From contig JAEZRQ010000001.1 in NCBI GenBank assembly GCA_023444045.1, positions 2,000 through 65,999 of the forward strand: a stretch of DNA of 64,000 nucleotides, in the 5' to 3' direction. Position 1 is the first letter of the stretch, and the number at the start of each line of letters is the position of its first letter. The notes under the pieces are model-generated. The model searched no databases. It was not told the origin of the DNA and worked only from the letters and a program-made list of their open reading frames with translations. Made by a program: the position numbers and the translations under genes. Below, piece by piece: positions 1-64,000 of the stretch. This stretch comes from Candidatus Parcubacteria bacterium (GTDB lineage: Bacteria > Patescibacteriota > Patescibacteriia > Patescibacteriales > UBA12465).

Positions 1-2
1 TA

Positions 3-2129
3 AAGGCCCTAGAAAAAGAGATTATTAAACCAAATGGTCTTATTCTAACTACCGGACCAACTGGGTCAGGAAAGACAACTACCCTGTATGCAATTTTAAA
101 TAAATTAAATAAACCGGGTACTAAAATAATTACCTTAGAAGACCCAATAGAATACCAACTGCCCGGGATTAACCAAAGTCAAGTTGATAACAAAAAAGGC
201 TACTCCTTCTCTGATGGACTAAGATCAATTTTAAGACAAGACCCTAATGTTTTGATGATTGGTGAGGTCAGAGACCTTGAAACCGCTGAAATTGCCGTTC
301 AATCATCTATTACTGGTCACTTAGTACTGTCAACTCTGCACACTAATGATGCTGCTGGAGTTATCCCCCGTCTGATTGACTTGGGAGTTAAGCCTTACTT
401 CCTGGTACCTTCTATTAATGCTGTTGTTGGTCAAAGATTAGTGAGAAAATTATGTCCTCACTGCCGAAAGGAGCACGAATTAAGTCTTGAAGAAAAAGAA
501 CAGGTTGATAAAATTCTAGCAGTTATTTCACCTAAGTCAGGCATTAGTATCCCACACAACCTACCAAAAATGTACCGAGCTGGTGATGGCTGCTCTCATT
601 GTAATTACACCGCTTACAAAGGACGTCTGGGTATTTATGAAATATTTACCATGGCCGACAACATTAAACAATTAACTATTGATAGAGCGCCATCTTTTAA
701 AATTTTGCAACAGGCGATAGAAAACGGCATGATTACTATGCTTCAAGATGGTATTTTAAAATGTTTTGAAGGAATAACCTCACTTGAAGAGGTCTACCGA
801 GTAGTTGGCAACTTTGATTATGTTAATGAGTTGTATGATATTGTCGTTTCACAAACAATTGGCCGCGGACTTAAAATTACTAACACAGATCTAGAAAAAG
901 CCCAGAATATTACCCAAGATATTAATGAATTATCTGAAATGGTGAAAAATATCCCGTCAAAAGAAGTGATTAACTTAATAATGTCTTTGGCTATTTCTAA
1001 AGACGCCGGTGATATCCATATTGAACCAAGTGATAAAGTTGTTAAGGTTCGCTTTAGAATTGATGGGGTTTTACATGATATTATTAATCTCCCAACCACA
1101 GTTTACCTGCCAGTATTATCAGAAATGAAAATTCTATCTGGTTTTGCTACTAATGTTAAAGTTGCTACCTTAGATGGACGCTTTAGTCTGCACTTAAGTG
1201 ACCGAAAAATGGATTGTCGTTTATCTATTATCTCGGGTGGATACGGGGAAACTATTGTTATTAGATTACTCTCTACTGCGGCAGTTAATTTAAGTATGGA
1301 AAATCTTGGTATTACTTCAACCGCTTTTAGTTCATTGCAAAATGCCATGAAAAAAACTAAAGGTATAATTATTACTACCGGACCAACTGGATCAGGAAAG
1401 ACAACCACCCTGTATGCAATTTTAAACAAACTAAATAAGCCAGATATTAAAATTATTACTATTGAGGATCCGATAGAATATCAACTGGCTGGTATAATGC
1501 AAACCCAAATTGACCCCGAACATGGCTATACCTTTGCTTCAGCCATGCGTTCTTTACTGCGTCAGAATCCCAACATTATGATGATTGGGGAAATTAGAGA
1601 TAATGAAACTGCTAAAATTGCAATTGAAGCAGCTTCAACTGGACACTTAGTACTATCAACTATTCACGCCAATAGTGCCGCGGGAGCAATTTCGCGCTTT
1701 TCTGGCTTAGGGGTTGATAGGCAATCACTAGCTAATTCCATGGAGTTTTCTATTGGACAACGGCTAGTAAGGCGCTTATGCCCCCATTGCAAAAAGATTG
1801 CTTCAATTGATAGCGAAACTCTTGACCGGGTAAAAATTATTTTAAGCCAAATAAAAAATCCAACCGTTGTTATTCCTTCAGAATTAATTTTCTTCACCAG
1901 TTTAGGTTGTGATAAGTGCGGCAATATCGGTTATAAAGGCAGAGTTGGTTTATACGAAACCATTACCGTCACACCAGATATCCAAAAATTAATAAAAGAT
2001 GAAAATATTACTGATTATGAAATTGAACAAGCAGCTATTTTAAATGGCACTGTTACCATGATAGCTGATGGCATCTTAAAAGCTTTAAATGGCGAAACTA
2101 GTTTAGATGAGGTATTTAGAGTTATCTAA
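3..2129 (+). CDS. Tandem-fused GspE/PilB-family (T2SS/type IV pilus) ATPase with two ATPase modules in one frame; 5' end lies outside the window
   Basis: Frame 3 is open from the window edge. Walker A GPTGSGKTTT occurs at nt ~50 and again at ~1381. Each is followed by a DPIEYQ Asp box, MIGE(V/I)RD Walker B, TGHLVLST(L/I)H His box and a CPHC...CxxC tetracysteine motif. Module 2 has its own N-terminal segment (GDIHIEP...RFRIDG). Confidence 0.85.
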   Translation, partial: KALEKEIIKPNGLILTTGPTGSGKTTTLYAILNKLNKPGTKIITLEDPIEYQLPGINQSQVDNKKGYSFSDGLRSILRQDPNVLMIGEVRDLETAEIAVQSSITGHLVLSTLHTNDAAGVIPRLIDLGVKPYFLVPSINAVVGQRLVRKLCPHCRKEHELSLEEKEQVDKILAVISPKSGISIPHNLPKMYRAGDGCSHCNYTAYKGRLGIYEIFTMADNIKQLTIDRAPSFKILQQAIENGMITMLQDGILKCFEGITSLEEVYRVVGNFDYVNELYDIVVSQTIGRGLKITNTDLEKAQNITQDINELSEMVKNIPSKEVINLIMSLAISKDAGDIHIEPSDKVVKVRFRIDGVLHDIINLPTTVYLPVLSEMKILSGFATNVKVATLDGRFSLHLSDRKMDCRLSIISGGYGETIVIRLLSTAAVNLSMENLGITSTAFSSLQNAMKKTKGIIITTGPTGSGKTTTLYAILNKLNKPDIKIITIEDPIEYQLAGIMQTQIDPEHGYTFASAMRSLLRQNPNIMMIGEIRDNETAKIAIEAASTGHLVLSTIHANSAAGAISRFSGLGVDRQSLANSMEFSIGQRLVRRLCPHCKKIASIDSETLDRVKIILSQIKNPTVVIPSELIFFTSLGCDKCGNIGYKGRVGLYETITVTPDIQKLIKDENITDYEIEQAAILNGTVTMIADGILKALNGETSLDEVFRVI

Positions 2130-2133
2130 AAAT

Positions 2134-2706
2134 ATGATTAATAAAAATTTTTTAAACGGTTTAAAAAAGAGCTACAGAGAACAAGAGTCGCAGAGAAGAC
2201 AAATTATTTCTTTGTCTAATGAAGTTTTGTTTCATTCTAAAAAAGCAATCTTTGCCCTACACCGCCATGATCTTAAAATTGCTGAAGAAAAATTAACGGA
2301 GATGGAGGTGGTTTTAACTAAATTAGAAAAAAAGTTTGGCGTTAAAAGAATTGAAGAAGAGGGGGCATACCGTGCTGCTACTGAGGAATATGTAGAAGCA
2401 AAATTACTAGCCGCTGTTGTTAAGGGGCAAAAGATTGATAAAATTAAAGGTTTAAAGTTAGATAATGACGCCTATTTAGGAGGAATTTGCGACCTACTAG
2501 GTGAAATGGTCAGACTAGCAACCAATGAGGCGGCGGCTGGAAAGTTTACTGAAGTAGAAAAAATAAAAAAGTTTGCTAGTGAAATAATGGATCAACTGAT
2601 TGACTTTGACATGACGGGCTATCTTAGAACCAAATATGATCAAGCCCGTGGCCATTTAAGAAAACTAGAACAGATGGCTTATGAAATAAAATTAAGAGTA
2701 AACTAA
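2134..2706 (+). CDS. Translin-family (COG2178-like) putative nucleic-acid-binding protein
   Basis: All-helical ~190 aa protein with DAYLGGICDLLGEMVRLA, resembling the translin/TRAX YLxGxxDLTGELxR signature. Start placed at ATG 2134, just after the upstream stop. Confidence 0.6.
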   Translation: MINKNFLNGLKKSYREQESQRRQIISLSNEVLFHSKKAIFALHRHDLKIAEEKLTEMEVVLTKLEKKFGVKRIEEEGAYRAATEEYVEAKLLAAVVKGQKIDKIKGLKLDNDAYLGGICDLLGEMVRLATNEAAAGKFTEVEKIKKFASEIMDQLIDFDMTGYLRTKYDQARGHLRKLEQMAYEIKLRVN

Positions 2707-3194
2707 TGAGAGTCGCCATCTTTTCTGATTTACATGATAATTTACCTAACTTAAATCTATTTTTAAATTGGGTAAATAAAAACAAGATTGATAGTCTTGT
2801 TTTTTGTGGTGACCTGGCTAGCGCCGACACCCTTAAAGAATTGGCTACTAGTTTTAAAAAAGATATTTTCATCGTCGGTGGTAATGCCGACTCTTTCTAC
2901 AAAAAGGAGGCGGCTCAGTTTAAAAATGTTACTTACCGTGAAGATAAATTAGAATTTAAGCTAGATAATAAAAAAATTATTATTACTCACAAGCCAGCCG
3001 ACCTAAAAAAATATCTATCTGAAAATAATAATTTTGATTTTGCTTTCTACGGGCACACTCATAAGCCTTGGATAAAACAAGAAGGTGGCGTGATAGTGGC
3101 TAATCCAGGAACTTTGAAAGAATATTTAGGAAGATCATCATTTGCCACTCTTGATACAAAAAATGGAAAATTAGAACTAAAAATACTTGAATAA
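2706..3194 (+). CDS. YfcE/MJ0936-family metallophosphoesterase
   Basis: Motifs SDLHDN, CGDL, GGNAD and YGHTHKPW in the canonical order for the calcineurin-like phosphoesterase fold. Confidence 0.8.
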   Translation: MRVAIFSDLHDNLPNLNLFLNWVNKNKIDSLVFCGDLASADTLKELATSFKKDIFIVGGNADSFYKKEAAQFKNVTYREDKLEFKLDNKKIIITHKPADLKKYLSENNNFDFAFYGHTHKPWIKQEGGVIVANPGTLKEYLGRSSFATLDTKNGKLELKILE

Positions 3195-3222
3195 AAAAAT
3201 AAGGCTTAAAGCCTTATTTTTT
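3193..3222. terminator. Bidirectional intrinsic terminator between convergent genes
   Basis: Hairpin taaggc-ttaaa-gcctta flanked by an A-run and a T-run. Confidence 0.7.
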
Positions 3223-5701
3223 AAACCATCTTTTTTAAATACTTACCGGTATAACTCCCTTTTATTTTAGCAATTTGAGCTGGGGTTCCGGTAGCCACAA
3301 TTTCTCCACCCTTCTCACCACCACCAGGACCCAAGTCAATTACCCAATCAACGGCTTTAATAACATCTAGGTTGTGTTCAATAATCAAAACCGTGTTTCC
3401 TTGATCAACAAGTAGATTTAGAACTTGAAGCAGACGGTCAATATCGGCAAAATGAAGCCCCGTAGTCGGCTCATCTAAAATATACAAAGTTTTACCCGTT
3501 GCTCTTCTAGATAACTCCGTAGCTAATTTAATACGCTGCGCTTCGCCGCCAGAAAAAGTTGTAGCTGCTTGACCAAGTCTAATATAACCTAAACCTACTT
3601 TATATAAAGTTTCTAGCTTATGATATAGTGCCGACTGATCTCTAAAAAAAGACATTGCTTCTTTTACGGTCATATTCAAAACTTCATAAATATTTTTTCC
3701 TTGATATTTAACAGCCAAAACATTGTGTTTAAATCTTTGCCCCTGACAAACATCACAAGTTAGGTAGATATCTGATAAAAATTGCATTTCTACTTTTATA
3801 ACCCCGTCGCCAGAACAATTTTCACAACGACCCCCAGGAACATTGAAGGAAAAATGACCAGCACTCAGTCCACGAGTTTTTGATTCCGGCAAATTGGCAT
3901 ATAAATCCCGAATATAGGTAAAGAGTCCTGTATAGGTAGCCGGGTTAGAACGAGGGGTGCGCCCAATTGGTGATTGGTCAATATCAATTACTTTATCAAT
4001 ATTTTCCAGGCCTAAAATTTCTTGATGTTTTCCTGGCTCAGTTTTAGCGCGGTAAAATTTCTTATTTAAGGCATTAGCTAAAATATCACTCATTAAAGTA
4101 GACTTTCCTGAACCAGAAACACCAGTAATCGCTACTAATTTTCCTAAAGGAATTTCAACATCAATATTTTTTAAATTGTGTTCACTAGCCTTAATTATCT
4201 TTAAAAACTTACCCGTATCTTTATGACTTAAACCACGAGCTCTAATAGTTTTGCGTCCAGAAAGATAATCACCAGTTAAAGAATCAGAACAATTCTTTAT
4301 CTCACTGGGTTCGCCAGCAAAAACAATTTCCCCACCATATTCACCCGCTCCCGGTCCAACATCAATTAAGTAATCAGCAGCTAACATAGTACTTTCGTCA
4401 TGTTCAACCACAATTACCGTATTACCATTGTCTCTAAGGTTTTTTAAAGTTTCAATTAACTTATCATTATCCCTTTGATGTAAACCAATTGATGGTTCAT
4501 CTAAAATATAAAGAACGCCACTTAAGGTTGATCCTACTTGAGTAGCCAATCTTATTCTCTGGGCTTCACCGCCTGAAAGACTGGTGGCGCTACGGGAAAG
4601 AGTTAAATAATCAAGACCGACTTTAATTAAAAAATCTAAATTTTTTAAAACTTCTTGGATGATTGGTTCAATAATAACCGACTTGCCATTAAAACATTTT
4701 TCATTAGTCTGCCAAGCGATTAAGGTTTCTTTTAATTTGTGAATATTTAAATTAGACAACTGAATAATATTCAGATTATCTATTTTCACCGCTAGAGACT
4801 CTTTAGAAAGGCGATTGCCGCCGCAACTAGAGCAATCAGATAATCTCATCGCTTTTTCAATCTCCTGCTTAACAAAATTAGACTTTGTATTGCTATGCTT
4901 TTCTGTTAAATAGCTTATTAAACCATTCCAAAAATTATCACCATGAAGTAGTGCTTTTCTTTGCTCTTTATTTAAGTCTTTAACTGCAATGTCTAAATCA
5001 AAGTTATGACGACTAGCTAATTTTCTCAGACTATCTAATAAATTAGCTTGACTGGTGGAATTAGTGTGCGCTAAAGACTTAATCGCCCCCTGATTAATAC
5101 TTAATTTTTCATTAAAAACCAGAGTCTCATCAATCTCTAGCTTATTACCGAGTCCAGCGCAATCAGGACAAGCACCATAACTAGAATTGAAAGAAAAATC
5201 CCTCGGCAGTGGTTCAGTTCTTTTAAAATCACATTTAGGACAATTATAAAAAAATATTTTATCTCTGGCTTCGGAATTTTTTTTATCTTTATTAATCGCC
5301 ACCCCCTCTTTCTTTAGTTTTAAATTGCAACAAGGGCAGTAAGAAACGCCAACCTTAGAATAAAGTAAGCGCAGATAATCATAAATTTCGGTAATTGTTC
5401 CGACTGTTGAACGAGGATTATTGCCAACAGAACGCTGATCAATAGAAATTGCCGGTGACAAGCCCTCAATAATATCCACGTCTGGTTTATCCATTAAGCC
5501 CACAAATTGACGAGCATAAGAGGAAAGGGATTCCACGTAGCGACGCTGTCCTTCGGCATAGATAGTGTCAAAAGCTAAAGAAGATTTTCCAGAACCAGAT
5601 AGACCAGTAATAACAACCAATTTGTTTCTTGGCACATCTAAGCTAACGTTTTTTAAGTTATTAGCTCTAGCCCCGCGAATTTTAATAAAATCAGCTGACA
5701 T
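3221..5701 (-). CDS. uvrA: Excinuclease ABC subunit A (short form lacking the UvrB-binding insert)
   Basis: Two ABC ATPase modules ([18 protein letters not shown]; two LSGGEAQR signatures) and zinc modules (CPCC...CPKC...CPDC, CENC...CDVC). At 826 aa it is shorter than the canonical ~940 aa. Confidence 0.9.
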
Positions 5702-5799
5702 TTTATTTTAAAAATAATTTTTAATTAGCCTATATGATAGCCTAAAAATTATAAAAAAACAAGCCCCCGATGATTTGAGCTTGTTTTGATTCCAGCTGC

Positions 5800-6837
5800 T
5801 TAAAATATGGGGTAGAAAAATTTTAGGATACCAATTAACAGATAATCTCCTAAAGAGAGTTTTCTTTCCAGTCCAGAAAAAAGTTCTGACTCTCTTTTCC
5901 ATTTATCCAGTAGAGAAATCAGGCTGTTTATCATGTTTTTCTGTCTAAAGAAAATACCAACCTCCATATTTGGACCAAAAGATAAGATATCTAAATTTTG
6001 CGAACCGACAACACCCTCCTCATCATCTACTAACATCAGCTTCGCGTGATTCATAGTTGGCAGAAAATAACATTTAACACCAACCGCGGTTAACCGACTA
6101 GAATTAAGGTGGTTTACCTTATTAAGAAGTACATAATCTGTATCTTGAGGCATAATTATTTCTACCAGCACCCCGCGACGAACGGCACTATCAAGTAAGG
6201 CCAAAAGCCAACGCGGCGGCAAAAGATAAGGGGTAACGATTTGAATTGATTTTTTGGCCTCTAAAATCTTATTCTTATAATAATTATTTAGGTAATAAGA
6301 ATGTTGAGTATTTGACCAGTTATCCACCAACCAGCCCTTAATTTTTTGCGGAAAGGAATAATCATTATATTTTAAAATTGAACTTTTTTGACCGCCGGAC
6401 ATTTTATAAGAATAAGCAAAAGACTTAATAATTGGTTTAATTATCTTTCCTTCCAGTCTCATTTGCAAATCTAACCAATAGCGAGTTTTTTCTTCAATAT
6501 TAACCCCACCGATAAAAGCTACTCTATTATCCACCACTAAAATTTTCCGGTGAGTCCGACGCAACAAATGACTGAAAAAAAGTATTTCTACCCCGGCTTC
6601 TTTTAATTCTTTAACTGAACTTGATTTTAACTGGTGACTACCAAAAAGATCTATTACCAAAGAAACTTCAACTCCAGAATTAGCTTTTGATTTTAACAAA
6701 CCTAAAAAATCATGAGTCACAGCAGTGTCATCTAGAAAAATATACATTTCCAAGTATATTGATTTTGTGGCTAAGGAAATTGCTTTTAGCATTCCATCCC
6801 AAGCTTTGGTTGAAGTAGTGTAAAAACGATATTTCAT
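5800..6837 (-). CDS. Phospholipase D / cardiolipin-synthase-like protein (two HKD motifs)
   Basis: HRKILVVDNRVAFIGGVNI and HAKLMLVDDEEGVVGSQNLD form two HxKxxxxD motifs. No N-terminal TM segments are seen. Confidence 0.8.
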   Translation of the reverse strand: MKYRFYTTSTKAWDGMLKAISLATKSIYLEMYIFLDDTAVTHDFLGLLKSKANSGVEVSLVIDLFGSHQLKSSSVKELKEAGVEILFFSHLLRRTHRKILVVDNRVAFIGGVNIEEKTRYWLDLQMRLEGKIIKPIIKSFAYSYKMSGGQKSSILKYNDYSFPQKIKGWLVDNWSNTQHSYYLNNYYKNKILEAKKSIQIVTPYLLPPRWLLALLDSAVRRGVLVEIIMPQDTDYVLLNKVNHLNSSRLTAVGVKCYFLPTMNHAKLMLVDDEEGVVGSQNLDILSFGPNMEVGIFFRQKNMINSLISLLDKWKRESELFSGLERKLSLGDYLLIGILKFFYPIF

Positions 6838-6964
6838 AACTTCCTAATCTAGTTTTCAGGCTTTTAGAATTAGATTATAACAGAAAAATCACTTTTAAAA
6901 CAGCCACTTAGATGTTCTTATTCTGCTTTTAAGTTATAATATAATAGTAACCACTTTTAAATGT

Positions 6965-8491
6965 ATGAAAATTATTAATAAACTCTTACTTTTTTATTTC
7001 AAGAAACGCTTAAGTAAAATAGCAAACTTTGAAAAAACCCCCGGAGAGATTCAGCAAAAAACTTTTTTCTTTTTGTTAAAAAAGTCTCAAAAAACTCTGT
7101 GGGGCCAGAAATATGTTTACCAAGATATTTTAGAGAGCAAAAATTTTTCTGAAGCTTTAAAAAAGTTCCAAAAAAATATCCCGCTTTATTATTATGACGA
7201 TTTTAAGCCCTGGATAGAGAAGGTTAGAAAAGGAGAAAAAAATATTATTTGGCCTGGAAGAATAAAAATGTTTTCTAAATCTTCTGGAACAACTAGTGAT
7301 AAAAGTAAATTTTTACCAGTAACAAAAAGAGCTCTGAAAAACTGCCATTTTGCTGGCGGACAAGATGCTTTTGCGATGTATTTAAAAAACAATCCCAAAT
7401 CAAAACTATTTAGTGGAAAAATATTAGGACTAGTCGGCTCCTTAAAAGAGGATGAACTTAATTCTAAAAATGATTGCGGCGATATTTCTGCTATTATCCT
7501 ACGCCACCTACCGACCTGGATCCAAAAGATGCGGGTTCCTAAATTTAAAACATCATTAATGAGCGAATGGGAAGCTAAACTAAAAGCGATTATAGAAGAT
7601 AGTAAGAATGAAAATGTAGTGGCGCTCGCCGGTGCTCCTTCTTGGATGCTGGTGCTACTGCAAAAAATGGAGCAAATCACGGGCAGGAAAATAAAAGAAT
7701 TGTGGCCAAACCTGGAAGTAATGTTTTATGGCGGCATGTCGATGACACCATACCTTGAACAATATAAAAACATCATCGGTCCAGATTTAAAATATATTGA
7801 AACTTATGGCGCCTCTGAAGGCTTGTTTGGCGCTAACGCTGATAGTGATAAAAATGATTTACTACTAATGTTAGACTATGAAATTTTTTATGAGTTTGTG
7901 CCGCTAGAAAAACTAAATGAAGAAAATCCACCCGCTCTTTTCCTGTCCGAGGTAGAGCTTGATAAAAATTATGCTTTAGTTATTTCCAGCAGCGCTGGTT
8001 TGTGGCGTTACGTTTTGGGTGACACTATCAAATTTACTAGCCTTAAACCATATCGCTTTATTATCAGTGGCCGCACTAAAAGTTTTATCAACGTCTTCGG
8101 TGAAGAACTTATGGAAAGTAACGCTAGTCAGGCACTAATAGATACCTGTAAACAAACAAACACAATTGTTAAAGAATATTGCGTTGCTCCCGTATTTATG
8201 ACCACTGATCAAAAAGGGGCGCATGAGTGGTTGATTGAATTTGAAAAGGAACCAGAAGATTTAGAAAGCTTCAGGGAGACTCTAGATATTAATCTACAAA
8301 AAATTAATTCAGACTATGAAGCTAAAAGATATAAGGACATGACTTTAGAAAAATTAAAGATTAGTGTTGCCCGGTCCGGCCTGTTTATGGACTGGCTGGC
8401 GGCTAAAAATAAATTAGGTGGCCAGAATAAAGTGCCAAAATTATTTAATGACCGCAATGTTTTTGAAGAAATAGTTAAATTAAATTACTAA
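6965..8491 (+). CDS. GH3 (auxin-responsive-promoter) family acyl-adenylate-forming enzyme
   Basis: SKSSGTTSDKSKFLPVT and TYGASEG motifs, with ~500 aa length typical of bacterial GH3 proteins. Confidence 0.8.
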   Translation: MKIINKLLLFYFKKRLSKIANFEKTPGEIQQKTFFFLLKKSQKTLWGQKYVYQDILESKNFSEALKKFQKNIPLYYYDDFKPWIEKVRKGEKNIIWPGRIKMFSKSSGTTSDKSKFLPVTKRALKNCHFAGGQDAFAMYLKNNPKSKLFSGKILGLVGSLKEDELNSKNDCGDISAIILRHLPTWIQKMRVPKFKTSLMSEWEAKLKAIIEDSKNENVVALAGAPSWMLVLLQKMEQITGRKIKELWPNLEVMFYGGMSMTPYLEQYKNIIGPDLKYIETYGASEGLFGANADSDKNDLLLMLDYEIFYEFVPLEKLNEENPPALFLSEVELDKNYALVISSSAGLWRYVLGDTIKFTSLKPYRFIISGRTKSFINVFGEELMESNASQALIDTCKQTNTIVKEYCVAPVFMTTDQKGAHEWLIEFEKEPEDLESFRETLDINLQKINSDYEAKRYKDMTLEKLKISVARSGLFMDWLAAKNKLGGQNKVPKLFNDRNVFEEIVKLNY

Positions 8492-8585
8492 AATAGGCCT
8501 CGTGCCTATTTTTTGTAGTCTTGACTAATTGCTCTTTTACTGTTAATCTTTGGTGAATTAGTACATAAACAAATCAAAAAAAATA

Positions 8586-9314
8586 ATGCCTATGAAAACA
8601 AAAGTGATTGTAAACGGCTTGCCTGGCAGTACACCCAGAGCAATTGCCGCAGCTATTATTGCATCTGATCAATTTGAACTGTTACCTATTAGCTTAACTG
8701 GGCCAGAAATTAAGGTAAAAAACATTACAATCAGTAATATGCCTGTAAAATTATTAGGGCCTGAAGAAAAAAATCAACTTCTCACCAGAGGTTGGCCGGA
8801 TGTGGTGATTCATTTCGCCAACAACGAAGGATTGGAAGAAAGTTTGCTTTTTTATGAGAAGAATAAGCTGCCTTTTATTGTCTGTGCTGCTGGCGTGGAA
8901 TTAAAACTCATTCAGACAAGCGTCATGAAAGCGGGTATTAATGCTGTATATGCACATAATTTCACCAAAGAGATGACAGCTTTTCAGGCGATGATTGAAT
9001 TTGCGGCCAAAAACTTTCCGGAGTTCAAAAATTATCACCTTGAAGTTACCGGCGAGAAGAAAAGAAAAGCTTCGTTAAGCTATAAGATACCGGCAGGCTT
9101 CTGGAATTATAGTGAAAATTGCCTTTACTCCCTAAAGAAGGAGGATGGTTCCATTTTCCTACAATTTAATTACCAGGCAGATATCAAATCATGTGTGGAC
9201 GGTTATCTGGAGGCGGTGAAATTTTTGGCGGCGGTTAAAAAGTTTTCCTTGAGCCAAGGAAAAACTTATTTTATGACCGATGTTTTCTCTGAAGAGTATA
9301 AACGATTTAAATAA
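8586..9314 (+). CDS. Hypothetical protein, weakly DapB-like N-terminal NAD(P)-binding region
   Basis: N-terminal KVIVNGLPGSTPRAIAAAI resembles plant/Bacteroidetes-type dihydrodipicolinate reductase. The catalytic HHxxKxDAPSGTA-type motif was not found. G+C looks higher than in neighbouring genes. Confidence 0.3.
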   Translation: MPMKTKVIVNGLPGSTPRAIAAAIIASDQFELLPISLTGPEIKVKNITISNMPVKLLGPEEKNQLLTRGWPDVVIHFANNEGLEESLLFYEKNKLPFIVCAAGVELKLIQTSVMKAGINAVYAHNFTKEMTAFQAMIEFAAKNFPEFKNYHLEVTGEKKRKASLSYKIPAGFWNYSENCLYSLKKEDGSIFLQFNYQADIKSCVDGYLEAVKFLAAVKKFSLSQGKTYFMTDVFSEEYKRFK

Positions 9315-9415
9315 CCATATAAAAAAGCGGTGTAGTAATTACAACCGCTTTTTTGTTTTATGTAGTTTTTAAAAATTAGTTTTTAAAAAATTTAAACAAG
9401 ATCAGACAAGGTTTG

Positions 9416-9444
9416 TTGACAATCGTCTAATAATCGTCTATAAT
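9416..9444 (+). promoter_or_regulatory. Consensus sigma70-type promoter of the Fic gene
   Basis: TTGACA (9416-9421), 17-nt spacer, TATAAT (9439-9444). The spacer holds a tandem direct repeat AATCGTCTA-at-AATCGTCTA. The ATG lies 10 nt after the -10 box. Confidence 0.75.
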
Positions 9445-9454
9445 TAGACTATAT

Positions 9455-10483
9455 ATGTTTAAACCAAAATATACAATTACAAATAAACTGCTGGCTAATA
9501 TTAAAAGAATTAGTGAGATTATAGCCTATCTTAATCACCGAAACTTTTCACGTGTAGTTTTACTAGACATGGAGCGTCGCGCTCGAGAAATATCAGCTTA
9601 CTCTTCAACTAGCATTGAAGGCAATCCATTACCACTAACTGATGTAAAAAGAATTTTAAAAAATACTCCAGAAAATACTAGAGACAGTGAAAAAGAGATT
9701 TTAAACTATAACAAAGCCTTGGTTGAATTAAATACATTAATTAAAAATGAAAGGGATGTTTTTAATAAAGGATTAATATTAAAAATACAACAAACAATTA
9801 CCACCGGACTAATTGAAAAATATCGATGTGGTAAAGTTCGTCAAGAACCAGTTTTTGTTAATAACCCCAAAACACGTGAAACTGTTTATTTGCCGCCAGA
9901 TCACCAAGATGTAGATAAGCTGCTGGAAGAATTATTTCTATATCTTAATAAAAATAAAAACATAATAGACCCTTTGATATTAGCTGGAATATTTCATAAA
10001 CAATTTGTTGTTATCCACCCCTTTGTTGATGGTAATGGACGAACTACTAGGCTAGCCACTAAAGTATTACTTGCTAAAATGGGGCTTAATACTTTTTATC
10101 TTTTTAGTTTTGAAAACTATTACAACCAAAACGTCAGCCGTTATTTTCAGGAAGTTGGTGTGTTGGGAAATTATTATGAAATTAAAGATGAAATAGATTT
10201 CACTTCTTGGTTAGAATATTTTACCGATGGCATTATTGATGAGCTTTTGCGGGTTATTAAGGAGCTGGAAAAAGAAAAAATTTCTCCAGAGAGAGAATTA
10301 AAAGATTATCATTTAAAAATAATTTCTTATATAAAAAAGAAGGGTTATATTACTGACAGAGATTATGCTATGTTAACCAAGCGAGCTAAACCAACAAGAA
10401 ACTTAGATTTTAGAAAATTAATAGCCAGTGGAATTATTGAAAAGGTTGGTAAGGGGAAAGCAACTTATTATAAGTTTAAATAA
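9455..10483 (+). CDS. Fic-family AMPylase (class II, with N-terminal inhibitory motif) and C-terminal winged-helix-like region
   Basis: Active-site HPFVDGNGRTTR matches HxFx(D/E)GNGRxxR. Upstream STSIEGN matches the (S/T)xxxE(G/N) inhibitory helix motif. Confidence 0.85.
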   Translation: MFKPKYTITNKLLANIKRISEIIAYLNHRNFSRVVLLDMERRAREISAYSSTSIEGNPLPLTDVKRILKNTPENTRDSEKEILNYNKALVELNTLIKNERDVFNKGLILKIQQTITTGLIEKYRCGKVRQEPVFVNNPKTRETVYLPPDHQDVDKLLEELFLYLNKNKNIIDPLILAGIFHKQFVVIHPFVDGNGRTTRLATKVLLAKMGLNTFYLFSFENYYNQNVSRYFQEVGVLGNYYEIKDEIDFTSWLEYFTDGIIDELLRVIKELEKEKISPERELKDYHLKIISYIKKKGYITDRDYAMLTKRAKPTRNLDFRKLIASGIIEKVGKGKATYYKFK

Positions 10484-10532
10484 AGATTTCATACATAAAA
10501 ACATCCAGTATGCACTGGATGTTTTTAGTTAG

Positions 10533-10604
10533 TAGTCCTAAGGGGAATCGAACCCCTGTTACCAGGATGAAAACCTGGTGTCCTAACCACTAGACGATAG
10601 GACC
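10533..10604 (-). tRNA. tRNA-Glu (anticodon UUC)
   Basis: Manually folded cloverleaf: acceptor GGTCCTA/TAGGACT, anticodon loop TTTTCAT, T arm GGGGTTCGATTCCCC. No encoded CCA. Confidence 0.9.
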
Positions 10605-10728
10605 AATAATTGGCATAAAAAAATTTAGAACCAGTTGGAACTAAATTGTTAACTACATTTTATAAACAAAATCATCTAATGTCAATAGATAAATTTGCCT
10701 TTTTAGCTAAATCATCTACAATTAGTTT

Positions 10729-11760
10729 ATGATTATTTTAGGAATTGAATCCAGTTGTGATGAAACAGCGGCGGCGGTAGTGAAGATAAACGAAAAAAGC
10801 GGCCAGTCAAAAACGCTCTCCAATATAATTTCCTCACAAATTGCGATTCATCAAAAATATGGTGGTGTTATTCCAGAAGTTGCTGCTCGCGAGCATGTTT
10901 TTAATATTCTGCCAGTAATCCATGAAGCGTTAGAAACAGCCAAAACAACTCCTAAGAAAATTGATCTAATCGCCGTTACTAAAGGACCAGGCCTGATAAC
11001 ATCATTAATTAGCGGCACTGAAACCGCTAAAACTTTGTCTTATGTTTGGAATAAGCCGTTAGTAGGAGTTAATCACATCGCCGGACATATTTACTCTGAT
11101 TTTTTAGAGGTAAAGCAAAAGATAAACTTCCCTTTGGTGGTTTTAACCGTTTCCGGCGGACACACTAACTTAATTCTGATGAAAAATCATAGTGGTTTTA
11201 AGGTTATTGGTGAAACTAGAGATGATGCGGCTGGTGAAGCTTATGATAAAGGGGCAAAAATGCTAGGACTTGGCTACCCTGGTGGACCAATTATCTCAAA
11301 ATATGCCAAAGAATTCGCCACTTCCGGTAAAGCAAGTACTCTTAAATTCCCGCGACCAATGCTTGATAATGGTCTGGATTTTTCATTTTCTGGTCTAAAA
11401 ACTTCTTTACTATATCAACTTCAAAAGGATAAAAACTGGAAAAAAAGAATCCCAGAATATTGTTTTGCTTATCAAGAAGCAATTATTGAGATTTTAAGCA
11501 AAAAAGCTATTAGAGCCGCTAAAAAATATCAAGCTAAAACCGTGATGTTATCTGGTGGAGTGGCGGCTAATTCTGAGTTGCGCTCATTTTTGGCAGATTT
11601 GGTAGAAAAAGAGCTTCCCAAGATCCCTTTTATTACCCCAGATATTTCATACACCACTGACAATGCGGCCATGATTGCCTTGGCCGGTTATTATACTAGT
11701 AAGGGAAAGAATAAAGACTCTTGGCAGAACTTAAAAGTTGATGTAAACTTTGGATTGTAA
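10729..11760 (+). CDS. tsaD: tRNA N6-adenosine threonylcarbamoyltransferase
   Basis: ILGIESSCDETAAAV, GVNHIAGH and SGGHT motifs, typical of the Kae1/TsaD family. Confidence 0.92.
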   Translation: MIILGIESSCDETAAAVVKINEKSGQSKTLSNIISSQIAIHQKYGGVIPEVAAREHVFNILPVIHEALETAKTTPKKIDLIAVTKGPGLITSLISGTETAKTLSYVWNKPLVGVNHIAGHIYSDFLEVKQKINFPLVVLTVSGGHTNLILMKNHSGFKVIGETRDDAAGEAYDKGAKMLGLGYPGGPIISKYAKEFATSGKASTLKFPRPMLDNGLDFSFSGLKTSLLYQLQKDKNWKKRIPEYCFAYQEAIIEILSKKAIRAAKKYQAKTVMLSGGVAANSELRSFLADLVEKELPKIPFITPDISYTTDNAAMIALAGYYTSKGKNKDSWQNLKVDVNFGL

Positions 11761-11764
11761 GTTT

Positions 11765-11838
11765 GGTTCGGTGGCGAAGTGGTCTAACGCTGCAGTTTGC
11801 AAAACTGTCATTCGTGGGTTCGAATCCCACCCGAACCT
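11765..11838 (+). tRNA. tRNA-Cys (anticodon GCA)
   Basis: Acceptor GGTTCGG/CCGAACC, anticodon loop TTGCAAA, T arm GTGGGTTCGAATCCCAC. A hairpin terminator follows at ~11854-11890. Confidence 0.9.
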
Positions 11839-12078
11839 CAACTATGTTAAAAAATGATTAAGCAAGTAGCTTAGTCATTTTTTTATTGGTATAAGTAGTA
11901 TATAAACTGTGGATAACCTGTGATTTTAGTTTTTATTTTTTTATTTTTGTCCACTATGGCCTAGACTTTAAGACTTAAAAAACATAAAATTACACATCAG
12001 GCAAAAGATGTTATTTATTTAATATTAGCTAATATTAATTATTAAACTCAGTTACTTCCTAAAATAAGGGGAAAACTA

Positions 12079-12107
12079 TTGCTAGCTATTTTTAAAAGTG
12101 GTAGAAT
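12079..12107 (+). promoter_or_regulatory. Strong orphan promoter inside a 760-bp ORF-free region
   Basis: TTGCTA (12079-12084), 17-nt spacer, TAGAAT (12102-12107), preceded by TGg (extended -10). Confidence 0.6.
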
Positions 12108-12145
12108 ATACACAGGATAAACAAAAATTGTGTAATAGTTCTTAT

Positions 12146-12227
12146 TTGTTCTTTGCTACAAAGATGAAAAAACATCAAAAAAATTGTTCTTTGCTACCAT
12201 TACAACTAAATAACCGTTCTTTCACTA
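12146..12227 (+). repeat. Triple direct repeat TTGTTCTTTGCTAC (x2 exact) plus CCGTTCTTTCACTA
   Basis: Exact 14-mers at 12146-12159 and 12184-12197, and a degenerate third copy at 12214-12227. Confidence 0.8.
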
Positions 12228-12472
12228 TAAAATTTCTTGACTAATTTAGAGTCTTTGCTGAAGTTAGAGCAGCAAAAGTTTATCGGGTAGAAAACGATAA
12301 AATCAAGATTTGATTCAAGATAAAATATCAAAAAATTAAACCTTTATTTTGGGATTTTATTTACCAAGAATTGGTTAAGAAATTAACTTCAGAATCTAAC
12401 ATGAAGAATTTGCTTCAATTTTTTCGTCTTTTAATAATAAAAGAGTAAAAGTTAGCAAAAAAACAAAATATA

Positions 12473-12548
12473 GAGGCTCAACCTGGCCCAGAAATCAAAT
12501 TTTTATATAATATAAAAACCTGGCCAAACCGAGCCTCTTTTTATTTTC
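12473..12548 (+). terminator. Long composite hairpin plus T-run upstream of ychF
   Basis: Outer stem gaggctc/gagcctc (12473-12479 / 12531-12537), an inner tggcc/ggcca stem and an AT stem, followed by tttttatttt. Confidence 0.6.
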
Positions 12549-12601
12549 CTAAAAATCTGTTTAAATAGAATGGAACTAAATAAAAATAACTATTTTTACC
12601 T

Positions 12602-13669
12602 ATGTCATTATCTATTGGAATTGTCGGTCTGCCAAATGTTGGTAAATCATCATTATTTAATCTTCTAACTAAAAAAGGCGTCGAAGCGGCTAATTACCCT
12701 TTTTGTACCATTGATCCTAATGTTGGGGTGGTAAAAGTACCCGACTCTCGCCTAGAAGCTTTAGCGACTGTTTCTAAACCACTTAAAGTTATTCCAACTA
12801 CCATTGAGTTTGTAGATATTGCTGGACTGGTATCTGGTGCTAGTCAAGGAGAGGGATTGGGTAACAAATTCTTAGCTCACATTAGAGAATGTGATGCTAT
12901 TTGTGAGGTAATTCGTGATTTTAAAGATAAGAATATTATTCATGTTAATAATAAGATTGACCCTGAAAGCGATAAAGAAACAATTAATACTGAGCTAGTT
13001 TTAGCTGATCTATCGACGGTTGAAAAAAGACTATCTAATTTAAAAAAGGATAGTAAAAGTGGTAACAAAGAAATATTGGCTCAAGTATCTATTTTAGAAA
13101 AAATTTACCAACACCTGTCTGCGGGTGGATCTGCTAGAGAATTAGAATTTAGCGAGGAAGAGATGCCTTTTATCAAATCTTTATGCCTTTTAACCTCAAA
13201 ACCTATCATTTATTTACTCAATGTTGATGATAGTTTTGGTGGTACTGATATTTTAAAAAATGTTAATGAGCAAATTATTACTATTAACGTAAAAAATGAG
13301 GAAGAAATTGCCACTCTGCCAGAAGAAGAGCAGGCCGAATATATTAAAGAATTGGGCCTTGAGCAAAGTGGACTAGATAAGTTAATCGCCGCCGCTTATA
13401 AAATATTAGGACTTGATACTTTTTTTACCACCGGCCCTGATGAAACTAGAGCCTGGACCATTAAAAATGGTACTAAAGCCCCACAAGCAGCAGGCGTTAT
13501 TCATACTGACTTCATTAAAGGCTTTGTTAGAGCCGAGGTAATTCAGTGGGACAAATTCGTTGAAGCTGGATCTGATGCTCGAGCCAAGGAACTGGGAATA
13601 ATGAGAATTGAAGGCAAAGAATACGTCGTAAAAGACGGCGATGTCTGTAATTTCTTGATTAATAGATAG
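12602..13669 (+). CDS. ychF: Ribosome-binding ATPase YchF (Obg-like GTPase family)
   Basis: GIVGLPNVGKSSLFN P-loop, DIAGLV, and a C-terminal TGS-like region (RAWTIxxGxxAPQAAGxIHxDF). Confidence 0.92.
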   Translation: MSLSIGIVGLPNVGKSSLFNLLTKKGVEAANYPFCTIDPNVGVVKVPDSRLEALATVSKPLKVIPTTIEFVDIAGLVSGASQGEGLGNKFLAHIRECDAICEVIRDFKDKNIIHVNNKIDPESDKETINTELVLADLSTVEKRLSNLKKDSKSGNKEILAQVSILEKIYQHLSAGGSARELEFSEEEMPFIKSLCLLTSKPIIYLLNVDDSFGGTDILKNVNEQIITINVKNEEEIATLPEEEQAEYIKELGLEQSGLDKLIAAAYKILGLDTFFTTGPDETRAWTIKNGTKAPQAAGVIHTDFIKGFVRAEVIQWDKFVEAGSDARAKELGIMRIEGKEYVVKDGDVCNFLINR

Positions 13670-13710
13670 AGTTTTATCAAAAAACACCCTATTTTACTAA
13701 GGTGTTTTTT

Positions 13711-14886
13711 TTATTTCTTTTCAAGCACCACAATTTCTCTAAAAACCTTTTGGCCAGCACGACCATAAACAATGGTATTTCTCTGAGTTAATTTAATTAG
13801 AGGATTATTTTTTAATTCATCCGGTAAAGAGTTTTTTATTTCAAACTGATAGTAATCAGGGTTAATTGGTTTATTGCCAAAAAACATTGGGAAAATCATT
13901 ACTACCCGGCCATGGGGCTTTAAAATCTTAGCAAATTCTTTAAAAGATTTAGTATATAATTCTTCTAGTTCATCTTTAACAATTTTTAAATCATGCCAAC
14001 CGCGTTGTGGACCTAGATATGGTTCACAAATAATAGCAGCCACACTTTCCGGCTTAAAAGATTCAGATAATTTTGTAGCATTTTTTAAAAAAATATTTGT
14101 TTTAATGCCCGACAAAGCAAACTTTTCCTTAAGCCAGGCAATATTTTCTTTAGTATCATCAATTGCTTTGGGTGATAAGTCGGTAGCGGCGATATTATTA
14201 AATCCCATAAGCAACGCTTCTTGAGCTACGGTGCCAGAACCACAAAAAGGATCTAAGATTAAACTATTATAATCCTTTATTTCAGCTAAGTTAATCATGA
14301 TTTGTGCTAATTTTGGCGGTAACATTCCCGAAGCATCATCGCGAGCCGGGCGACCATAGTCACGCTTGCTCAAGTCTTTAAAAGCTTGGACAGCCAAAGT
14401 TCGGCCGATAAAAGTCCGACCACCATCAGAAGCTAAAACAATTTCTACCCCCTTTTTAAGCAACTTATTTTGTTCAACCACTACGCTAGAAAGGTTCTTT
14501 TCACGACTAGTGACTAAACGAGAGTTAACACCCGCTTCGGATAATTTTTTCTTAATTGTTAGCCCAATAGGTAGTAACTTTAAAGCACTGTCGCCATAGT
14601 CTGAAAGACCAAAATTAAGCTTACCGCTACTTTTTTTAGCCGCCTTAGAGCAAATAGCCAAAATTGGTTCATTAAGATCCTGCTTAGCAACCACCATTTT
14701 TTCAAAAACGCCAATTTTAATGGTCCCGCCCAGATTTTTTATTAAATTCTCGGGCACAATTTCGTTTTCGGTCTCCCAAATAAATAAATCTTTATTAACC
14801 AAACGACCATCCTGACACGGCAAAACAGCGGAGAGTTCCGCTAAAGATAGAGTGGGATTGCTACCTAAAATGAAAAAATAAGTCAT
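13711..14886 (-). CDS. Putative RNA methyltransferase (UPF0020/Trm11-like class I SAM MTase)
   Basis: SAM motif I LDPFCGSGT and motif IV-like CEPYLGP, with an N-terminal domain of THUMP-like size. Confidence 0.55.
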   Translation of the reverse strand: MTYFFILGSNPTLSLAELSAVLPCQDGRLVNKDLFIWETENEIVPENLIKNLGGTIKIGVFEKMVVAKQDLNEPILAICSKAAKKSSGKLNFGLSDYGDSALKLLPIGLTIKKKLSEAGVNSRLVTSREKNLSSVVVEQNKLLKKGVEIVLASDGGRTFIGRTLAVQAFKDLSKRDYGRPARDDASGMLPPKLAQIMINLAEIKDYNSLILDPFCGSGTVAQEALLMGFNNIAATDLSPKAIDDTKENIAWLKEKFALSGIKTNIFLKNATKLSESFKPESVAAIICEPYLGPQRGWHDLKIVKDELEELYTKSFKEFAKILKPHGRVVMIFPMFFGNKPINPDYYQFEIKNSLPDELKNNPLIKLTQRNTIVYGRAGQKVFREIVVLEKK

Positions 14887-15026
14887 ACTTTAATCACAAT
14901 ACCGTAATTTAAGAACTATTGCAATTATTTAATCTTTGTGCTAAATTAAACATACAAAAAAATATTTAATATCTTTTCCACGGCCGTTTTATGGTCAGTT
15001 CTCTCCCAACGAGGAGATGACTAAAG

Positions 15027-15075
15027 GTATTCTTGAGAACCCTCAAAGTTTTTGGAATACTTTTGCGGGTTTTTA
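15027..15075 (+). promoter_or_regulatory. Terminator-like hairpin within the rpsF 5' leader
   Basis: gtattc (15027-15032) pairs with gaatac (15055-15060), enclosing an inner ttgag/ctcaa stem and followed by ttttgcgggttttta. A candidate promoter TTGCAA-17-TAAATT lies ~100 nt upstream. Confidence 0.4.
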
Positions 15076-15134
15076 TTTAATCAGGAGCCGCTTTATTATC
15101 AAAAATAATCTAGTTGTTTCCTATCTTATAAACT

Positions 15135-15635
15135 ATGTCAAAAACAAAAGCATCCGGCATGAACCGCTATGAAATTATGTTCATTGTGCCAAACAAATTT
15201 ACCGAAGACGAAGCTAAAACTATCATTTCCCGAGTTGAAAAGATGATTGAGGCCGGTGAAGGTAAAATTATCTATTCTGAATATTGGGGAAAGAAGAAAT
15301 TAGCTTACGAAATTAAGCACAATGCTTATGGCTATTACCAATTATATCAGTTTGATTTAGAGGGTAAAAATCTAGCTAAACTTGATAATGACCTTAGACT
15401 ATCACACGAGATTCTGCGCCACCAGGTGTTAAGAGTTCCAGTTAGATCAGTTGAAGAGATTGCTAAAGCAAAGGAAGCTAGAGAAAAATTAGAAGCTAAA
15501 AAGGAAGAAGAAGTGGTAAAAAAAGAAACTGCTAAACCATCAGTAAAAAAAGTTGTTAAAGAAGAAAACCGGGCAGAACTTAAAGATTTAGATGAAAAAT
15601 TAGAAGGCATTTTAAATGCTAATGATTTAATTTAA
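15135..15635 (+). CDS. rpsF: 30S ribosomal protein S6 with a K/E-rich C-terminal extension
   Basis: YEIMFIV...[11 protein letters not shown] core and rpsF-ssb-rpsR synteny. Confidence 0.92.
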
Positions 15636-15672
15636 ATTAATAACAAGCGACCCCCTATCGCTTACTAAAAAT

Positions 15673-16092
15673 ATGAATTTAAACAAAGCGATGGTCATTG
15701 GTAATCTAACTCGTGACCCAGAAATGCGTACCACCCCATCAGGTGCTCAAGTAGCTTCTTTTAGTGTGGCTACCAGCTTAGTTTGGACTGACCAAAGCGG
15801 TCAACAGCAAAAGAAAACTGAGTTTCACAATATTGTGGCTTGGAGAAAATTAGCTGAGATTTGCGGACAGTATTTACACAAGGGTTCTAAAGTCTATATT
15901 GAAGGGCGCCTACAGACAACTGATTGGACTGGTCAAGATAATATCAAAAGATACCGCACCGAAATCGTCGCGGAAAACATGATTATGCTGGATCGCCAAG
16001 GAGCTAGCAACGGTAATAACGAATTTAGAAATGACATCCAAGAAATAGACGAAAGTGAGGAAGAAATTCGCGTGGAAAATATTCCTTTTTAA
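15673..16092 (+). CDS. ssb: Single-stranded DNA-binding protein
   Basis: OB-fold N-terminus ([15 protein letters not shown]...[12 protein letters not shown]) and an acidic tail ending in IPF. Confidence 0.92.
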
Positions 16093-16116
16093 AAAAATTA
16101 AGAAAATAATATTATT

Positions 16117-16329
16117 ATGGCTATTAAAAAAACTAAAGAGTGCTATTTTTGCGCTAACAATTTAGAGGTTGATTATAAAGACACCAGATCTTTAAGAAAA
16201 TTTGTTAACTTCTACGTTAAAATCTTACCAGGAAAGAGAACTGGAATTTGTGCTTGGCATCAAAGAAAACTATCTGAAGCAATTAAACGCGCCCGCATCA
16301 TGGCATTAATGTCACATACTCACCGCTAA
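16117..16329 (+). CDS. rpsR: 30S ribosomal protein S18
   Basis: CYFC...IDYKD...LRKF...GKRTG...HQRKLSEAIKRAR motifs and synteny. Confidence 0.92.
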   Translation: MAIKKTKECYFCANNLEVDYKDTRSLRKFVNFYVKILPGKRTGICAWHQRKLSEAIKRARIMALMSHTHR

Positions 16330-16349
16330 TTAATTAAGTAGAAATTACT

Positions 16350-16910
16350 ATGCTAAGTATCAGTGAAATCAAGACCGGCAAGGTCATTAAAATCAACAGT
16401 CAACCTTATATTGTTACTAAAACCGACCACCACAAAATGGGCCGCGGTGGAGCAGTTTTAAAAACTAAACTACGCAACCTAATTGATGGCCGCGTTCTAG
16501 AACAAACATTCCAAGGAGTTCAGCAAGCCGAAGAAGCAGAAACTGAAACTAAAAAAGCCAATTTCCTTTATAAAGATGCCAGCGATGCTTACTTTATGGA
16601 AAATGAGTCTTATGAGCAATTTACTTTAGCTATTGAAGATTTAGGTGATCAAACTAAATTCTTAAAAGATGGCACCGAAGTTTCTGTTTTATATTTTGAA
16701 GGCAAACCAGTAACTATTCAATTACCCATTAAAATGGAATTTAAGGTTGTTTCCGCTCCTCCTGGAATTAAGGGTAATTCTGCCGGCAATGTTAATAAAC
16801 AGGTAGAAATTGAGACTGGCGCCACCATCAGTGTACCGATGTTCGTAGAAGAGGGCGATATTATTAGAATTAATACCGATTCCGGTGAATATGTTGAAAG
16901 AGCTAACTAA
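16350..16910 (+). CDS. efp: Elongation factor P
   Basis: KTGKVI...PYIV...HHKMGRGGAVLKTKLRNL, with three-domain length of 186 aa. Confidence 0.92.
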   Translation: MLSISEIKTGKVIKINSQPYIVTKTDHHKMGRGGAVLKTKLRNLIDGRVLEQTFQGVQQAEEAETETKKANFLYKDASDAYFMENESYEQFTLAIEDLGDQTKFLKDGTEVSVLYFEGKPVTIQLPIKMEFKVVSAPPGIKGNSAGNVNKQVEIETGATISVPMFVEEGDIIRINTDSGEYVERAN

Positions 16911-16957
16911 TCTTCTTAGATAAAAAAATACCACCTCCATTGCGGGGGTGGTGTTTT

Positions 16958-17170
16958 TTAGAGGAACATATTTCGCCAATAATCTCTTTCCTTAATATAG
17001 GCCTTAACCCTAAAGAATAAGCCACTAACCAACAGGATGACAAATAGCATAAACATAATAGGAAAGATTAGTGAATCACTGTTGACTTCGCTGCATGAAA
17101 ACGAGAGTGCCGCAAGAATAATTACGGAGATAATAAGCATCCCATTGCCTATTTTTTTATTTTTTTTCAT
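16958..17170 (-). CDS. Small membrane protein or lipoprotein, function unknown
   Basis: 70 aa with two hydrophobic segments and a possible lipobox LSFSC. No recognisable family. Confidence 0.4.
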   Translation of the reverse strand: MKKNKKIGNGMLIISVIILAALSFSCSEVNSDSLIFPIMFMLFVILLVSGLFFRVKAYIKERDYWRNMFL

Positions 17171-17272
17171 TGTTCAAAAGTTTTAAAGGTTCTACAATCT
17201 TCAAAGATTAAATCATAACAACAAGAGTTCGTCAACCTGTCACCATTCTAATATCGTGATATAATACCAGAT

Positions 17273-18655
17273 ATGACTATTATTATTTTTATATTCTTAG
17301 CCTTGTTTGCTTTTTTGGCCTACAAAAAGCTAGATTTAGCAGTTCTCTTAATAATTGCCGGCACCCCTCTATACTTAATAAGAGGATCACTTTTGGGAAT
17401 CCCTTTTACTTTACTTGAAGGGATGATTTTAATTGCTTTTTTTGTTTGGTTTTTTATTCGTGACGGCGCCAAAATTAAGACTTTATTTAAAAAAGAAGAA
17501 AGAACTCCTTATCCATATCGTCTTGAAATTATTGGCGTACTTCTTGTTTCTTTTACCAGCGTTATTGTCGCCGGTTTAAATAATGCCGCTTTTGGCGCTT
17601 TAAAAGCTTATTTTTTTGAACCACTGATGGTTTTTATTCTAATTATCAATCTATTTTCCGATAATGAGGGAAGAAAAAAAATTATTTGGTCACTGGGACT
17701 TTCTGCTTTAATTATTTCTTTATTTGCAATCTATCAAAAAATTACCGGCCATTTCATCAGCAACCCTTTTTGGGCGGCTACTGAAAGCAGGCGGGTAACT
17801 TCTTTTTTTGAGTATCCCAATGCCTTAGGATTATTTTTAGCGCCACTGATTATGATATTTAGCGGACGTTTAGTACCAATTCTGCCTGAGAAAAAAATAG
17901 GTGAAAAAATATTTTTACTAGCCACTATTATTTTATCCCTGTTAACAATCTTCTTTGCCCGTTCTGAGGGTGCGCTCGTAGCTCTAATGATCGGTTTTTT
18001 TGTTGGTGCTTTGCTTATAAAAAAAGCCCGACCGATTGCAATTATTTTAGCAGTGGTTGCATCTATAGGAATTTTTAGTTATGCTCCGCTAAAAGATTTT
18101 ACGATCAATAAAATAACTTTAAACGATTTATCAGGACAGATTAGAAAGCAACAATGGATTGAAACAAAAAAAATGTTCGCCGCTGGTCACTTTTGGTTAG
18201 GAGCCGGGCTTAGTAACTATCAAACCACTGTCGCCACATATCATCAAGAAGGAATATTTTTAAAAAATAATGACCCCGATTGGCTTGAAAAGATTAGAAG
18301 CTCTGAAGAATTCAGAAAACAAATGTGGCAACCAACGGAAATCTATCTTTATCCTCACAACATCTTGCTAAACTTCTGGACCGAACTTGGATTACTTGGT
18401 GCCTTGTTATTTTTCTGGATTATTGTTAAGTTTCTGTGGCAATCATTTAAGCTATATTTAAAAGAAAAAGAGATTCACAAAAAATATTTAGCCCTAGGCC
18501 TATTAACGTCCATGTTAATAATTGTGATTCATGGCTTAGTTGACGTTCCTTACTTTAAAAATGATCTTTCCGTTCTGTTCTGGCTGCTGATAGCCTTGCT
18601 TGGCGGACTAACTTTAAAACAAAATGAAAAAAATTCTCCAGAAAATAATCGCTGA
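17273..18655 (+). CDS. O-antigen ligase (Wzy_C)-family polytopic membrane protein
   Basis: About 10-12 TM segments, a large loop with the RSEGALVALMIG segment, and a C-terminal YPHNILLNFWTELGLLG motif typical of O-antigen ligase-like proteins. Confidence 0.7.
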   Translation: MTIIIFIFLALFAFLAYKKLDLAVLLIIAGTPLYLIRGSLLGIPFTLLEGMILIAFFVWFFIRDGAKIKTLFKKEERTPYPYRLEIIGVLLVSFTSVIVAGLNNAAFGALKAYFFEPLMVFILIINLFSDNEGRKKIIWSLGLSALIISLFAIYQKITGHFISNPFWAATESRRVTSFFEYPNALGLFLAPLIMIFSGRLVPILPEKKIGEKIFLLATIILSLLTIFFARSEGALVALMIGFFVGALLIKKARPIAIILAVVASIGIFSYAPLKDFTINKITLNDLSGQIRKQQWIETKKMFAAGHFWLGAGLSNYQTTVATYHQEGIFLKNNDPDWLEKIRSSEEFRKQMWQPTEIYLYPHNILLNFWTELGLLGALLFFWIIVKFLWQSFKLYLKEKEIHKKYLALGLLTSMLIIVIHGLVDVPYFKNDLSVLFWLLIALLGGLTLKQNEKNSPENNR

Positions 18656-19337
18656 AAGCGGCTACTGCTCTAGACGAGCCGCTGAAGATTTAATTAAACG
18701 CGGACAAGTAAAATTAAATAATATTTTAGCTAAACCAGGTGATATGGCTGATGAAAATGACCAAATAAAAGTCAGAGGTAAAATATTAAATGGTCCTCAA
18801 GAAAAAGTTTATCTCAAAATGAATAAACCGGTTGGTTATACTTGTACTAACCGGGAGTTTAAGAATGAAAAAAATATTTTTACTCTGGCTGGCAAACTAC
18901 CTAAAGGAGTTTTTACTGTTGGACGACTAGATAAAAATAGCCGCGGCTTAATTTTAATTACTAATGATGGCGACCTTAATCTTAAACTAACACATCCTCG
19001 CCTAGGACACGAGAAAGTTTATGAAGTAAAAATAAACCAAGAAACTGATGAAAAATTGGCTCTAAAAATAAAAAATAATTTTCTCAAAGGAATTCCTTTT
19101 GATTTAGAGGAGGGGATTGCCAGGGCTAAAAGAGTGGATCATTTAGGAGGCAATCAATTTAAGATAGTCTTAACCGAAGGTAAAAAACGTCAGATTAGAA
19201 GAATGTTTGAAGCTTTAAAAATTAGAGTAGCAGATCTTAAAAGAGTTAGTTTTGCTGGGGTAGAACTGGATAGATTAGCCGAGGGCAAATGGGGAAAATT
19301 AACTAAAAATGAAATTGAAAGACTAAAAAAATTATAA
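18624..19337 (+). CDS. RsuA/RluB-family pseudouridine synthase with an S4 domain
   Basis: S4 domain (SRRAAEDLIKRGQVKLNN) and catalytic GRLDKNSRGLILITNDG motif. Confidence 0.88.
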   Translation: MKKILQKIIAESGYCSRRAAEDLIKRGQVKLNNILAKPGDMADENDQIKVRGKILNGPQEKVYLKMNKPVGYTCTNREFKNEKNIFTLAGKLPKGVFTVGRLDKNSRGLILITNDGDLNLKLTHPRLGHEKVYEVKINQETDEKLALKIKNNFLKGIPFDLEEGIARAKRVDHLGGNQFKIVLTEGKKRQIRRMFEALKIRVADLKRVSFAGVELDRLAEGKWGKLTKNEIERLKKL

Positions 19338-19349
19338 TAAGATGAAACT

Positions 19350-19440
19350 GGAGGAGTCGCATAGCCCGGTTGATTGCGCCGCATTCGAAACGCGGTATAC
19401 CTGTCACAAGGTATCAAGGGTTCAAATCCCTTCTCCTCCG
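19350..19440 (+). tRNA. tRNA-Ser (anticodon CGA), class II with long variable arm
   Basis: Acceptor GGAGGAG/CTCCTCC, anticodon loop TTCGAAA (with an A31-C39 mismatch), variable arm ATACCT-GTCACA-AGGTAT, T arm AAGGGTTCAAATCCCTT. Confidence 0.85.
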
Positions 19441-19571
19441 CATCAAAAAATAAGCTATTATTAGCTTATTTTTGTTGAATAGAACATGAAAAGTATTACT
19501 AAATAATCATATATTTTAGCTACTGTTTATATAAAGAATAGTAGTTCAAAGTAAGTCGTTTTATCTGATAA

Positions 19572-19600
19572 TTGACATATTTAATAAAATATGCTATAAT
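19572..19600 (+). promoter_or_regulatory. Perfect consensus extended -10 promoter
   Basis: TTGACA (19572-19577), 17-nt spacer, TGcTATAAT (TATAAT at 19595-19600). Confidence 0.75.
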
Positions 19601-19722
19601 TTAACCATTAAAACAGAACATTTACAAATAAGGTTAGATTTGATTAATTACCAAGTTTGTCTAGAAATAGGCGAATTTAGCAATTAACCAAATTACTAAT
19701 CTTAAAAAAATTAATATTAATT

Positions 19723-19983
19723 ATGGATCTTTTTGTGCCGAACTCAAATGCAAAAAAAACACGCTCTCTTCGCAAGAAGATTGAAGATGTTTTTTTGTTG
19801 TTAATTGTTATACCATTGTTGCTTGCCGCTGCAATGTTCGTCGCCTCTTCTATTGTAAGTCTTTTCAGCTTTAAGCTTGAATTGGTTTTTGAAACAATAG
19901 CATTCATTCTGACAAGCTTGTCACTTTCATCATTATTTTTAAGAACAATTTTTGACATGACAGACTTATTATTTAAAAAATAG
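19723..19983 (+). CDS. Small two-TM membrane protein (hypothetical)
   Basis: 86-aa ORF with two hydrophobic helices, bracketed by the consensus promoter at 19572 and a + strand terminator at 20001. No SD is seen. It is fully overlapped by an antisense 93-aa ORF (19677-19958). Confidence 0.45.
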   Translation: MDLFVPNSNAKKTRSLRKKIEDVFLLLIVIPLLLAAAMFVASSIVSLFSFKLELVFETIAFILTSLSLSSLFLRTIFDMTDLLFKK

Positions 19984-20000
19984 GATGTTGATGATCTTAA

Positions 20001-20031
20001 GGAAGTTCAAAACAACGAACTTCCTTTTTTA
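20001..20031 (+). terminator. Intrinsic terminator
   Basis: ggaagttc-aaaacaac-gaacttcc followed by tttttta. Confidence 0.8.
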
Positions 20032-20049
20032 TTTGCCTAAAGTCATTAA

Positions 20050-20076
20050 AACTGCGTCCCTCTCTCTCCGCAGATT
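20050..20076 (+). repeat. C-rich intergenic element, copy 1
   Basis: aactgcgtccctctctctccgcagatt. About 70% identical by eye to copy 2 over 27 nt. Confidence 0.5.
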
Positions 20077-20129
20077 TATAAAATAGCAATAAAATACTAT
20101 TCTTATTTTATATTAATTAATCTAAAATT

Positions 20130-20807
20130 ATGAAAATAGTTTTTTTAACTTCCGTTCTACTCTCAGTTTTAGTCTTTTCTGGTTGTTCAATACAAAATAG
20201 TAATCCGGCAAGAATTAATAGTAACGGAATGGGTGGTGATATTACTGATTTGCGACAAGAGACTAACAACATATCAGAAAGCGAGCCACAAAACAAAGAA
20301 ATTAGTATTAACTACGGTTTTCTTGTTGATAATGTTGATTCTCTTACAGATTGTAATTTTTGGAAAGATAAAAAATTTGGAAAAGTTGATTCATATGAGA
20401 TTAAAACGTCACCCAAAGATGCGGCCGGCAGCCTTGTTCTCAAGGGGAGGGTTGTGCAACGTGTTAAAGATGCCGCTTTTTCTGATAACGGAGAACAAGT
20501 AACCCAAGCTTATTTAGTCTTTGATAACCCAATCAATGATGAACAGAAAATATATTATGACCATTACTCAGAACTTGCTGGTAGAAATGGGGTGAATACT
20601 GTTGATAATCAAAAACTATTTTTTAGTTTAGGGGTCATAGAAAACTCTGAATTAAAAACTAGTGCTAATATTTCTGAAAAAATCAAGAATCATATAGTGT
20701 CATCTATTGATAAAGATAATTTAGTGCAATTAAAACTAACCATCCCTATTTATCGAGGAACTGGAGTTACTGATTATTTTAGTTTTGCATGTGATATTTC
20801 AGAATAA
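20130..20807 (+). CDS. Lipoprotein, function unknown
   Basis: Signal peptide with lipobox VFSGC. No recognisable domain. Confidence 0.7.
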   Translation: MKIVFLTSVLLSVLVFSGCSIQNSNPARINSNGMGGDITDLRQETNNISESEPQNKEISINYGFLVDNVDSLTDCNFWKDKKFGKVDSYEIKTSPKDAAGSLVLKGRVVQRVKDAAFSDNGEQVTQAYLVFDNPINDEQKIYYDHYSELAGRNGVNTVDNQKLFFSLGVIENSELKTSANISEKIKNHIVSSIDKDNLVQLKLTIPIYRGTGVTDYFSFACDISE

Positions 20808-20835
20808 CATAAAAAATTACCATTAACCAATAAAA

Positions 20836-20869
20836 CCACTCCAACTACGTCCCATCCTCTCCGCCAAAT
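20836..20869 (+). repeat. C-rich intergenic element, copy 2
   Basis: ccactccaactacgtcccatcctctccgccaaat, immediately followed by the hairpin aaatagccc-taaata-ggggctattt. Confidence 0.5.
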
Positions 20870-20960
20870 TATAAATAGCCCTAAATAGGGGCTATTTTAA
20901 ATTAGTAATTTTTTACTTTAAAGCTATGTGTTATAATATTAGCGTAATATTATTAATTTT

Positions 20961-21731
20961 ATGATTATCATTATTGTTTCATTATTACTTGTTTTAGGTT
21001 TATTATTTAATGCTCTAATTTTAAATTGGGTTGCTAAAAAGTTTAAAGCACAAGATGCCACTTACGGGAAAGCCATAAAAATTTCATTAATTGAGTGGTT
21101 GGCTGATATCTTGATTGGGGTTATTGTAGGTATAATCTGGACTAACTCAATAGGCAACATAATCGCCTGGGCTTTAGGTTTTGTTGTCTTTAATTTATTA
21201 TGCAAAAAAATATATTTGACTAAAATAAAACAAAATATATTTATATATTTAGTTATGAGTTTGGTGGTAACGCTTATCTCTTTAATAATCAGAACTTTCA
21301 TCATCCAACCGTTCTATATTTCTGGAACAGCTATGAGTCCTACCTTAAATAATAATGATTATATAATCATAAAAATGTTTAATAAAAGCTATGAAAGGGG
21401 TGATATTATAATTCACAAAGATTTAAAAGGAAATAAGGATATTTTTTTAAAAAGAATTATTGGATTACCGGGCGAAAAAATACAGATAAAGGGTGGGGTG
21501 GTCTATATTTATAGCAATTTACTTCCTTCTGGTCAGATTCTTAATGAACCCTATCTACTTTCTGGATTGAAGACTTTTTCCTCTGATGAAAATATTATTA
21601 CGCTAGGAGATGATCAGTATTACGTTCTTGGTGATAATAGGGAAAACAGTAAGGATTCAAGGTTTTATGGTGTGGTTGATGAAAAATTGATTATCGGTAA
21701 GTATTGGTTCATGGGGGTTAGAAATAAATAA
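20961..21731 (+). CDS. lepB: Signal peptidase I with an extended multi-TM N-terminus
   Basis: SGTAMSPTL (catalytic Ser box), KRIIGLPGEKI (Lys box) and YYVLGDNRENSKDSRFYG. Confidence 0.88.
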   Translation: MIIIIVSLLLVLGLLFNALILNWVAKKFKAQDATYGKAIKISLIEWLADILIGVIVGIIWTNSIGNIIAWALGFVVFNLLCKKIYLTKIKQNIFIYLVMSLVVTLISLIIRTFIIQPFYISGTAMSPTLNNNDYIIIKMFNKSYERGDIIIHKDLKGNKDIFLKRIIGLPGEKIQIKGGVVYIYSNLLPSGQILNEPYLLSGLKTFSSDENIITLGDDQYYVLGDNRENSKDSRFYGVVDEKLIIGKYWFMGVRNK

Positions 21732-21760
21732 AATCAACAAGCCCCAGTTAATAAAAAACT

Positions 21761-21943
21761 ATGATTAAAACACTAAAGCCAAAAAGAGAAGACTTAATTA
21801 ATGTAATGGTGGGCGATCTTCAGAGAATAAAAATTTATCCAAAAAAGGGATTTCAAATACACCAAGAAATACCTAAAGATGTTTGGAGTGCTTACGAGGG
21901 CCTTGTTGAACTTGGTTATATTGCGCATATGATAAAGGAATAA
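21761..21943 (+). CDS. Hypothetical protein (60 aa)
   Basis: ORF only; no motif recognised. Confidence 0.3.
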   Translation: MIKTLKPKREDLINVMVGDLQRIKIYPKKGFQIHQEIPKDVWSAYEGLVELGYIAHMIKE

Positions 21944-21973
21944 ATTTCTGCATAACCACTTTTTTATAAATTA

Positions 21974-22561
21974 ATGATTCATCTAAAAATGGACGAGGAA
22001 ATACATTATTGTCAGGAAATAGATTCTAAGCCATTGTCATTTTTCTTTCAAAAAGGGGAAGCTACAACTGGCAAGAAAATTTTAATCCTGGGTGAGTCTT
22101 TGGCCAAAAATGATTGGATCAAATCCGGCCGGGCTTTTTACGGAATAAACGGAAAGATTGCCCCCAGCGGTAAGCGTTTAAATGAGGAGTTATCTTTGCT
22201 TAATCTTTCTTTAGATCAATGCGCTATCACCGAAATTGCTAAATGTTATCTTGGTAGTAACAGAAAACAATTATTAAACTGCGGCTTACTTTGCGGCACA
22301 CATTTCATTAAACAAATAAAAAACTTTAAAATAGAATTAGTTCTGTCTTTAGGGATGAGCACAAAAGAAGTTTTACAAAGAATATTTAATACCAATCTTC
22401 CAATAGGAAAAATTACCGAATTAACTTTTAAAAATAAAAAATATTACTTTCTGCCGCTATACCACCCATCACCAGCCAACCCAACTGGACACAAAAAGAA
22501 TATAGAAATTATTACTAACAACAAAAAAGTAATAAATAAAATTTTAAAATCTAACTCTTAA
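21974..22561 (+). CDS. Uracil-DNA glycosylase superfamily protein (family 4/5-like)
   Basis: Motif A-like ILILGESLA and motif B-like LYHPSPANP at the expected spacing. Confidence 0.55.
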   Translation: MIHLKMDEEIHYCQEIDSKPLSFFFQKGEATTGKKILILGESLAKNDWIKSGRAFYGINGKIAPSGKRLNEELSLLNLSLDQCAITEIAKCYLGSNRKQLLNCGLLCGTHFIKQIKNFKIELVLSLGMSTKEVLQRIFNTNLPIGKITELTFKNKKYYFLPLYHPSPANPTGHKKNIEIITNNKKVINKILKSNS

Positions 22562-22568
22562 ATTCTCT

Positions 22569-22793
22569 ATGGAGATAGTATTATTTATTGCTTTAATAAT
22601 TGCCATCTTAAGCTTAATCACGATTAAAAAACAAGAGTGTCTTCGCGGCGCTCGTTTTAGTAAGAGAAGATATTATAAGAAAAACAGCTCAAGGGAATAT
22701 CTGGAAAAAGTAAAAGAAGCCACTAAGAAAAGATTTGAAGAGGAAAGCAAAAACCAAGAATATAAAAATAACATTAAAAATAATTATTTATAA
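22569..22793 (+). CDS. Hypothetical N-terminally anchored basic protein
   Basis: One TM helix followed by a K/R/E-rich tail. Confidence 0.35.
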   Translation: MEIVLFIALIIAILSLITIKKQECLRGARFSKRRYYKKNSSREYLEKVKEATKKRFEEESKNQEYKNNIKNNYL

Positions 22794-22798
22794 TTTTT

Positions 22799-22993
22799 TT
22801 AATCTTCAAGAATAAATAAATCCTCTATCTTCACCCCCAGACTCTTAGCAATATTATAAGCTAAGTTGAGTGAGGGGTTATATTTACCTTGCTCTAAGAA
22901 AACAATTGTTTCTCGCCTAACACCAGCCGTTTTAGCCAGATCCTCTTGGGTAAGTCCTAGTTTAAGGCGATTTTCTTTAATCTTATTATTCAT
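22799..22993 (-). CDS. XRE-family helix-turn-helix transcriptional regulator
   Basis: [34 protein letters not shown], a classic Cro/C1 HTH. It is coupled to the upstream membrane protein with a 2-nt gap. Confidence 0.88.
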
Positions 22994-22995
22994 GG

Positions 22996-23400
22996 CTATT
23001 TTTTAATTTTATTATAAATCTTAAAGATAATTGCATAAAGAAAAAACAAACCTAAAATAGAAAACGACAGGGTAGAGGCAATTATTTCAAAATTAGGATT
23101 CATTTGTTTTAGGTAATACAATAAAAACATTGTTAGCACCCCTAACCAGCCAAAGATTTGAATAGCCAGTAGAGCTGCTTTGCCGCCAAGATAATAATCT
23201 CTTTCATCGGCAATTACTTCTTTAACCCGCCCCCTTAAAAACCACAACACTAAAGAAGCGACAATAACTAGAAGGATTGGCCAAAGGTAACTTTCCTTAG
23301 TTATTAGCTGACTAATAAGCATTGCCAGTACAAAGGTAATTAATAAACGAACTTTTTGATAGGTTTTAAGTGTCATATTTTTGTTAGAATTAATTAACAT
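22996..23400 (-). CDS. Four-TM membrane protein (DUF2178-like partner of small XRE regulators)
   Basis: Topology and gene pairing with the XRE regulator. The family name is from memory and was not searched. Confidence 0.5.
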
Positions 23401-23460
23401 ATTCTTATGTTATATTATTCTAACATTAATGTCAAGAAAAAACAGATATAAATCTGTTTT

Positions 23461-23495
23461 ATTTGGCGTAGAGTGGCGGAGTGTAGCTGGAGCGG
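23461..23495 (-). repeat. C-rich intergenic element, copy 3 (inverted orientation)
   Basis: The reverse complement ccgctccagctacactccgccactctacgccaaat aligns to copy 2 at ~74% by eye. On that strand it is followed by the hairpin aacagat-ttat-atctgtt. Confidence 0.5.
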
Positions 23496-23597
23496 CGCTG
23501 TACAGAGAGTAATCGTCTTATTAACTATTGTGGCTAAGAATTTTAAAATCTGTTACTATTTTATTTATACTATGCCTTATTTATTAAGATTTAAAAT

Positions 23598-24155
23598 ATG
23601 AGAAAGCTAAGACTTTTAGTAATTGTAATTATTTTTACAGTTGGCATTTCCGGATGTTCTTTACAGCCAGAAGCGCCGATAACATTACCGCCCAATTTAA
23701 ATAAAGAGGAGCCTAAACTGCTTTTAGAAGAATGCTGTGGTACCGGCGAAAAATTTTGTAAAGACAACACTGATTATAAATACGAGGCTTGCCCAATTAA
23801 TTATGAGGAAGAATGTAAAGATAAGGGTGGTTATGTAGACAAAGAATTTAGCCTTGCGACTGGTTTAACAAACTTTTCCTGTTATGAATCAGCCCCTGAT
23901 ATAGGAGTGGCCTGCAAAAGCAACAACGAATGTTTTTATTCTTGTGATCTATACAATGGTATTAAAAATAATTTATGTAAATTGGAGGACACTGAAGAAG
24001 GTGAGGACTACACAACGGATACCTATAATTGCTCAACAGAAAAACCAGGTGTCTGCAGCCCTGCTCCAATAAATTACAACATAAACTGCGGTGGGCCAAA
24101 GTTTGAACTTAAGGGAAAAAAGCTAAAAATTATTAGAAACCACAACGATTGCTGA
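23598..24155 (+). CDS. Cysteine-rich lipoprotein, function unknown
   Basis: Lipobox ISGC, with about 17 further Cys in the mature part. Confidence 0.7.
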   Translation: MRKLRLLVIVIIFTVGISGCSLQPEAPITLPPNLNKEEPKLLLEECCGTGEKFCKDNTDYKYEACPINYEEECKDKGGYVDKEFSLATGLTNFSCYESAPDIGVACKSNNECFYSCDLYNGIKNNLCKLEDTEEGEDYTTDTYNCSTEKPGVCSPAPINYNINCGGPKFELKGKKLKIIRNHNDC

Positions 24156-24211
24156 TACAATACTAATTTAATCAAATAATAAAAAACAACGACTAAAAAT
24201 CGTTGTTTCTT

Positions 24212-24288
24212 TGGCGGAATGGACGGGACTCGAACCCGCGACCTCCTGCGTGACAGGCAGGCGTTCTAACCAACTGAACTACCACTCC
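24212..24288 (-). tRNA. tRNA-Asp (anticodon GUC), CCA encoded
   Basis: Acceptor GGAGTGG/CCATTCC, anticodon loop CTGTCAC, T arm GCGGGTTCGAGTCCCGT, 3' GCCA. Confidence 0.92.
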
Positions 24289-24454
24289 AATTATTTTAAA
24301 AATTGACCTCTTTTCCCTAAGTCAACAAGAAAATAATAGCAAACGGCCTATCACTTGTCAAACTCTTTTTTTTCCTGTATAATATTAATAAATGAAGCAA
24401 AATTTCCGCGAAAAAAAGCGGATTATTTTTTAAGTGAAAACTAAGAATAACCAT

Positions 24455-24838
24455 ATGGAAAAAGAACTAGATCAAGCAACAATTGAAAAAATTAAAACTG
24501 AGCTGATTGCTAAAAGAGATCAAATTATTGAGGACCTCAAAGACATGGCTAAACATGATGATCATGAGTCAGATGCTCTAGGGGCAAAGTTTCCAGAATA
24601 TGGCAGCAAGCCAGATGAAAACGCTCAAGAAATTAGTGACTACTCCACTACTTTAGCCACTGAAAAAGTTCTAGAAAAAACTCTAGAAGATATTGAGGGT
24701 GCTTTAAAAAGAATTGAGGAGGGTGCTTATGGTATTTGTAAATACTGCCATAAACCAATCAGCGCTAAACGCTTAATGGCTCGTCCAGTGGCTAGTGCTT
24801 GTATCACTTGTAAAACAGAGCTTCAAGAAAATGAATAA
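24455..24838 (+). CDS. DksA/TraR-family C4 zinc-finger protein
   Basis: CKYCHKPI...CITCK four-Cys finger after a coiled-coil region. An alternative GTG start lies at 24434. Confidence 0.85.
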   Translation: MEKELDQATIEKIKTELIAKRDQIIEDLKDMAKHDDHESDALGAKFPEYGSKPDENAQEISDYSTTLATEKVLEKTLEDIEGALKRIEEGAYGICKYCHKPISAKRLMARPVASACITCKTELQENE

Positions 24839-25289
24839 AAAAATATCAAAAACATTGATAGAAAATATAGCCGGGCCCTTTGCTCTGGCTATATTTTTTT
24901 TGTTAGATAGATATCTAAAACAACTAGCCCTAGAAAAAATAAGCTTCTCTATCTGGTTAGATTATTTTAACTTCAACTTTACACCTAATTATTATATTGC
25001 CTTTTCTCTACCAATTAGCGGCCCCTGGCTTACTTCTTTTATCGGACTAGTGATTACTATTTTAATAATTTATTATGCTATTAGCTACAATAAAAGCTCT
25101 CTATTAGAAAAAACCTGCCTTTTAGGAATTATTTTAGGAGCTTTAAGTAATTTTATTGATCGTTTAAAGTATGGTTTTGTGGTTGATTACTTGGATTTAA
25201 AATTATTTACTATATTCAATTTAGCCGATGTCTTAATAACCGTCGGATCACTACTACTTATATACAAACTACTAAAAAAAGAGTCCTAG
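24831..25289 (+). CDS. lspA: Lipoprotein signal peptidase (signal peptidase II)
   Basis: GALSNFIDR and FNLADVLITVG motifs and four TM segments. ATG 24831 overlaps the upstream stop. Confidence 0.88.
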   Translation: MNKKISKTLIENIAGPFALAIFFLLDRYLKQLALEKISFSIWLDYFNFNFTPNYYIAFSLPISGPWLTSFIGLVITILIIYYAISYNKSSLLEKTCLLGIILGALSNFIDRLKYGFVVDYLDLKLFTIFNLADVLITVGSLLLIYKLLKKES

Positions 25290-25297
25290 ACTCTTTT

Positions 25298-25714
25298 TTA
25301 ACAAACTTTTATCTGACGACCATCTTTAATAGTTTTTATCTCAATTTTTATTTTTTTCTTCGGCCAAATATCTTTCACTTTTTCAGCCCATTCAATTATC
25401 ACAACAAGGTTTTTTCTATTTAAATAATCATCTAACCCAATCATGGTTAAATCATGACCAGAGTCAAGGCGATAAGCATCAATATGACATAAGGATAATT
25501 TTTTACCCTCGTAAATTTTCATAATATTAAAAGTGGGGCTATTTACTTTAGTTTTAACTCCTAACCCCTTAGCGATCCCCTGAGAAAGACAAGTTTTTCC
25601 AGCCCCCAAATCCCCAAGCAATAAAAAAACTTCGCCACCAACACAGCTGGCGCCAATTTCTTTACCCAAAGAAATAGTCTCTTCAGCATTACTTGTTTTA
25701 AACTTTTGTATCAT
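25298..25714 (-). CDS. tsaE: tRNA threonylcarbamoyladenosine biosynthesis ATPase TsaE
   Basis: LLGDLGAGKT P-loop, SPTFNI and HIDAYRL motifs. Confidence 0.9.
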   Translation of the reverse strand: MIQKFKTSNAEETISLGKEIGASCVGGEVFLLLGDLGAGKTCLSQGIAKGLGVKTKVNSPTFNIMKIYEGKKLSLCHIDAYRLDSGHDLTMIGLDDYLNRKNLVVIIEWAEKVKDIWPKKKIKIEIKTIKDGRQIKVC

Positions 25715-25788
25715 AAGATAATTTTAGAGACAAAATGCTAAGAAGTAAAGAAAAAACCGCTCGTTATTATAACAAGCGGTTCTTCATA

Positions 25789-26712
25789 TTACCAATAATA
25801 CCCATATAGCTCTCCTAATTCCATTGCATCATTCATAATTTCCTTAAAAACTTTCCTTCCTTTTTTAATCTTTCCTCTTCTTAATAAAGAAAGGCTGGTT
25901 CCGGTAGCAATCTGTCCGGCAATTTGTAAAACAGATAAACCAAAACTAATGCCAGCATTTCCAGTTTTATCTGATTGCTGAATCAAATTTATTCCCCAAC
26001 CAATTTCTGATTGAAGTTTAGAGATTTGTAAAATAGCTACCCCACAGCCAAAGAAAGAAAGATTTTTAGATTTCTGCAGAAAAGTCACTCCTAAAAGAAT
26101 CTCAGAGGAAACTCCTATTTGGAAAAGTGACACCCCAATTATCATACTGGGATGGAAAGCCTTCTGTATTAAAGACAATCCAAAACCAACATGAGAATCT
26201 TCTTTAGATAACTGGATTAATGATGCTCCAATAAATAAAAGCGATTCTAGACCACTTTTCTGATAGAGAGTGACTCCAAAAAATACTGAAGAAAAATCCT
26301 TCGCTTTTTGGTAGAGAGATACTCCCAAAAAAACAAAAACTTCTTTTCCAATTTGACAAAAACTCAGTCCAAAAGTCAGAGCTGGTAGCTTAGCTTTTTG
26401 ATAAGCAGAAACCCCGGCCACTATATTCGCGCTGTGTTTAGCTTTTTGATAAAAGGATAAACCGATAAAACCATAAGCACTTTCTTGAGCCCATTGAAAT
26501 AGCGGTATTAAAGAATAAATACTGCCATTATAATTTATTCCTCCCAGAATAGAAAAAATATTTTTTCTCTCGTCCTTCCAAGGAGAAAACAACAAAAACA
26601 AAGGAATAAACCAAGCAGCCTGAAGACTGAAGAGCAAAACACAAAATAAAGCAGCCAAAATGGCTAAAGAATAATTTACTAAAATCATTCTTCTTTTTAA
26701 TTTTCTTTTCAT
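25789..26712 (-). CDS. Membrane-anchored protein built from ~13 tandem 15-17 aa GxSxxQ repeats (orphan)
   Basis: N-terminal basic and TM region, then repeats such as GLSFYQKAKHSAN, GVSAYQKAKLPAL, GVSLYQKAKDFSS, GVTLYQKSGLESL, GASLIQLSKEDSH and GLSLIQKAFHPSM. A minus-strand terminator lies at ~25745-25775. Confidence 0.7.
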   Translation of the reverse strand: MKRKLKRRMILVNYSLAILAALFCVLLFSLQAAWFIPLFLLFSPWKDERKNIFSILGGINYNGSIYSLIPLFQWAQESAYGFIGLSFYQKAKHSANIVAGVSAYQKAKLPALTFGLSFCQIGKEVFVFLGVSLYQKAKDFSSVFFGVTLYQKSGLESLLFIGASLIQLSKEDSHVGFGLSLIQKAFHPSMIIGVSLFQIGVSSEILLGVTFLQKSKNLSFFGCGVAILQISKLQSEIGWGINLIQQSDKTGNAGISFGLSVLQIAGQIATGTSLSLLRRGKIKKGRKVFKEIMNDAMELGELYGYYW

Positions 26713-26821
26713 GGTGCCGCGTTTTAAGGGGTTATTATTAAAGACCTAATAAGCTAATTTAAGTACATAATTAAATTTATGTCAAACAAAAAACAGGTTA
26801 TTAACCTGTCTCTTGATAGGG

Positions 26822-26895
26822 TGGGCGCACAAGGATTCGAACCCTGGACCCCTTCGGTGTAAACGAAGTGCTCTAACCAGCTGAGCTATGCGCCC
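26822..26895 (-). tRNA. tRNA-Val (anticodon UAC)
   Basis: Acceptor GGGCGCA/TGCGCCC, anticodon loop TTTACAC, T arm CCAGGGTTCGAATCCTTG. A minus-strand terminator hairpin lies at ~26788-26812. Confidence 0.92.
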
Positions 26896-26929
26896 TTAAA
26901 GGCAGAAATACTGCCATATTTTGGCTCGG

Positions 26930-27013
26930 TGGGCGAAAGAGGATTTGAACCTCCACGGCCTTGCGGCCACAAGCCCCTCAAGCTTGCGTGTCTACCAATT
27001 TCACCATCCGCCC
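26930..27013 (-). tRNA. tRNA-Leu (anticodon GAG), class II
   Basis: Acceptor GGGCGGA/TTCGCCC, anticodon loop TTGAGGG, long variable arm, T arm GGAGGTTCAAATCCTCT. Confidence 0.9.
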
Positions 27014-27028
27014 AAAATCGCTAAATAA

Positions 27029-27388
27029 TTAGCGAACAACGGTCTCTTTTAATCTCTTTTTATAAGTTCCTTTTAAGAAATTTAACTTTGCTCTCTTTAC
27101 GGCTGCTTTTTTCTTAATCTCAACCTTAGTAATTGTTGGTAAATTTAAAGGGAAAATTTTCTCAACACCAACACCATCAGAAACCTTGCGTACAGTAATA
27201 GTAGCCCCAATTTCCTTGCGATGTTTTCTAGCAATAATAATACCCTCAAAATACTGAACTCTTTCTTTTTCTTCACCCTTAGAATTAAGTTCTTTAATTT
27301 TTTGATAAACTCTAACAGTTAAGCCTGGTTTAAGATCCATTTCTTTATCAGCAACTGTCTCGGCTAGAGTAGCTTTTTTTTCTTCCAT
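27029..27388 (-). CDS. rplS: 50S ribosomal protein L19
   Basis: PGLTVRVYQKIKE...ERVQYFEGIIIARKH...TITVRK...GVEKIFPL. Confidence 0.92.
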   Translation of the reverse strand: MEEKKATLAETVADKEMDLKPGLTVRVYQKIKELNSKGEEKERVQYFEGIIIARKHRKEIGATITVRKVSDGVGVEKIFPLNLPTITKVEIKKKAAVKRAKLNFLKGTYKKRLKETVVR

Positions 27389-27467
27389 ATTAGTAAAAAA
27401 TTCACAAACGAGGCCCTAAAGTCTCGTTTACCTTTATAAATATTTTTAGTCTTGTTCTATATTATAA

Positions 27468-28043
27468 TTAAATCTCTGGCTTGTCAATGCTTAACCTCTT
27501 ATCCAGCTCTTTTTGAATAATCTCGTAAACTTGGCTAAAAACTTCATTCTGATTGAGCTCTGTGGTATCTATAACATAGTCAAAATTACTAAGATCATGA
27601 GCATTAATACCAAAAAGTTGTTGATACCTTTTATCGTCACTAATTCTTCTCCTTTGAATACTGGCTAGAACATCCTCAAAGGTTGTCATATATTTGTCTT
27701 CGCCGTCACGGTTAGCCAACAAAATTCGTCTTGCTCCTTCCTCGTCACTAACATTTAAATATATTTTTAAAGAGTGGGGAATAAAATACCAAGAAGTTCT
27801 ACCCTCAATAACAAAGTTATCTTTTGTCTGGCCAAGTTTTTTCTGATATTCATCTACTTCCAAATCAGTGCTAGGGTCAGTTTCCCCTAATTTATTATAC
27901 TCTGCCAGAGTAAGACCTCTTTTTAAAGCTGCTTCCCGCCGCATCCCACCAATGTAATATCTTGGCCAACCCAAAGTTTCAGCCAGTCTTTTGGCGATAG
28001 TGCTTTTGCCAGAACCCTGATTGCCACTAATTGAAATAATCAT
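27468..28043 (-). CDS. Cytidylate-kinase-like P-loop NMP kinase (archaeal-type)
   Basis: MIISISGNQGSGKSTIAKRLA P-loop, ~190 aa, with the layout of the (d)CMP kinase-like family. Confidence 0.6.
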   Translation of the reverse strand: MIISISGNQGSGKSTIAKRLAETLGWPRYYIGGMRREAALKRGLTLAEYNKLGETDPSTDLEVDEYQKKLGQTKDNFVIEGRTSWYFIPHSLKIYLNVSDEEGARRILLANRDGEDKYMTTFEDVLASIQRRRISDDKRYQQLFGINAHDLSNFDYVIDTTELNQNEVFSQVYEIIQKELDKRLSIDKPEI

Positions 28044-28138
28044 TTTAGTTTGATTTGTCTTTTAGGCAATAACAGTTTATTATATAACTATCATAAAACA
28101 ATGTTTTAAAAAGGGCAATGCCCCTTTATTCTTTAATT

Positions 28139-31100
28139 ATGTATTTAGAAAAACTAGAAATTCAAGGATTTAAATCTTTTGCTAATAAAAATACTTTAAT
28201 TTTCCCCGGCTTGATAAACGGCGGAAAAAGAGGCCTCACCTCAATTGTTGGGCCCAATGGATCGGGTAAATCAAATATTGCCGATGCCATTCGTTGGGTA
28301 CTTGGTGAGCAGAGTTTAAAAACCCTAAGAGGTAAAAAAAGTGAAGATGTTATCTTCTCTGGCTCTGATCAAAAGAATCAGTTGAGTTTTGCTGAGGTTT
28401 CTTTAATTTTAAACAACCAAGATAAAAGTGCTTTAAGAAATATTAACGACTTACAAGTAGAAAGTAATGATGCTAAAGAAATTTCTGATTTTAATTTAGT
28501 AAAAGAATTTTTAAAAAGCGATGAAATTATTATTGCTCGCCGCATTTACCGTAGTGGCGATAGTGAATATTTAATCAATAACAAAAGAGTTCGCCTGGCG
28601 GATATTCAAATGCTGCTAGCTAAGGCCAGTGTCGGACAAAAAACATATAGTGTTATCGGTCAGGGAATGGTAGAAAATTTTTTAAATACTAACGCCTCTG
28701 AAAGAAAAGATTTTTTTGATGAGGCCACCGGCGTTAAACAGTTTCAGATTAAAAGAGAAATGTCTTTAAACAAGCTTGAAAGCAGTTATGAAAATCTGCA
28801 ACAAGTAGAAATGCTACTTACCGAAATTAGGCCGCGTCTTAAAAGCTTAACCAGACAAGTAGAAAGACTAAAAAAACGCAGCGAATTAGAAACTGAATTA
28901 AGCAACCATCAATTTAATTACTACCATTTCTTACATGAAGAAGCGAGTGTTAAATTGGAAAAAGCTAATAATAAGTTTTTAGAATTAGAAAAAATAAAAA
29001 TAGAAAAAGAAGACAAATTAGGTAAACTTAATGAAGAATTAAATTTAATTAGAAACACTAACAATTTTCAGGAGATTAATAGTTTACAGCCGAGACTGAA
29101 AGAACTTGAAATTGAAAAAAATCAGCTCCTTAAATCTTTAGCCAAACTACAAGCTGAACTGGAAATACAACTAGAGTCTCAGGGACAATTTGACATTTCT
29201 TGGTTGAATAATAAGCACAGCGAATTAAAAGCAAGTCTAGAAAAGATATCAAGTGAACTAACATCTCTAGAAAATAATCAAAACGAGACTGAAGAAAACA
29301 ATTACCAGACGGAGATAACTCAAATAGAAAAAGAGATCAATACGGCCTATGAAATTAGGCGCCAAATTGAGAAAAAAGAGGGGCAAAAAAACGAAATTCT
29401 AAAACAAATTAATAAGTTAGAGGCGGTTTTAGAGGCTAATTTAGAAGCCCAAGGACAATATGATGTTTCTTGGTTAAATAATAAGAAAGAAGAGCTAGCT
29501 TTGTCTCTTAACTCTTTAAATGATGAACTAAATTCTTTAGAGAAAGATAGTGGGAATGAAAAAAGTAATATTTTAAGAAAAGAATTAGAAGAGATTACCG
29601 CCACTTTAAATAAACTAAACCAGGAGTTACTAACAATTAAGAATGAGCTTAAAAAGCCTGGCGAAATAAAAAATAATCGCGAAGAAGTAAGTAGAGTGGT
29701 TGAAGAATTTTTAAACCGCCTAGAAGAAATTAGAAAAGAAAATGATTTGGAAAAAATAAAAAAATTAATAAGTGAGGCTAAAGCAAGCTTTCAAGAACAG
29801 ATAAAGGATTATCTAGCCGATGAAAATGTTGATAAAATCAACCGCATCAAAGAAATTCAAGATGAAATAATTGAGTTAGGCGAACAGAGGCAAGCGCTAA
29901 ATAGCCAGTTAAGTGAGGAGCGCTTACGTCTAAACTCCATTAACGAGCGCCTACGTTTGCTGAAGAATCAAAAAGAACAAAGCGAGAAGGAGGTTACTGA
30001 TATTGAGTTAAAAATTGCTAAAAGCCAAATTAAATTTGACGCCTCTGCAATTGAGACCGATAAAAATAAACATCTAAAAGAACTAAATATTTTAGACCAA
30101 GAAATAAAAGATTTAATTCCTCAAAGCCAAACTTACAAATTACAAGAAAAAAAACAGGTACTAATACAAAAGTTAAATGAATACCGTTTAAGCATCTCAG
30201 CAACCAAGGAAAGGGTTCGCTTATTAAAGAGCCAGAAAGAACAAAGTGAGAAGGAGGTTACTGATATTGAGTTAAAAATTGCTAAAAGCCAAATTAAATT
30301 TGATGCCAGTAAAATTGAAAGTGAGAAGTCTGAAATTAATAAACAACTGCAAATAGTTGAAAAAGAAATTGGTGAGATGGAAAGTAAAATTGCTAAAATA
30401 AATGAGGCTAAAGAAAAAGAAAAGGCTCAGATGTTTGCGCTGCAGAGCCGCTTACAGGAAGCTCAACAAGAAATTAACTCTTTGGCGGCCGAACTTAGTG
30501 ATTTAAAAATCGAAGCCACTAGACAAGAAACTAAACTAGAGGATATTGAAAACAATATTCGTAATGATGAATTAAATTTAGGTGAGATTAAAAATCACCA
30601 AATCAATGAAGAAGAGATTGATATCAATCGTTGGCATAAAAGAATTATTGAATGCAAAAATCAATTGGAATTAATTGGCGGTATTGATCCGGAAACGGAG
30701 AAGGAATTCAATGAAACCAAAGAACGTTTTGATTTCTTAAGTAAACAAACAAGCGACCTTAATGAAGCAGTTAAGTCTTTAGAAAAGATTATTTCTGAGC
30801 TTGATGTAAATATTAAAGACCGCTTTGACCATGAATTTAATATTATTGCTGAAAAATTTAGTGAGTATTTCAAAATCCTATTTAATGGCGGAAATGCTAA
30901 AATATTTAAAATAACTGAAGAGGAAAAAAATGATAATCTTGTCAGTGAACAAAGTTCTTCTGAAAATAGCAACCCCAGCAGTGATAACTTAAAGAAAGTT
31001 AAACTGCTAAAAAAGAGAAATGCTCTTGGTTTATCTGGCATTGAGATTCAAGCCACTCCTCCGGGCAAAAAAATTCAAACAATCTCCATGCTTTCTGGTG

Positions 31101-31381
31101 GAGAACGGGCTCTGACCGCGATTGCCTTAATCTGTGCTATTATCAGCGCCAACCCCTCTCCTTTTGTAGTTTTAGATGAGGTTGATGCCGCTCTAGATGA
31201 GGCTAACTCTGAACGTCTAGCCCAAATTTTAGATGACCTATCCAATCAAACACAATTTATTGTCATTACCCATAACCGTGCTTCTATGAAAAGAGCGAGC
31301 GTGCTCTATGGAGTCACGATGCAAGCCGATGGCGTCAGTAAACTGCTCAGTGTTAAACTAGAGGATGCCCCAAGTAAATAA
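28139..31381 (+). CDS. smc: SMC-family chromosome segregation ATPase with no recognisable hinge domain
   Basis: N-terminal head (MYLEKLEIQGFKSF...GPNGSGKSNIADAIRWVLGEQS...RGxxxEDVIF). C-terminal head (LSGGERALTAIAL signature, FVVLDEVDAALDE Walker B, ITHN). About 650 aa of uninterrupted heptad-like sequence lies between them. An ATG at 28118 is a possible alternative start. Confidence 0.85.
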   Translation: MYLEKLEIQGFKSFANKNTLIFPGLINGGKRGLTSIVGPNGSGKSNIADAIRWVLGEQSLKTLRGKKSEDVIFSGSDQKNQLSFAEVSLILNNQDKSALRNINDLQVESNDAKEISDFNLVKEFLKSDEIIIARRIYRSGDSEYLINNKRVRLADIQMLLAKASVGQKTYSVIGQGMVENFLNTNASERKDFFDEATGVKQFQIKREMSLNKLESSYENLQQVEMLLTEIRPRLKSLTRQVERLKKRSELETELSNHQFNYYHFLHEEASVKLEKANNKFLELEKIKIEKEDKLGKLNEELNLIRNTNNFQEINSLQPRLKELEIEKNQLLKSLAKLQAELEIQLESQGQFDISWLNNKHSELKASLEKISSELTSLENNQNETEENNYQTEITQIEKEINTAYEIRRQIEKKEGQKNEILKQINKLEAVLEANLEAQGQYDVSWLNNKKEELALSLNSLNDELNSLEKDSGNEKSNILRKELEEITATLNKLNQELLTIKNELKKPGEIKNNREEVSRVVEEFLNRLEEIRKENDLEKIKKLISEAKASFQEQIKDYLADENVDKINRIKEIQDEIIELGEQRQALNSQLSEERLRLNSINERLRLLKNQKEQSEKEVTDIELKIAKSQIKFDASAIETDKNKHLKELNILDQEIKDLIPQSQTYKLQEKKQVLIQKLNEYRLSISATKERVRLLKSQKEQSEKEVTDIELKIAKSQIKFDASKIESEKSEINKQLQIVEKEIGEMESKIAKINEAKEKEKAQMFALQSRLQEAQQEINSLAAELSDLKIEATRQETKLEDIENNIRNDELNLGEIKNHQINEEEIDINRWHKRIIECKNQLELIGGIDPETEKEFNETKERFDFLSKQTSDLNEAVKSLEKIISELDVNIKDRFDHEFNIIAEKFSEYFKILFNGGNAKIFKITEEEKNDNLVSEQSSSENSNPSSDNLKKVKLLKKRNALGLSGIEIQATPPGKKIQTISMLSGGERALTAIALICAIISANPSPFVVLDEVDAALDEANSERLAQILDDLSNQTQFIVITHNRASMKRASVLYGVTMQADGVSKLLSVKLEDAPSK
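29972..30043 (+). repeat. Intragenic direct repeat, copy 1 (SMC C-terminal arm)
   Basis: This 72-nt stretch is 70/72 identical to 30236-30307 and encodes KEQSEKEVTDIELKIAKSQIKFDA. Confidence 0.9.
30236..30307 (+). repeat. Intragenic direct repeat, copy 2 (SMC C-terminal arm)
   Basis: See 29972-30043. The copies are offset by 264 nt (88 codons). Confidence 0.9.
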
Positions 31382-31390
31382 AATCCAATT

Positions 31391-31414
31391 AATCCGCCTC
31401 GAGCGGATTTTTTG
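31391..31414 (+). terminator. Intrinsic terminator after smc
   Basis: atccgc-ctcga-gcggat followed by tttttt. Confidence 0.8.
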
Positions 31415-31477
31415 TCTTACTTTTTAATCTTTTTTTTGTTATAATAAAATTGATTTATTATCTTAGTTTTTAAACTT

Positions 31478-32845
31478 ATGCTTAAAAAGGTTACCGCCCT
31501 GTCACTTCTTTTAATTTTTATTTTAATTTCTGGCTTTGGTTGCAAAACCACGAGTAAAGAAGTTAAAGAGGCTACTAAAAAAATTACCCTAACTTTTTGG
31601 CAGACCTTTGATGATTCTGATGCTTTTACAGAAATAATTGCTAAATACCAAGCTTTACATCCCAATATTACTATTGAATACAAAAAATTCCGTTATGAAG
31701 AATACGAAAACGAACTTTTAAATGCTTGGGCTGAAGATCGTGGACCAGATATCTTTTCCATTCATAATACTTGGATAAAGAAGTATGAAAGTAAAATTGT
31801 TCCGCTGCCAGAACAAATTACTATGGCCTATATGGTTGAAAAAGGTGGTTTGCAAAAAGAGCTGGTTCCAGAACTTAAAACAGTAAAGAGTTTAACAACC
31901 AGACAATTAAAGGAAGATTTTGTTGATGTGGTGGCTGGTGACGTTATTTTGGAAGATGGTAAAATTTACGCCTTACCGCTATCAGTTGATACTTTAGCTC
32001 TTTTTTATAACAAAGATTTACTAAATAGTGCTGGAATAGTTAATCCCCCTAGATATTGGAATCGAGAGTTTCAACAAAATATTAAAAAACTCACCAAACA
32101 AGACCCACAAAAGGGCTTAATCCAATCCGGTATCGCTCTTGGCACAACCCAAAACATTAACCGTTTTAGCGATATTTTATCTGTTTTAATGATGCAAAAT
32201 GGTGCTGTTATGACCAGCGGTAATCAGGTCACTTTTCACACTGTTCCATCTTCAATTGGTAATAATTATAATCCTGGTTTAGAGGCGCTTCGTTTTTATA
32301 CTGATTTTGCTAATCCAATCAAAGAAGTCTATTCTTGGAACAATAGCATGGAAAACGCTTTAGATGTTTTCGCTAGTGGCCGCTTAGCCATGTTCTTTGG
32401 TTATTCATTTAATATTGAACAAATAAAGGCCCAGGCGCCAAAATTGAACTTTGGAATTACTAAATTACCACAAATTGAAGGGAATTCTTTAGAGATAAAC
32501 TTTGCTAACTATTGGGTACAAACTGTTTCTAAAAAAAGTCAGTACCAAAATGAGGCTTGGGATTTTATTCAATTTATGGCTAAAGAAGAAAATGCTAAAT
32601 TATATTTAGAAAAAACCAAAAAGCCGACTGCTTTAAAGAGCTTAATTAACCAGCAAAGAGATGATGAAAATCTCGGTATTTTTGCCGAACAGGTTCTAAG
32701 TGCTAAAAGTTGGTATCGGGGACGTAATATTAATGATGCTGAAAGAGCTATTGGAGAGATGATTAATAACGCCTTAGTTAATAGCGAAAAAATTCAAGAA
32801 ATTTTAAATAATGGAGCAATTCAAGTTCAACAAACAATTAATTAA
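31478..32845 (+). CDS. ABC-transporter extracellular solute-binding lipoprotein (sugar-type family 1), with no adjacent permease or ATPase
   Basis: Lipobox ISGFGC. The ~430-aa mature domain has features typical of sugar-binding SBPs (WQTFDD..., DIFSIHNTW, YALPLSVDTLALFYNKDLL). Confidence 0.75.
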   Translation: MLKKVTALSLLLIFILISGFGCKTTSKEVKEATKKITLTFWQTFDDSDAFTEIIAKYQALHPNITIEYKKFRYEEYENELLNAWAEDRGPDIFSIHNTWIKKYESKIVPLPEQITMAYMVEKGGLQKELVPELKTVKSLTTRQLKEDFVDVVAGDVILEDGKIYALPLSVDTLALFYNKDLLNSAGIVNPPRYWNREFQQNIKKLTKQDPQKGLIQSGIALGTTQNINRFSDILSVLMMQNGAVMTSGNQVTFHTVPSSIGNNYNPGLEALRFYTDFANPIKEVYSWNNSMENALDVFASGRLAMFFGYSFNIEQIKAQAPKLNFGITKLPQIEGNSLEINFANYWVQTVSKKSQYQNEAWDFIQFMAKEENAKLYLEKTKKPTALKSLINQQRDDENLGIFAEQVLSAKSWYRGRNINDAERAIGEMINNALVNSEKIQEILNNGAIQVQQTIN

Positions 32846-32850
32846 TTTAT

Positions 32851-33261
32851 ATGAAAAAAAATAAGAAAGTTTATTTTGCCCTACTACTTGCTTCTTTGCT
32901 CTTATTTATTGGTTTAAAAACTAGTTTAGCTACCAGTATAGTAGACACCAGTAACCCGGATTACAAAACCGGTAATTATGATCTCTCAGATGTTGGTAAT
33001 TATGCTATTTATATTATTGAATTAATCTTGAGTTTAGTTGGCACCTTGTCACTGATCGCCTTTATTTACGGTGGGGTAACCTTTTTAATATCAGCTGGTA
33101 GCTCTGATAAAGTTAAGAAGGGGATGGATATTATTAAGGCAGCTGTTGTGGGTCTAATAATAACATTTTCCAGTGTTTTAATTATGAATCTATTCTTTAG
33201 CGGCCTTGGGGTTTCCTGGAACCCCAACACGGGAGCAGTTTCTAGTAGTCCAAAAAAATGA
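32851..33261 (+). CDS. VirB2/TrbC-like two-TM pilin paralog (distal copy)
   Basis: Signal peptide, variable region, TM1, loop SAGSSDKVKKGMDIIKAAVVGL, TM2. This is the same architecture as the 35345-37804 array, though the loop here diverges from the WMTAxGN motif of the array. Confidence 0.6.
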   Translation: MKKNKKVYFALLLASLLLFIGLKTSLATSIVDTSNPDYKTGNYDLSDVGNYAIYIIELILSLVGTLSLIAFIYGGVTFLISAGSSDKVKKGMDIIKAAVVGLIITFSSVLIMNLFFSGLGVSWNPNTGAVSSSPKK

Positions 33262-33917
33262 CCGAATTTACAAGAAAAATTATCGGTAAAGACAGTTTAG
33301 GGGCTAGATTAAGGTCTGTTAGAGAGTTAAGGCAGATTGATATTGAGTTAGCCGCCAAAAGAACTGGAATTAGATTAGAGTATCTAAAGGCGATTGAAGA
33401 AGATCATATTGGAGCACTGCCATCGGGACTTTATGCAAAAAATTATATAAAAAAGTACGCCTCTTTACTTGGTCTTTCCAAAGAGGAAATTGATAATTGG
33501 CTCAAAAATAATATTGATATTATTAGTGACTCTTCCGACCCATTTTCACAGAAAGTACTAAGAAAAAAAGAGCTTATTGTTTTTCCAAAGTTATTAAAGA
33601 ATACTATTTTCATCATAATTTTTTTAATTTGTTTGTTCTACTTAGCGACTTACTTCAAAAAAATTATTTTTCCACCAGAATTAATAATTCATCACCCCAG
33701 TCAAAACTTGAAAACAACTGATAATTTTATAGAAATAAAGGGTGTGACAGAAAAAGAGGCGGAGATTAGCATTAATGGTGAATTGGTTTTAAATAATAAT
33801 AACGGAGAATTTTATTCTAATGTTAATTTAAAAAAGGGTGTTAATAATATTGTTATTACTGCCAAAAAGAAATATAGCCGCGAGGCTTCCGTTTTAAGAC
33901 AAGTTTTAGTTGAATAA
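33258..33917 (+). CDS. RodZ-like HTH membrane protein with a C-terminal Ig-like domain
   Basis: N-terminal HTH (LGARLRSVRELRQIDIELAAKRTGIRLEYLKAIEED), a single TM and a beta-rich C-terminus. Its start overlaps the upstream stop (ATGA). Confidence 0.6.
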   Translation: MTEFTRKIIGKDSLGARLRSVRELRQIDIELAAKRTGIRLEYLKAIEEDHIGALPSGLYAKNYIKKYASLLGLSKEEIDNWLKNNIDIISDSSDPFSQKVLRKKELIVFPKLLKNTIFIIIFLICLFYLATYFKKIIFPPELIIHHPSQNLKTTDNFIEIKGVTEKEAEISINGELVLNNNNGEFYSNVNLKKGVNNIVITAKKKYSREASVLRQVLVE

Positions 33918-34473
33918 ATATATGCTTAAAAAATCAGAGATAAGAATGTTTAACATTACTATCATTATTGAGAAGCTCAATATTAAGGAGGGTGACTTAG
34001 TAGCCGATTTGGGGTGTGGGCAGTTTGGTTATTTTGTCTTCAAAATCGCCCCAGTTGTTGGCCAAACTGGGCGAGTTTATGCAGTTGATGTCCTGCCACC
34101 AGTCTTAGAAGATATAAAAAAACAAGCTTATTTAGAAAATTATCCACAGGTAAGAACCGTGTGGAGCGATTTAGAGATTTTTAAAGGCACTAATATAGAA
34201 TCTTCTAGTGTTGATAAAGCATTACTGGTAAATGTACTAAGTCAATCAGAAAAAAAGGTTGACATAATTCGTGAAGCTGTCAGAATCTTAAAGAGAGGTG
34301 GCCTACTTTTAATTGCTGACTGGAAAAATGATGCCCTCCTTTTTGGCCCAGAGGTAGATAAACGATTAAAATTTGAGGCCTTAAAACAAGCCGCTGCAAA
34401 ATTAAATCTAACAACTATTGAGGAGTTTGAGGTGGGGGAAAATTACCATGCCTTACTTCTTAAAAAAATGTAA
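33910..34473 (+). CDS. Class I SAM-dependent methyltransferase
   Basis: Motif I VADLGCGQFGY and the post-I acidic motif YAVDV. Confidence 0.7.
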   Translation: MNKYMLKKSEIRMFNITIIIEKLNIKEGDLVADLGCGQFGYFVFKIAPVVGQTGRVYAVDVLPPVLEDIKKQAYLENYPQVRTVWSDLEIFKGTNIESSSVDKALLVNVLSQSEKKVDIIREAVRILKRGGLLLIADWKNDALLFGPEVDKRLKFEALKQAAAKLNLTTIEEFEVGENYHALLLKKM

Positions 34474-34476
34474 TCT

Positions 34477-34860
34477 ATGTCAAGTATTCTAACCCTACAA
34501 TTTTGGTTTAACTTAAGACCAGGGAGCATGGAAACTGCCCCCAAGACAGTTCTGATTGTTTTTTTACTAATTCTCTTGTTAGCAAGCATTATCTTCTTTA
34601 TTGCCAAGAGAAGAAAGAATTTCTACAAACCAGCTTTTTCCAGTTTTTATAATTTTTCTCTTTCTAACTTAATTATTGGTGGATCTTTACTATTTTTCAA
34701 TTATGAAATAGTGCCGTTTTTCTCTGCTTATTTCTGGTATTTAATTTGGTTTTTTGCCCTTATTTGGTGGTTGATTACTATTTTAAAAAAGACAAAGAAA
34801 TTAATGGTCAAAAAGATGGAGACAAAAGAAGAAGATACTATAAAAAAATACTTACCATAA
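34477..34860 (+). CDS. Hypothetical three-TM membrane protein
   Basis: Hydrophobic segments only. A terminator lies at ~34879-34908. Confidence 0.45.
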   Translation: MSSILTLQFWFNLRPGSMETAPKTVLIVFLLILLLASIIFFIAKRRKNFYKPAFSSFYNFSLSNLIIGGSLLFFNYEIVPFFSAYFWYLIWFFALIWWLITILKKTKKLMVKKMETKEEDTIKKYLP

Positions 34861-34912
34861 ATAAGCTAATAAATAAAAAACACGAAACCCCTCCTTTGTG
34901 AGGGGTTTTTAT

Positions 34913-35257
34913 ATGAACAAAAAAACTATTGGGAATTTCGGCGAAAAGGTAGCTGAGAGATACCTAAAAGACCGAGGTTATAATATTTTAGAAAGAAATT
35001 GGCGAGCAGGACACAAAGAAATAGATTTAATAATTTATAAAAAGCAGTTAATAGCGGTTGAAGTTAAAACAAAGAGTGTAAGTTGGTCTAAAGTTTTTAC
35101 CCCCGCGCTTAGAGCTGACCAGGTAGAAAGACTTAGAAAAGCTATAAGAAAGTACTGCCTATTACATAATTTTAATTACCAAACCAGCCGCCTAGACTTA
35201 ATTATTGTTTCCAAGATCAATAACCATATTTTTATCAAACACCACCTTGACATTTAA
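34913..35257 (+). CDS. yraN: YraN-family (UPF0102) endonuclease-like protein
   Basis: GEKVAERYLKDRGYNILERNWR...EIDLI...VEVK, a PD-(D/E)xK-like pattern typical of YraN. Confidence 0.8.
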   Translation: MNKKTIGNFGEKVAERYLKDRGYNILERNWRAGHKEIDLIIYKKQLIAVEVKTKSVSWSKVFTPALRADQVERLRKAIRKYCLLHNFNYQTSRLDLIIVSKINNHIFIKHHLDI

Positions 35258-35344
35258 CTCTTTATCCCCCATTTTTATTTGTCTTGTATTTGCCAATGTG
35301 CTAAAATATTTACATAATTATAAAAACTAGAAGGGTGGTGAATT

Positions 35345-35728
35345 ATGAAAAAAATTGCTAAACACTTGCTATCTTTATTCGTTTTAACTTTGGTTTTTGT
35401 GCCAGCTCTAAGTATGGCTGCCCTTGACACCACAAAGGTGGGAATCACTGGTGCAGACGGTATTGAAGGAAAGATAGACCTAGGAAAGAAAACACCAGTA
35501 GAAACAGCTACCAGCTTAATCAACTTTGGTATGACTTTCTTGGCTTTAATCGCGGTGGTAATCGTTATTGCCGCTGGCTTCAAATGGATGACTGCTGGAG
35601 GAAGTGATGAAAAGATTACTGAAGCAAAAAAGTTAATGACCGCCGGCGTTGTTGGTATTGTTATTATTCTTTCTGCTTGGGGTATCGCTAGATATGTACT
35701 CGAAAAACTTGTTACCGTTACTGCTTAA
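35345..35728 (+). CDS. VirB2/TrbC-like two-TM pilin paralog 1 (candidate major subunit)
   Basis: Signal peptide ...ALSMAA, variable region, TM1, GFKWMTAGGSDEKITEAKK loop, TM2. It has its own promoter (TTGTCT-17-TGcTAAAAT) and a strong SD (GGGTGGTG). Confidence 0.75.
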   Translation: MKKIAKHLLSLFVLTLVFVPALSMAALDTTKVGITGADGIEGKIDLGKKTPVETATSLINFGMTFLALIAVVIVIAAGFKWMTAGGSDEKITEAKKLMTAGVVGIVIILSAWGIARYVLEKLVTVTA

Positions 35729-35827
35729 TATTTTTTCGAAAATCGATTTTAGAAAAAAGTGGCCCTCATTTATTTAATGGGGGTTACCGCTTTGGAGCCA
35801 AAGTATTGGCTTCAGAGCAGTAAATAT

Positions 35828-36220
35828 ATGAAATCAATCAAAACTTTAATTTTATCTTTTTTAATTAGCCTTCCTCTATTGGGAGCCAATTTTGCTTTAG
35901 CTACTGTCACCGCCCCCCTAGATGGGTTGAAGGAAACTGGTGGGCAAATACCGGCTTATAATAGTCAAACGGGCGACACCAGAACAGCCAGAGAGTCTGT
36001 GCTTGATAAAATTGGCGGTATTGTTGGCTTAATTCTATCATTTTTAGGTGTTATCTTTTTAGGATTAACTGTCTTTGCTGGTTTCCTGTGGATGACAGCC
36101 CAAGGGAATAACGCCAAGGTAGAACGGGCTAAAGACTTACTAATTAATGCTGTTATTGGCTTAATAATAATTGTGGCCGCCTATTCAATTACCCTATTTA
36201 TTGGACGAGAATTAACATAG
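35828..36220 (+). CDS. VirB2/TrbC-like pilin paralog 2
   Basis: Same architecture, with loop GFLWMTAQGNNAKVERAKD. Start moved to ATG 35828 (MKSIKTL signal peptide). Confidence 0.72.
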   Translation: MKSIKTLILSFLISLPLLGANFALATVTAPLDGLKETGGQIPAYNSQTGDTRTARESVLDKIGGIVGLILSFLGVIFLGLTVFAGFLWMTAQGNNAKVERAKDLLINAVIGLIIIVAAYSITLFIGRELT

Positions 36221-36223
36221 TTT

Positions 36224-36586
36224 ATGAAAAAACGCTTTTTTTTACTAGTTTTATTAGGAATTATTTTTTTTAGTAACTCAATTCAAGCTGCTTCATATAA
36301 TTTTGAAATAGACAGTGGGGCGGCTCAAATAGCTAATAAAGCTCAGCTAAGTCAACAAAGCCCTGAGTTTTATGTTGGCTTAATTCTGGGTATTTTTTTC
36401 TCAATTATTGGTCTAATTTTTCTGGTTTTAATTATCCTTTCTGGTGTTAAGTGGATGACTGCCCAAGGTAATTCTGGTAGAGTTGATCAGGCTAAAGATA
36501 CTATTACTAAAGCAATTACCGGATTAGTAATAACACTGGCTTCATATGGAATAACGATGTTTATTCTTAATTTTGTTTTTAAATAA
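36224..36586 (+). CDS. VirB2/TrbC-like pilin paralog 3
   Basis: Loop GVKWMTAQGNSGRVDQAKD. 3-nt gap to the upstream gene. Confidence 0.72.
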   Translation: MKKRFFLLVLLGIIFFSNSIQAASYNFEIDSGAAQIANKAQLSQQSPEFYVGLILGIFFSIIGLIFLVLIILSGVKWMTAQGNSGRVDQAKDTITKAITGLVITLASYGITMFILNFVFK

Positions 36587-36973
36587 ATGCTAACTAAAAT
36601 TAAACAAATTAAATATCTACTTTTAGCCTTTTGTTTATTATTTGTACCAAAGTTATCTTCTGCGGTTGGCCTTGATGATGCTTTTTCAAACCCAGACAGC
36701 TCTAATCTTGGGGTTTTTACTAAAAGTGCTAATATACCCGCTCAAGGAGACTTAGAGTTTTATATTGGTACTATCTTAACAGCCCTTTTTTCAATTTTAG
36801 GAGTTATTTCAATCGCTTTACTAATATACAGTGGTTATATCTGGATGACAGCTCGTGGCAACGAATCTAAGGTGACCGAGGCTAAAGAAAATATTTCTAA
36901 TATTTTGATTGGTCTTATATTTATAATTGGTAGTTATGCCTTAACTACCTTCCTACTAAAAATATTCTTCTAA
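36587..36973 (+). CDS. VirB2/TrbC-like pilin paralog 4
   Basis: Loop GYIWMTARGNESKVTEAKE. 0-nt gap to the upstream gene. Confidence 0.72.
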   Translation: MLTKIKQIKYLLLAFCLLFVPKLSSAVGLDDAFSNPDSSNLGVFTKSANIPAQGDLEFYIGTILTALFSILGVISIALLIYSGYIWMTARGNESKVTEAKENISNILIGLIFIIGSYALTTFLLKIFF

Positions 36974-36977
36974 TTTT

Positions 36978-37388
36978 ATGGTTAAAAAATTAAAATCTTG
37001 GCTAAACATCGTTTTTCTAACAGTAATTTTAATTGTTCCTGGATTAGTTTTCGCAACCAGTATTAAAAATGCAGAAGATAATGGTGGTGCTATAGATAGA
37101 TTAAATAAAACCGCTACCACCTACGGACCATTTTCAAAAGTAGCTGATGAAACAACTTTAGCTACTACCTTGGGCTTGGTGATTGGTATTGCTCTTAGTA
37201 TCTTAGGTATCATCTTCCTTGTAATTACAATTATTTCTGGCTTTAAGTGGATGACAGCCGAAGGTAATGAAAGTAAAGTGGAACAAGCTAGGGGCACTAT
37301 TACTAGGGCTGTGATTGGTTTAATTGTAGTCATTTCTTCTTATGCTATTTGGATCTTTATCAGAAATAACTTTATTGAAAAAATATGA
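36978..37388 (+). CDS. VirB2/TrbC-like pilin paralog 5
   Basis: Loop GFKWMTAEGNESKVEQARG. Confidence 0.72.
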   Translation: MVKKLKSWLNIVFLTVILIVPGLVFATSIKNAEDNGGAIDRLNKTATTYGPFSKVADETTLATTLGLVIGIALSILGIIFLVITIISGFKWMTAEGNESKVEQARGTITRAVIGLIVVISSYAIWIFIRNNFIEKI

Positions 37389-37804
37389 TGATTTTAAAAA
37401 GAATTAAGGCACTATTATTTAGTTTAATTGGGCTATTTGCTTCCGCTTCCTATGCTTTCGCGACTGGTCTTAAAACAGATGATCTAAAAAAACAAGACGA
37501 TGCCATTGCTGGAGCGGCTGGTTTAGCTGGTAATAGCAACTTAGCTAATGTTATCTCTATTTTAATCTCAGTGATTCTAGGATTTTTAGGTATAGTATTT
37601 CTGGTTTTAACTATTATGGCTGGATTTAAGTGGATGATGTCACAAGGTAACGAAGATGAAATTAAAAAAGCTAAGGGGTCACTTAAAAATTCTATTATTG
37701 GCTTAGTTATTGTATTAGCTGCCTACGCAATCACTTATTCTATCTTCAGATATTTACCATTTTCTAGTAACTCTACTGGTGGAGGTGGTGGAACGGGTTT
37801 ATAA
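37385..37804 (+). CDS. VirB2/TrbC-like pilin paralog 6 (Gly-rich C-terminal tail)
   Basis: Loop GFKWMMSQGNEDEIKKAKG. ATGA overlap with paralog 5. C-terminus is STGGGGGTGL. Confidence 0.72.
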   Translation: MMILKRIKALLFSLIGLFASASYAFATGLKTDDLKKQDDAIAGAAGLAGNSNLANVISILISVILGFLGIVFLVLTIMAGFKWMMSQGNEDEIKKAKGSLKNSIIGLVIVLAAYAITYSIFRYLPFSSNSTGGGGGTGL

Positions 37805-37831
37805 AAATAAAAACTTACATAAAAAAGAAAA

Positions 37832-37866
37832 GAGGTGGTTCTTTACGAACTACCTCCTTTTTTATT
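37832..37866. terminator. Bidirectional terminator between the pilin array and the convergent gene
   Basis: gaggtggttc-tttac-gaactacctc (one G-U pair) followed by cttttttatt. Confidence 0.75.
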
Positions 37867-37868
37867 GT

Positions 37869-38582
37869 TTAGTGATCACTTAAAAATTTAACTGCCCCAC
37901 CATATATTTCTCTGCCGTCTGCCCACTTAACAACAGCTGGATCAATTTCCGTCACCACTGTTGCGTAGTATGAGCCACACAACATATCAACTTCATATTC
38001 ACCAGGAGCTAAGTCAATCAAGCGCCTTTCCTGGGGATTAAGAATATAGACCAGAGGACTTACTTCCCTCATTCCTCTGGGATAGATTTTAAAGGTGGTG
38101 AGTTCCCCTAGCCCCTGCTTCAAATTCATTAATAAGGCAGGATACTTTTTAACTTCTCCAGTGGCTCCAATCCTCTCCTTAAAAATCTGCGCCCTTACCC
38201 GTCTTTTATAGGTAATGGGGCCCATTTCTTCAGGAAGATTGCTCTTCTGATCAGCTTCAGCGCGATATGAAGTTGCCGCCAAAGACGTTTCTTTAAGCTT
38301 AGAGATGGTTACCTCTAAAGCTTTTCTTTCTTCTTTAAGCTTAACAACCTCCTCAGATGCAAAGTGTTTTTCCCTTTGCAGTTGGGTCAGGGCGCTATTT
38401 TTAGCCTTAGCTATTTCTTTATCCAGAGTTACCTCCAGATAGAAAATGCGGCTTTTCACCCTCTCAAGCCTCTTTTCGAGGACAGAAATGTCCTCAGAGG
38501 TGCGACTTTTTACCTCTTCATAAGTCTGGGCATTAGTTCCAATGGCTACCATCAGAACCAAAAATAGCATAATCTGTTTCAT
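37869..38582 (-). CDS. Secreted coiled-coil protein, function unknown; compositionally atypical (higher G+C)
   Basis: Signal peptide MKQIMLFLVLMVAIGTNAQT, ~90 aa of coiled coil, then a beta-rich C-terminus. It is visibly richer in G/C-ending codons than its neighbours. Confidence 0.6.
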   Translation of the reverse strand: MKQIMLFLVLMVAIGTNAQTYEEVKSRTSEDISVLEKRLERVKSRIFYLEVTLDKEIAKAKNSALTQLQREKHFASEEVVKLKEERKALEVTISKLKETSLAATSYRAEADQKSNLPEEMGPITYKRRVRAQIFKERIGATGEVKKYPALLMNLKQGLGELTTFKIYPRGMREVSPLVYILNPQERRLIDLAPGEYEVDMLCGSYYATVVTEIDPAVVKWADGREIYGGAVKFLSDH

Positions 38583-38785
38583 GATCTATTATTTTTTGTT
38601 AATTTACGGTTTTACTTGGCTAAAAACTCTACTTTCAGCTTAGATGATTATAACATATTTATAGCTTAATGTCAATGACTTATCCCCAACCACGGTCTTG
38701 ACGTAAAATTGTAACTATGCTATAAATAAGGGTCGCGAAAAAATGCCCAATAATAAGGGTTTTTATTTTCGCCAAAAATAAATTT

Positions 38786-39361
38786 ATGAAAAAACGTCTG
38801 CAAAAAATTGCCGAGGACCTAGTGCCTCTCAGTAGCAAGCAAAATTTAATTCTTTTTTTAATTATTGCTTGTGTTTTTCAATTTCTATTCTTCTTTACTC
38901 CAGCTTTAGCCGCTGAAACCGTTGCTAACCAAGAACAAGAAGAAATGATTAGTCTTGGTGACTTAGAAAAAAGTGAGGCTATGGAAGAAAATGCTCAGAA
39001 AATAGCTGATACCATTACCGTAAACAACGCCTTACCAAAAAATAAAGATTATAAGGTTAAAAGTGTCAGCACTCACGTCATTACTGCTTATAACTCTGAG
39101 CCAGGGCAAACCGACGATTCTCCTTGTATCACAGCCAACGGCTTTAATGTTTGTGATCATGGTGAAGAAGACACTATTGCCGCTAATTTCTTAAAGTTTG
39201 GCACTAAAGTGAGAATTCCCGAACTATTTGGTGACCGAGTATTTATCGTCCGTGATCGTATGAATCAAAAACACCCTAACCGAGTTGATATCTGGATGAA
39301 AGAAAAGTCAGCCGCCATTAAATTCGGTGTCAAAACAGCTAAAATAGAAGTATTAGAATAA
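38786..39361 (+). CDS. 3D-domain (MltA/RlpA-like double-psi beta-barrel) cell-wall protein
   Basis: VITAYNSEPGQTDDSPCITANG...GTKVRIPELFGDRVFIVRDRMN...RVDIWM, the typical 3D domain pattern, preceded by an N-terminal TM/signal segment. Confidence 0.75.
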   Translation: MKKRLQKIAEDLVPLSSKQNLILFLIIACVFQFLFFFTPALAAETVANQEQEEMISLGDLEKSEAMEENAQKIADTITVNNALPKNKDYKVKSVSTHVITAYNSEPGQTDDSPCITANGFNVCDHGEEDTIAANFLKFGTKVRIPELFGDRVFIVRDRMNQKHPNRVDIWMKEKSAAIKFGVKTAKIEVLE

Positions 39362-39467
39362 TAATTTTTAAATCAATCTAAGAAAGACGCTCTACCAGGA
39401 GCGTCTTTTTTAGTTAAACTTCCAGATTCTTTACATTAAATAAATAATTAGCTAAGATATAAAACAC

Positions 39468-39549
39468 GCGGACGTGGCGAAATTGGTAGACGCACTTGCC
39501 TTAGGAGCAAGCGGGGCAACTCATGAGAGTTCGAGTCTCTCCGTCCGCA
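39468..39549 (+). tRNA. tRNA-Leu (anticodon UAG), class II
   Basis: Acceptor GCGGACG/CGTCCGC, anticodon loop CTTAGGA, T arm GAGAGTTCGAGTCTCTC. The lgt ATG starts 2 nt after the tRNA. Confidence 0.92.
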
Positions 39550-39550
39550 C

Positions 39551-40348
39551 ATGTTTTCTTGGCTTCACAACTTTAACCCTAATCCTGTTCTAGTGAGTTT
39601 AGGCCCAATCAATCTTTATTGGTATGGGTTTTTTATTGTTTTGGGGATTATCGCCGCCTTATCTTTAGCGCTTTATTTAGGTAAAAAAAATTCCATCGAT
39701 AAAAACAAAGTCTGGGATTTGGCTTTCTATTTGGTTTTGTTTGGTATAATCGGTGCCAGAATCTATGAAATTTTTTTAGAACTGCCTTATTATCTTAGAA
39801 ACCCTCTACAAATAATAAAAATCTGGGAAGGTGGTTTAGCAATCCATGGTGGTATTATTGCTGGTATAATTGTTTTAGTAGTTTTTGCTAAGAAAAACCA
39901 GCTTAGTTTTTGGAAACTGGGTGCCATCTTTGCGCCCGGAATCGCCTTAGGTCAAGCTATTGGTCGTTTTGGTAATTGGTTTAATCAAGAGCTTTTTGGT
40001 TTGTCAACAAATTTACCATGGGGCATTCCAATCCCCTTAATGAAAAGACCCTTAGAATTTATCAGTTTTGAATATTTTCATCCCACATTTTTATATGAAA
40101 GTCTTGGCTCTTTGTTAATTGCTATTTTATTAGTTATAATAATAAAGAGAAACAATAACTTAAGTGATGTATTGTCACAAAAAGTAGTTTTACTTTATTT
40201 ATTTTTATATTCTTGGCTACGATTTTTACTGGAGTTTATTAAAATAGATAAAACTCCGGAATTTATTGGTCTGCGCTGGCCGCAAATTATTAGTCTATTA
40301 ATTATTTGTTTAGTTGTTTTTATTTATCAAAAAAGAAAAAATGTTTAA
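39551..40348 (+). CDS. lgt: Prolipoprotein diacylglyceryl transferase
   Basis: YGFFIVLGI, WEGGLAIHGG and GRFGNWFNQELFG motifs. Confidence 0.9.
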   Translation: MFSWLHNFNPNPVLVSLGPINLYWYGFFIVLGIIAALSLALYLGKKNSIDKNKVWDLAFYLVLFGIIGARIYEIFLELPYYLRNPLQIIKIWEGGLAIHGGIIAGIIVLVVFAKKNQLSFWKLGAIFAPGIALGQAIGRFGNWFNQELFGLSTNLPWGIPIPLMKRPLEFISFEYFHPTFLYESLGSLLIAILLVIIIKRNNNLSDVLSQKVVLLYLFLYSWLRFLLEFIKIDKTPEFIGLRWPQIISLLIICLVVFIYQKRKNV

Positions 40349-41519
40349 TTTATTTTTTTGGAGAAAACCAAAAGTTAATCTAATTATTATTTATTTAATG
40401 GCTTTTTTTTGGGCCTTAGCGGCAGCACTACCTGCCTACGTCCAATCTAGTTATTTAGAAAATTTCATCGGCCTCTCGGCTGTTACCTGGTTTTTTATCT
40501 TTGCTAATTTAATATCTTTTTTTAGCATAATTTTTTTTCCCAGACTAATTAAAAAGTTTGGTAATTACCTAAGCACTGGTTTAATCGCTTCTTTAGCTTT
40601 AGTTTCTTTTATCGGTTTAGGTCTTTCAACTAGAGCGGCTTTTATTTTTTTATTTTTTGCCTTAATGCAACTTAGTATTAATCTTGTTTGGATTAATATG
40701 GATATTTTTTTGGAAAGCTTTTCCAAAGATGCTTCTACCGGAAAGACTAGAACAATTTATTTTACAATAATTAACCTTGCCTGGGTTTTATCACCGAACT
40801 TATCTGCTTGGTTAATTAGCTTATTGGATTATAAAGGTGTCTTTTTGGTTTCCGCTTCTTTAATTATTCCTTTTTTGTTAATTTTTGTTTTTCAAGGAAA
40901 TAAAATAAAAAGTGAGATAAAATATAAGAAAGAAAGAATTTTGAAGACTGTCCGTGAAATGTTAAAAAATAAAAATTTAAAGGGAGTTTACTGGTTGGCC
41001 GCGCTTTTAAATGTTTTTTATAGTGTGGCAACCGTTTTTGTACCAATATATCTTCACAAAACACTAGGTTTTTCTTGGGCAGAGCTTGGTCTAGCTTTCT
41101 CTATTATGCTTATTCCTTTCTTAATTGTAGAGATTCCGGCGGGAATTATTGCTGATAAATATCTAGGAGAAAAAGAATTCTTTTTTATTGGTTTTACAAT
41201 AATAATTACCTGTTTAATTATTTTCTTCTATAGCACTTCTTTAAATATTTGGTTCTGGGCAGCAATTCTGTTTATTAGTCGTATCGGAGCCGCTTTAGTA
41301 GAAGCGATGAGAGAGTCTTATTTCTTTAAGAATGTCAGCGCTAGTGATGTTAATAAGATCAATCTCTTTAGAACTGCGACCCCCTTTGGTTACCTTTTAG
41401 GAACCGCTCTAGCAACTGTGATTTTATTATTTTTGCCAATTCAATACATTTTTGCTTTAATAGCTTTATTTATTTTTTCAGCTTTCCCAGCATTATTTGG
41501 TATTAAAGACACTAAATAA
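40341..41519 (+). CDS. MFS-type transporter
   Basis: About 12 TM segments with MFS-like spacing. Start placed at ATG 40341, overlapping the lgt stop. Confidence 0.65.
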   Translation: MFNLFFWRKPKVNLIIIYLMAFFWALAAALPAYVQSSYLENFIGLSAVTWFFIFANLISFFSIIFFPRLIKKFGNYLSTGLIASLALVSFIGLGLSTRAAFIFLFFALMQLSINLVWINMDIFLESFSKDASTGKTRTIYFTIINLAWVLSPNLSAWLISLLDYKGVFLVSASLIIPFLLIFVFQGNKIKSEIKYKKERILKTVREMLKNKNLKGVYWLAALLNVFYSVATVFVPIYLHKTLGFSWAELGLAFSIMLIPFLIVEIPAGIIADKYLGEKEFFFIGFTIIITCLIIFFYSTSLNIWFWAAILFISRIGAALVEAMRESYFFKNVSASDVNKINLFRTATPFGYLLGTALATVILLFLPIQYIFALIALFIFSAFPALFGIKDTK

Positions 41520-41568
41520 TAGTTGACTTGTTGCCCTTCTTTAGTTATTATAGAAAAAGGTTGATCAG

Positions 41569-41640
41569 GCGGGTATCGTATAATGGCTTTTATATCAGCC
41601 TTCCAAGCTGAGGATGGGGGTTCGATTCCCCCTACCCGCT
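41569..41640 (+). tRNA. tRNA-Gly (anticodon UCC)
   Basis: Acceptor GCGGGTA/TACCCGC, anticodon loop CTTCCAA, T arm GGGGGTTCGATTCCCCC. Confidence 0.9.
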
Positions 41641-41726
41641 CCCTAAAAATTCTAGTTTTGCTAGGATTTTTTGTTTATTTGCCAAAGAAACTAAATATGA
41701 GATAATTAGTCTATAAGAATCTTTAT

Positions 41727-42812
41727 ATGAAATACCTATTTTTTGTCCAAAGTGAGGGGCGAGGACACTTAACTCAAGCACTAACCGTAGCTAAAGAAAT
41801 AAGAGGTCTTGGGCATGAGTTAGTTGGGGTTATTATGAATCAAAATCCAATTAGAAAGATTCCTGATTTTTTTATTGATGAAATTGGCGCCCCAATTCAC
41901 TACATTAAAAGTCCTTATTTTTTAATGAATAAAGAAGGCAATGGAATTGATTTTAGTAAAAGCGTTATTTTTAACCTTTTTCGCCTTAAAGCTTATATTC
42001 AAAGTTTAAAAGTTATCAATAAATTATATAAAAAATACCAGCCAGACGTGGTGCTTAATTTTTTTGAACCATTATTTGGTTTCTACAATCTATTTTTTAA
42101 ACATAAGATTCCGTCCTTTTCAATTGGTCACCAATTTTTTATTAACCACCCAGTTTTTAACAGACCAAAGGGGTATTTTAAGGACTATCAATATTTTTCT
42201 TTTTACAACCAGATAACTTCCTACGGATCAACCGCTTTAATAGCTCTATCATTCACCAAAGAAGAAGATTTACCAGAAGAGAATTTGTTTGTTTGCCCTC
42301 CACTTCTAAGACCAGAGATCAGAAAACTATCTCCTCAAAAAAAAGGCTTTATTTTGTCGTATATTTTAAACTCAGGATATTTTGAAGAAATTAAAAGCTG
42401 GGCGGAAAAAAATCCTAGCCAAAAAGTTGAAGCATTTTGGGATAAAAAAGATGAAACCGAAGCCAAACAGTTTGGATTAAATCTCACCTTTCATCCCTTA
42501 AGTGGCCATAAATTTATAGAGTTGCTTAGTGATTGCTCTACTTATATCTCTACTGGCGGCTTTGAATCAATTTGTGAGGCGGCTTATTTGCAAAAAGATG
42601 TGTTAATGGTGCCAACTAAAAATCATTACGAACAGCTTTGCAACGCTTATGATGCTTACCGAGCGGGATTGGCAATCTTTGACTCTTTTTTCAACATTGA
42701 TCTAATAGTTAAAAATAAAAAAATTCTCCCCGAAGAATCAAGAAGAATTTTTAAAGATTGGGTTGATAGAGAATCAAATAAACTAATAGATATTATTACC
42801 CTAAAGAGTTAG
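41727..42812 (+). CDS. GT-B glycosyltransferase (MJ1255/TIGR00661-like)
   Basis: N-terminal FFVQSEGRGHLTQALTVA (GxGHxxxA motif of the MurG/GT28-like fold). The family name is from memory. Confidence 0.55.
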   Translation: MKYLFFVQSEGRGHLTQALTVAKEIRGLGHELVGVIMNQNPIRKIPDFFIDEIGAPIHYIKSPYFLMNKEGNGIDFSKSVIFNLFRLKAYIQSLKVINKLYKKYQPDVVLNFFEPLFGFYNLFFKHKIPSFSIGHQFFINHPVFNRPKGYFKDYQYFSFYNQITSYGSTALIALSFTKEEDLPEENLFVCPPLLRPEIRKLSPQKKGFILSYILNSGYFEEIKSWAEKNPSQKVEAFWDKKDETEAKQFGLNLTFHPLSGHKFIELLSDCSTYISTGGFESICEAAYLQKDVLMVPTKNHYEQLCNAYDAYRAGLAIFDSFFNIDLIVKNKKILPEESRRIFKDWVDRESNKLIDIITLKS

Positions 42813-43843
42813 TCAAAAAGAGTTTTTCCAAGCTCCCAATAAGCTTCATTCCCATAGAGCTTTTGCCAATACCACCATTCAACCCCCCAAACATAGGTCT
42901 GTTTAAAGCCGGTGTTGATTGCATACTGTAAATTAGCCCTAAACTGCTTTAAGCTCATTGATTTATCTATCTGTTTTTGAGTAAGATAAATCATTTTTCC
43001 TTGAGGAACCCAAGGCTCGGTTTGGAGCTCCATGTTAATAGTCTCACGTGGCTTAACACCAGCTAAATATGTTTTTAGTCGGTAAAAGCTGTTTGGGAAA
43101 AAATATCTCACATAACCAAACCAGTTGTTATAAACAACCCGGTACATTGTAACCCCTAAAATATCACCAGCCTTAGCTTCTTTTCGAAATGAGCTCATCT
43201 CTCCAGAACCGGTAATAATAACTGGTCGGGAATCTAGTGACTTTACTAAAGCAATCTCCCTTTCAAAAAACATCTCATCAAATTTTGGACAAACACCAAA
43301 AGTTCCTAAAAATGGTTCATTCTCTACCTGCCAATAAATAATGTTGGGATTATTTTTATATCTTAAAACTACTATTTCTATTAATTTTAAAAGACTGGCC
43401 TGATTTTTAGTCACACTCTTTTTATTAGTCCAAGCCGGACTATGACACTCTGGCCAACGAGGTTGACGACGACCAAGGCTAATTATTATTTTAGCATCTC
43501 TAGCGCTGGCCTCATTGACTAAATAATCCATATCCTCAAAATCATAAACACCATCTTCTTTTTCAATCTCATCCCAATAAGCCGGCAGCCTTAAATAACG
43601 AATTTTTAGGTCATCAAGAATTGCTTGATAGGTTTCTTTAAAATCAAGTTCCAGTTCTTGGGCAAATTTTTTAGAAAAAGTGGCCCCAAATTCACCACTT
43701 TGGTGTTCTAAATCTATTTTTAAGGGATAGTGTTTAAATACTTTAAGACTTAAAATTAAAAAAATGAAAATAAAAAAAATAGCTCCTAAAATAACAATTT
43801 TTTTTCTTTTTTTGTGATGAATAAGATTAAACATATAAAGCAA
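42809..43843 (-). CDS. Membrane-anchored clan GH-A glycoside hydrolase-like protein
   Basis: N-terminal TM; WQVENEPF (NEP acid/base motif) and a later ELQTEPW segment (candidate nucleophile Glu). Confidence 0.5.
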   Translation of the reverse strand: MLYMFNLIHHKKRKKIVILGAIFFIFIFLILSLKVFKHYPLKIDLEHQSGEFGATFSKKFAQELELDFKETYQAILDDLKIRYLRLPAYWDEIEKEDGVYDFEDMDYLVNEASARDAKIIISLGRRQPRWPECHSPAWTNKKSVTKNQASLLKLIEIVVLRYKNNPNIIYWQVENEPFLGTFGVCPKFDEMFFEREIALVKSLDSRPVIITGSGEMSSFRKEAKAGDILGVTMYRVVYNNWFGYVRYFFPNSFYRLKTYLAGVKPRETINMELQTEPWVPQGKMIYLTQKQIDKSMSLKQFRANLQYAINTGFKQTYVWGVEWWYWQKLYGNEAYWELGKTLFD

Positions 43844-44774
43844 CTAAGTAGAGCCCAAAACTGATAAAAGCTAAGGCTAGTATTTTTTGAATTAATTTTT
43901 TTAAAGAGAATTTTTCTTTATACTCTTTAAAGAAAAATCCTAAGAAGAAAGAAAAGAACATCATAACAGCATATTGAAAACCTTGCAGAGCAGTAATAAT
44001 TGCCACCGGACCTAAAAAGATGGCGTAGTTTTGCAAAATAAAACTAAGCGACCCCAACCCCTGATTAAATAAAAACAAAAAAACATTTTTGTTCTTTCTT
44101 TTTTTAGAAGAATCTCCTTTTAAATTGGCAATAATTTCTTGGCGGCTTTTTTTGTTAATTAAGAAGAATAATACCGCTATTAAAGCCCCAAGTCTTACCC
44201 AAATAAAAGCACTCCAAAATTCTTGAACCGAATAAACATATTTAGTAGCTGTAAAAAATAGGGCATAGAACAGAGCCGCTAAAACAGTCAAACGCAGCGA
44301 CCTTCTTTTATAAGTCTCCGATCTTAAATTGAGCCAAATTTTTTCCCAAAAAGAATGACTGCTTGGCAATAGAGCAATTAAGAAAATTCCTAGTAATAAA
44401 AAAATTAAGCCAATTAACTGACCCAAAACAAAACTTTCTTTTAAAAAAACCCAACTTATAATAGTAGAAAAAATAGGAATTAAACCCCCAATTAAGATAA
44501 TTGTTTTAGCCGCTTCACCACGCCTTAAAGCTTCATACAAAAAGAAAAGGGCGGCCGCAAAAAGAAAGCCAGTTAGGATGTTGGAGGCAAACAGAGACAA
44601 CCCAGGATAATAAAGAAACCAAGGTGCTATTAAAAACACCAAAGCCCCCAGCAGACAAACTAAAAAAGCGTAAGTCTTGCTACTTCTTAAAACATTATCA
44701 ATTAAAAATTTGTCTGTTAAGTTAACTACCGCTAATAAAAAATACGATAGAATTGCCACCACAAACCAGTTCAT
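43827..44774 (-). CDS. EamA/DMT-family membrane transporter
   Basis: 10 TM segments in two halves. Confidence 0.6.
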   Translation of the reverse strand: MNWFVVAILSYFLLAVVNLTDKFLIDNVLRSSKTYAFLVCLLGALVFLIAPWFLYYPGLSLFASNILTGFLFAAALFFLYEALRRGEAAKTIILIGGLIPIFSTIISWVFLKESFVLGQLIGLIFLLLGIFLIALLPSSHSFWEKIWLNLRSETYKRRSLRLTVLAALFYALFFTATKYVYSVQEFWSAFIWVRLGALIAVLFFLINKKSRQEIIANLKGDSSKKRKNKNVFLFLFNQGLGSLSFILQNYAIFLGPVAIITALQGFQYAVMMFFSFFLGFFFKEYKEKFSLKKLIQKILALAFISFGLYLVALYV

Positions 44775-44781
44775 AAGTTAG

Positions 44782-46056
44782 TTATTTATCAAATAATTTT
44801 TCAATATTATAAGTACCCATTACTTCAGCATTTAAAAAACCATCCATAGCTGCTTTAGCTAGTCTTCCTGAATCCAATAAATCAGGTAGCCACTCTTCTA
44901 CATGCTCTGGATCACCGGAGTCAATCCCCGAACCAACACCCATCAACCACTCTCTATTAAAATCTTCCTGAGAACCAACTGGTTGTGACATAATAATTGG
45001 CAGTCCTAAAGCACTATAAAAAGAAAGTTCCGATGGTTTGGTCCATAAAATATCACTACTTCTTAAAGAGGTGCTAAACTCTCTAAAATAATCTATTTTA
45101 TTTTCCGCAAAGATAACTCTTACATTAACATTATTATCAAGACTAAGTTCTTTAATTCCATTGTTAAAATAGTCTCTTACCTCGGGGCGGCTACCGGCTA
45201 CTAAATTAATTGCTATCTCACCGCTTAAAATTTTCTCTTTTAAATTCCTTAAGATCACTAAACCAATTTCTTTTTGCGCACCAGCACCACCAACTGCATA
45301 AGTAATAGTTAGGGGGCGATTAACTGCCTTGGATTCTGGCAGATGCTCTTCAACTAAAGAAGAATATTTCTCGTGATAAGTTCCTTTCGGATCTAAAACT
45401 TTTAATCTTAAGGCTAAATCATTTTTTAAAATTTCTTTACTCTCCCCAATGTTTTCTTTTGGTAAAGGAAAGCCGGTAACAATAAGATTTTTTTCTTTGA
45501 CACCATACATTAAAAACCTTTCTTTTACTTTCTCGCTGGGCAACAAATAAATAACTCTAGTATTTTCTGAATCCATATTAGCCCAAGCTCTAGAAGCGTC
45601 GGTATCACAAATAACACAATAAATATCTCCTTGATAATTTTGAGCCTCAGCAAAATAAGCAGCCACAAAAAAAGTGGTTAAAAATGGTAATTTAGTTTTA
45701 TTCAACTTTTCAACTAAATATTTACCTAGGCCTTTTTTAATAATGCGATAAAAAAATTTTTCTTGAATTGTTGGTTTTGAGAGATCCCGGTTAGGATAGA
45801 ATTCATCTATCTTTTGAAAAGCATCCATTATCTCAAATATGATTGTTCCTAGAAATGGAATCTTTTTTAAACGGGAAATTTTTTCATAAGACTTTAAACT
45901 ATTTTCCCAATATTTTTTTTCCCAAACAGGAATATCATGATAATTATTAATGGTAATAATTTCATGGTTGTTAGCAATCTCAAGTAAGGGGTAAGCTGCC
46001 CTTTGGTGGCCATACCCCATATCAGCGGCCACTAAATTTATTTTTGGATTATTCAT
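44782..46056 (-). CDS. GT-B glycosyltransferase-like protein (MGDG-synthase/MurG-like N-terminus)
   Basis: ADMGYGHQRAAYPL resembles the GxGHxxAAxAL motif of diacylglycerol glycosyltransferases, with a later GGAGAQKE segment. Confidence 0.45.
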   Translation of the reverse strand: MNNPKINLVAADMGYGHQRAAYPLLEIANNHEIITINNYHDIPVWEKKYWENSLKSYEKISRLKKIPFLGTIIFEIMDAFQKIDEFYPNRDLSKPTIQEKFFYRIIKKGLGKYLVEKLNKTKLPFLTTFFVAAYFAEAQNYQGDIYCVICDTDASRAWANMDSENTRVIYLLPSEKVKERFLMYGVKEKNLIVTGFPLPKENIGESKEILKNDLALRLKVLDPKGTYHEKYSSLVEEHLPESKAVNRPLTITYAVGGAGAQKEIGLVILRNLKEKILSGEIAINLVAGSRPEVRDYFNNGIKELSLDNNVNVRVIFAENKIDYFREFSTSLRSSDILWTKPSELSFYSALGLPIIMSQPVGSQEDFNREWLMGVGSGIDSGDPEHVEEWLPDLLDSGRLAKAAMDGFLNAEVMGTYNIEKLFDK

Positions 46057-46109
46057 ATAAAAAAATAGTTTACCCTTATATTATACAGGAAAAACTATCT
46101 TTTAAGAAA

Positions 46110-47051
46110 TTAATAAAATACTTTGGAATTAAGAGAAGCGTCTTTGCTTTGTAAGTATTTATAAGCACTTAGAGCAGCAATCGTCGCTTGACCACTCGCA
46201 ATAGAAATTTGTTTAAACTCACTAGCATTAGTTACGTCCCCGGCCGCAAAAATTCCGGGAGTCTTGGTCTCCATTTTTTGATTAACCACCAGTTGCATTT
46301 TTTCATCCCGTTCAACTAACTCCGAGACTAAATCTGTGTGGGCAATGCGACCAACTTCAATAAAAACACCATCAACTACAAGCTCTTCTTCTTGATTATT
46401 ACTATTTAAGTAGACGATTTTTTCCACTTTTAACTGACCTTTAATTTCTTTTATTTTGGCCTCAGTGATAATCTTAACATTTTCTCTTTGGCGGACTTCA
46501 TTAACTAAACCATCAAAAGCTTTAAATTCTTTGCTTCTATGGATCAAATAAACCTCACTAGCAATTTTTGACAACACTTCAGCAGCATCAAAAGCAGAGT
46601 TACCACCACCAATAACAACAACTTTCTTCCCTTTATAAAGCGGCCCATCACAATTGGCGCAATAAGAGACACCTTTACCGGAAAATTCCATCTCACCAGG
46701 AACCGCTAAGCGACGAGGAGAAAGGCCGATGGTTAAAATAATTGTTTTGGTAATAAACTCTTCTTTGTTTGTGATAAGCTTAAAATTACCATCAGCCGTT
46801 TTTTCAATCACCTTAACCTCTTCTTGTTTAAAATCTGCACCACAAGAAAGGGCGTGATCTTTAAATTTCTCAATAAAATCAAAGTTTAAAATACTTTTAA
46901 AGCCTGGATAATTTTCTATTTCTCCCGCCCAAACTATTTGACCACCCAATTCTCGACCAATAATCAAGGTTTTCATTTCTCTTCTGGTAGTAAAAATAGC
47001 GGCGGTAAAGGCAGCTGGTCCAGCACCGATAATAATAGTGTCGTAAATCAT
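46110..47051 (-). CDS. trxB: Thioredoxin-disulfide reductase
   Basis: GAGPAA FAD motif, redox-active CANCDG, GGGNSAFDAA NADPH motif and GIFAAGDV. Confidence 0.92.
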   Translation of the reverse strand: MIYDTIIIGAGPAAFTAAIFTTRREMKTLIIGRELGGQIVWAGEIENYPGFKSILNFDFIEKFKDHALSCGADFKQEEVKVIEKTADGNFKLITNKEEFITKTIILTIGLSPRRLAVPGEMEFSGKGVSYCANCDGPLYKGKKVVVIGGGNSAFDAAEVLSKIASEVYLIHRSKEFKAFDGLVNEVRQRENVKIITEAKIKEIKGQLKVEKIVYLNSNNQEEELVVDGVFIEVGRIAHTDLVSELVERDEKMQLVVNQKMETKTPGIFAAGDVTNASEFKQISIASGQATIAALSAYKYLQSKDASLNSKVFY

Positions 47052-47327
47052 AAAAAATAAAGTAAGACTGAATTAAGTCTTATATATTATACGGTTTTTA
47101 TACCTCCTTGGCAAATTAAAAAATTTTATTTTATATTAGTTAAAATAGTTTATTTTATTTAATATTAGACAAAATAATATTGTTCTGCGAGGAACGTCGC
47201 TTTTTAATTAGATAAAGCCATTACTTGTCTTTCAATATTAACTAGTAAAAAGTTTTTTTAGTTAAAACAATTTTTGTTTGCTTGTTTATTTAGAAGCTTA
47301 AGAGATTAACGGTCATCGTCTCATTGC

Positions 47328-47378
47328 TGTTCCTTGAAGAACATAAGTTAAAAATTTAACAATGTTCCTTAAGGAACA
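47328..47378. promoter_or_regulatory. Twin operator-like palindromes TGTTCCTTnAAGnAACA
   Basis: tgttccttgaagaaca (47328-47343, imperfect) and tgttccttaaggaaca (47363-47378, perfect 16-bp palindrome). Their centres are 35 bp apart. Confidence 0.45.
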
Positions 47379-47446
47379 CCATCAAATGGTTTATTGTCCA
47401 GATTATTGTTGACTATTAAAAAAGAGGCTTAAAAAACCTCTTTTTG

Positions 47447-47520
47447 TGGACCATAAGGGACTTGAACCCTTGGCCTCTTCCATGCCATGGAAGCGCTCTA
47501 GCCAACTGAGCTAATGGCCC
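47447..47520 (-). tRNA. tRNA-Ala (anticodon GGC)
   Basis: Acceptor GGGCCAT/ATGGTCC with the G3-U70 identity pair, anticodon loop ATGGCAT. Confidence 0.9.
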
Positions 47521-47564
47521 TATAACTAAGGACTATTATACCTTAAGCTTATTTTTAGTCAATG

Positions 47565-47636
47565 TGTCCTTGCCAGGAGTCGAACCTGGATTTAGAACTT
47601 AGGAGATTCTCGTTCTATCCATTGAACTACAAGGAC
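47565..47636 (-). tRNA. tRNA-Arg (anticodon CCU)
   Basis: Acceptor GTCCTTG/CAAGGAC, anticodon loop CTCCTAA, T arm CCAGGTTCGACTCCTGG. Confidence 0.88.
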
Positions 47637-47757
47637 TTTCTACTTTAAAAAATAGTTAAAACTTTGACAAAGATAAAACGATAACCTACAATTAAGCCAT
47701 AAGTTTATTCTTATTTTATAATCCCTTGGACTAAAAAACAAGAGGACAAACAAAACT

Positions 47758-48180
47758 ATGTTTAATAAAGAAAACAAGCCAGAAAAATTTAAAGATGCCG
47801 AAACAATCATTGGCTCTTCCATTAAAGTAAAGGGTAATTTCCACGGACAAGGGAATATTGTGGTTGAGGGGCAATTGGAGGGTAATCTTAAAACAGAAGC
47901 TAATCTCTTTATAGGAGAAAAAGCTAAGGTTGTAGCTAATATTGAGGCTTATGATGCTGTTATTAACGGTGAAGTAAAGGGATCTCTTAAAGTTCACGGT
48001 TATTTAGCTCTTGGACCAACTGCCAAGGTAATTGGCGATGTCACTTATTCCGGAATCTCTATTGAAAAAGGGGCTTTAATCAATGGTCAAGTTCTTTACG
48101 TAGCTAACAGTGATAAAAGAAATAAAGGTAAAGAGGTTGAGGAAGAAACTGAGGAAGAAGAGGGGGATGAAGAAAACTAA
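47758..48180 (+). CDS. Bactofilin-family cytoskeletal protein with an acidic tail
   Basis: Beta-helix repeats (IKVKGNFHGQGNIVVEGQLEGNL...VINGEVKGSLKV...VIGDVTYSGISIEKGALINGQV). Confidence 0.88.
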   Translation: MFNKENKPEKFKDAETIIGSSIKVKGNFHGQGNIVVEGQLEGNLKTEANLFIGEKAKVVANIEAYDAVINGEVKGSLKVHGYLALGPTAKVIGDVTYSGISIEKGALINGQVLYVANSDKRNKGKEVEEETEEEEGDEEN

Positions 48181-48215
48181 TTATATATATAAATTGGGTC
48201 TTTGCTTGAAAAAAT

Positions 48216-48962
48216 ATGAATATTTATATATATGATGACTATTTAAATAAGAATAAATATAGCCGGATTTTGAATCGGGTAGAGATTCGTTTAACCGATC
48301 TTGGTTTAAATGGAAAAATAATCAGATTAGGGGCCATTAAAAACATTCGCGACGTTATCCAAAATGAGATTAAAAATGGTGCTAAAACAATTGTAGCTGT
48401 TGGTAACAATCAAACTGTAAACAAGATTATTGGTGCTATTATTGATAATGAGTTATACGGCTTTTTTCAAAAAAACATCCTTTTTTCCATTATTCCAGTG
48501 GGTGATGATAATTCTATTGCTAATTCACTAGGGATAAAAAGGGAGGAAGAGGCCTGCAACATACTACTAGCAAGACGCGTTAAAAAAATTGATATCGGGG
48601 TGGTTAATAATTATTATTTTCTTAATAAAGCGGTGATTTCTAGCGAAAACTCTGTAATTGAAATAAATGATGATTACATTATTGAGCCACAAGAGAAAGG
48701 ATTAATCAGTGTTTTTAACCTTAAAAGCTCAGCTAATGATGACAAACACCTGAAAGTTAACCCGGTTGACGGAAAATTAGATGTTTATATTAAAAATCGC
48801 AGTAAAGATTTATCCTTTATATCAGTTAAGAAATTAAAAATTACCAACTCAGAAGAGCCCTTAATCTTAGATGACATTATTGAAGTTAAAACTCCGGCTG
48901 AAATTAGTGTTATTTCTGGAAAATTAAATGTTGTGGTTGGGAAGGATCGCAGCTTTGAATAA
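48216..48962 (+). CDS. Diacylglycerol/lipid kinase catalytic-domain protein (YegS-like)
   Basis: TIVAVGNNQTVNKIIGAI and IIPVGDDNSIANSLGI, matching the GGDGT- and GTxNDxA-like motif positions (degenerate). Confidence 0.5.
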   Translation: MNIYIYDDYLNKNKYSRILNRVEIRLTDLGLNGKIIRLGAIKNIRDVIQNEIKNGAKTIVAVGNNQTVNKIIGAIIDNELYGFFQKNILFSIIPVGDDNSIANSLGIKREEEACNILLARRVKKIDIGVVNNYYFLNKAVISSENSVIEINDDYIIEPQEKGLISVFNLKSSANDDKHLKVNPVDGKLDVYIKNRSKDLSFISVKKLKITNSEEPLILDDIIEVKTPAEISVISGKLNVVVGKDRSFE

Positions 48963-49017
48963 TTTTTATAAACAAAAACAGGAATTGTTGTTCCTGTTTT
49001 TTTATTGTTTAATACTT

Positions 49018-49767
49018 TTATTTAATAATTTCTCCCTCAATCGGTCCACTAGGAATTTTGTTCTTTTCTTTTCTTAAGGTAATAAATTGTTGTAAAACCG
49101 TTAAAGCGGTAAACATAAACCAATATAGTGTAAGTCCACCGGGCAAAGAAAGACCAAAAATAACCGTCATGACTGGAAAAATATAAGTCATTTGTTTACT
49201 CATAATACTGGCCATATTTTCTTCCTTCCCATTTTCTTCGCTATTATTAGCCTTTTTCTGTTTAGCTAACATCATTTTGCTTTGAATAAATTGAGCCACA
49301 CCAGCTAAAACTGCCAGATAAACAACCGGCTTGCTTAAATCCATAAAACCAAAAGAAATAGTCTGTATGTTCTCTGGTTTAGCTAAGAACGAATAAACTA
49401 GAGCTAAATCTTCACTTAATCCAACTCTTAAAACTTTAAAAACTGCAAATAAAAACGGGAGTTGAATTAACAGTGGCAAACAAGAGGATAGTGGGTTTAT
49501 TTTATGATCCTTGTAGAGACTCATTGTTGCTTGCCCAAGCCCAGCCTTATCATCACCGTACTTCTTTTTTAATTCATCAATTTTTGGTTGTAGTGCCTGT
49601 AGCTCCGCTTGAGATTTAATTGATTTTTTGGAAAGCGGCCAAAGAATTAGCTTAATTACCACGGTTAATAAAATAATAGCCACCCCAAGATCAGCGGTGT
49701 GGTTATACAAAAAAGCAAGAACATTTAAAACTGGTTGATAAAAAATAACTTGATAAAGATATTGCAT
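49018..49767 (-). CDS. yidC: Membrane protein insertase YidC (short, Gram-positive-like form)
   Basis: GVAIILLTVVIKLILWPL, NPLSSCLPLLIQLPFLFA and GLTLYWF motifs, plus synteny with yidD-rnpA-rpmH. Confidence 0.9.
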   Translation of the reverse strand: MQYLYQVIFYQPVLNVLAFLYNHTADLGVAIILLTVVIKLILWPLSKKSIKSQAELQALQPKIDELKKKYGDDKAGLGQATMSLYKDHKINPLSSCLPLLIQLPFLFAVFKVLRVGLSEDLALVYSFLAKPENIQTISFGFMDLSKPVVYLAVLAGVAQFIQSKMMLAKQKKANNSEENGKEENMASIMSKQMTYIFPVMTVIFGLSLPGGLTLYWFMFTALTVLQQFITLRKEKNKIPSGPIEGEIIK

Positions 49768-49781
49768 AAAAAATAAAATTA

Positions 49782-50039
49782 TTACTTAAGTGGGTCATTA
49801 CCACCCTTATTCCAAGGATTACACCTCATAATACGCCACATAGCCTTAAATCCTCCCCTTATTATACCATATTTTGTAATCGCCTCCAGCCCATATTGTG
49901 AGCATGTTGGATTAAAACGACAGAAACCATGTGGATGAAGCCCCTTAAACCAACCATGGTCTGGAGATATTGTTTTTTGATAGCTTTTTATTAGAAAAAT
50001 AGCTATCTTCTTAAAAAAATCATCTATATACCTTATCAT
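49782..50039 (-). CDS. yidD: Membrane protein insertion efficiency factor YidD
   Basis: [19 protein letters not shown]...RCNPW. Confidence 0.92.
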
Positions 50040-50060
50040 AAATATAATTAAAGTTCTATA

Positions 50061-50402
50061 TTATTTATAGAACTTTAATTTAGTAAATATTTTCTTTATT
50101 TCCTCCTGAATGTTTTCAAAGCTTTTACTTTTAATCTCTTTAGAAACGACTATTACACAGTCATAACCTTTAGTTAAAAGTTTTTCTTCTTGAAAAACAA
50201 TGCTCTTAATTCTTCTTTTATAAAGATTTCTAACAACCGCTAACTTGCTTACTTTAGTGCCAACTAAGACACCAAAGCGGTTGAATGTTTTTTCATTTTT
50301 CTTAATTTTTACCCCCAAAAACTGTCCATAAACAGAAGTCCCTTCCTTAAAAACTAAATCAAAATCTTTATTTCTAGATAATCGGCTTTTTTTCGCCAAC
50401 AT
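50061..50402 (-). CDS. rnpA: Ribonuclease P protein component
   Basis: Basic 113-aa protein with VRNLYKRRIK (the RNR-like motif) and synteny. Confidence 0.88.
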   Translation of the reverse strand: MLAKKSRLSRNKDFDLVFKEGTSVYGQFLGVKIKKNEKTFNRFGVLVGTKVSKLAVVRNLYKRRIKSIVFQEEKLLTKGYDCVIVVSKEIKSKSFENIQEEIKKIFTKLKFYK

Positions 50403-50417
50403 TAAATTAAATATTAA

Positions 50418-50555
50418 CTACTTTGATAATACTTTTCTTCCTTTGTCGCGTCTTCTTTTTAAAACTTCTCTTCCATCTTCTGTTTCCATTCGGTGTAAAA
50501 ACCCATGTTTAACGCTCGCCCTTTTTTTATTTGGCTGATATGTTCTCTTTGGCAT
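50418..50555 (-). CDS. rpmH: 50S ribosomal protein L34 (below the ORF-track length cutoff)
   Basis: Manual translation: [45 protein letters not shown]. Confidence 0.92.
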
Positions 50556-50739
50556 AACTTATTTTTTAAAATTTTAATTTTAGATTAAATATACTCTAAC
50601 ACTTTTATTTTTAAAGGTCAATAATTATTTATTATTACTAGTTTTCTAGTTATCAACAGTTTACTAACAGCTTATAAACAAACTTTGCTTGTAGTAAAGG
50701 TTTTTATTAAATATAATTAAAACATAAATAAAAATCCCT

Positions 50740-52146
50740 ATGTCTTACGATCAAATTTGGCAGGCCGCTTTAGGCGAAATAGAAGTTAATCTATCGCGGG
50801 CTAATTTTATTACTTGGTTTAAAAATACTTTTGTGTCCTTGGTTGAAAATGGCCAGGTAACTGTTTGTGTTCCAAACTCTTTTATCCAAAAATGGCTTGA
50901 AGAAAAATATCACAAGACAATTTTAAGCGCCCTAGAAAATGTTTTAAAACAAAAAGTAATTATTGTTTATAAAGTAGAAGTTAGAAACAACGGCAACCAA
51001 ACAATTATTAACGATAAAAATAGTCACTTAGTTGGCTCATTAAAAGAGAAGTCTCTTACTCCAGAAAATAATAGCAGAGTGGAAGAAAAAAATAACCAAC
51101 CAATTAAGGGGAGTGAAAATAAATTTGGTTTAAATTCTAAGTATGTTTTTGAAAATTTTATTGTAGGAAAAAACAATGAGCTAGCTTATGCCGCCTGTTG
51201 GGCAGTGGTTAATAATTTAGGAAAGGCTTATAACCCTTTATTTATTTATGGTGGGGTAGGGCTAGGAAAAACTCACTTACTACAAGCCATAGGTAATGAG
51301 GTGTCAAAAAAAACTGATCGTATTCTTTATACCACCTCTGAAAAATTTACTAATAATTATATTCAGGCTGTACACTCCGGAAAAGCAAAAGAGTTTAAAA
51401 ATCTTTATCGCAATGTTGATCTCTTTTTAATTGACGATGTTCAATTCATGGGTGGAAAAGATGGTACTCAACAAGAATTTTTTCATACTTTTAACGAACT
51501 ACAACAAGGAGACAAGCAGATTGTCCTAACTTCTGACAGACCACCAAAATCTCTCCCCGCTATTGAGGCTCGTCTAATTTCTCGTTTTGAGTCTGGTATG
51601 GTAGCTGACGTTGGTAAACCGGATATGGAAACCAAAATTGCTATTTTAGAAAAAAAATCAATTGAAAAAGGTTTTCCGTTAAGTTCTGAAATAATAAACC
51701 TACTTGCTAAAAGCGTCCAAAATAATATTAGGGAGCTTGAAGGTGTTTTAAATAAAATTATTGCCGTACACCAAATTAAAAACATCCCCGTAAGCGAGAG
51801 AAGTGTTAAAGAAATTCTGTCTGATTTTATTGCTAATACCCAAACAAAATCTTTGTCTAATAAAGAGGTTATTGATGCTGTTTGTCGTTTTTATGATATT
51901 AGCTCTAAAGATTTAATCGGTAACAGCCGCAAAAAAGAGCTTGTTTGGCCAAGACAAATTGCTATTTATTTAATGAGGGAAGAAGTTAAATCATCCTATC
52001 CTAATATTGGTCATGAAATAGGGGGCAGGGATCACACCACCGCGATGCATGCTTACAATAAAGTTAGCCGAGAAATAAATGAGAATGAAAATGAAAAAAT
52101 AAAACAAGAGTTGGTTTCTATTAAACAACTATTTAACAGTTTATAA
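50740..52146 (+). CDS. dnaA: Chromosomal replication initiator DnaA
   Basis: AAA+ GGVGLGKTHLLQA, LIDDVQF, domain IV (RKKELVWPRQIAIYLMRE...GGRDHTTAMHA). Confidence 0.95.
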   Translation: MSYDQIWQAALGEIEVNLSRANFITWFKNTFVSLVENGQVTVCVPNSFIQKWLEEKYHKTILSALENVLKQKVIIVYKVEVRNNGNQTIINDKNSHLVGSLKEKSLTPENNSRVEEKNNQPIKGSENKFGLNSKYVFENFIVGKNNELAYAACWAVVNNLGKAYNPLFIYGGVGLGKTHLLQAIGNEVSKKTDRILYTTSEKFTNNYIQAVHSGKAKEFKNLYRNVDLFLIDDVQFMGGKDGTQQEFFHTFNELQQGDKQIVLTSDRPPKSLPAIEARLISRFESGMVADVGKPDMETKIAILEKKSIEKGFPLSSEIINLLAKSVQNNIRELEGVLNKIIAVHQIKNIPVSERSVKEILSDFIANTQTKSLSNKEVIDAVCRFYDISSKDLIGNSRKKELVWPRQIAIYLMREEVKSSYPNIGHEIGGRDHTTAMHAYNKVSREINENENEKIKQELVSIKQLFNSL

Positions 52147-52394
52147 CTTGTTAATAAGTAGTTAATAACTAATGAGATCCTGTTAATTAAATTGTGTATT
52201 AAACCTTAAACCTTTGTTAATAAAAAAAGTTGTTAACTTTTAAAACACTTTTACCACACAGCAATTTAAGATTTAATCAACAGAAAAAAATCGGTATTAT
52301 TTTTTAGAGTAAGCCAAAAAATAGCAATAACAATAACTTATACACCCCCTTATTATTGTTATTATTTATATAAATATATATTAAATAATATAAT
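52147..52394. other. Candidate oriC (dnaA-dnaN intergenic region)
   Basis: Five same-orientation (T/A)GTTAAYWW motifs at 52149, 52160, 52181, 52215 and 52231. Their reverse complement, e.g. TTATTAACA, matches the DnaA-box consensus TTATCCACA at up to 7 of 9 positions. A ~55-bp almost pure A/T tract follows at 52340-52394. Confidence 0.55.
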
Positions 52395-53522
52395 ATGAAA
52401 TTAATTAGTGTTCAGGAAAATTTAAAAAAGGGACTACTGACTGTAAGTCATGGAACTGGTAAAAATATTAACTTACCAATTCTTAATAATATTTTAATAA
52501 AGGCTTATAACAACTCTATTGAGCTTATTAGCACTAATTTAGAAATCGGCATTATTTATAAATTAAGAGGTAAGGTTGAAAGAGAGGGTGAATTTACGGT
52601 TGATTCAAAAATTATTACCGAATATGTTAATTTGCTTCCAAGTGAAAACGTGGAGATAGAAGAAATAGGCGGTGAACTTAAAGTAGAGTGTGGTACTTAT
52701 AAAACAAAAATTAAAGGAGAGGCATCAAAAGAGTTCCCTCTTATACCATCAGTTTCTCAAGAAAATTGTTATTCTTGTTCAATAGTTGAATTTAGAAAAG
52801 CTTTAAATAGTGTTTCTTTTGCAGTTTCAAATAGTGAAAATAGGATTGAGTTATCAGGAGTTTTATTTAATTTTGAGGATGAAAAATTAACTCTAGTTGC
52901 AACTGATAGTTATCGTTTAGCTGAAAAAACTATTAATACTAAAACAGAGAATAGTTTTATTAATCAAAAGTTAATTGTCCCCTCTAGAACTGTTCAAGAA
53001 CTTTTAAGAATTTTAAATAATTATAATAATGAGGATGGTGATTTTGAACAAAAAAGTGATGTTAAAATAGCTGTTTCTGATAATCAAATTTTGTTTTTAG
53101 TTGATTCTGTGGAACTTGTTTCCAGATTAATTAATGGTCAATACCCAGATTATCAACAAATTATTCCTGATAAAAGTAAAACAGAGGTGGTGGTAAGTAA
53201 GGCAAACCTTCTAAGAGCAGTAAAAGCGGTAGCAATTTTCTCTAAAACAGGAATTAATGACGTTAACTTAGAATTTAAAGATAATAAGATTATAATATCT
53301 GCTTCATCTGGACAGAGCGGAGAAAGTAGGGCGGACATTGAAGCGGATATTAGTGGCATTGATAATGAAATAGCAATTAACTTCCGGTACTTAGTTGATG
53401 GTTTAAATAATATTAATGCTGATAAAGTACGTTTAAAAATTGTTAGTACTAACACCCCTTGTATTTTAGTGGCCGAACCACAAGATGAATATCTTTATGT
53501 TGTAATGCCAATTAGGCAATAA
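52395..53522 (+). CDS. dnaN: DNA polymerase III beta sliding clamp
   Basis: Three-domain 375-aa protein (LVATDSYRLA, RLINGQYPDYQQIIP, MPIRQ C-terminus) and synteny. Confidence 0.93.
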   Translation: MKLISVQENLKKGLLTVSHGTGKNINLPILNNILIKAYNNSIELISTNLEIGIIYKLRGKVEREGEFTVDSKIITEYVNLLPSENVEIEEIGGELKVECGTYKTKIKGEASKEFPLIPSVSQENCYSCSIVEFRKALNSVSFAVSNSENRIELSGVLFNFEDEKLTLVATDSYRLAEKTINTKTENSFINQKLIVPSRTVQELLRILNNYNNEDGDFEQKSDVKIAVSDNQILFLVDSVELVSRLINGQYPDYQQIIPDKSKTEVVVSKANLLRAVKAVAIFSKTGINDVNLEFKDNKIIISASSGQSGESRADIEADISGIDNEIAINFRYLVDGLNNINADKVRLKIVSTNTPCILVAEPQDEYLYVVMPIRQ

Positions 53523-53523
53523 C

Positions 53524-53551
53524 AAAAAAGGGCCCCGCAGGGGCCCTTTTT
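53524..53551. terminator. Bidirectional GC-rich terminator
   Basis: gggcccc-gca-ggggccc flanked by an A-run and a T-run. Confidence 0.85.
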
Positions 53552-53555
53552 AAAA

Positions 53556-55898
53556 CTATTCTAAAATTAAATCTTCGGGAAAAATATCACTTTCATCTTT
53601 ATTGTTTAAAGCGTCTAATTCTTCTGGTGTTAAAAATTCACTTGGAAAATTTTCCTCAGCATCAATAGCAATAGTTGAAGAAGAAACTACTTGGTGATTT
53701 TTTTTAGCCCACTCTAAAACCGCCGCTTCCCAGGTAGAAAATTGAGGGTCGTTTTCTGGATTTTCAGGAGTTGGTCCAAGAGGATTATCTTTATCCACAA
53801 AATATAAGATAGAATGGTGATCATATATTTCTTTATATTTTACAAATTCAGTTGGGGTGTTAGCGCTTGCTGGCATATCAGAACGACTATCAAAAGCAGT
53901 TTTGCCTAGTGGTGATAAAACACCATCTAAAATATTTTTCCCTGTTTTAGTCTCTTCAGCTTCTTTAAATGATTCAACTGGAGTGCCTTGTAGAACTCTG
54001 TTCATGTATTCTTTCCAAATTGGTCCCGCTAAAACACTGCCATCAGCCCCTCTTTTCATTGAGTGATTATCAGTATTACCAACCCAAACACCGGTTACTA
54101 AAGATGGGGTGTAGCCAATAATCCAAGCATCTTTATAATCATTAGTGGTTCCGGTTTTAGCAGCGGCTGGGCGATCATTTAGGGTTAAGTTATTTTTCTC
54201 ACCAAAAATATAAGAACGAGCAGCATTATCTGATAAAATACTATTAATAAAGCGAGCTGTTTTTTGGGTTATTACATTTCGGCTATTAACTTTAGCTTCT
54301 TCTAAAATATTACCATCTCTATCCTCAACTTTTAGAACAGAAATTAAATCACTAACCTGTCCATCTCTAGCAAAAGCGCTGTAAGCATTGGTGTGTTCAA
54401 GTAACTTTACCTCACCACCACCTAAAACTAAAGATAAACCCAACCCCTTTTCATTTAGTGATGAATAACCAAGAGCGTGAGCCAGATCAATTACATTACT
54501 AACTCCAGTTAAGTAAAGTGCTTTAACAGCTGGAATATTTAATGATCCTGCTAAGGCTTTACGAATTGTAACTGGACCATTTTCTTTTAAATTATAATTT
54601 TTTGGAATATAAGGATCAGCTGGGTTGGTGGAAAAATTAGTCACTACATCATATAAAATAGTGTCTGGGGTGTAACCTTTTTCAAATAAAGAGGCAAAAA
54701 CAATTGGTTTCATGGATGAGCCTGGTTGTCTTAAGCTGGTGCTAACATTTACCTGACCAGCAATTTCTTTATTAAAGAAATCACGTGAGCCAATCATTGC
54801 TAAAATTTCCCCATTTTTTGGATCAACAGAAACTAGGGAAGCATTATTAGCATCATATTTAGTTTCATAATCTTTAATTTTTTCTATTAACACCTCTTCA
54901 GCAATTTTTTGTTTGTAATAATCTAAGGTGGTGTAAATTTTGAGCCCCCCTTGTTCTAATGTTTTTTCGCCATACTTCTCAGACATTAAACTTTTTATAT
55001 ACATCACAAAATGAGGGGCAATAATGCTAGATTCTGGCTTTTGAAAAATTATTTCTGCTTCTTTTGCTTGGTCTCTTTCCTCGGCTGATATATATCCCTG
55101 TTCATTCATTAAATCCAAGATGTAATCTTTTCTCCCCATTAAGATATCAAGATTTGGTCCGTAAGGAGAGTAGCGACTTGGAGATTGTGGTAGAGCCGCT
55201 AGAACAGCCGCCTCAGCGATATTTATCTCTTTTACGCTCTTACCAAAGTACTTGTAACTAGCCGCCTCTACACCGTAAGCATTTGACCCATAAGGAATCT
55301 CGTTAAGATACATTTGTAAAATTTCATCCTTAGAAAACTTTTTTTCTATTTGTTGGGCTAAGATAAGTTCCTTTACTTTTCTAGTAATAGATTTTTCGTT
55401 TGTTAAAATAGCGTTTTTAATAAACTGCTGAGTTAAGGTTGAGCCGCCAGCGGAACGGCGATAGATAACATTAGTTACCATTGTTCTAGCCATTGCCCAA
55501 ACACTAAAACCACCATGCTTATAAAAGTTTTTATCTTCAATGGCAATAGTAGCGTTTCTAACATGCATTGGAATTTCATCTAAAGAAACCAAAGTTCTCT
55601 TTTCATCACCATGTATTTCATAAAGAACATGTTCGCCACTGCGATCATAAATCTTGGTGCTTTGGGCTATTTCCCGATCAATTAACTGGTTTGGGTTTGG
55701 CAAATCGCGACTAATTATAATTATTCCAATAAAAGATAATAACGCAAAAAAGGCAATAAAAATTGTCAGTAAGGCTAATATTCTTTTTCGGTTAAACCAA
55801 ATTTTTTCCCAAAAAGTTTTCTTTTTAGGTGGTTTTTTCCAGGCTCTCATCGCTTCCTGGGTAAAGGTACTCTTTTTTCTAAGTTGAGGAATTGGCAT
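53556..55898 (-). CDS. Bifunctional class A penicillin-binding protein (PBP1A-type transglycosylase/transpeptidase)
   Basis: GT51 motifs (EDKNFYKHGG, GGSTLTQQ, RKVKE), transpeptidase SSMKP (SxxK) and KTGTT. Acidic C-terminal extension. Confidence 0.9.
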   Translation of the reverse strand: MPIPQLRKKSTFTQEAMRAWKKPPKKKTFWEKIWFNRKRILALLTIFIAFFALLSFIGIIIISRDLPNPNQLIDREIAQSTKIYDRSGEHVLYEIHGDEKRTLVSLDEIPMHVRNATIAIEDKNFYKHGGFSVWAMARTMVTNVIYRRSAGGSTLTQQFIKNAILTNEKSITRKVKELILAQQIEKKFSKDEILQMYLNEIPYGSNAYGVEAASYKYFGKSVKEINIAEAAVLAALPQSPSRYSPYGPNLDILMGRKDYILDLMNEQGYISAEERDQAKEAEIIFQKPESSIIAPHFVMYIKSLMSEKYGEKTLEQGGLKIYTTLDYYKQKIAEEVLIEKIKDYETKYDANNASLVSVDPKNGEILAMIGSRDFFNKEIAGQVNVSTSLRQPGSSMKPIVFASLFEKGYTPDTILYDVVTNFSTNPADPYIPKNYNLKENGPVTIRKALAGSLNIPAVKALYLTGVSNVIDLAHALGYSSLNEKGLGLSLVLGGGEVKLLEHTNAYSAFARDGQVSDLISVLKVEDRDGNILEEAKVNSRNVITQKTARFINSILSDNAARSYIFGEKNNLTLNDRPAAAKTGTTNDYKDAWIIGYTPSLVTGVWVGNTDNHSMKRGADGSVLAGPIWKEYMNRVLQGTPVESFKEAEETKTGKNILDGVLSPLGKTAFDSRSDMPASANTPTEFVKYKEIYDHHSILYFVDKDNPLGPTPENPENDPQFSTWEAAVLEWAKKNHQVVSSSTIAIDAEENFPSEFLTPEELDALNNKDESDIFPEDLILE

Positions 55899-55979
55899 AT
55901 TTGTTTATTTTTTTATATAGTATAGCATAAATTGCCTTCTTTCTGTAGACAAAACAATTCTTGTGATATAATAAGGCTT

Positions 55980-56759
55980 ATGGAAATAATTTCAAGTGAA
56001 CAAAATCAAAAAATAAAAAACCTGATCAAGCTCAGAGAAAAAAGCCGCGATCGTAAAAAATTAGGTCTTTTTGTGGTTGATGGCCTACGAGAGATAAAAG
56101 AAGTGATTGCCGGTGGTTTTGTAATTGAAGAGCTTTTTATTTGTTCTAATTTTTTTAAAAAAGAGCTTGATTTTAAAGTAGAAAAGATAGTTAATGTTTC
56201 AGATTTGGTTTATAAAAAAATATCATACAAAGAAAAACCAGAGGGAATCTTAGCTCTAGTAAAAACCCAAACAAAAAATATTGATGAGATAAAACTTGAC
56301 CAGAATTCATTAATTTTAGTTTTAGAGGCGGTAGAAAAACCAGGTAATTTAGGGGCAATTATTAGAAGTGCTTATGCTGTTGGAGTTGATTTAATAATTA
56401 TTAACGATGAGCAAACTGATATCTATAACCCCAATGTAATTAGAGCTAGCGAAGGCTTACTCTTTAAAATTCCTATAATATCATCTAATTTTAAAGAAAC
56501 TCAGAAGTTTTTAGATAAAAATAAAATAAAAACCGTCGCCACATCGCTTGGTGGAGGTAAAAATCATACTGAGATTAATTATCAAGAAGCGGTGGCTATT
56601 ATTTTAGGAACAGAATCAAACGGTTTAAGTGGTAAGTGGCTAAAAGCGGCTAATGAAGTTGTTAACATTCCAATGAAACCCGGAATAGACTCCTTAAACG
56701 TGTCTGTTTCAGCGGCTATTTTAATTTTTGAAGCTTGGCGGCAAAGAGGCTTTAGATAA
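55980..56759 (+). CDS. SpoU/TrmH-family RNA 2'-O-methyltransferase
   Basis: PGNLGAIIRSA, IPMKPGIDSLNVSVSAAILIFE. Start placed at ATG 55980, 7 nt after TGaTATAAT. Confidence 0.85.
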   Translation: MEIISSEQNQKIKNLIKLREKSRDRKKLGLFVVDGLREIKEVIAGGFVIEELFICSNFFKKELDFKVEKIVNVSDLVYKKISYKEKPEGILALVKTQTKNIDEIKLDQNSLILVLEAVEKPGNLGAIIRSAYAVGVDLIIINDEQTDIYNPNVIRASEGLLFKIPIISSNFKETQKFLDKNKIKTVATSLGGGKNHTEINYQEAVAIILGTESNGLSGKWLKAANEVVNIPMKPGIDSLNVSVSAAILIFEAWRQRGFR

Positions 56760-56803
56760 TTGACTTAAAGTCCCTTATCTTGTAGAATCTAAAAAGTAAA
56801 TTT

Positions 56804-56875
56804 GCGCCCATAGTTCAATGGATAGAACACCAGCCTTCTAAGCTGGTTATGGGGGTTCGATTCCCTCTGGGCGTA
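56804..56875 (+). tRNA. tRNA-Arg (anticodon UCU)
   Basis: Acceptor GCGCCCA/TGGGCGT, anticodon loop CTTCTAA, T arm GGGGGTTCGATTCCCTC. Confidence 0.9.
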
Positions 56876-56896
56876 CTTATAATTAATTTTAATTTT

Positions 56897-57034
56897 ATGG
56901 AAAATAATAATGATAAGCCGTTAACTGAGGAAGAAATTGCTCAGATGGATGCTTTATTTGGCTTTGGTGGTTGTAATTGCAGTACCTGTGATCATGGTTG
57001 TCATGACGAGGCTGAAGAAGGAGAAGACAAATAA
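56897..57034 (+). CDS. Possible 45-aa acidic Cys/His-rich peptide
   Basis: MENNNDKPLTEEEIAQMDALFGFGGCNCSTCDHGCHDEAEEGEDK. The track ORF start at 56849 overlaps tRNA-Arg, so the internal ATG is used. No SD is seen. Confidence 0.3.
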   Translation: MENNNDKPLTEEEIAQMDALFGFGGCNCSTCDHGCHDEAEEGEDK

Positions 57035-57054
57035 TCAGAATATTTTAGAATAAT

Positions 57055-57129
57055 GGTGCCTATGGTGTAGTGGTAACACAGCAGGTTGTGGTCCTGTTAT
57101 TTCGGGTTCGATTCCCGATAGGCACCCCA
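57055..57129 (+). tRNA. tRNA-His (anticodon GUG) with encoded G-1 and CCA
   Basis: G-1 followed by GTGCCTA/TAGGCAC, C73, CCA; anticodon loop TTGTGGT. A terminator hairpin acgag-tttaaaag-ctcgt plus T-run follows at ~57139-57163. Confidence 0.92.
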
Positions 57130-58574
57130 TTTTGAAAAGACGAGTTTAAAAGCTCGTTTTTTCTGTTATATAAGGGTAAAAATGAGGTTTGCCAGTCTAA
57201 ATTTACCCCTGACGGGAATATTTTGATAGTTTTTATCATTTTTTTAATAAGATTAGCCTTATTTTCGTGGTTTGCCACTTTATAGGCATAAGCGGGATTT
57301 GATAGTAGTTTTGTAAGCTCCTCAATTTTACTAAATGAGGTTTCGTTAGTCCTTTGAAAGTCTTTTATTTGAGAATCAAGGGCACTCTTTTCAAGAATAA
57401 ATTGCTTCTTTTTTTCTTCATAAACATCTTTATCAATCGTTCCTTCTAAAAGATGGTCAGTTAGCTTGCTTAATTTATCATTACAACTAATCACTCTAAG
57501 ATTTAAACTCTGATTCATTTTTTCAAGCTCAAAGACATAAGATTTTTTTAAGTCTTTAGCAATTTTTAATAGTTGGGCGGTTTCTTCTTTATCAAATTTA
57601 ATTTTATCAATTTCATTTAATAATATATCTTCAACTGTGTTCTCAGAGTAGCTTTTTGCTCCACAAGCTTTATTGCGACAATAGTAATATGGATATTTGT
57701 GTTTAGCGGTCATTGATTTTAATGTTTGTCCACATAAACCACAAGTTAAGATGTGTTTAAATTTATAATCGTTTTTATGAGTATGAGGAGTAAATCTTCT
57801 TTGTAAAACATCTTGAACTTTTTTGAATAATTTATCAGAAACAATTGCGGGATGTAGTCCAATATTAAGTTTGCCTTTTATGTCAATGATGCCCATATAG
57901 TATTTATCATTTAAGATTCTACTGATTTTTGTATACTCAATTCTTTTGTTGTTATAGGTTCTCAGACCCTTCTTATACATTTCATCAGCTAGCTCATGAA
58001 GAGTGTATTTACCAGTAGCATATAAATCAAAACATTTTTTAATTAAAGGTGCTGTTATTGGGTCAAGTTCTCTCATGCCAATTCCAGATTTTTTATATCC
58101 TAATAAAACTCTTCCAAAAACTGTATAACCAAGCTCTGCTTTTTTGTTCATACCCTTTTTAGTCTCCTGTGATAAATTAGCAATAAAATCTTCAGCCATT
58201 ACAGCTTTCATAGTACAGGTTAATGAGCCACCTCTACTGTTTAAGTCTGAACCATCACGACTAAAACAAATATTATAACCAGCATTTGATAGCTCTTTTA
58301 TTTTTGCCCAGTCGCTAATAGATCGGCAAGATCTATCTACGTCGTGAAAAATTATTCCCTTAACGCTTTTTGATTTTTTAATTTCCACTAGCATTAAACC
58401 GAACTGCTTTCGACCTTTTTTAGCAGCACTTTGTACTTCACGGAATTCTTTTACAATTTGAAACCCTCTTTCTTTTGCAAATTTTTGATTTGCTTCTTGT
58501 TGAGCTTCAAGGGAAGCCCCTGTTTCTGCTTGGTTTAGAGACGAAACTCTGTAATAGCTATAATATTTATCCAT
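57060..58574 (-). CDS. Large serine recombinase (integrase)
   Basis: N-terminal resolvase domain (YYRVSSLNQ catalytic Ser, HDVDRSCRS), recombinase domain, zinc ribbon (CGLCGQTL...YYYCRNKAC) and coiled coil. The last ~23 codons are antisense to tRNA-His. Confidence 0.85.
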   Translation of the reverse strand: MDKYYSYYRVSSLNQAETGASLEAQQEANQKFAKERGFQIVKEFREVQSAAKKGRKQFGLMLVEIKKSKSVKGIIFHDVDRSCRSISDWAKIKELSNAGYNICFSRDGSDLNSRGGSLTCTMKAVMAEDFIANLSQETKKGMNKKAELGYTVFGRVLLGYKKSGIGMRELDPITAPLIKKCFDLYATGKYTLHELADEMYKKGLRTYNNKRIEYTKISRILNDKYYMGIIDIKGKLNIGLHPAIVSDKLFKKVQDVLQRRFTPHTHKNDYKFKHILTCGLCGQTLKSMTAKHKYPYYYCRNKACGAKSYSENTVEDILLNEIDKIKFDKEETAQLLKIAKDLKKSYVFELEKMNQSLNLRVISCNDKLSKLTDHLLEGTIDKDVYEEKKKQFILEKSALDSQIKDFQRTNETSFSKIEELTKLLSNPAYAYKVANHENKANLIKKMIKTIKIFPSGVNLDWQTSFLPLYNRKNELLNSSFQNGVPIGNRTRNNRTTTCCVTTTP

Positions 58575-58643
58575 ATATTTATAGGTGATTAAATAGGGAT
58601 TTATTTATCATATTTTAATTAGATTAATGACTACCTTAAAAAG

Positions 58644-59387
58644 CTATCGTAAAATCAACTCAACCGCTGACTGATATCTTTCACCCTTGTAAGAGATTAG
58701 ACCCTTTTTATAAATTGGATTACTTAAAATCTTTTTAATTGTTGATGGACTCCACTTCTCGTTTCCTCTCTTAGTCGGGATACTTAAATCCGTTAAAGTA
58801 TTAGCAATTATTTTTAGGGACTTCTTTTTTCTTTTTAGATTAAATATCAACATAATCGTTTTAGCTTCTTGTTGGTTAATTACTAAGTTGCCCTCATTGT
58901 TGTCATAACCATAAATTTTACCACCATGCCAACCACCATTTTTAGCCTTTCTTTCTCTACCACCTTCAAGTCTTAAAGCGATCATTGCTCTTTCAAATTC
59001 AGAGAATACACCAAGCATTTGTCTAAACGCCTTTCTGAAAGGATCGCTACTGTCTAAATCAGGCTCAAGAGCTGAAATTAATTGCTTCTCATTTTTATTA
59101 AACTCTTTTATCAAACCCTCTTGAATATATAAATCTCTTGCTAACCTATCTAACTTATAGATGATTATATGTTCCGCTTCTGTGTTGTTTAATAAATCAA
59201 GAAGATTTTTTAATCCTGGTCTATCGCTTAATCCACCACTGAACCCATCATCTGAAAATTCTTCAATAATCAGGTATTCATTTTTGATAGCAAATTCTCT
59301 GACCTTCATTTTTTGAACTTCAATTGTTCCTTCTTCTTTTTGAAGATCAGTTGATACACGATAATAGGCAAGTGCTTTTTTTGTCAT
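58644..59387 (-). CDS. Serine recombinase, short form (resolvase domain plus partial recombinase domain, no zinc ribbon)
   Basis: YYRVSTDLQ catalytic Ser, YKLDRLARD, FSEFERAMIALRLEGG, then WSPSTIKKILSNPIYKG, a recombinase-domain motif. Confidence 0.8.
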   Translation of the reverse strand: MTKKALAYYRVSTDLQKEEGTIEVQKMKVREFAIKNEYLIIEEFSDDGFSGGLSDRPGLKNLLDLLNNTEAEHIIIYKLDRLARDLYIQEGLIKEFNKNEKQLISALEPDLDSSDPFRKAFRQMLGVFSEFERAMIALRLEGGRERKAKNGGWHGGKIYGYDNNEGNLVINQQEAKTIMLIFNLKRKKKSLKIIANTLTDLSIPTKRGNEKWSPSTIKKILSNPIYKKGLISYKGERYQSAVELILR

Positions 59388-59540
59388 AGATTTTTGATTA
59401 GGGATGATTAGAAATGCTTATAATATAAGACGCAAATCAAAAAATCTAAATGTCTCAATAATAAATCGTGTAGCTATACAGGAAAAATATACGTGGTAAT
59501 TCTGTTTTTTAGTTTTTTATAACCCTTATATATTAAAAAT

Positions 59541-60722
59541 CTAAAAAGCAGAATTTATAGTATAGAATTTCTTATTTTTTTCTTTTGTCTCTACTATTAT
59601 TTTTTGTTCGTTCTCAAGAGTTTTTAAAATCTTTAACAAGACATTTTTTCCAATAGTTCCTTGAAATTGTTTACTTAAATCCTCTTGAGTTATTGGAGAA
59701 TCACTTTCTTCTATAAAAGACAGAACAGAATCTTGTTGATGTAGTGTTTTAATTTGTTGGTTATGAGTATCTTCAGAATAACCTTTAAAAACAAAATTTA
59801 ATTTATCTTCTTCTTGGGTTGGAGAAATAATAAATGGTTTGAGTTCTGGTTGGATGCGATTTTTTGTTTGGTTAATTATTAAATCATTACCAACTCTTTT
59901 TATCATCATCTGACATTCTAGTGCGGCTAAAATATCAACAGAGCCACGCATCATTTGATTGCCATAATTTTGATTATCTTGACCCTTTCGATTATGGTGA
60001 TTTATAAGAACCGTTATTCCTTTTTCTTTTAATACAGATATTTTACGGAACAAACTCGACATATCTTTAGCACTATTTTCATCACCAGAGTGAATTCTAA
60101 TTAAACTATCAATAATAAGAACTTTAATTTTTCTTCTTGTTAATTCGCTTAATAACATTTCGATATTTTCATAGTTATCAGCCATAAAACCAGTCATAAT
60201 ACTAAAACTAAGATTGGTATCTCCGTCATCTCCTAATTTAATCAACCTGTCTTTTATTAATTTGTCTGAATCCTCTTCATCGATTATTAAGACATTTGAT
60301 TTTTTTACGTTAAAAACGCCGAAGACGGGCTCACCTTTAGAAATACATAAAGCAAAATATAAAGTTAGCCAAGTTTTAAAACTCCCTGGTTTTGCAGAAA
60401 GAATGTTTATTGATCCTTCTGGTAAGATGTCTTGTATAATCCAATCTTGATGTATATCAGATGTTATTAATGTTTTACTAGACTGTATTTTAAGAGGATT
60501 ATTTTTTGCGTTTAATTTTAATATCCTTTTTCTATTTTTAATTTCTTGTCTGACTAATTGTTTTAAAGCACCCATTTTTAGCGGGCTATTAATTGCTTGA
60601 TTTAATCCTTTTAAATATCTAACAACTGTTTTAAAATCAGTATTATCAACCAAATCAATAACATGAGGAATAATTTTTTTAATATCCATATTATTAAGAC
60701 TTAAAATATTTATTAATAGCAT
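59541..60722 (-). CDS. RepA/AAA_25-like RecA-fold ATPase with C-terminal winged-helix (replication or mobilisation protein)
   Basis: P-loop-like SAKPGSFKT, VLIIDSLIRIHSGDENSAKDM (Walker B region typical of the RepA/KaiC-like fold), NHHNRKG. An alternative start lies at 60689. Confidence 0.6.
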   Translation of the reverse strand: MLLINILSLNNMDIKKIIPHVIDLVDNTDFKTVVRYLKGLNQAINSPLKMGALKQLVRQEIKNRKRILKLNAKNNPLKIQSSKTLITSDIHQDWIIQDILPEGSINILSAKPGSFKTWLTLYFALCISKGEPVFGVFNVKKSNVLIIDEEDSDKLIKDRLIKLGDDGDTNLSFSIMTGFMADNYENIEMLLSELTRRKIKVLIIDSLIRIHSGDENSAKDMSSLFRKISVLKEKGITVLINHHNRKGQDNQNYGNQMMRGSVDILAALECQMMIKRVGNDLIINQTKNRIQPELKPFIISPTQEEDKLNFVFKGYSEDTHNQQIKTLHQQDSVLSFIEESDSPITQEDLSKQFQGTIGKNVLLKILKTLENEQKIIVETKEKNKKFYTINSAF

Positions 60723-60930
60723 CTTTAGCTATTTCGTGGGCATAAAAAATATCATCCTCAACTGGACAGTAAAAATCTCTATCAATTGTTCGGTACTCTT
60801 TTTTATGATCAAGTTTGATAAAGATCATATAGTTGTGAGGAATTTTTGTTATTGAGTAGTTTTTACTATCAAATAACAAAATACCAATTCTTTTTTGTCT
60901 TGCTCTTTCAAGCGCTTGTAGTTTGTTCAT
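60694..60930 (-). CDS. Hypothetical protein (78 aa) of the mobile element
   Basis: ORF only. Positioned directly upstream of the ATPase. Confidence 0.4.
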   Translation of the reverse strand: MNKLQALERARQKRIGILLFDSKNYSITKIPHNYMIFIKLDHKKEYRTIDRDFYCPVEDDIFYAHEIAKDAINKYFKS

Positions 60931-60939
60931 AGGTTTTGC

Positions 60940-61023
60940 GGGTTAATTAGATAATTTTATTGCTCGAAAATATCCAAGATTATCTCGACATATTCTATGA
61001 GGTTTTGATTATCTAATTTACCC
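60940..61023. repeat. 16-bp inverted repeat pair flanking a 52-bp spacer
   Basis: gggttaattagataat (60940-60955) versus the reverse complement of attatctaatttaccc (61008-61023), 15/16 match. Each arm is preceded by aggttttg. Confidence 0.7.
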
Positions 61024-61096
61024 ATAAAAAAATAGACTTAATTTCTTAAGTCTATTTTAACGAGTTTCAATATTGATACCGTGACATTTGTTGGTG

Positions 61097-61858
61097 TTAA
61101 CAAATGTTTGATATTTTATCTTTAAATCTTTTTTTTCTTTGTCTTAAAGTTGAGAGAGATTTGTTTTTTACTTTTTTATTATCATCAAGATTAAAAACGT
61201 CTAATGCGTCATAACCATCTAATTTATCCTGATATACCTCTTTATCTTTACTATAAAGTTTACTTGCTCTGTCCCTTCCTTTTTTATAATTGTTCATATT
61301 CTTTTGAAAGAAATTCATGACAGATAATAACTCTTCCACATCTTTTTTTGTCGCATTTGGTCCACACCTTATTACCATATTCCCATATCGATCCCTCGTT
61401 AATTGAGCTTCTTTTGTTTCGGGAATAAATAAGTTGTTAAATAGAATATAATGGACAATTCCCGGGAATGGTTTTTCATTTATTAAATGATAAAAAGTTC
61501 TTTCATTTTCTAAATAGTATAAATCAGTTGGATAATTATCATTAGTTTCAGGATCAGTTAAGCAATTATAAACCTTATTTAAAAATATACTTGGGTTAGT
61601 TTTTATTATTTTTGTATTTTTTATTGAAAGATCTTTAAAGTTATTAGCCTTATTATTTATTATCCATTCTTTAAAATCCTTAGAGATAGTTTTGAATCCT
61701 TTTTTTGGTATAAGCCATTTGCTTCTTATTCGTTTAATATCCTCAATAAAAGAATCATTAAGAGTCACTTTTTCAAATAACTGTTCCATAGCACTTATTA
61801 CTGATTTATTGCGAATATTTATTTTTATATCATTGTCTTTATCCATATTTTTATCCAC
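61097..61858 (-). CDS. Hypothetical protein (253 aa) of the mobile element
   Basis: ORF with its own minus-strand terminator (~61031-61056). No motif recognised. Confidence 0.5.
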   Translation of the reverse strand: MDKNMDKDNDIKINIRNKSVISAMEQLFEKVTLNDSFIEDIKRIRSKWLIPKKGFKTISKDFKEWIINNKANNFKDLSIKNTKIIKTNPSIFLNKVYNCLTDPETNDNYPTDLYYLENERTFYHLINEKPFPGIVHYILFNNLFIPETKEAQLTRDRYGNMVIRCGPNATKKDVEELLSVMNFFQKNMNNYKKGRDRASKLYSKDKEVYQDKLDGYDALDVFNLDDNKKVKNKSLSTLRQRKKRFKDKISNIC

Positions 61859-61924
61859 TTCGTTAAAACGGAGTGTATGAATTAACTTATATTTATAGTT
61901 TAAAGCCTATAAAAATAAGCGTCA

Positions 61925-61953
61925 ATAAAAGAGGGTAACTGACTGATACCCTC
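61925..61953 (-). terminator. Intrinsic terminator after the four-gene cargo operon
   Basis: On the minus strand, gagggta-tcagtcagt-taccctc followed by ttttatt. Confidence 0.7.
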
Positions 61954-62012
61954 TCTTTCGGACTTACACAAAGTGTAAAATCGTTCTTAAGCTTCTTAGA
62001 GAATTTTGTGAA

Positions 62013-62387
62013 CTATCGATTTAAGCCATTTTTATATAAACATAAATTTAAACGAACATCCACTGCTTCCGCCTGATCTGTTGTGATGTTATTTTCCTTA
62101 GTCCAAGAAGAAACCTCGTAAGCACAATTTACTCTAATTTTTGTAGGTCTAGTGCTAAACCAATAAAAACAAAAACCCGAAATAAGAATAATAACTATAA
62201 ACAAAGAGATGCTAACTTTTTCTTGCTTCATATAATTTCGTAAAATAAGGATAATTAAAAAGCTTAATAAAATAGAGATAAAAATCATTTGTAGAATTTG
62301 ATTAGAAACAATCCAGTTAGCTAAAGGAGATAACTCATCGCCATTTAAAGCCACGCCTTTTATCAGTGTTTTAAAGAATAAAGACAT
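62013..62387 (-). CDS. Hypothetical membrane protein (124 aa, 2-3 TM)
   Basis: Hydrophobic segments. 1-nt gap to the upstream gene. Confidence 0.5.
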   Translation of the reverse strand: MSLFFKTLIKGVALNGDELSPLANWIVSNQILQMIFISILLSFLIILILRNYMKQEKVSISLFIVIILISGFCFYWFSTRPTKIRVNCAYEVSSWTKENNITTDQAEAVDVRLNLCLYKNGLNR

Positions 62388-62388
62388 A

Positions 62389-62658
62389 CTATTTTTTTGT
62401 TAAATTTATATAATTTAAGGCATTTGTTAAATTAGCAATTCCATTTTTAGCATATTCTTCTCCTTTTGTTTTTAGCCAATAATCACCAACATCTTTATAT
62501 CCTAATTTCTCAGCCATCAAGTTTACCTCTTTAATTAATAGAGTTGTTGTAATGTAAATAGAGGCGTCTCCTTGTCCCCTTGCTCTTCCTCCCCAAGAAG
62601 CTACAAAAATAGCGGTTATAATTGCCGTAATTATGGCTGTTAAAATAATAGGTAGCAT
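62389..62658 (-). CDS. Hypothetical N-terminally anchored protein (89 aa)
   Basis: TM with internal AIITAIITAI repeat, then a soluble region. Confidence 0.5.
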   Translation of the reverse strand: MLPIILTAIITAIITAIFVASWGGRARGQGDASIYITTTLLIKEVNLMAEKLGYKDVGDYWLKTKGEEYAKNGIANLTNALNYINLTKK

Positions 62659-62676
62659 AGTTTTATTAAATTTATT

Positions 62677-63363
62677 TTATAAATTATTTTTTATTACTTC
62701 TAAAATTTCTTGATTTGATAAATCGTCAATACCACATCCAGGAATTGATCCAAAAACATCTTTTATAAAAACAAAAATATAATCTGACCCAATAAGATCG
62801 CCAGATTCTTTTAATTCATAAATACTAAAAATTGCCTTGGTTTTAGATTGGTCCGGTTCTTTATTATTATTTTTTGTAATAATTAAAAATGTTTTATTAT
62901 TTGTTTGTGCTATTTTTAAAACTTTACCTCCATTGCACCCCATTATTTCACTAATTAAAAAATCTCTTTCAAAGTCTAAGATTTTTTTATCCTTATTTTC
63001 TTTAGTTACAATATTCCAATTACTACTCTTTTTGATAAAGAAATTATAAACATCAGTATTAGCGTTTGTGTGATAATCATAATAATCAGCCCCAACAATA
63101 TGAGAAACAAAGACGTTGTCATCAGTTCCATCAAAGTTTAAATCGATATAATTATTACCAGGAGCAAAAGAATATATTTTTATTTTGTCATCCTCTTGTT
63201 CTAATAACGCTTTAGAACTTGTTTTAGTTGGCTCAAATTGCTCTGGCTTATTTTGGATATCCTTTTTTTGATTTATTAAATAATATCCAAGAGAAGTTAT
63301 AAAAAATAAAACAATCAAGCCAATAAAAATTAAAAGATATTTTTTATTTATTTTTTCTGTCAT
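62677..63363 (-). CDS. Hypothetical N-terminally anchored extracytoplasmic protein (228 aa)
   Basis: One TM followed by a ~190-aa beta-rich domain containing a DLNFDGTDDNVF (calcium-binding-like) segment. Confidence 0.5.
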   Translation of the reverse strand: MTEKINKKYLLIFIGLIVLFFITSLGYYLINQKKDIQNKPEQFEPTKTSSKALLEQEDDKIKIYSFAPGNNYIDLNFDGTDDNVFVSHIVGADYYDYHTNANTDVYNFFIKKSSNWNIVTKENKDKKILDFERDFLISEIMGCNGGKVLKIAQTNNKTFLIITKNNNKEPDQSKTKAIFSIYELKESGDLIGSDYIFVFIKDVFGSIPGCGIDDLSNQEILEVIKNNL

Positions 63364-63782
63364 ATATTTTTAATTCTAGTTTCATTAAAGCTATTTATAT
63401 TATTTAAAATATCAGCGACAGAAACATTATTTTTTATTATCAACCAGTTTAATTTTGAAATTCTTGAATAAATATATTCAATTTCGTAAGAATTTTGATT
63501 TAAACCTTCTTTTAAATAAACAACAACGATATCATTTTTTAATTCAGATTCTTTTGTTCTGAAATCTTCTAACAAATTATCTCTACTTATAGATAAGTAG
63601 TCGTTAGGCATTATATGATGCTTAATAAAAATAATATCTTGACCGCTTTTTATAGCTTCAAGATATTTTTCTTCGTAATTATTTGGTTGAGTATTTTTGC
63701 TCACAATAAATGAGCTTGCCTTTGAGATGTCTTCAGCTAGATTTTTAATAGATTCTTCTTGTCCTATTAATAGTAAAATCAT
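63360..63782 (-). CDS. Hypothetical cytoplasmic protein (140 aa), first gene of the cargo operon
   Basis: ORF with a 4-nt overlap onto the next gene. No motif recognised. Confidence 0.5.
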   Translation of the reverse strand: MILLLIGQEESIKNLAEDISKASSFIVSKNTQPNNYEEKYLEAIKSGQDIIFIKHHIMPNDYLSISRDNLLEDFRTKESELKNDIVVVYLKEGLNQNSYEIEYIYSRISKLNWLIIKNNVSVADILNNINSFNETRIKNI

Positions 63783-64000
63783 ATTTAGCTAATTATAGCT
63801 TAATTATTATTACGCAAATTTTAAAAAGTAAATAGCTAAGCCGTATACAGTCCTATTTTCAAGAAAAACAGCTTAGCAATAGGGTAAGACATAAAACAGG
63901 GCAAACGGCTCAAATTTGACTGTATAGGCCGTGAATATGAGCTGATTTTAGATTATATAGAGGAAGATATCTCTTCCCAATAAAAAAACGGACACCCGAC

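What the first reader, a model, noticed from the sequence alone, without database searches (positions are those of the whole stretch)
57055..57215. Recombinase ORF reads antisense through the whole tRNA-His; a dyad-symmetric candidate att core lies just inside
The 504-aa recombinase frame does not stop at the end of the element. It continues through the tRNA-His terminator hairpin and the entire tRNA (57129 down to 57060), so its last ~23 residues (GVPIGNRTRNNRTTTCCVTTTP) are the complement of the tRNA. The C-terminus of the integrase therefore depends on the integrated state; the excised form would end differently. About 45-80 nt from the tRNA lies an inverted repeat aGGGTAAA-N21-TTTACCCc (57173-57209), of the size and symmetry expected for a large-serine-recombinase att half-site pair. 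The tctaa(a)tttaccc motif recurs in the inverted repeat at 61013-61023.
Basis: partly seen in the sequence, partly recalled or inferred. Interest (0 to 1): 0.55.

Follow-up and report, generated by a model that had tools for sequence, protein, structure and literature searches.

The report
Serine integrase gene overlapping tRNA-His

Summary
ORF 57060-58574(-) is an intact 504-aa large serine recombinase (LSR), and its last 22 codons are the antisense of tRNA-His(GTG) 57056-57129.

The att-core interpretation is wrong. Comparing nine related elements, a conspecific strain with a different element at the same site, and the far ends of five elements places the crossover in an 11-bp common core. 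[quoted passage not shown] The crossover most likely lies in the invariant ACCC(C) at 57124-57128.

The hairpin at 57134-57163 belongs to the element. It is an intrinsic terminator that the element supplies for the tRNA, and it is embedded antisense in the LSR's 3' coding region together with the P' half-site.

The 7-bp inverted repeat at 57174-57208 and the recurring motif at 61012 are at chance level, and the repeat is not conserved in the closest relatives.

The ORF crosses the junction, so the excised form would end ...GV(P/A)KRKGWKTFLMEYLVN* instead of running into the tRNA. The run-on looks passive: its length varies, the tail is predicted disordered, and two relatives stop earlier.

The unusual part is a Patescibacteria LSR clade, always paired with a short serine recombinase, that targets tRNA 3' ends as tyrosine integrases do.

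The parts
57056..57129 (+). tRNA-His(GTG), intact, with CCA encoded and G-1 at 57055. It is the integration target (attB) and now forms part of the tRNA-proximal hybrid att site.
   Evidence: ARAGORN. The same tRNA-Arg(tct)-tRNA-His pair flanks homologous recombinases in L003, L004, L006, L007, L010, L022, L023 and L028, and tRNA-His alone is seen next to them in L027 and L044.
57119..57129 (.). 11-bp common core and direct repeat TAGGCACCCCA (tRNA positions 66-76). It is the only sequence shared by the two ends of the element, so the crossover lies inside it.
   Evidence: Far-end copies lie next to the conserved P arm in L011, L002, L004, L006 and L010. Identity with a conspecific strain carrying a different element ends exactly at 57129. 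Repeat copies end exactly at 57119.
57124..57128 (.). Most likely crossover interval, the ACCCC of the core. This is an inference.
   Evidence: Far copies keep TA(G/A)CCAC whatever the host acceptor stem, while the hosts of L011 and L004 have TAGGCAC. Near copies carry element-type position 76 (T in L006 and L010, against A in their far copies). ACCC is invariant in 17 of the 17 copies listed.
57134..57163 (+). Element-borne intrinsic terminator for tRNA-His. On the opposite strand it encodes residues ~RKNELLNSSF of the recombinase tail, and it overlaps the predicted P' half-site.
   Evidence: Terminator scan and folding. Compensatory and synonymous stem changes occur in L006 and L010 (AATGAG...CTCATC). 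Relatives that target tRNA-His (L007, L015), tRNA-Glu (L029) and tRNA-Arg (L034) have analogous but unrelated hairpins.
57119..57197 (-). Conserved 'tail block': the core, the terminator, and the last ~25 codons after the WQTxF motif. It is constrained as DNA and is repeated twice more at the far end of the island, outside the window.
   Evidence: Copies at L011 2901-2972 and 3355-3433 (82-87% identity) and at L002 276-352 and 1446-1512. Divergence by codon position is 0.17/0.15/0.22 in the tail, against 0.22/0.18/0.50 in the catalytic domain.
57060..58574 (-). Large serine recombinase, 504 aa, the integrase of the element. The fold ends at about residue 465-473. Residues 476-504 are a disordered run-on through the terminator and the tRNA.
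   Evidence: Pfam. Invariant R9, S11, D80, R81 and R84 and four Cys (C278, C281, C299, C304). AlphaFold2 mean pLDDT 79, with pLDDT below 50 for 476-504.
57174..57208 (.). It is a chance dyad inside the coding sequence (...PSGVNLDWQTSFLP...), not an att core.
58644..59387 (-). Short serine recombinase, 247 aa, with a Resolvase domain and a partial Recombinase domain but no zinc ribbon or coiled coil. It is a conserved partner gene directly upstream of the large recombinase.
   Evidence: Pfam. It is present directly upstream in 11 related loci at 54-99% identity and is more conserved than the large recombinase.
59541..60722 (-). AAA_25 (RepA/KaiC-like) ATPase with a C-terminal winged helix. It is the probable replication or maintenance protein of the excised element.
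   Evidence: Pfam. It is conserved in L002, L003, L023, L010, L006, L028 and L008.
57130..64000 (.). Interior of the integrated element. It runs off the window. On the full contig the element ends 13,231 bp from 57119, at virtual window position ~70349.
   Evidence: On L011 (the same genome) the junctions are at 3433/3434 and 16664. No tyrosine integrase is among the called genes.

Best explanation
The window holds the tRNA-proximal end of a 13.2-kb integrative element of a Patescibacteria genome. The element is inserted by its large serine recombinase into the 3' end of tRNA-His(GTG).

Shown:
- attB and attP share an 11-bp core, the tRNA's last 11 nt (57119-57129).
- Everything to the right of 57129 is element DNA.
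- The far end of the element, beyond the window, repeats the core next to a strongly conserved P arm (..GCAAAAnTTGGAAAACTnTTTTGATGGAATATTT).
- The element carries its own replacement for the tRNA's 3' terminus and its own transcription terminator. Both lie, together with the predicted P' half-site, inside the 3' end of the recombinase gene on the opposite strand.

Inferred:
- The 2-bp crossover lies in the invariant ACCC(C) at 57124-57128.

Consequence:
- The recombinase gene has no stop codon inside the element, so translation ends wherever the adjoining DNA first offers a stop.
- In the integrated state that is after 22 antisense-tRNA codons.
- In the excised circle it would be after about 15-17 codons of the P arm.
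- The run-on through the tRNA is most likely a passive by-product of packing the att site, tRNA end and terminator into the end of the gene. It is probably not a functional domain.
For: 1. Family context. Of 34 homologues (40-89% identity), most share the tail WQTxFLxLYxRKNExxxSSFxxGV..GNRT. Their loci show the same convergent arrangement with tRNA-His. More distant members abut tRNA-Glu or tRNA-Arg in the same way.

2. Near boundary. Loci L015 and L016 come from a conspecific strain. They are 100% identical to the window over 55000-57129 and then carry a different element, whose 25%-identical recombinase also reads 33 nt into the tRNA.

3. Far boundary. The core plus a conserved P arm is found in L011 (twice), L002 (twice), L004, L006 and L010. 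In L004, L006 and L010 the host side shares only the 10-11-nt core, followed by an unrelated native terminator.

4. Element sizes are 7.4-13.2 kb, and the only recombinases on board are the two serine enzymes.

5. The tail is constrained as DNA rather than as protein. Codon-position divergence is flat.

6. The hairpin is a tRNA-sense terminator.

7. Evidence that the run-on is passive:
- The stop lies from 0 to 199 nt past the tRNA's 3' end among relatives.
- L044 stops inside the hairpin, and L027 stops just before the tRNA.
- Residues 476-504 have pLDDT below 50.

8. The catalytic Ser/Arg residues and the zinc-binding Cys residues are intact.
Against: - No excised circle (attP) and no empty attB was found, so the att sites are reconstructed rather than observed.
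- The position of the crossover inside the 11-bp core rests on seven polymorphic positions. It assumes these differences predate integration.
- Dyad-symmetry scoring of the reconstructed attP does not single out one centre.
- The recombinase frame stays open to the tRNA in 6 of 8 independent tail types, while both other frames always contain stops. A purely passive run-on does not predict this.
- The far-end units in this genome copy about 65 nt of the tail block, more than a half-site should need.
Confidence: 0.8

Rival explanations
1. The crossover lies 45-80 nt downstream of the tRNA, at the dyad GGGTAAA-N21-TTTACCC (57173-57209), and the hairpin and tRNA are host DNA beyond the end of the element.
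For: The dyad exists at the stated coordinates, and its size resembles a serine-integrase site.
Against: - The sequence from 57130 onward is element-specific in a conspecific comparison.
- The 57130-57197 block travels with the recombinase across hosts.
- Far ends repeat only the tRNA core.
- The dyad is not conserved and shows no compensatory changes in L002 or L003.
- Such dyads occur 0.2-1.5 times per 160 nt by chance.
Confidence: 0.02
2. The state-dependent C-terminus is a regulatory switch. The excised circle makes a recombinase with a defined 15-17-residue end (W-K/Q-T-F/I-L-M/L-E/D-Y...). The integrated copy makes a differently tailed or unstable protein. This would bias the reaction towards integration or excision, by analogy with integration-dependent immunity in mycobacteriophage BPs.
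For: - The frame is open to the junction in 6 of 8 independent tail types, although the other two frames always hold 1-4 stops.
- Reconstructed attP ORFs all end 15-17 codons into the P arm, with a similar peptide.
- Precedent for an attP inside a gene exists for a repressor (PMC3694055, PMC4557955).
Against: - L044 and L027 place stops before the core.
- Tail and P arm show no third-codon-position excess, so the conservation is explained by DNA sites.
- The tail is predicted disordered.
- Integrated-state ends vary from 0 to 66 extra codons.
Confidence: 0.12
3. The tRNA-His is cargo of the element, or the recombinase is a resident chromosomal enzyme unrelated to any insertion, and the overlap is a fixed chromosomal arrangement.
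For: The tRNA and the recombinase are adjacent in every related locus.
Against: - The tRNA-Arg-tRNA-His pair and its upstream genes stay 100% identical while the DNA after 57129 is swapped for another element in a conspecific strain.
- Core repeats bound 7-13-kb segments with variable cargo.
- Clade members use other tRNAs.
Confidence: 0.02
4. The recombinase mRNA ends at the hairpin, which has an A run before it and a short T run after it on the minus strand. The message would then lack a stop codon and the protein would be kept low by ribosome rescue and tagging. The open frame is selected for that reason. This rival is compatible with the best explanation.
For: The minus-strand hairpin folds at -9.4 kcal/mol, z = -3.3. 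No in-frame stop precedes the hairpin in any relative.
Against: - The scan calls a terminator only on the plus strand.
- The minus-strand T run is only 4 nt.
- L044 has its stop in the hairpin loop.
- No transcript data are available.
Confidence: 0.07

Closest known systems
Large serine recombinase integrases of phages and integrative elements (phiC31, Bxb1, TP901-1, A118/LI integrase type)
   Same: - Same domain order: resolvase catalytic domain, recombinase domain, zinc ribbon and a long coiled coil.
- Conserved catalytic Ser and Arg residues.
- The gene lies at the very edge of the element, next to the att site.
- There is only a short common core between the two ends.
   Different: - At most 30% identity to any annotated phage or plasmid recombinase. 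Only the catalytic domain matches solved structures by sequence.
- The target is the 3' end of a tRNA gene, which is rebuilt, rather than a protein-coding gene that is split. The reviews and database papers read here describe this as the behaviour of tyrosine integrases (PMC4383910, PMC5704250).
- The ORF has no stop inside the element.
- It is always paired with a short serine recombinase.
tRNA-targeting genomic islands of the Islander type, and tycheposons
   Same: - An intact tRNA gene, an island, and a repeated tRNA 3' fragment.
- The integrase gene is next to the tRNA.
- The element restores the tRNA end.
- Tandem accretion and remnants occur next to the tRNA, and replication genes are on board (bioRxiv 10.1101/2020.12.28.424599).
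   Different: - The integrase is a serine, not a tyrosine, recombinase. In tycheposons only 27 of 937 elements carry one.
- The repeat is only 11 bp.
- The host is a Patescibacteria lineage.
Integration-dependent immunity of mycobacteriophage BPs and relatives; SSV-type archaeal integrases whose gene is split by integration
   Same: attP lies inside an open reading frame, so the integrated and excised states encode proteins with different C-termini (PMC3694055, PMC4557955, PMC8371274).
   Different: - Here the gene that crosses attP is the serine integrase itself, and only its last 15-22 non-conserved or disordered residues change.
- No evidence was found of a degradation tag or of two functional forms.

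Membership tests
Large serine recombinase (serine integrase) | N-terminal resolvase-type catalytic domain with the nucleophilic Ser and conserved Arg residues | tested here: met
   PF00239, E = 2e-23, residues 5-149. R9, S11, D80, R81 and R84 are invariant in 34 homologues. The best PDB sequence matches, 3guv and 3bvp (TP901-1), cover the catalytic domain.
Large serine recombinase (serine integrase) | Recombinase domain, zinc-ribbon domain with four Cys, and an inserted coiled coil | tested here: met
   PF07508 at 172-260 and PF13408 at 272-322. C278, C281, C299 and C304 are invariant. The AlphaFold2 model has long helices at 329-377 and 382-414, followed by a closing beta-hairpin at 447-461.
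Large serine recombinase (serine integrase) | Recombination between short (~40-50 bp) attP and attB sites with a 2-bp staggered crossover | not testable with these tools
   Only the 11-bp common core and the conserved flanking arms were defined by comparison. Symmetry scoring was inconclusive.
tRNA-gene integrative island (Islander signature) | An intact tRNA gene at one end and a direct repeat of its 3' fragment at the other, with the integrase on board | tested here: met
   The 11-nt core is repeated at L011 3423-3433, 13.2 kb from 57119, and the same holds in L002, L004, L006 and L010. The far end lies outside the window.
tRNA-gene integrative island (Islander signature) | The integrase belongs to the tyrosine recombinase family | tested here: not met
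   No Phage_integrase domain is present in the element. The only recombinases are the two serine enzymes.
Integration-dependent switch (attP inside a gene giving two functional protein forms) | attP lies within the ORF | tested here: met
   The ORF has no stop before the core. The reconstructed attP ORF continues 15-17 codons into the P arm.
Integration-dependent switch (attP inside a gene giving two functional protein forms) | The alternative C-termini are under protein-level selection or confer different stability or activity | tested here: inconclusive
   For: the frame is open in 6 of 8 tail types. Against: flat codon-position divergence, a disordered tail, and early stops in L044 and L027. 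Stability and activity cannot be tested here.

The most novel reading that the evidence does not exclude
This Patescibacteria clade of serine integrases has placed attP, the replacement tRNA end and the tRNA terminator inside its own coding sequence. The gene is therefore completed differently in the excised and the integrated state. This state-dependent C-terminus, perhaps together with the invariably linked short serine recombinase, would set the direction of recombination. That would be an integration-dependent switch acting on the integrase itself.
Probability: 0.12. Interest if true: 0.75.

Novelty: new variant of a known kind. Interest (0 to 1): 0.45.

Why it matters
Serine integrases are the main tools for site-specific DNA insertion. 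They are generally described as splitting protein-coding genes, while tRNA targets are ascribed to tyrosine integrases (PMC4383910, PMC5704250).

This clade uses tRNA 3' ends (His, Glu, Arg), rebuilds the tRNA end and brings its own terminator. It comes with a defined 11-bp core and conserved arms. That gives concrete, testable attP/attB pairs for Patescibacteria, a phylum with very few genetic tools.

It also shows how strain-level cargo exchange happens next to the replication origin of these small genomes. In this species the cargo includes a type III restriction-modification module in one strain and conflict-system genes in another.

For annotation, it warns that the last 20-60 residues of such integrases are junction-dependent read-through.

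Tried and rejected
- **Displaced tRNA fragment inside the window.** I looked for one in the window and in L001. None is there because the far end lies 6.3 kb beyond the window. It was found only after fetching L011.
- **L005 as an excised attP form.** I first read L005 this way, because it diverges from L004 right after the core. I rejected this. Its right flank encodes host genes (MacB/FtsX, HlyD, GreA) and a decayed tRNA-His-like remnant.
- **Crossover at the acceptor/T-stem edge (57118/57119).** I first placed it there, where the repeats end. Near and far core polymorphisms argue for a position further 3', in ACCC(C).
- **Dyad-symmetry scoring of reconstructed attP and attB.** The best centre scored 52 of 120 matches and the alternatives scored 51, so this was inconclusive.
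- **Pattern search for an attP joint in viral contigs.** There were 0 hits. The only hits among the fetched loci are the tandem junctions.
- **Apparent disruption of the recombinase in L018.** This is a scaffold gap of Ns, not a mutation.
- **PDB sequence search.** It matched only the catalytic domain, so it could not define the end of the fold. The AlphaFold2 model was used instead.
- **Codon-position test on the P arm.** With seven sequences of 15 codons it gave 0.25/0.11/0.24, which is not decisive.
- **Caps.** No empty site could therefore be searched for by DNA pattern.
Full report
**What is in the sequence**

The ORF at 57060..58574 on the minus strand encodes 504 residues. It has the three Pfam domains of a large serine recombinase: Resolvase 5-149, Recombinase 172-260 and Zn_ribbon_recom 272-322. 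ARAGORN places tRNA-His(gtg) at 57056-57129 on the plus strand, preceded by tRNA-Arg(tct) at 56804-56876.

Reading the minus strand, the frame runs ...TCT TTT CAA AAT GGG GTG CCT ATC GGG AAT CGA ACC.... It continues to a TAG at 57060-57062.

Between the tRNA and the conserved part of the protein lies a 13-pair hairpin with a T run (57134-57163). It is scored as an intrinsic terminator on the tRNA strand, at -15 kcal/mol and z = -4.5.

**The tail travels with the recombinase**

A search returned 52 homologues. I aligned 34 of them, at 40-89% identity. Most continue past the nearly invariant W461..F465 with ..L.LY.RKNE...SSF..GV..GNRT... GNRT is the antisense of a T arm, and GV is the antisense of CACCCC, the tRNA-His 3' end.

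Nine genome loci, 17 metagenome loci and one further contig confirmed the arrangement. In L003, L004, L006, L007, L010, L022, L023, L027 and L044 the recombinase converges on tRNA-His(gtg), usually with tRNA-Arg(tct) behind it. More distant members abut tRNA-Glu(ttc) (L029, L031) or tRNA-Arg(gcg) (L034) in the same way. In 11 of the 14 loci tabulated, the stop lies inside or beyond the tRNA.

DNA alignment shows that the block from the tRNA end to about 57197 is better conserved than the rest of the gene. Divergence by codon position is 0.22/0.18/0.50 in the catalytic domain but 0.17/0.15/0.22 in residues 466-484. The tail is therefore held constant as DNA, not as protein.

The stem of the hairpin changes by paired substitutions that are also synonymous (ACGAG/CTCGT to ATGAG/CTCAT in L006 and L010). 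L007, L015, L029 and L034 have unrelated hairpins at the same place. The hairpin is therefore a terminator that the element supplies for the tRNA.

**Where the element ends**

Three lines of evidence agree.

1. L015 and L016 come from a conspecific strain. They are 100% identical to the window over 55000-57129 and unrelated from 57130 onward. There they carry a different element, with a type III methylase, an HI_1054-type helicase, and a recombinase only 25% identical to this one. That recombinase also reads 33 nt into the tRNA.

2. On the full contig of this genome (L011; window coordinate = 73783 minus L011 coordinate), two further direct copies of the 72-79-nt tail block lie at L011 2901-2972 and 3355-3433. 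Both end exactly at the position equivalent to 57119. L002 shows the same.

3. Every far end is followed by a strongly conserved arm, A..GCAAAA.TTGGAAAACT.TTTTGATGGAATATTT. It is found in L011 (twice), L002 (twice), L004, L006 and L010. In L004, L006 and L010 the host side of that junction shares only the 10-11-nt tRNA end with the recombinase side. It then continues into an unrelated native terminator.

The two ends of the element therefore share only TAGGCACCCCA (57119-57129). The element in this genome is 13,231 bp, from 57119 to virtual position ~70349, and runs off the window. The relatives measure 7.4-9.9 kb. No tyrosine integrase is on board.

A 460-nt unit at the far end is bounded by a P arm and a tail block and holds a single 99-aa membrane ORF. 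It looks like a non-autonomous or decayed element in tandem.

**Where in the core**

I first placed the crossover at the T-stem edge, where the repeats end. The table of near and far cores argues otherwise.

- Far copies read TA(G/A)CCAC or TAGCTAC whatever the host acceptor stem is. In L011 and L004 the host stem needs TAGGCAC, which only the near copy has.
- Close relatives sit in hosts with different stems (TAGGCAC, TAGCTAC, TGGGCAC).
- Positions 66-70 therefore seem to stay with the host.
- Position 76 of the near copy is of element type (T in L006 and L010, where the far copies have the A of CCA).

This brackets the exchange within ACCC(C), window 57124-57128, which is invariant in all copies. 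It is an inference that assumes the differences predate integration. Symmetry scoring of the reconstructed attP did not decide between centres.

The dyad lies 45-90 nt from the mapped core, inside the coding sequence.

- It is not conserved in the 89% and 74-79% relatives, and shows no compensatory changes.
- It has no folding signal.
- It is of a kind that occurs 0.2-1.5 times per 160 nt in this window.
- The motif shared with 61012 is at chance level: 39 of the 149 13-mers in the finding have a match within one edit elsewhere in the window.

**Does the state-dependent C-terminus matter?**

Joining the tail to the element's own P arm gives ...QNGV(P/A)KRKGWKTFLMEYLVN*. The other elements give similar 15-17-codon ends.

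Evidence that the run-on is passive:

- The integrated-state ends vary from 0 to 66 extra codons.
- L044 stops in the hairpin loop, and L027 stops just before the tRNA.
- AlphaFold2 gives a confident fold to about residue 465-473, and pLDDT below 50 for 476-504.
- Neither the tail nor the P arm shows a coding signature.

Evidence that leaves the question open:

- The recombinase frame is free of stops up to the junction in 6 of 8 independent tail types.
- Both other frames always contain 1-4 stops.

I put a functional switch at about 0.12.

**Comparison with what is known**

The enzyme is a member of the large serine recombinase family by all sequence criteria. It is at most 30% identical to any annotated phage or plasmid recombinase.

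Its behaviour is the one described for tyrosine integrases: integration in the 3' end of a tRNA gene, with restoration of that gene.

- The Islander paper states that serine integrases were not known to target tRNA genes (PMC4383910).
- A review of mobilizable elements describes serine-recombinase elements as disrupting genes and having very short repeats (PMC5704250).
- The tycheposon study found a large serine recombinase in only 27 of 937 tRNA-associated elements (bioRxiv 10.1101/2020.12.28.424599).
- An attP inside a gene is known for the repressor of mycobacteriophage BPs (PMC3694055, PMC4557955) and for split archaeal tyrosine integrase genes (PMC8371274).
- A full-text search found no paper on such elements in Patescibacteria.

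**Verdict**

This is a new variant of a known kind: a tRNA-targeting serine-integrase element whose att arm, tRNA end and terminator are embedded in the integrase gene.

Noticed in passing
58644-59387 (-): A 247-aa serine recombinase lacking the zinc ribbon and coiled coil lies directly upstream of the large recombinase. It does so here and in 11 related loci, including the tRNA-Glu-targeting ones. It is more conserved (54-99%) than the large enzyme. It may be a partner, a directionality factor or a multimer resolvase.
   Followed up: partly
L015 6249-12186 and L016 (conspecific strain; the junction corresponds to window 57129/57130): The same tRNA-His site in a strain with a 100% identical flank holds a different element. 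It carries a 496-aa recombinase (25% identity), a ResIII/HI_1054 helicase-like protein and a type III restriction-modification methylase. Two unrelated serine integrase lineages therefore use one site.
   Followed up: partly
L011 2901-3470 (virtual window ~70313-70882, beyond the window): Two att-like units in tandem, each made of tail block, core and P arm, enclose a 460-nt mini-element with one 99-aa membrane ORF. The repeated tail block is about 65 nt, longer than a half-site should need.
   Followed up: partly
L011 3477-9511 (virtual window ~64272-70306): The distal half of the element encodes DUF5677, DUF4236, DUF2326, MC6 and SMEK_N/CTD10 proteins, which look like conflict-system genes. 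The 3.65-kb SMEK_N-to-DUF2326 module is absent from the 89% relative L002.
   Followed up: no
60934-60955 and 61008-61029: A 22-nt inverted repeat (86% complementary, 52-nt spacer) lies in the intergenic region upstream of the 78-aa ORF and the AAA_25 gene. It may be an operator or an origin. Only its left arm falls in the block shared with L002.
   Followed up: partly
59541-60722 (-): An AAA_25 (RepA/KaiC-like) ATPase with a C-terminal winged helix is conserved across the element family, together with the 78-aa and 253-aa ORFs. This suggests the excised element replicates.
   Followed up: partly
56849-57034 (+): A small acidic, Cys/His-rich ORF (..GGCNCSTCDHGCHDEAEEGEDK) lies between tRNA-Arg and tRNA-His. 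Its listed start lies inside tRNA-Arg. It has no Pfam match and is identical in 11 contigs.
   Followed up: no
L005 4716-4800: A 90%-identical recombinase pair abuts a decayed tRNA-His-like remnant that ARAGORN does not call, followed by host transporter genes. The contig is binned as Gammaproteobacteria, so this may be a degenerate target copy or a mis-binned contig.
   Followed up: partly
L010 11458-11532: The tRNA-His next to this element has a G3-U70 wobble in the acceptor stem (5' GGTGGCTA, 3' TAGCTACC). The 3' strand in L002 reads the same, but its 5' strand lies off the contig. In L006, L010, L005 and L023 the near core ends CCCCT or CCCCC, so CCA is not fully encoded.
   Followed up: no
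50740-53522 (window equivalents of L001 15053-17835): The dnaA and dnaN genes lie about 4-6 kb from the tRNA-His site. The rpmH, rnpA, yidD and yidC genes lie just beyond dnaA. The integration hotspot is therefore close to the presumed replication origin.
   Followed up: no

What the first reader, a model, noticed from the sequence alone, without database searches (positions are those of the whole stretch)
57130..64000. AT-rich integrated element at tRNA-His with two serine recombinases and a RepA-like ATPase
From the 3' end of tRNA-His to the window edge, all ORFs switch to the minus strand and the sequence becomes visibly more A+T-rich than the flanking core genes (trmH-family, PBP1A). The module order is: large serine recombinase (504 aa), short serine recombinase (247 aa), RecA-fold RepA/AAA_25-like ATPase with a winged helix, two orphan ORFs, and a four-gene orphan operon. 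No phage structural genes and no conjugation genes are seen. This suggests a small integrative plasmid-like element rather than a prophage. Mobile elements are rarely characterised in CPR-like genomes, and a tandem large-plus-small serine recombinase pair is unusual.
Basis: partly seen in the sequence, partly recalled or inferred. Interest (0 to 1): 0.6.

Follow-up and report, generated by a model that had tools for sequence, protein, structure and literature searches.

The report
Serine-recombinase mobile island at tRNA-His
This is a real 13.2-kb mobile DNA island in a tiny-genome (Patescibacteria/CPR) bacterium, inserted by a large serine recombinase into the last six bases of the tRNA-His gene, and it belongs to a so far undescribed family that targets tRNA and tmRNA gene ends, which serine integrases are rarely seen to do.

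Summary
The window holds the first 6.9 kb of a 13,230-bp island (window 57130 to window-equivalent 70359), whose far end was recovered from the parent contig.

- **Composition.** The island has 28.5% G+C against 33.7% for the core, and its tetranucleotide z-scores are 5-8.
- **Same site, three occupants.** Chromosomes identical up to the last tRNA-His base carry three different occupants. These are this island, a variant that is 7% divergent, and an unrelated island with a 25%-identical LSR and a Type III R-M system.
- **Boundaries.** The window island and the unrelated island, the two whose far ends were recovered, are bounded by ACCCCA, the 3' end of the tRNA including its encoded CCA.
- **Conserved core.** RepA-like helicase, then a 247-aa serine recombinase, then a 504-aa LSR whose ORF runs across the junction into the tRNA. 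This core recurs in other Patescibacteria at tRNA-His (3 more genomes) and at tmRNA (1).
- **LSR family.** At least 22 of the 26 closest LSR clusters end in antisense-tRNA tails.
- **The small recombinase** is a real, highly conserved protein. It is an LSR without the zinc-ribbon and coiled-coil domain, not a fragment.
- **Gene content.** There are no phage or conjugation genes. The cargo beyond the window is ABC-3C-like defence genes.

Excision, replication and the role of the small recombinase are inferred, not shown. The closest analogue is the tycheposon. I rate it a new variant of a known kind.

The parts
57056..57129 (+). tRNA-His (GTG) with genomically encoded CCA. It forms the chromosomal (B) half of attL and stays intact after insertion.
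   Evidence: ARAGORN. Rfam tRNA at 63 bits over 57056-57126. 100% identical in the sibling strain up to base 57129.
57124..57129 (.). ACCCCA, the overlap (crossover) core. It is the only sequence shared by the left and right junctions of both alternative islands.
   Evidence: attL and attR of the window island and the sibling island compared. The same 6-mer sits at the junction of the sibling-type island at a non-tRNA site.
57130..57209 (.). Element-side P' arm of attL. It supplies a replacement terminator hairpin for tRNA-His (57134-57163) and at the same time encodes, on the minus strand, the last conserved residues of the LSR (...WQTSFLPLYNRKNELLNSSFQNGV).
   Evidence: Terminator-like hairpin of 13 pairs. 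The arm is conserved in L042 and L044. The first strain difference is at 57133.
57060..58574 (-). Large serine recombinase (integrase), 504 aa. The ORF crosses attL, so its last 23 codons are antisense tRNA-His. The predicted excised form is 500 aa with a different tail.
   Evidence: Pfam domain trio. AF2 model at pLDDT 81 with a coiled coil at 329-425 and a disordered tail at 476-504. Invariant S11, R9, D80, R81, R84 and four Cys. dN/dS 0.11 against the strain variant. Tail swap computed.
58644..59387 (-). Small serine recombinase, 247 aa. It has a catalytic domain, the alpha-E helix and a recombinase (RD) domain, with no zinc ribbon or coiled coil. It is the most conserved gene of the module.
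   Evidence: 497 homologues at E <= 1e-10; of the 120 listed, most are 244-267 aa (range 215-281). Catalytic residues are invariant. AF2 pLDDT 85. Best Foldseek matches are the N-terminal halves of the SPbeta, Bxb1 and A118 integrases. 83/75/52% identity to partners in L042/L044/L048, against 62/59/30% for the LSR.
59541..60722 (-). RepA-like (RecA-fold, AAA_25) putative replicative helicase with a C-terminal winged helix.
   Evidence: Pfam AAA_25 1.9e-29 and TBPIP winged helix 2.8e-6. RSF1010 RepA 1g8y at E = 1.2e-4. PHROG primase/helicase families. The homologue in L048 is fused to Prim-Pol.
59388..59540 (-). Conserved non-coding leader, with a promoter-like sequence, upstream of the operon of the small and large recombinases.
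   Evidence: CATTTAGATTTTTT.ATTTGCGTCTTATATTATAA is conserved in the window, L042 and L044. Promoter-like match at 59450-59422.
60694..60930 (-). 78-aa backbone ORF overlapping the start of the helicase gene. Function unknown.
   Evidence: No family hit. 42-47% identical ORFs in the same position in L042 and L044.
61097..61858 (-). 253-aa backbone ORF. Function unknown.
   Evidence: No family hit. 66% identical ORF in the same position in L042.
62013..63782 (-). Four-ORF block (140, 228, 89 and 124 aa), mostly predicted membrane or small proteins. Function unknown.
   Evidence: ORFs. No significant family hit. The 89-aa ORF is 82% conserved and the 124-aa ORF partly conserved in L042.
63783..64000 (.). 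Start of the divergent intergenic region. Beyond the window (equivalent 64272-70306) lie the cargo genes SMEK_N/CTD10, MC6 and DUF2326 (ABC-3C-like), a 186-aa orphan, DUF4236, a 207-aa orphan and DUF5677. attR follows at about 70325-70359.
   Evidence: The parent contig L001/L035 is identical to the window over 10,641 nt. Gene table. PADLOC hits PDC-M68B and LmuB. attR.

Best explanation
**What it is.** The window holds the left 6.9 kb of a 13,230-bp integrative mobile element in a Patescibacteria (Falkowbacteria-related) chromosome, about 5 kb from dnaA and dnaN.

**How it inserted.** The element entered by site-specific recombination catalysed by its terminal large serine recombinase (LSR). 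The partners were an attP that overlaps the 3' end of the LSR gene and the last six bases (ACCCCA, including the encoded CCA) of tRNA-His. The element's P' arm supplies a new terminator hairpin, so the tRNA gene stays intact. Integration swaps the last ~20 non-conserved, disordered residues of the LSR for antisense-tRNA codons.

**Backbone (inferred functions).**
- A RepA-like helicase (fused to a primase-polymerase in relatives) that would replicate the excised circle.
- A 247-aa serine recombinase without a zinc ribbon. It most likely acts as an accessory or second recombinase, either resolving multimers of the circle or working with the LSR at the asymmetric att sites.
- Small conserved orphan ORFs.

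**Cargo.** The distal half carries defence genes (ABC-3C-like).

**The site.** It is a recurrent hot spot. New elements land next to the remains of older ones, leaving attR-like scars.

**Shown versus inferred.** Shown are the boundaries, the alternative occupants, domain content, family-wide t(m)RNA targeting and purifying selection. Inferred are the LSR as the acting enzyme, the exact dinucleotide, excision, replication, the role of the small recombinase, and the route of cell-to-cell transfer (no transfer genes; perhaps DNA uptake).
For: **Boundaries**
- The parent contig is identical to the window.
- The sibling strain is 100% identical up to base 57129. It then differs, and is identical again from ACCCCATTTGG....
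- A third strain has 0/2,637 differences left of 57130 and 160/2,214 right of it.

**Site without an LSR element**
- Contig L039 joins a tRNA-His directly to the right flank.
- A related species has conserved flanks and no recombinase.

**Composition:**

**LSR**
- Pfam domain trio.
- Invariant catalytic residues and Cys.
- Coiled coil in the model.
- dN/dS 0.11.

**Family trait**
- The helicase, small-recombinase and LSR module abuts tRNA-His in L042 and L044 and tmRNA in L048. In L132 the two recombinases abut tRNA-His, but the gene upstream (456 aa) has no family hit.
- At least 22 of 26 LSR clusters with >= 44% identity end in GNRT-type antisense-tRNA tails.
- A conserved ~55-nt P arm is found as attR and as scars in several genomes.

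**Not phage, not conjugative:**

**Helicase:**

**Precedents**
- attP inside the 3' end of a serine integrase gene (PMC4701971).
- Integrase plus replication elements at tRNA/tmRNA genes (10.1101/2020.12.28.424599).
Against: - There is no direct evidence of excision or of a circular form. The predicted circular-form LSR proteins (500 and 521 aa) are absent from a 15-billion-protein collection. Every LSR variant seen is in an integrated state.
- The only contig that lacks an LSR element at this site (L039) has a diverged left flank and a 99.8% identical right flank. It could be a chimeric assembly or a recombinant.
- The present target is tRNA-His plus the P'-like arm of an older remnant, which is formally an attL-like site. 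Canonical LSRs do not use such a site for integration.
- The reconstructed attP shows no clear inverted-repeat symmetry around ACCCCA.
- The small recombinase family also occurs without any LSR in a non-CPR-looking contig, so its link to the LSR is not obligatory.
- Strain-level island swapping could also happen by homologous recombination of the conserved flanks.
Confidence: 0.8

Rival explanations
1. A fixed or decaying genomic island. The block arrived once by site-specific integration but is no longer mobile, and the recombinases are relics or have been put to another use.
For: No circular-form protein variant or attP contig was found. Scars of dead elements are common at this locus. One assembly (L014) shows indels in the LSR.
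Against: The LSR, small recombinase and helicase are intact in several strains. LSR dN/dS is 0.11. Three different occupants sit in chromosomes that are identical base for base up to the junction, which implies recent turnover. The L014 indels look like assembly errors in a low-coverage contig.
Confidence: 0.1
2. The islands are exchanged mainly by uptake of DNA and homologous recombination through the conserved flanks (tRNA-His on one side, the 99-aa-ORF remnant on the other). The LSR plays no part in present-day turnover.
For: Flanks are identical between strains with different islands. L039 has a mosaic structure. The right flank is itself a remnant that resembles the P' arm of the element. 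Natural competence of CPR bacteria is widely assumed (general knowledge, not tested here).
Against: Divergence starts within 4 nt of the tRNA end, and the two unrelated islands share only ACCCCA at both ends. The sibling-type island occurs at a non-tRNA site with the same 6-mer at the junction. The LSR always sits at the very junction in the window and in all five related loci examined.
Confidence: 0.15
3. A phage satellite or cryptic prophage remnant (PICI-like) that relies on a helper virus for packaging and transfer.
For: The helicase matches phage primase/helicase PHROGs. Relatives of the small recombinase (<= 47% identity) occur in IMG/VR contigs. The size and the layout of integrase plus replication module resemble satellites and PICI-like tycheposons (10.1101/2020.12.28.424599).
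Against: No capsid, terminase, portal, tail, packaging or lysis family hit in any of the 16 ORFs across 13.2 kb. The closest IMG/VR loci have no tRNA and none of the fetched viral loci contains the P-arm motif.
Confidence: 0.07
4. The 247-aa recombinase, not the LSR, is the enzyme that integrates the element (as in phiRSM-type small serine integrases). The LSR would then have another role.
For: It is the most conserved gene of the module. Its family is much larger than the LSR family. It can occur without an LSR in a small island elsewhere.
Against: The sibling-type island integrates at the same core with a lone LSR and no small recombinase. The gene whose 3' end overlaps attP in every case is the LSR. 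LSR tails track the tRNA across the family.
Confidence: 0.05

Closest known systems
Tycheposons of Prochlorococcus (Hackl et al., bioRxiv 10.1101/2020.12.28.424599)
   Same: - Small integrative elements in a streamlined genome that lacks conjugation machinery.
- A site-specific integrase at the end next to a tRNA or tmRNA gene.
- An autonomous-replication module (primase/helicase) and variable cargo that includes defence genes.
- Islands built by repeated insertion at the same tRNA, leaving remnants.
- A minority (27 of 937) use a large serine recombinase, and small serine recombinases are among the linked hallmark genes.
   Different: - The host phylum is different (Patescibacteria).
- Here the serine recombinase is the rule for the whole family rather than the exception.
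- A fixed order of helicase, small recombinase and LSR.
- Only a 6-nt overlap instead of a ~40-nt partial tRNA repeat.
- Homology of the hallmark genes to tycheposon profiles was not tested.
- Excision, induction and packaging are shown for tycheposons and not here.
Streptococcal ICEs with a single serine integrase targeting rumA (Ambroset et al. 2016, PMC4701971)
   Same: - The attachment site lies inside the 3' end of the serine integrase gene.
- Integration therefore swaps the C-terminal tail of the integrase.
- Flanking repeats are very short (2-21 bp).
   Different: - Those are conjugative elements that target a protein-coding gene and change its 3' end.
- This element has no conjugation genes and targets a tRNA, which it restores exactly.
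SCCmec ccrA/ccrB cassette chromosome recombinases (general knowledge)
   Same: - Two adjacent serine recombinase genes on a non-conjugative, non-phage island.
- The island inserts at the extreme 3' end of a conserved RNA-related housekeeping gene.
   Different: - CcrA and CcrB are both full-length LSRs.
- Here the second protein lacks the zinc-ribbon and coiled-coil domain.
- The target is rlmH, not a tRNA.
- No sequence relationship was tested.
Actinomycete integrative elements of the pSAM2/SLP1 type (PMC2440964)
   Same: Elements of 10-17 kb integrated at the 3' end of tRNA genes, able to replicate after excision, with the integrase at the element end.
   Different: They use tyrosine integrases with long identity segments, and they encode a Tra (FtsK-like) transfer protein. 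Neither is present here.

Membership tests
Large serine recombinase / serine integrase (504-aa protein) | N-terminal resolvase-type catalytic domain with the nucleophilic serine and conserved Arg/Asp residues | tested here: met
   PF00239 at 83.5 bits against a cutoff of 23.3. R9, S11, Q15, D80, R81 and R84 are invariant in 26 homologues.
Large serine recombinase / serine integrase (504-aa protein) | Recombinase domain (RD) followed by a zinc-ribbon domain with an embedded antiparallel coiled coil | tested here: met
   PF07508 at 62.1 bits and PF13408 at 40.6 bits. C278, C281, C299 and C304 are invariant. The AF2 model shows helices 329-377 and 382-425 between zinc-ribbon strands.
Large serine recombinase / serine integrase (504-aa protein) | Recombination between short attP and attB sites at a central dinucleotide, leaving almost no flanking repeat | tested here: inconclusive
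   Junction comparison limits the exchange to ACCCCA (6 nt; 7 nt for the window island). The dinucleotide, and the half-site symmetry expected of att sites, could not be identified.
Large serine recombinase / serine integrase (504-aa protein) | Catalytic activity, and directionality controlled by a recombination directionality factor | not testable with these tools
   No RDF candidate could be named. The 78-aa and 253-aa backbone ORFs have no family hit.
Classical small serine recombinases (resolvase/invertase, Tn3/gamma-delta/Hin type), for the 247-aa protein | Catalytic domain followed by a short C-terminal helix-turn-helix (HTH_7-type) DNA-binding domain | tested here: not met
   The catalytic domain is present (117 bits). 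The C-terminal part is an LSR-type recombinase domain: PF07508 at 49.8 bits, and Foldseek alignment to SPbeta, Bxb1 and A118 integrase residues up to about 260. It works like a serine recombinase but is not a resolvase/invertase-type protein.
Tycheposon-like integrative replicative element | Site-specific integrase at the element terminus, next to a tRNA or tmRNA gene that stays intact | tested here: met
Tycheposon-like integrative replicative element | Genes for autonomous replication (primase and/or helicase) | tested here: met
   AAA_25 RepA-like helicase, with a Prim-Pol fusion in a relative. Replication itself is not shown.
Tycheposon-like integrative replicative element | Demonstrated excision and circular intermediates, and homology to the tycheposon hallmark gene clusters | not tested
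   No read data or tycheposon profiles are available here. The exact look-up of predicted circular-form proteins was negative.
Prophage / phage satellite | Virion, packaging or capsid-interference genes | tested here: not met
   No such Pfam or PHROG hit in any ORF of the island.
Integrative conjugative or mobilizable element | Relaxase, coupling protein, type IV secretion genes or an FtsK-like Tra protein | tested here: not met
   None among the Pfam hits for the 16 ORFs.
SCCmec-type ccrAB pair | Two full-length large serine recombinases acting together at the 3' end of rlmH | tested here: not met
   The second recombinase lacks the zinc ribbon and coiled coil. The target is tRNA-His.

The most novel reading that the evidence does not exclude
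The conserved pair is a new two-protein serine integrase. In this reading the 247-aa recombinase (catalytic domain plus RD only, with no zinc ribbon or coiled coil) joins the full-length LSR in mixed tetramers. It would occupy particular half-sites of the strongly asymmetric att sites, namely the tRNA acceptor/T-arm side or the long conserved P arm. That would allow insertion into t(m)RNA gene ends and even into attL-like sites left by earlier elements, which canonical LSRs cannot do. It would make this a distinct mechanism of target choice and directionality control, and a source of tRNA-targeting integrases for streamlined genomes.
Probability: 0.2. Interest if true: 0.8.

Novelty: new variant of a known kind. 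Interest (0 to 1): 0.6.

Why it matters
**1. Serine integrases at tRNA genes.** Serine integrases are thought to avoid tRNA genes. A survey of 2,168 genomes found t(m)RNA use in 4.9% of serine-integrase islands. It noted that such use had not been reported before and needs experimental proof (PMC7192596). Here a whole LSR family is dedicated to the 3' end of tRNA-His, with a relative at tmRNA. The junctions are base-precise and the attP and attB sequences can be predicted and tested directly.

**2. Mobile elements in Patescibacteria.** Few mobile elements are characterised in Patescibacteria/CPR, and no paper in the searched library combines these organisms with serine recombinases and integrative elements. 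This locus shows how such reduced genomes swap defence systems at one hot spot next to the replication origin: ABC-3C-like in one strain and Type III R-M in another.

**3. A new recombinase class to study.** The small recombinase is an LSR without a zinc ribbon. It is widespread and more conserved than its LSR partner, and it is uncharacterised.

**4. Possible tools.** Compact LSRs with defined short sites are wanted as genome-engineering tools.

Tried and rejected
- **Metagenome scan with the right-flank flavodoxin-like protein.** It found only relatives at <= 47% identity, so it gave no empty sites. The same aim was reached through an exact-protein look-up instead.
- **IMG/VR scan with the small-recombinase profile.** The best hits were 47% and 43% identical. 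The top three loci have no tRNA, and none of the fetched viral loci contains the P-arm motif, so there is no evidence of a viral or excised form.
- **Exact look-up of the predicted circular-form LSR proteins.** They are not in the collection.
- **Length variants in the LSR clusters.**
  - Those in the window LSR's cluster turned out to be integrated states in tRNA-His variants.
  - Of those in the sibling-type LSR's cluster, the 512-aa one (P0227) lies at a non-tRNA site, and the 489-aa ones were not placed. None has the predicted circular-form tail.
- **Promoter scan.** It was not enriched over shuffles and was used only descriptively.
- **PADLOC and PHROGs on the orphan ORFs.** Nothing was found.
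- **Rfam on the island.** It found only the two tRNAs.
- **Repeat search in the tmRNA-associated relative (L048).** It found no attR-like repeat.
- **Search for res-like repeats upstream of the small recombinase.** It found only a conserved promoter-like leader.
- **Rejected idea.** I considered that the 247-aa protein was a truncated pseudogene of a second LSR. I rejected this because of its conserved length, invariant catalytic residues and high conservation.
- **One invalid result.** One dN/dS comparison (the PBP1A fragment) was misaligned and is disregarded.

Full report
**Observation.**
- 57060-58574(-), 504 aa: Resolvase, Recombinase and Zn_ribbon_recom, all far above Pfam cutoffs.
- 58644-59387(-), 247 aa: Resolvase and part of Recombinase.
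- 59541-60722(-), 393 aa: AAA_25 plus a winged helix.
- Six ORFs without family hits follow.

tRNA-Arg(tct) and tRNA-His(gtg) lie at 56804-56876 and 57056-57129. trmH, PBP1A, dnaN and dnaA lie upstream. The compositional shift is moderate but significant. The in-window part has 28.4% G+C. Equal-sized windows elsewhere average 33.6% (sd 1.0) and never fall below 31.1%. Tetranucleotide distance reaches z = 5-8 inside the block and returns to background after it. One detail was missed: the 504-aa ORF ends at 57060, so its last 70 nt are the reverse complement of the entire tRNA-His gene.

**Extending the locus.** An exact-protein look-up found the parent contig (ENA ERZ27268862 k141_11516, 291 kb). 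It is identical to the window over the 10,641-nt overlap. Beyond the window the block continues on the + strand with these genes:
- SMEK_N/CTD10, MC6 and DUF2326, the Pfam families of ABC-3C conflict systems. PADLOC hits are PDC-M68B and LmuB.
- A 186-aa orphan, DUF4236, a 207-aa orphan and DUF5677.

Five small ORFs follow, then a flavodoxin-like gene and YibE_F.

**Boundaries.** A sibling genome (ERZ28596700 scaffold_17) encodes identical TrmH and flavodoxin-like proteins.
- It is identical base for base in the aligned stretch from the end of trmH through the last base of tRNA-His (…GGCACCCCA, window 57129). After that it is unrelated.
- It becomes identical again from ACCCCATTTGGAAAAGACGAG…, at window-equivalent 70355.
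- Between these points the window genome has 13,230 bp. The sibling has about 10.1 kb with a different LSR (496 aa, 25% identical), a Type III restriction-modification pair, an HTH_17 protein, SpoVG and a SocA_Panacea-family protein.
- The only sequence common to the left and right junctions of both islands is ACCCCA. This is the last acceptor-stem bases, the discriminator and the encoded CCA of tRNA-His.

A third assembly (L010) has no difference in the 2,637 nt left of 57130 and 160 differences in the 2,214 nt to its right. The first difference is at 57133. One chromosomal background therefore carries a 7%-diverged variant of the same element.

A related species (Ca. Falkowbacteria MAG, TrmH 63% identical) keeps trmH, tRNA-Arg, tRNA-His, the flavodoxin-like gene and YibE_F. 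It has 4.8 kb of unrelated ORFs and no recombinase between them.

A short JGI contig (L039) joins a tRNA-His directly to the right flank. Its right part is 99.84% identical to the window genome. Its left part is diverged, and its tRNA-His is identical to that of the Falkowbacteria MAG. It is therefore either a recombinant strain or a chimeric contig. I use it only as weak support.

**Anatomy of the junctions.**
- *P' arm.* Just inside the element (57130-57209) lies a 13-pair terminator hairpin that serves tRNA-His. On the other strand it encodes the last conserved residues of the LSR.
- *P arm.* The far end of the element is a ~55-nt non-coding arm: AATTTACCAAATATTCCATCAAAAAAGTTTTCCAA-N-TTT-N5-TTAGCC, followed by ACCCCA.
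- *Scars.* The same arm, with small changes, appears at these places:
  - a second time 461 nt further on, after a 99-aa ORF;
  - twice in each of two other genomes that carry related elements;
  - twice in the recombinase-free Falkowbacteria locus;
  - next to the flavodoxin-like gene in two more relatives.
- *An older remnant as target.* The chromosomal sequence that now follows the element is identical over 43 nt to the P' arm of a related element (L042). It then shows decayed similarity to the 3' end of an LSR gene.

The locus is therefore an old, repeatedly used insertion site, and new elements have landed beside the remnants of older ones.

**The recombinases.**
- *The LSR.* It has all defining parts. 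The catalytic residues and four zinc-ribbon cysteines are invariant in 26 homologues. The predicted structure (pLDDT 81) has a long antiparallel coiled coil at 329-425. The last 29 residues, which are the part encoded by the hairpin and the tRNA, are disordered. Between the two element variants its dS is 0.30 and dN/dS is 0.11.
- *Tail swap.* Because the ORF crosses the junction, the excised form would encode a 500-aa protein ending …QNGVAKRKGWKTFLMEYLVN instead of …QNGVPIGNRTRNNRTTTCCVTTTP. The same arrangement is described for streptococcal ICEs that target rumA (PMC4701971).
- *The 247-aa protein.* It is not a fragment.
  - 497 homologues were found at E <= 1e-10; of the 120 listed, most are 244-267 aa.
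  - The catalytic motifs are invariant.
  - The model (pLDDT 85) matches the catalytic domain, alpha-E helix and RD portion of the SPbeta, Bxb1 and A118 integrases.
  - It is thus an LSR lacking the zinc ribbon and coiled coil.

**Family context.** Look-ups of homologues gave five further loci.
- In four of them the small recombinase is directly followed by an LSR that abuts or overlaps a t(m)RNA 3' end:
  - tRNA-His in L042, which is the same chromosomal locus in a relative;
  - tRNA-His in L044/L047 and in L132, which have different neighbourhoods;
  - tmRNA in L048.
- In three of those four loci (L042, L044 and L048) an AAA_25 gene precedes the small recombinase, once fused to Prim-Pol. In L132 the preceding gene (456 aa) has no family hit.
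- Identity to the window proteins in L042, L044 and L048 is 83/75/52% for the small recombinase, 62/59/30% for the LSR and 55/36/32% for the helicase.
- Among LSR clusters at >= 44% identity, at least 22 of 26 end in tails such as …GV(P/A)(I/R)GNRT…TT…. These are antisense translations of a tRNA T-arm and a His anticodon stem. One more ends exactly at tRNA-His.
- Eighteen LSR clusters share their longest-contig length with a small-recombinase cluster. This is indirect evidence of co-occurrence.
- A more distant member of the small-recombinase family (50% identical) occurs without any LSR, in a contig that does not look like CPR. The pairing is therefore typical of this element family but not obligatory for the protein family.

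**Mechanism proposed.**
- *Shown.* This is a discrete, compositionally foreign block. It is bounded by a 6-nt repeat at the tRNA-His end and is replaceable by other blocks at the same base. It has intact recombinases under purifying selection, and its LSR family is tied to t(m)RNA 3' ends.
- *Inferred.*
  - The LSR catalyses attP x attB exchange within ACCCCA.
  - The element excises to a circle that the RepA-like helicase helps replicate. RSF1010 RepA is the only solved relative, and there are PHROG primase/helicase matches.
  - The small recombinase is an accessory or second recombinase.
  - The distal half is defence cargo.
- *Unknown.* The transfer route. There are no phage structural, packaging or conjugation genes.

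**Difficulties.**
- No excised form was found.
- The present target is formally an attL-like hybrid of the tRNA and an old P' arm.
- The reconstructed attP lacks obvious dyad symmetry.
- Swapping of islands through homologous recombination of the flanks cannot be excluded as a parallel route.

**Comparison with known systems.**
- *Architecture.* It works most like the tycheposons of Prochlorococcus. These have an integrase plus replication genes plus cargo at tRNA/tmRNA genes, remnants in tandem, a few with LSRs, and small serine recombinases among the linked genes (10.1101/2020.12.28.424599).
- *attP within the integrase gene.* This matches the rumA-targeting streptococcal ICEs (PMC4701971).
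- *Two serine recombinases.* This resembles ccrAB of SCCmec and the serine-integrase triplets of ICEs, but the second protein here is of a different, shorter type.
- *tRNA targeting.* Use of t(m)RNA genes by serine integrases was rare (14 of 297) and called unreported and unproven in the TIGER survey (PMC7192596).
- *Prior description.* No paper in the searched library links Patescibacteria with serine recombinases and integrative elements (related searches).

**Verdict.** The element is a new variant of a known kind: an LSR-driven, tycheposon-like integrative element family of Patescibacteria. It is specific for the 3' end of tRNA-His (and tmRNA) and has a conserved LSR-like partner recombinase that lacks the zinc ribbon. 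Interest is moderate to high (0.6).

Noticed in passing
window 56849-57034 (+): A tiny acidic, Cys/His-rich ORF (45-61 aa, …GGCNCSTCDHGCHDEAEEGEDK) sits between tRNA-Arg and tRNA-His. A different but similarly Cys/His-rich ORF occupies the same place in contig L039. It may be a small metal-binding peptide.
   Followed up: no
L129 8990-9120 (also L130, L131): The sibling-type island (Type III R-M, HTH_17, SpoVG, LSR about 90% identical to the sibling's) also occurs beside a Peptidase_M48 gene, with no tRNA nearby. Its junction reads …CTACGTG-ACCCCA-AGAGTGA…, so the same 6-nt core is used at a non-tRNA site. This shows that the element type has moved between contexts.
   Followed up: partly
L035 7542-8070 (window-equivalent 70355-70883): A 461-bp unit holding one 99-aa membrane-protein ORF with its own promoter-like site, flanked by an attL-like and an attR-like site. 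It is either the stub of an older element or a non-autonomous mini-element that the LSR could mobilise in trans. It is present in all strains, including the contig that lacks an LSR element.
   Followed up: partly
L016 11204-14640: The Falkowbacteria MAG has no recombinase at tRNA-His but carries two P-arm scars (at 12046 and 14580). The first lies after a 214-aa HD/PDEase-like ORF and the second after further ORFs (TrmB-like and orphans). They are relics of the same element family in another species.
   Followed up: partly
L035 16929-20567 compared with L036: There is a second strain-variable spot about 9 kb downstream of the island. After a radical-SAM gene, the window genome has a TrmB-like regulator and orphan ORFs, where the sibling has SHMT and FolD.
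   Followed up: no
L007, L008, L009 (contig ends 74-105 nt after trmH): Three independent assemblies break inside tRNA-Arg(tct), just upstream of the hot spot. This suggests population heterogeneity or repeat-induced assembly breaks there.
   Followed up: no
window 50740-53522: dnaA and dnaN lie about 5 kb from the island, with rpmH, rnpA, yidD and yidC further on in the parent contig. The hot spot therefore sits next to the presumed replication origin.
   Followed up: no
L134 8001-8753: A 50%-identical member of the small-recombinase family stands alone (no LSR) in a small island with a truncated tyrosine integrase. The contig has OmpA and Peptidase_S15 genes, so it is probably not a CPR organism.
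   Followed up: no
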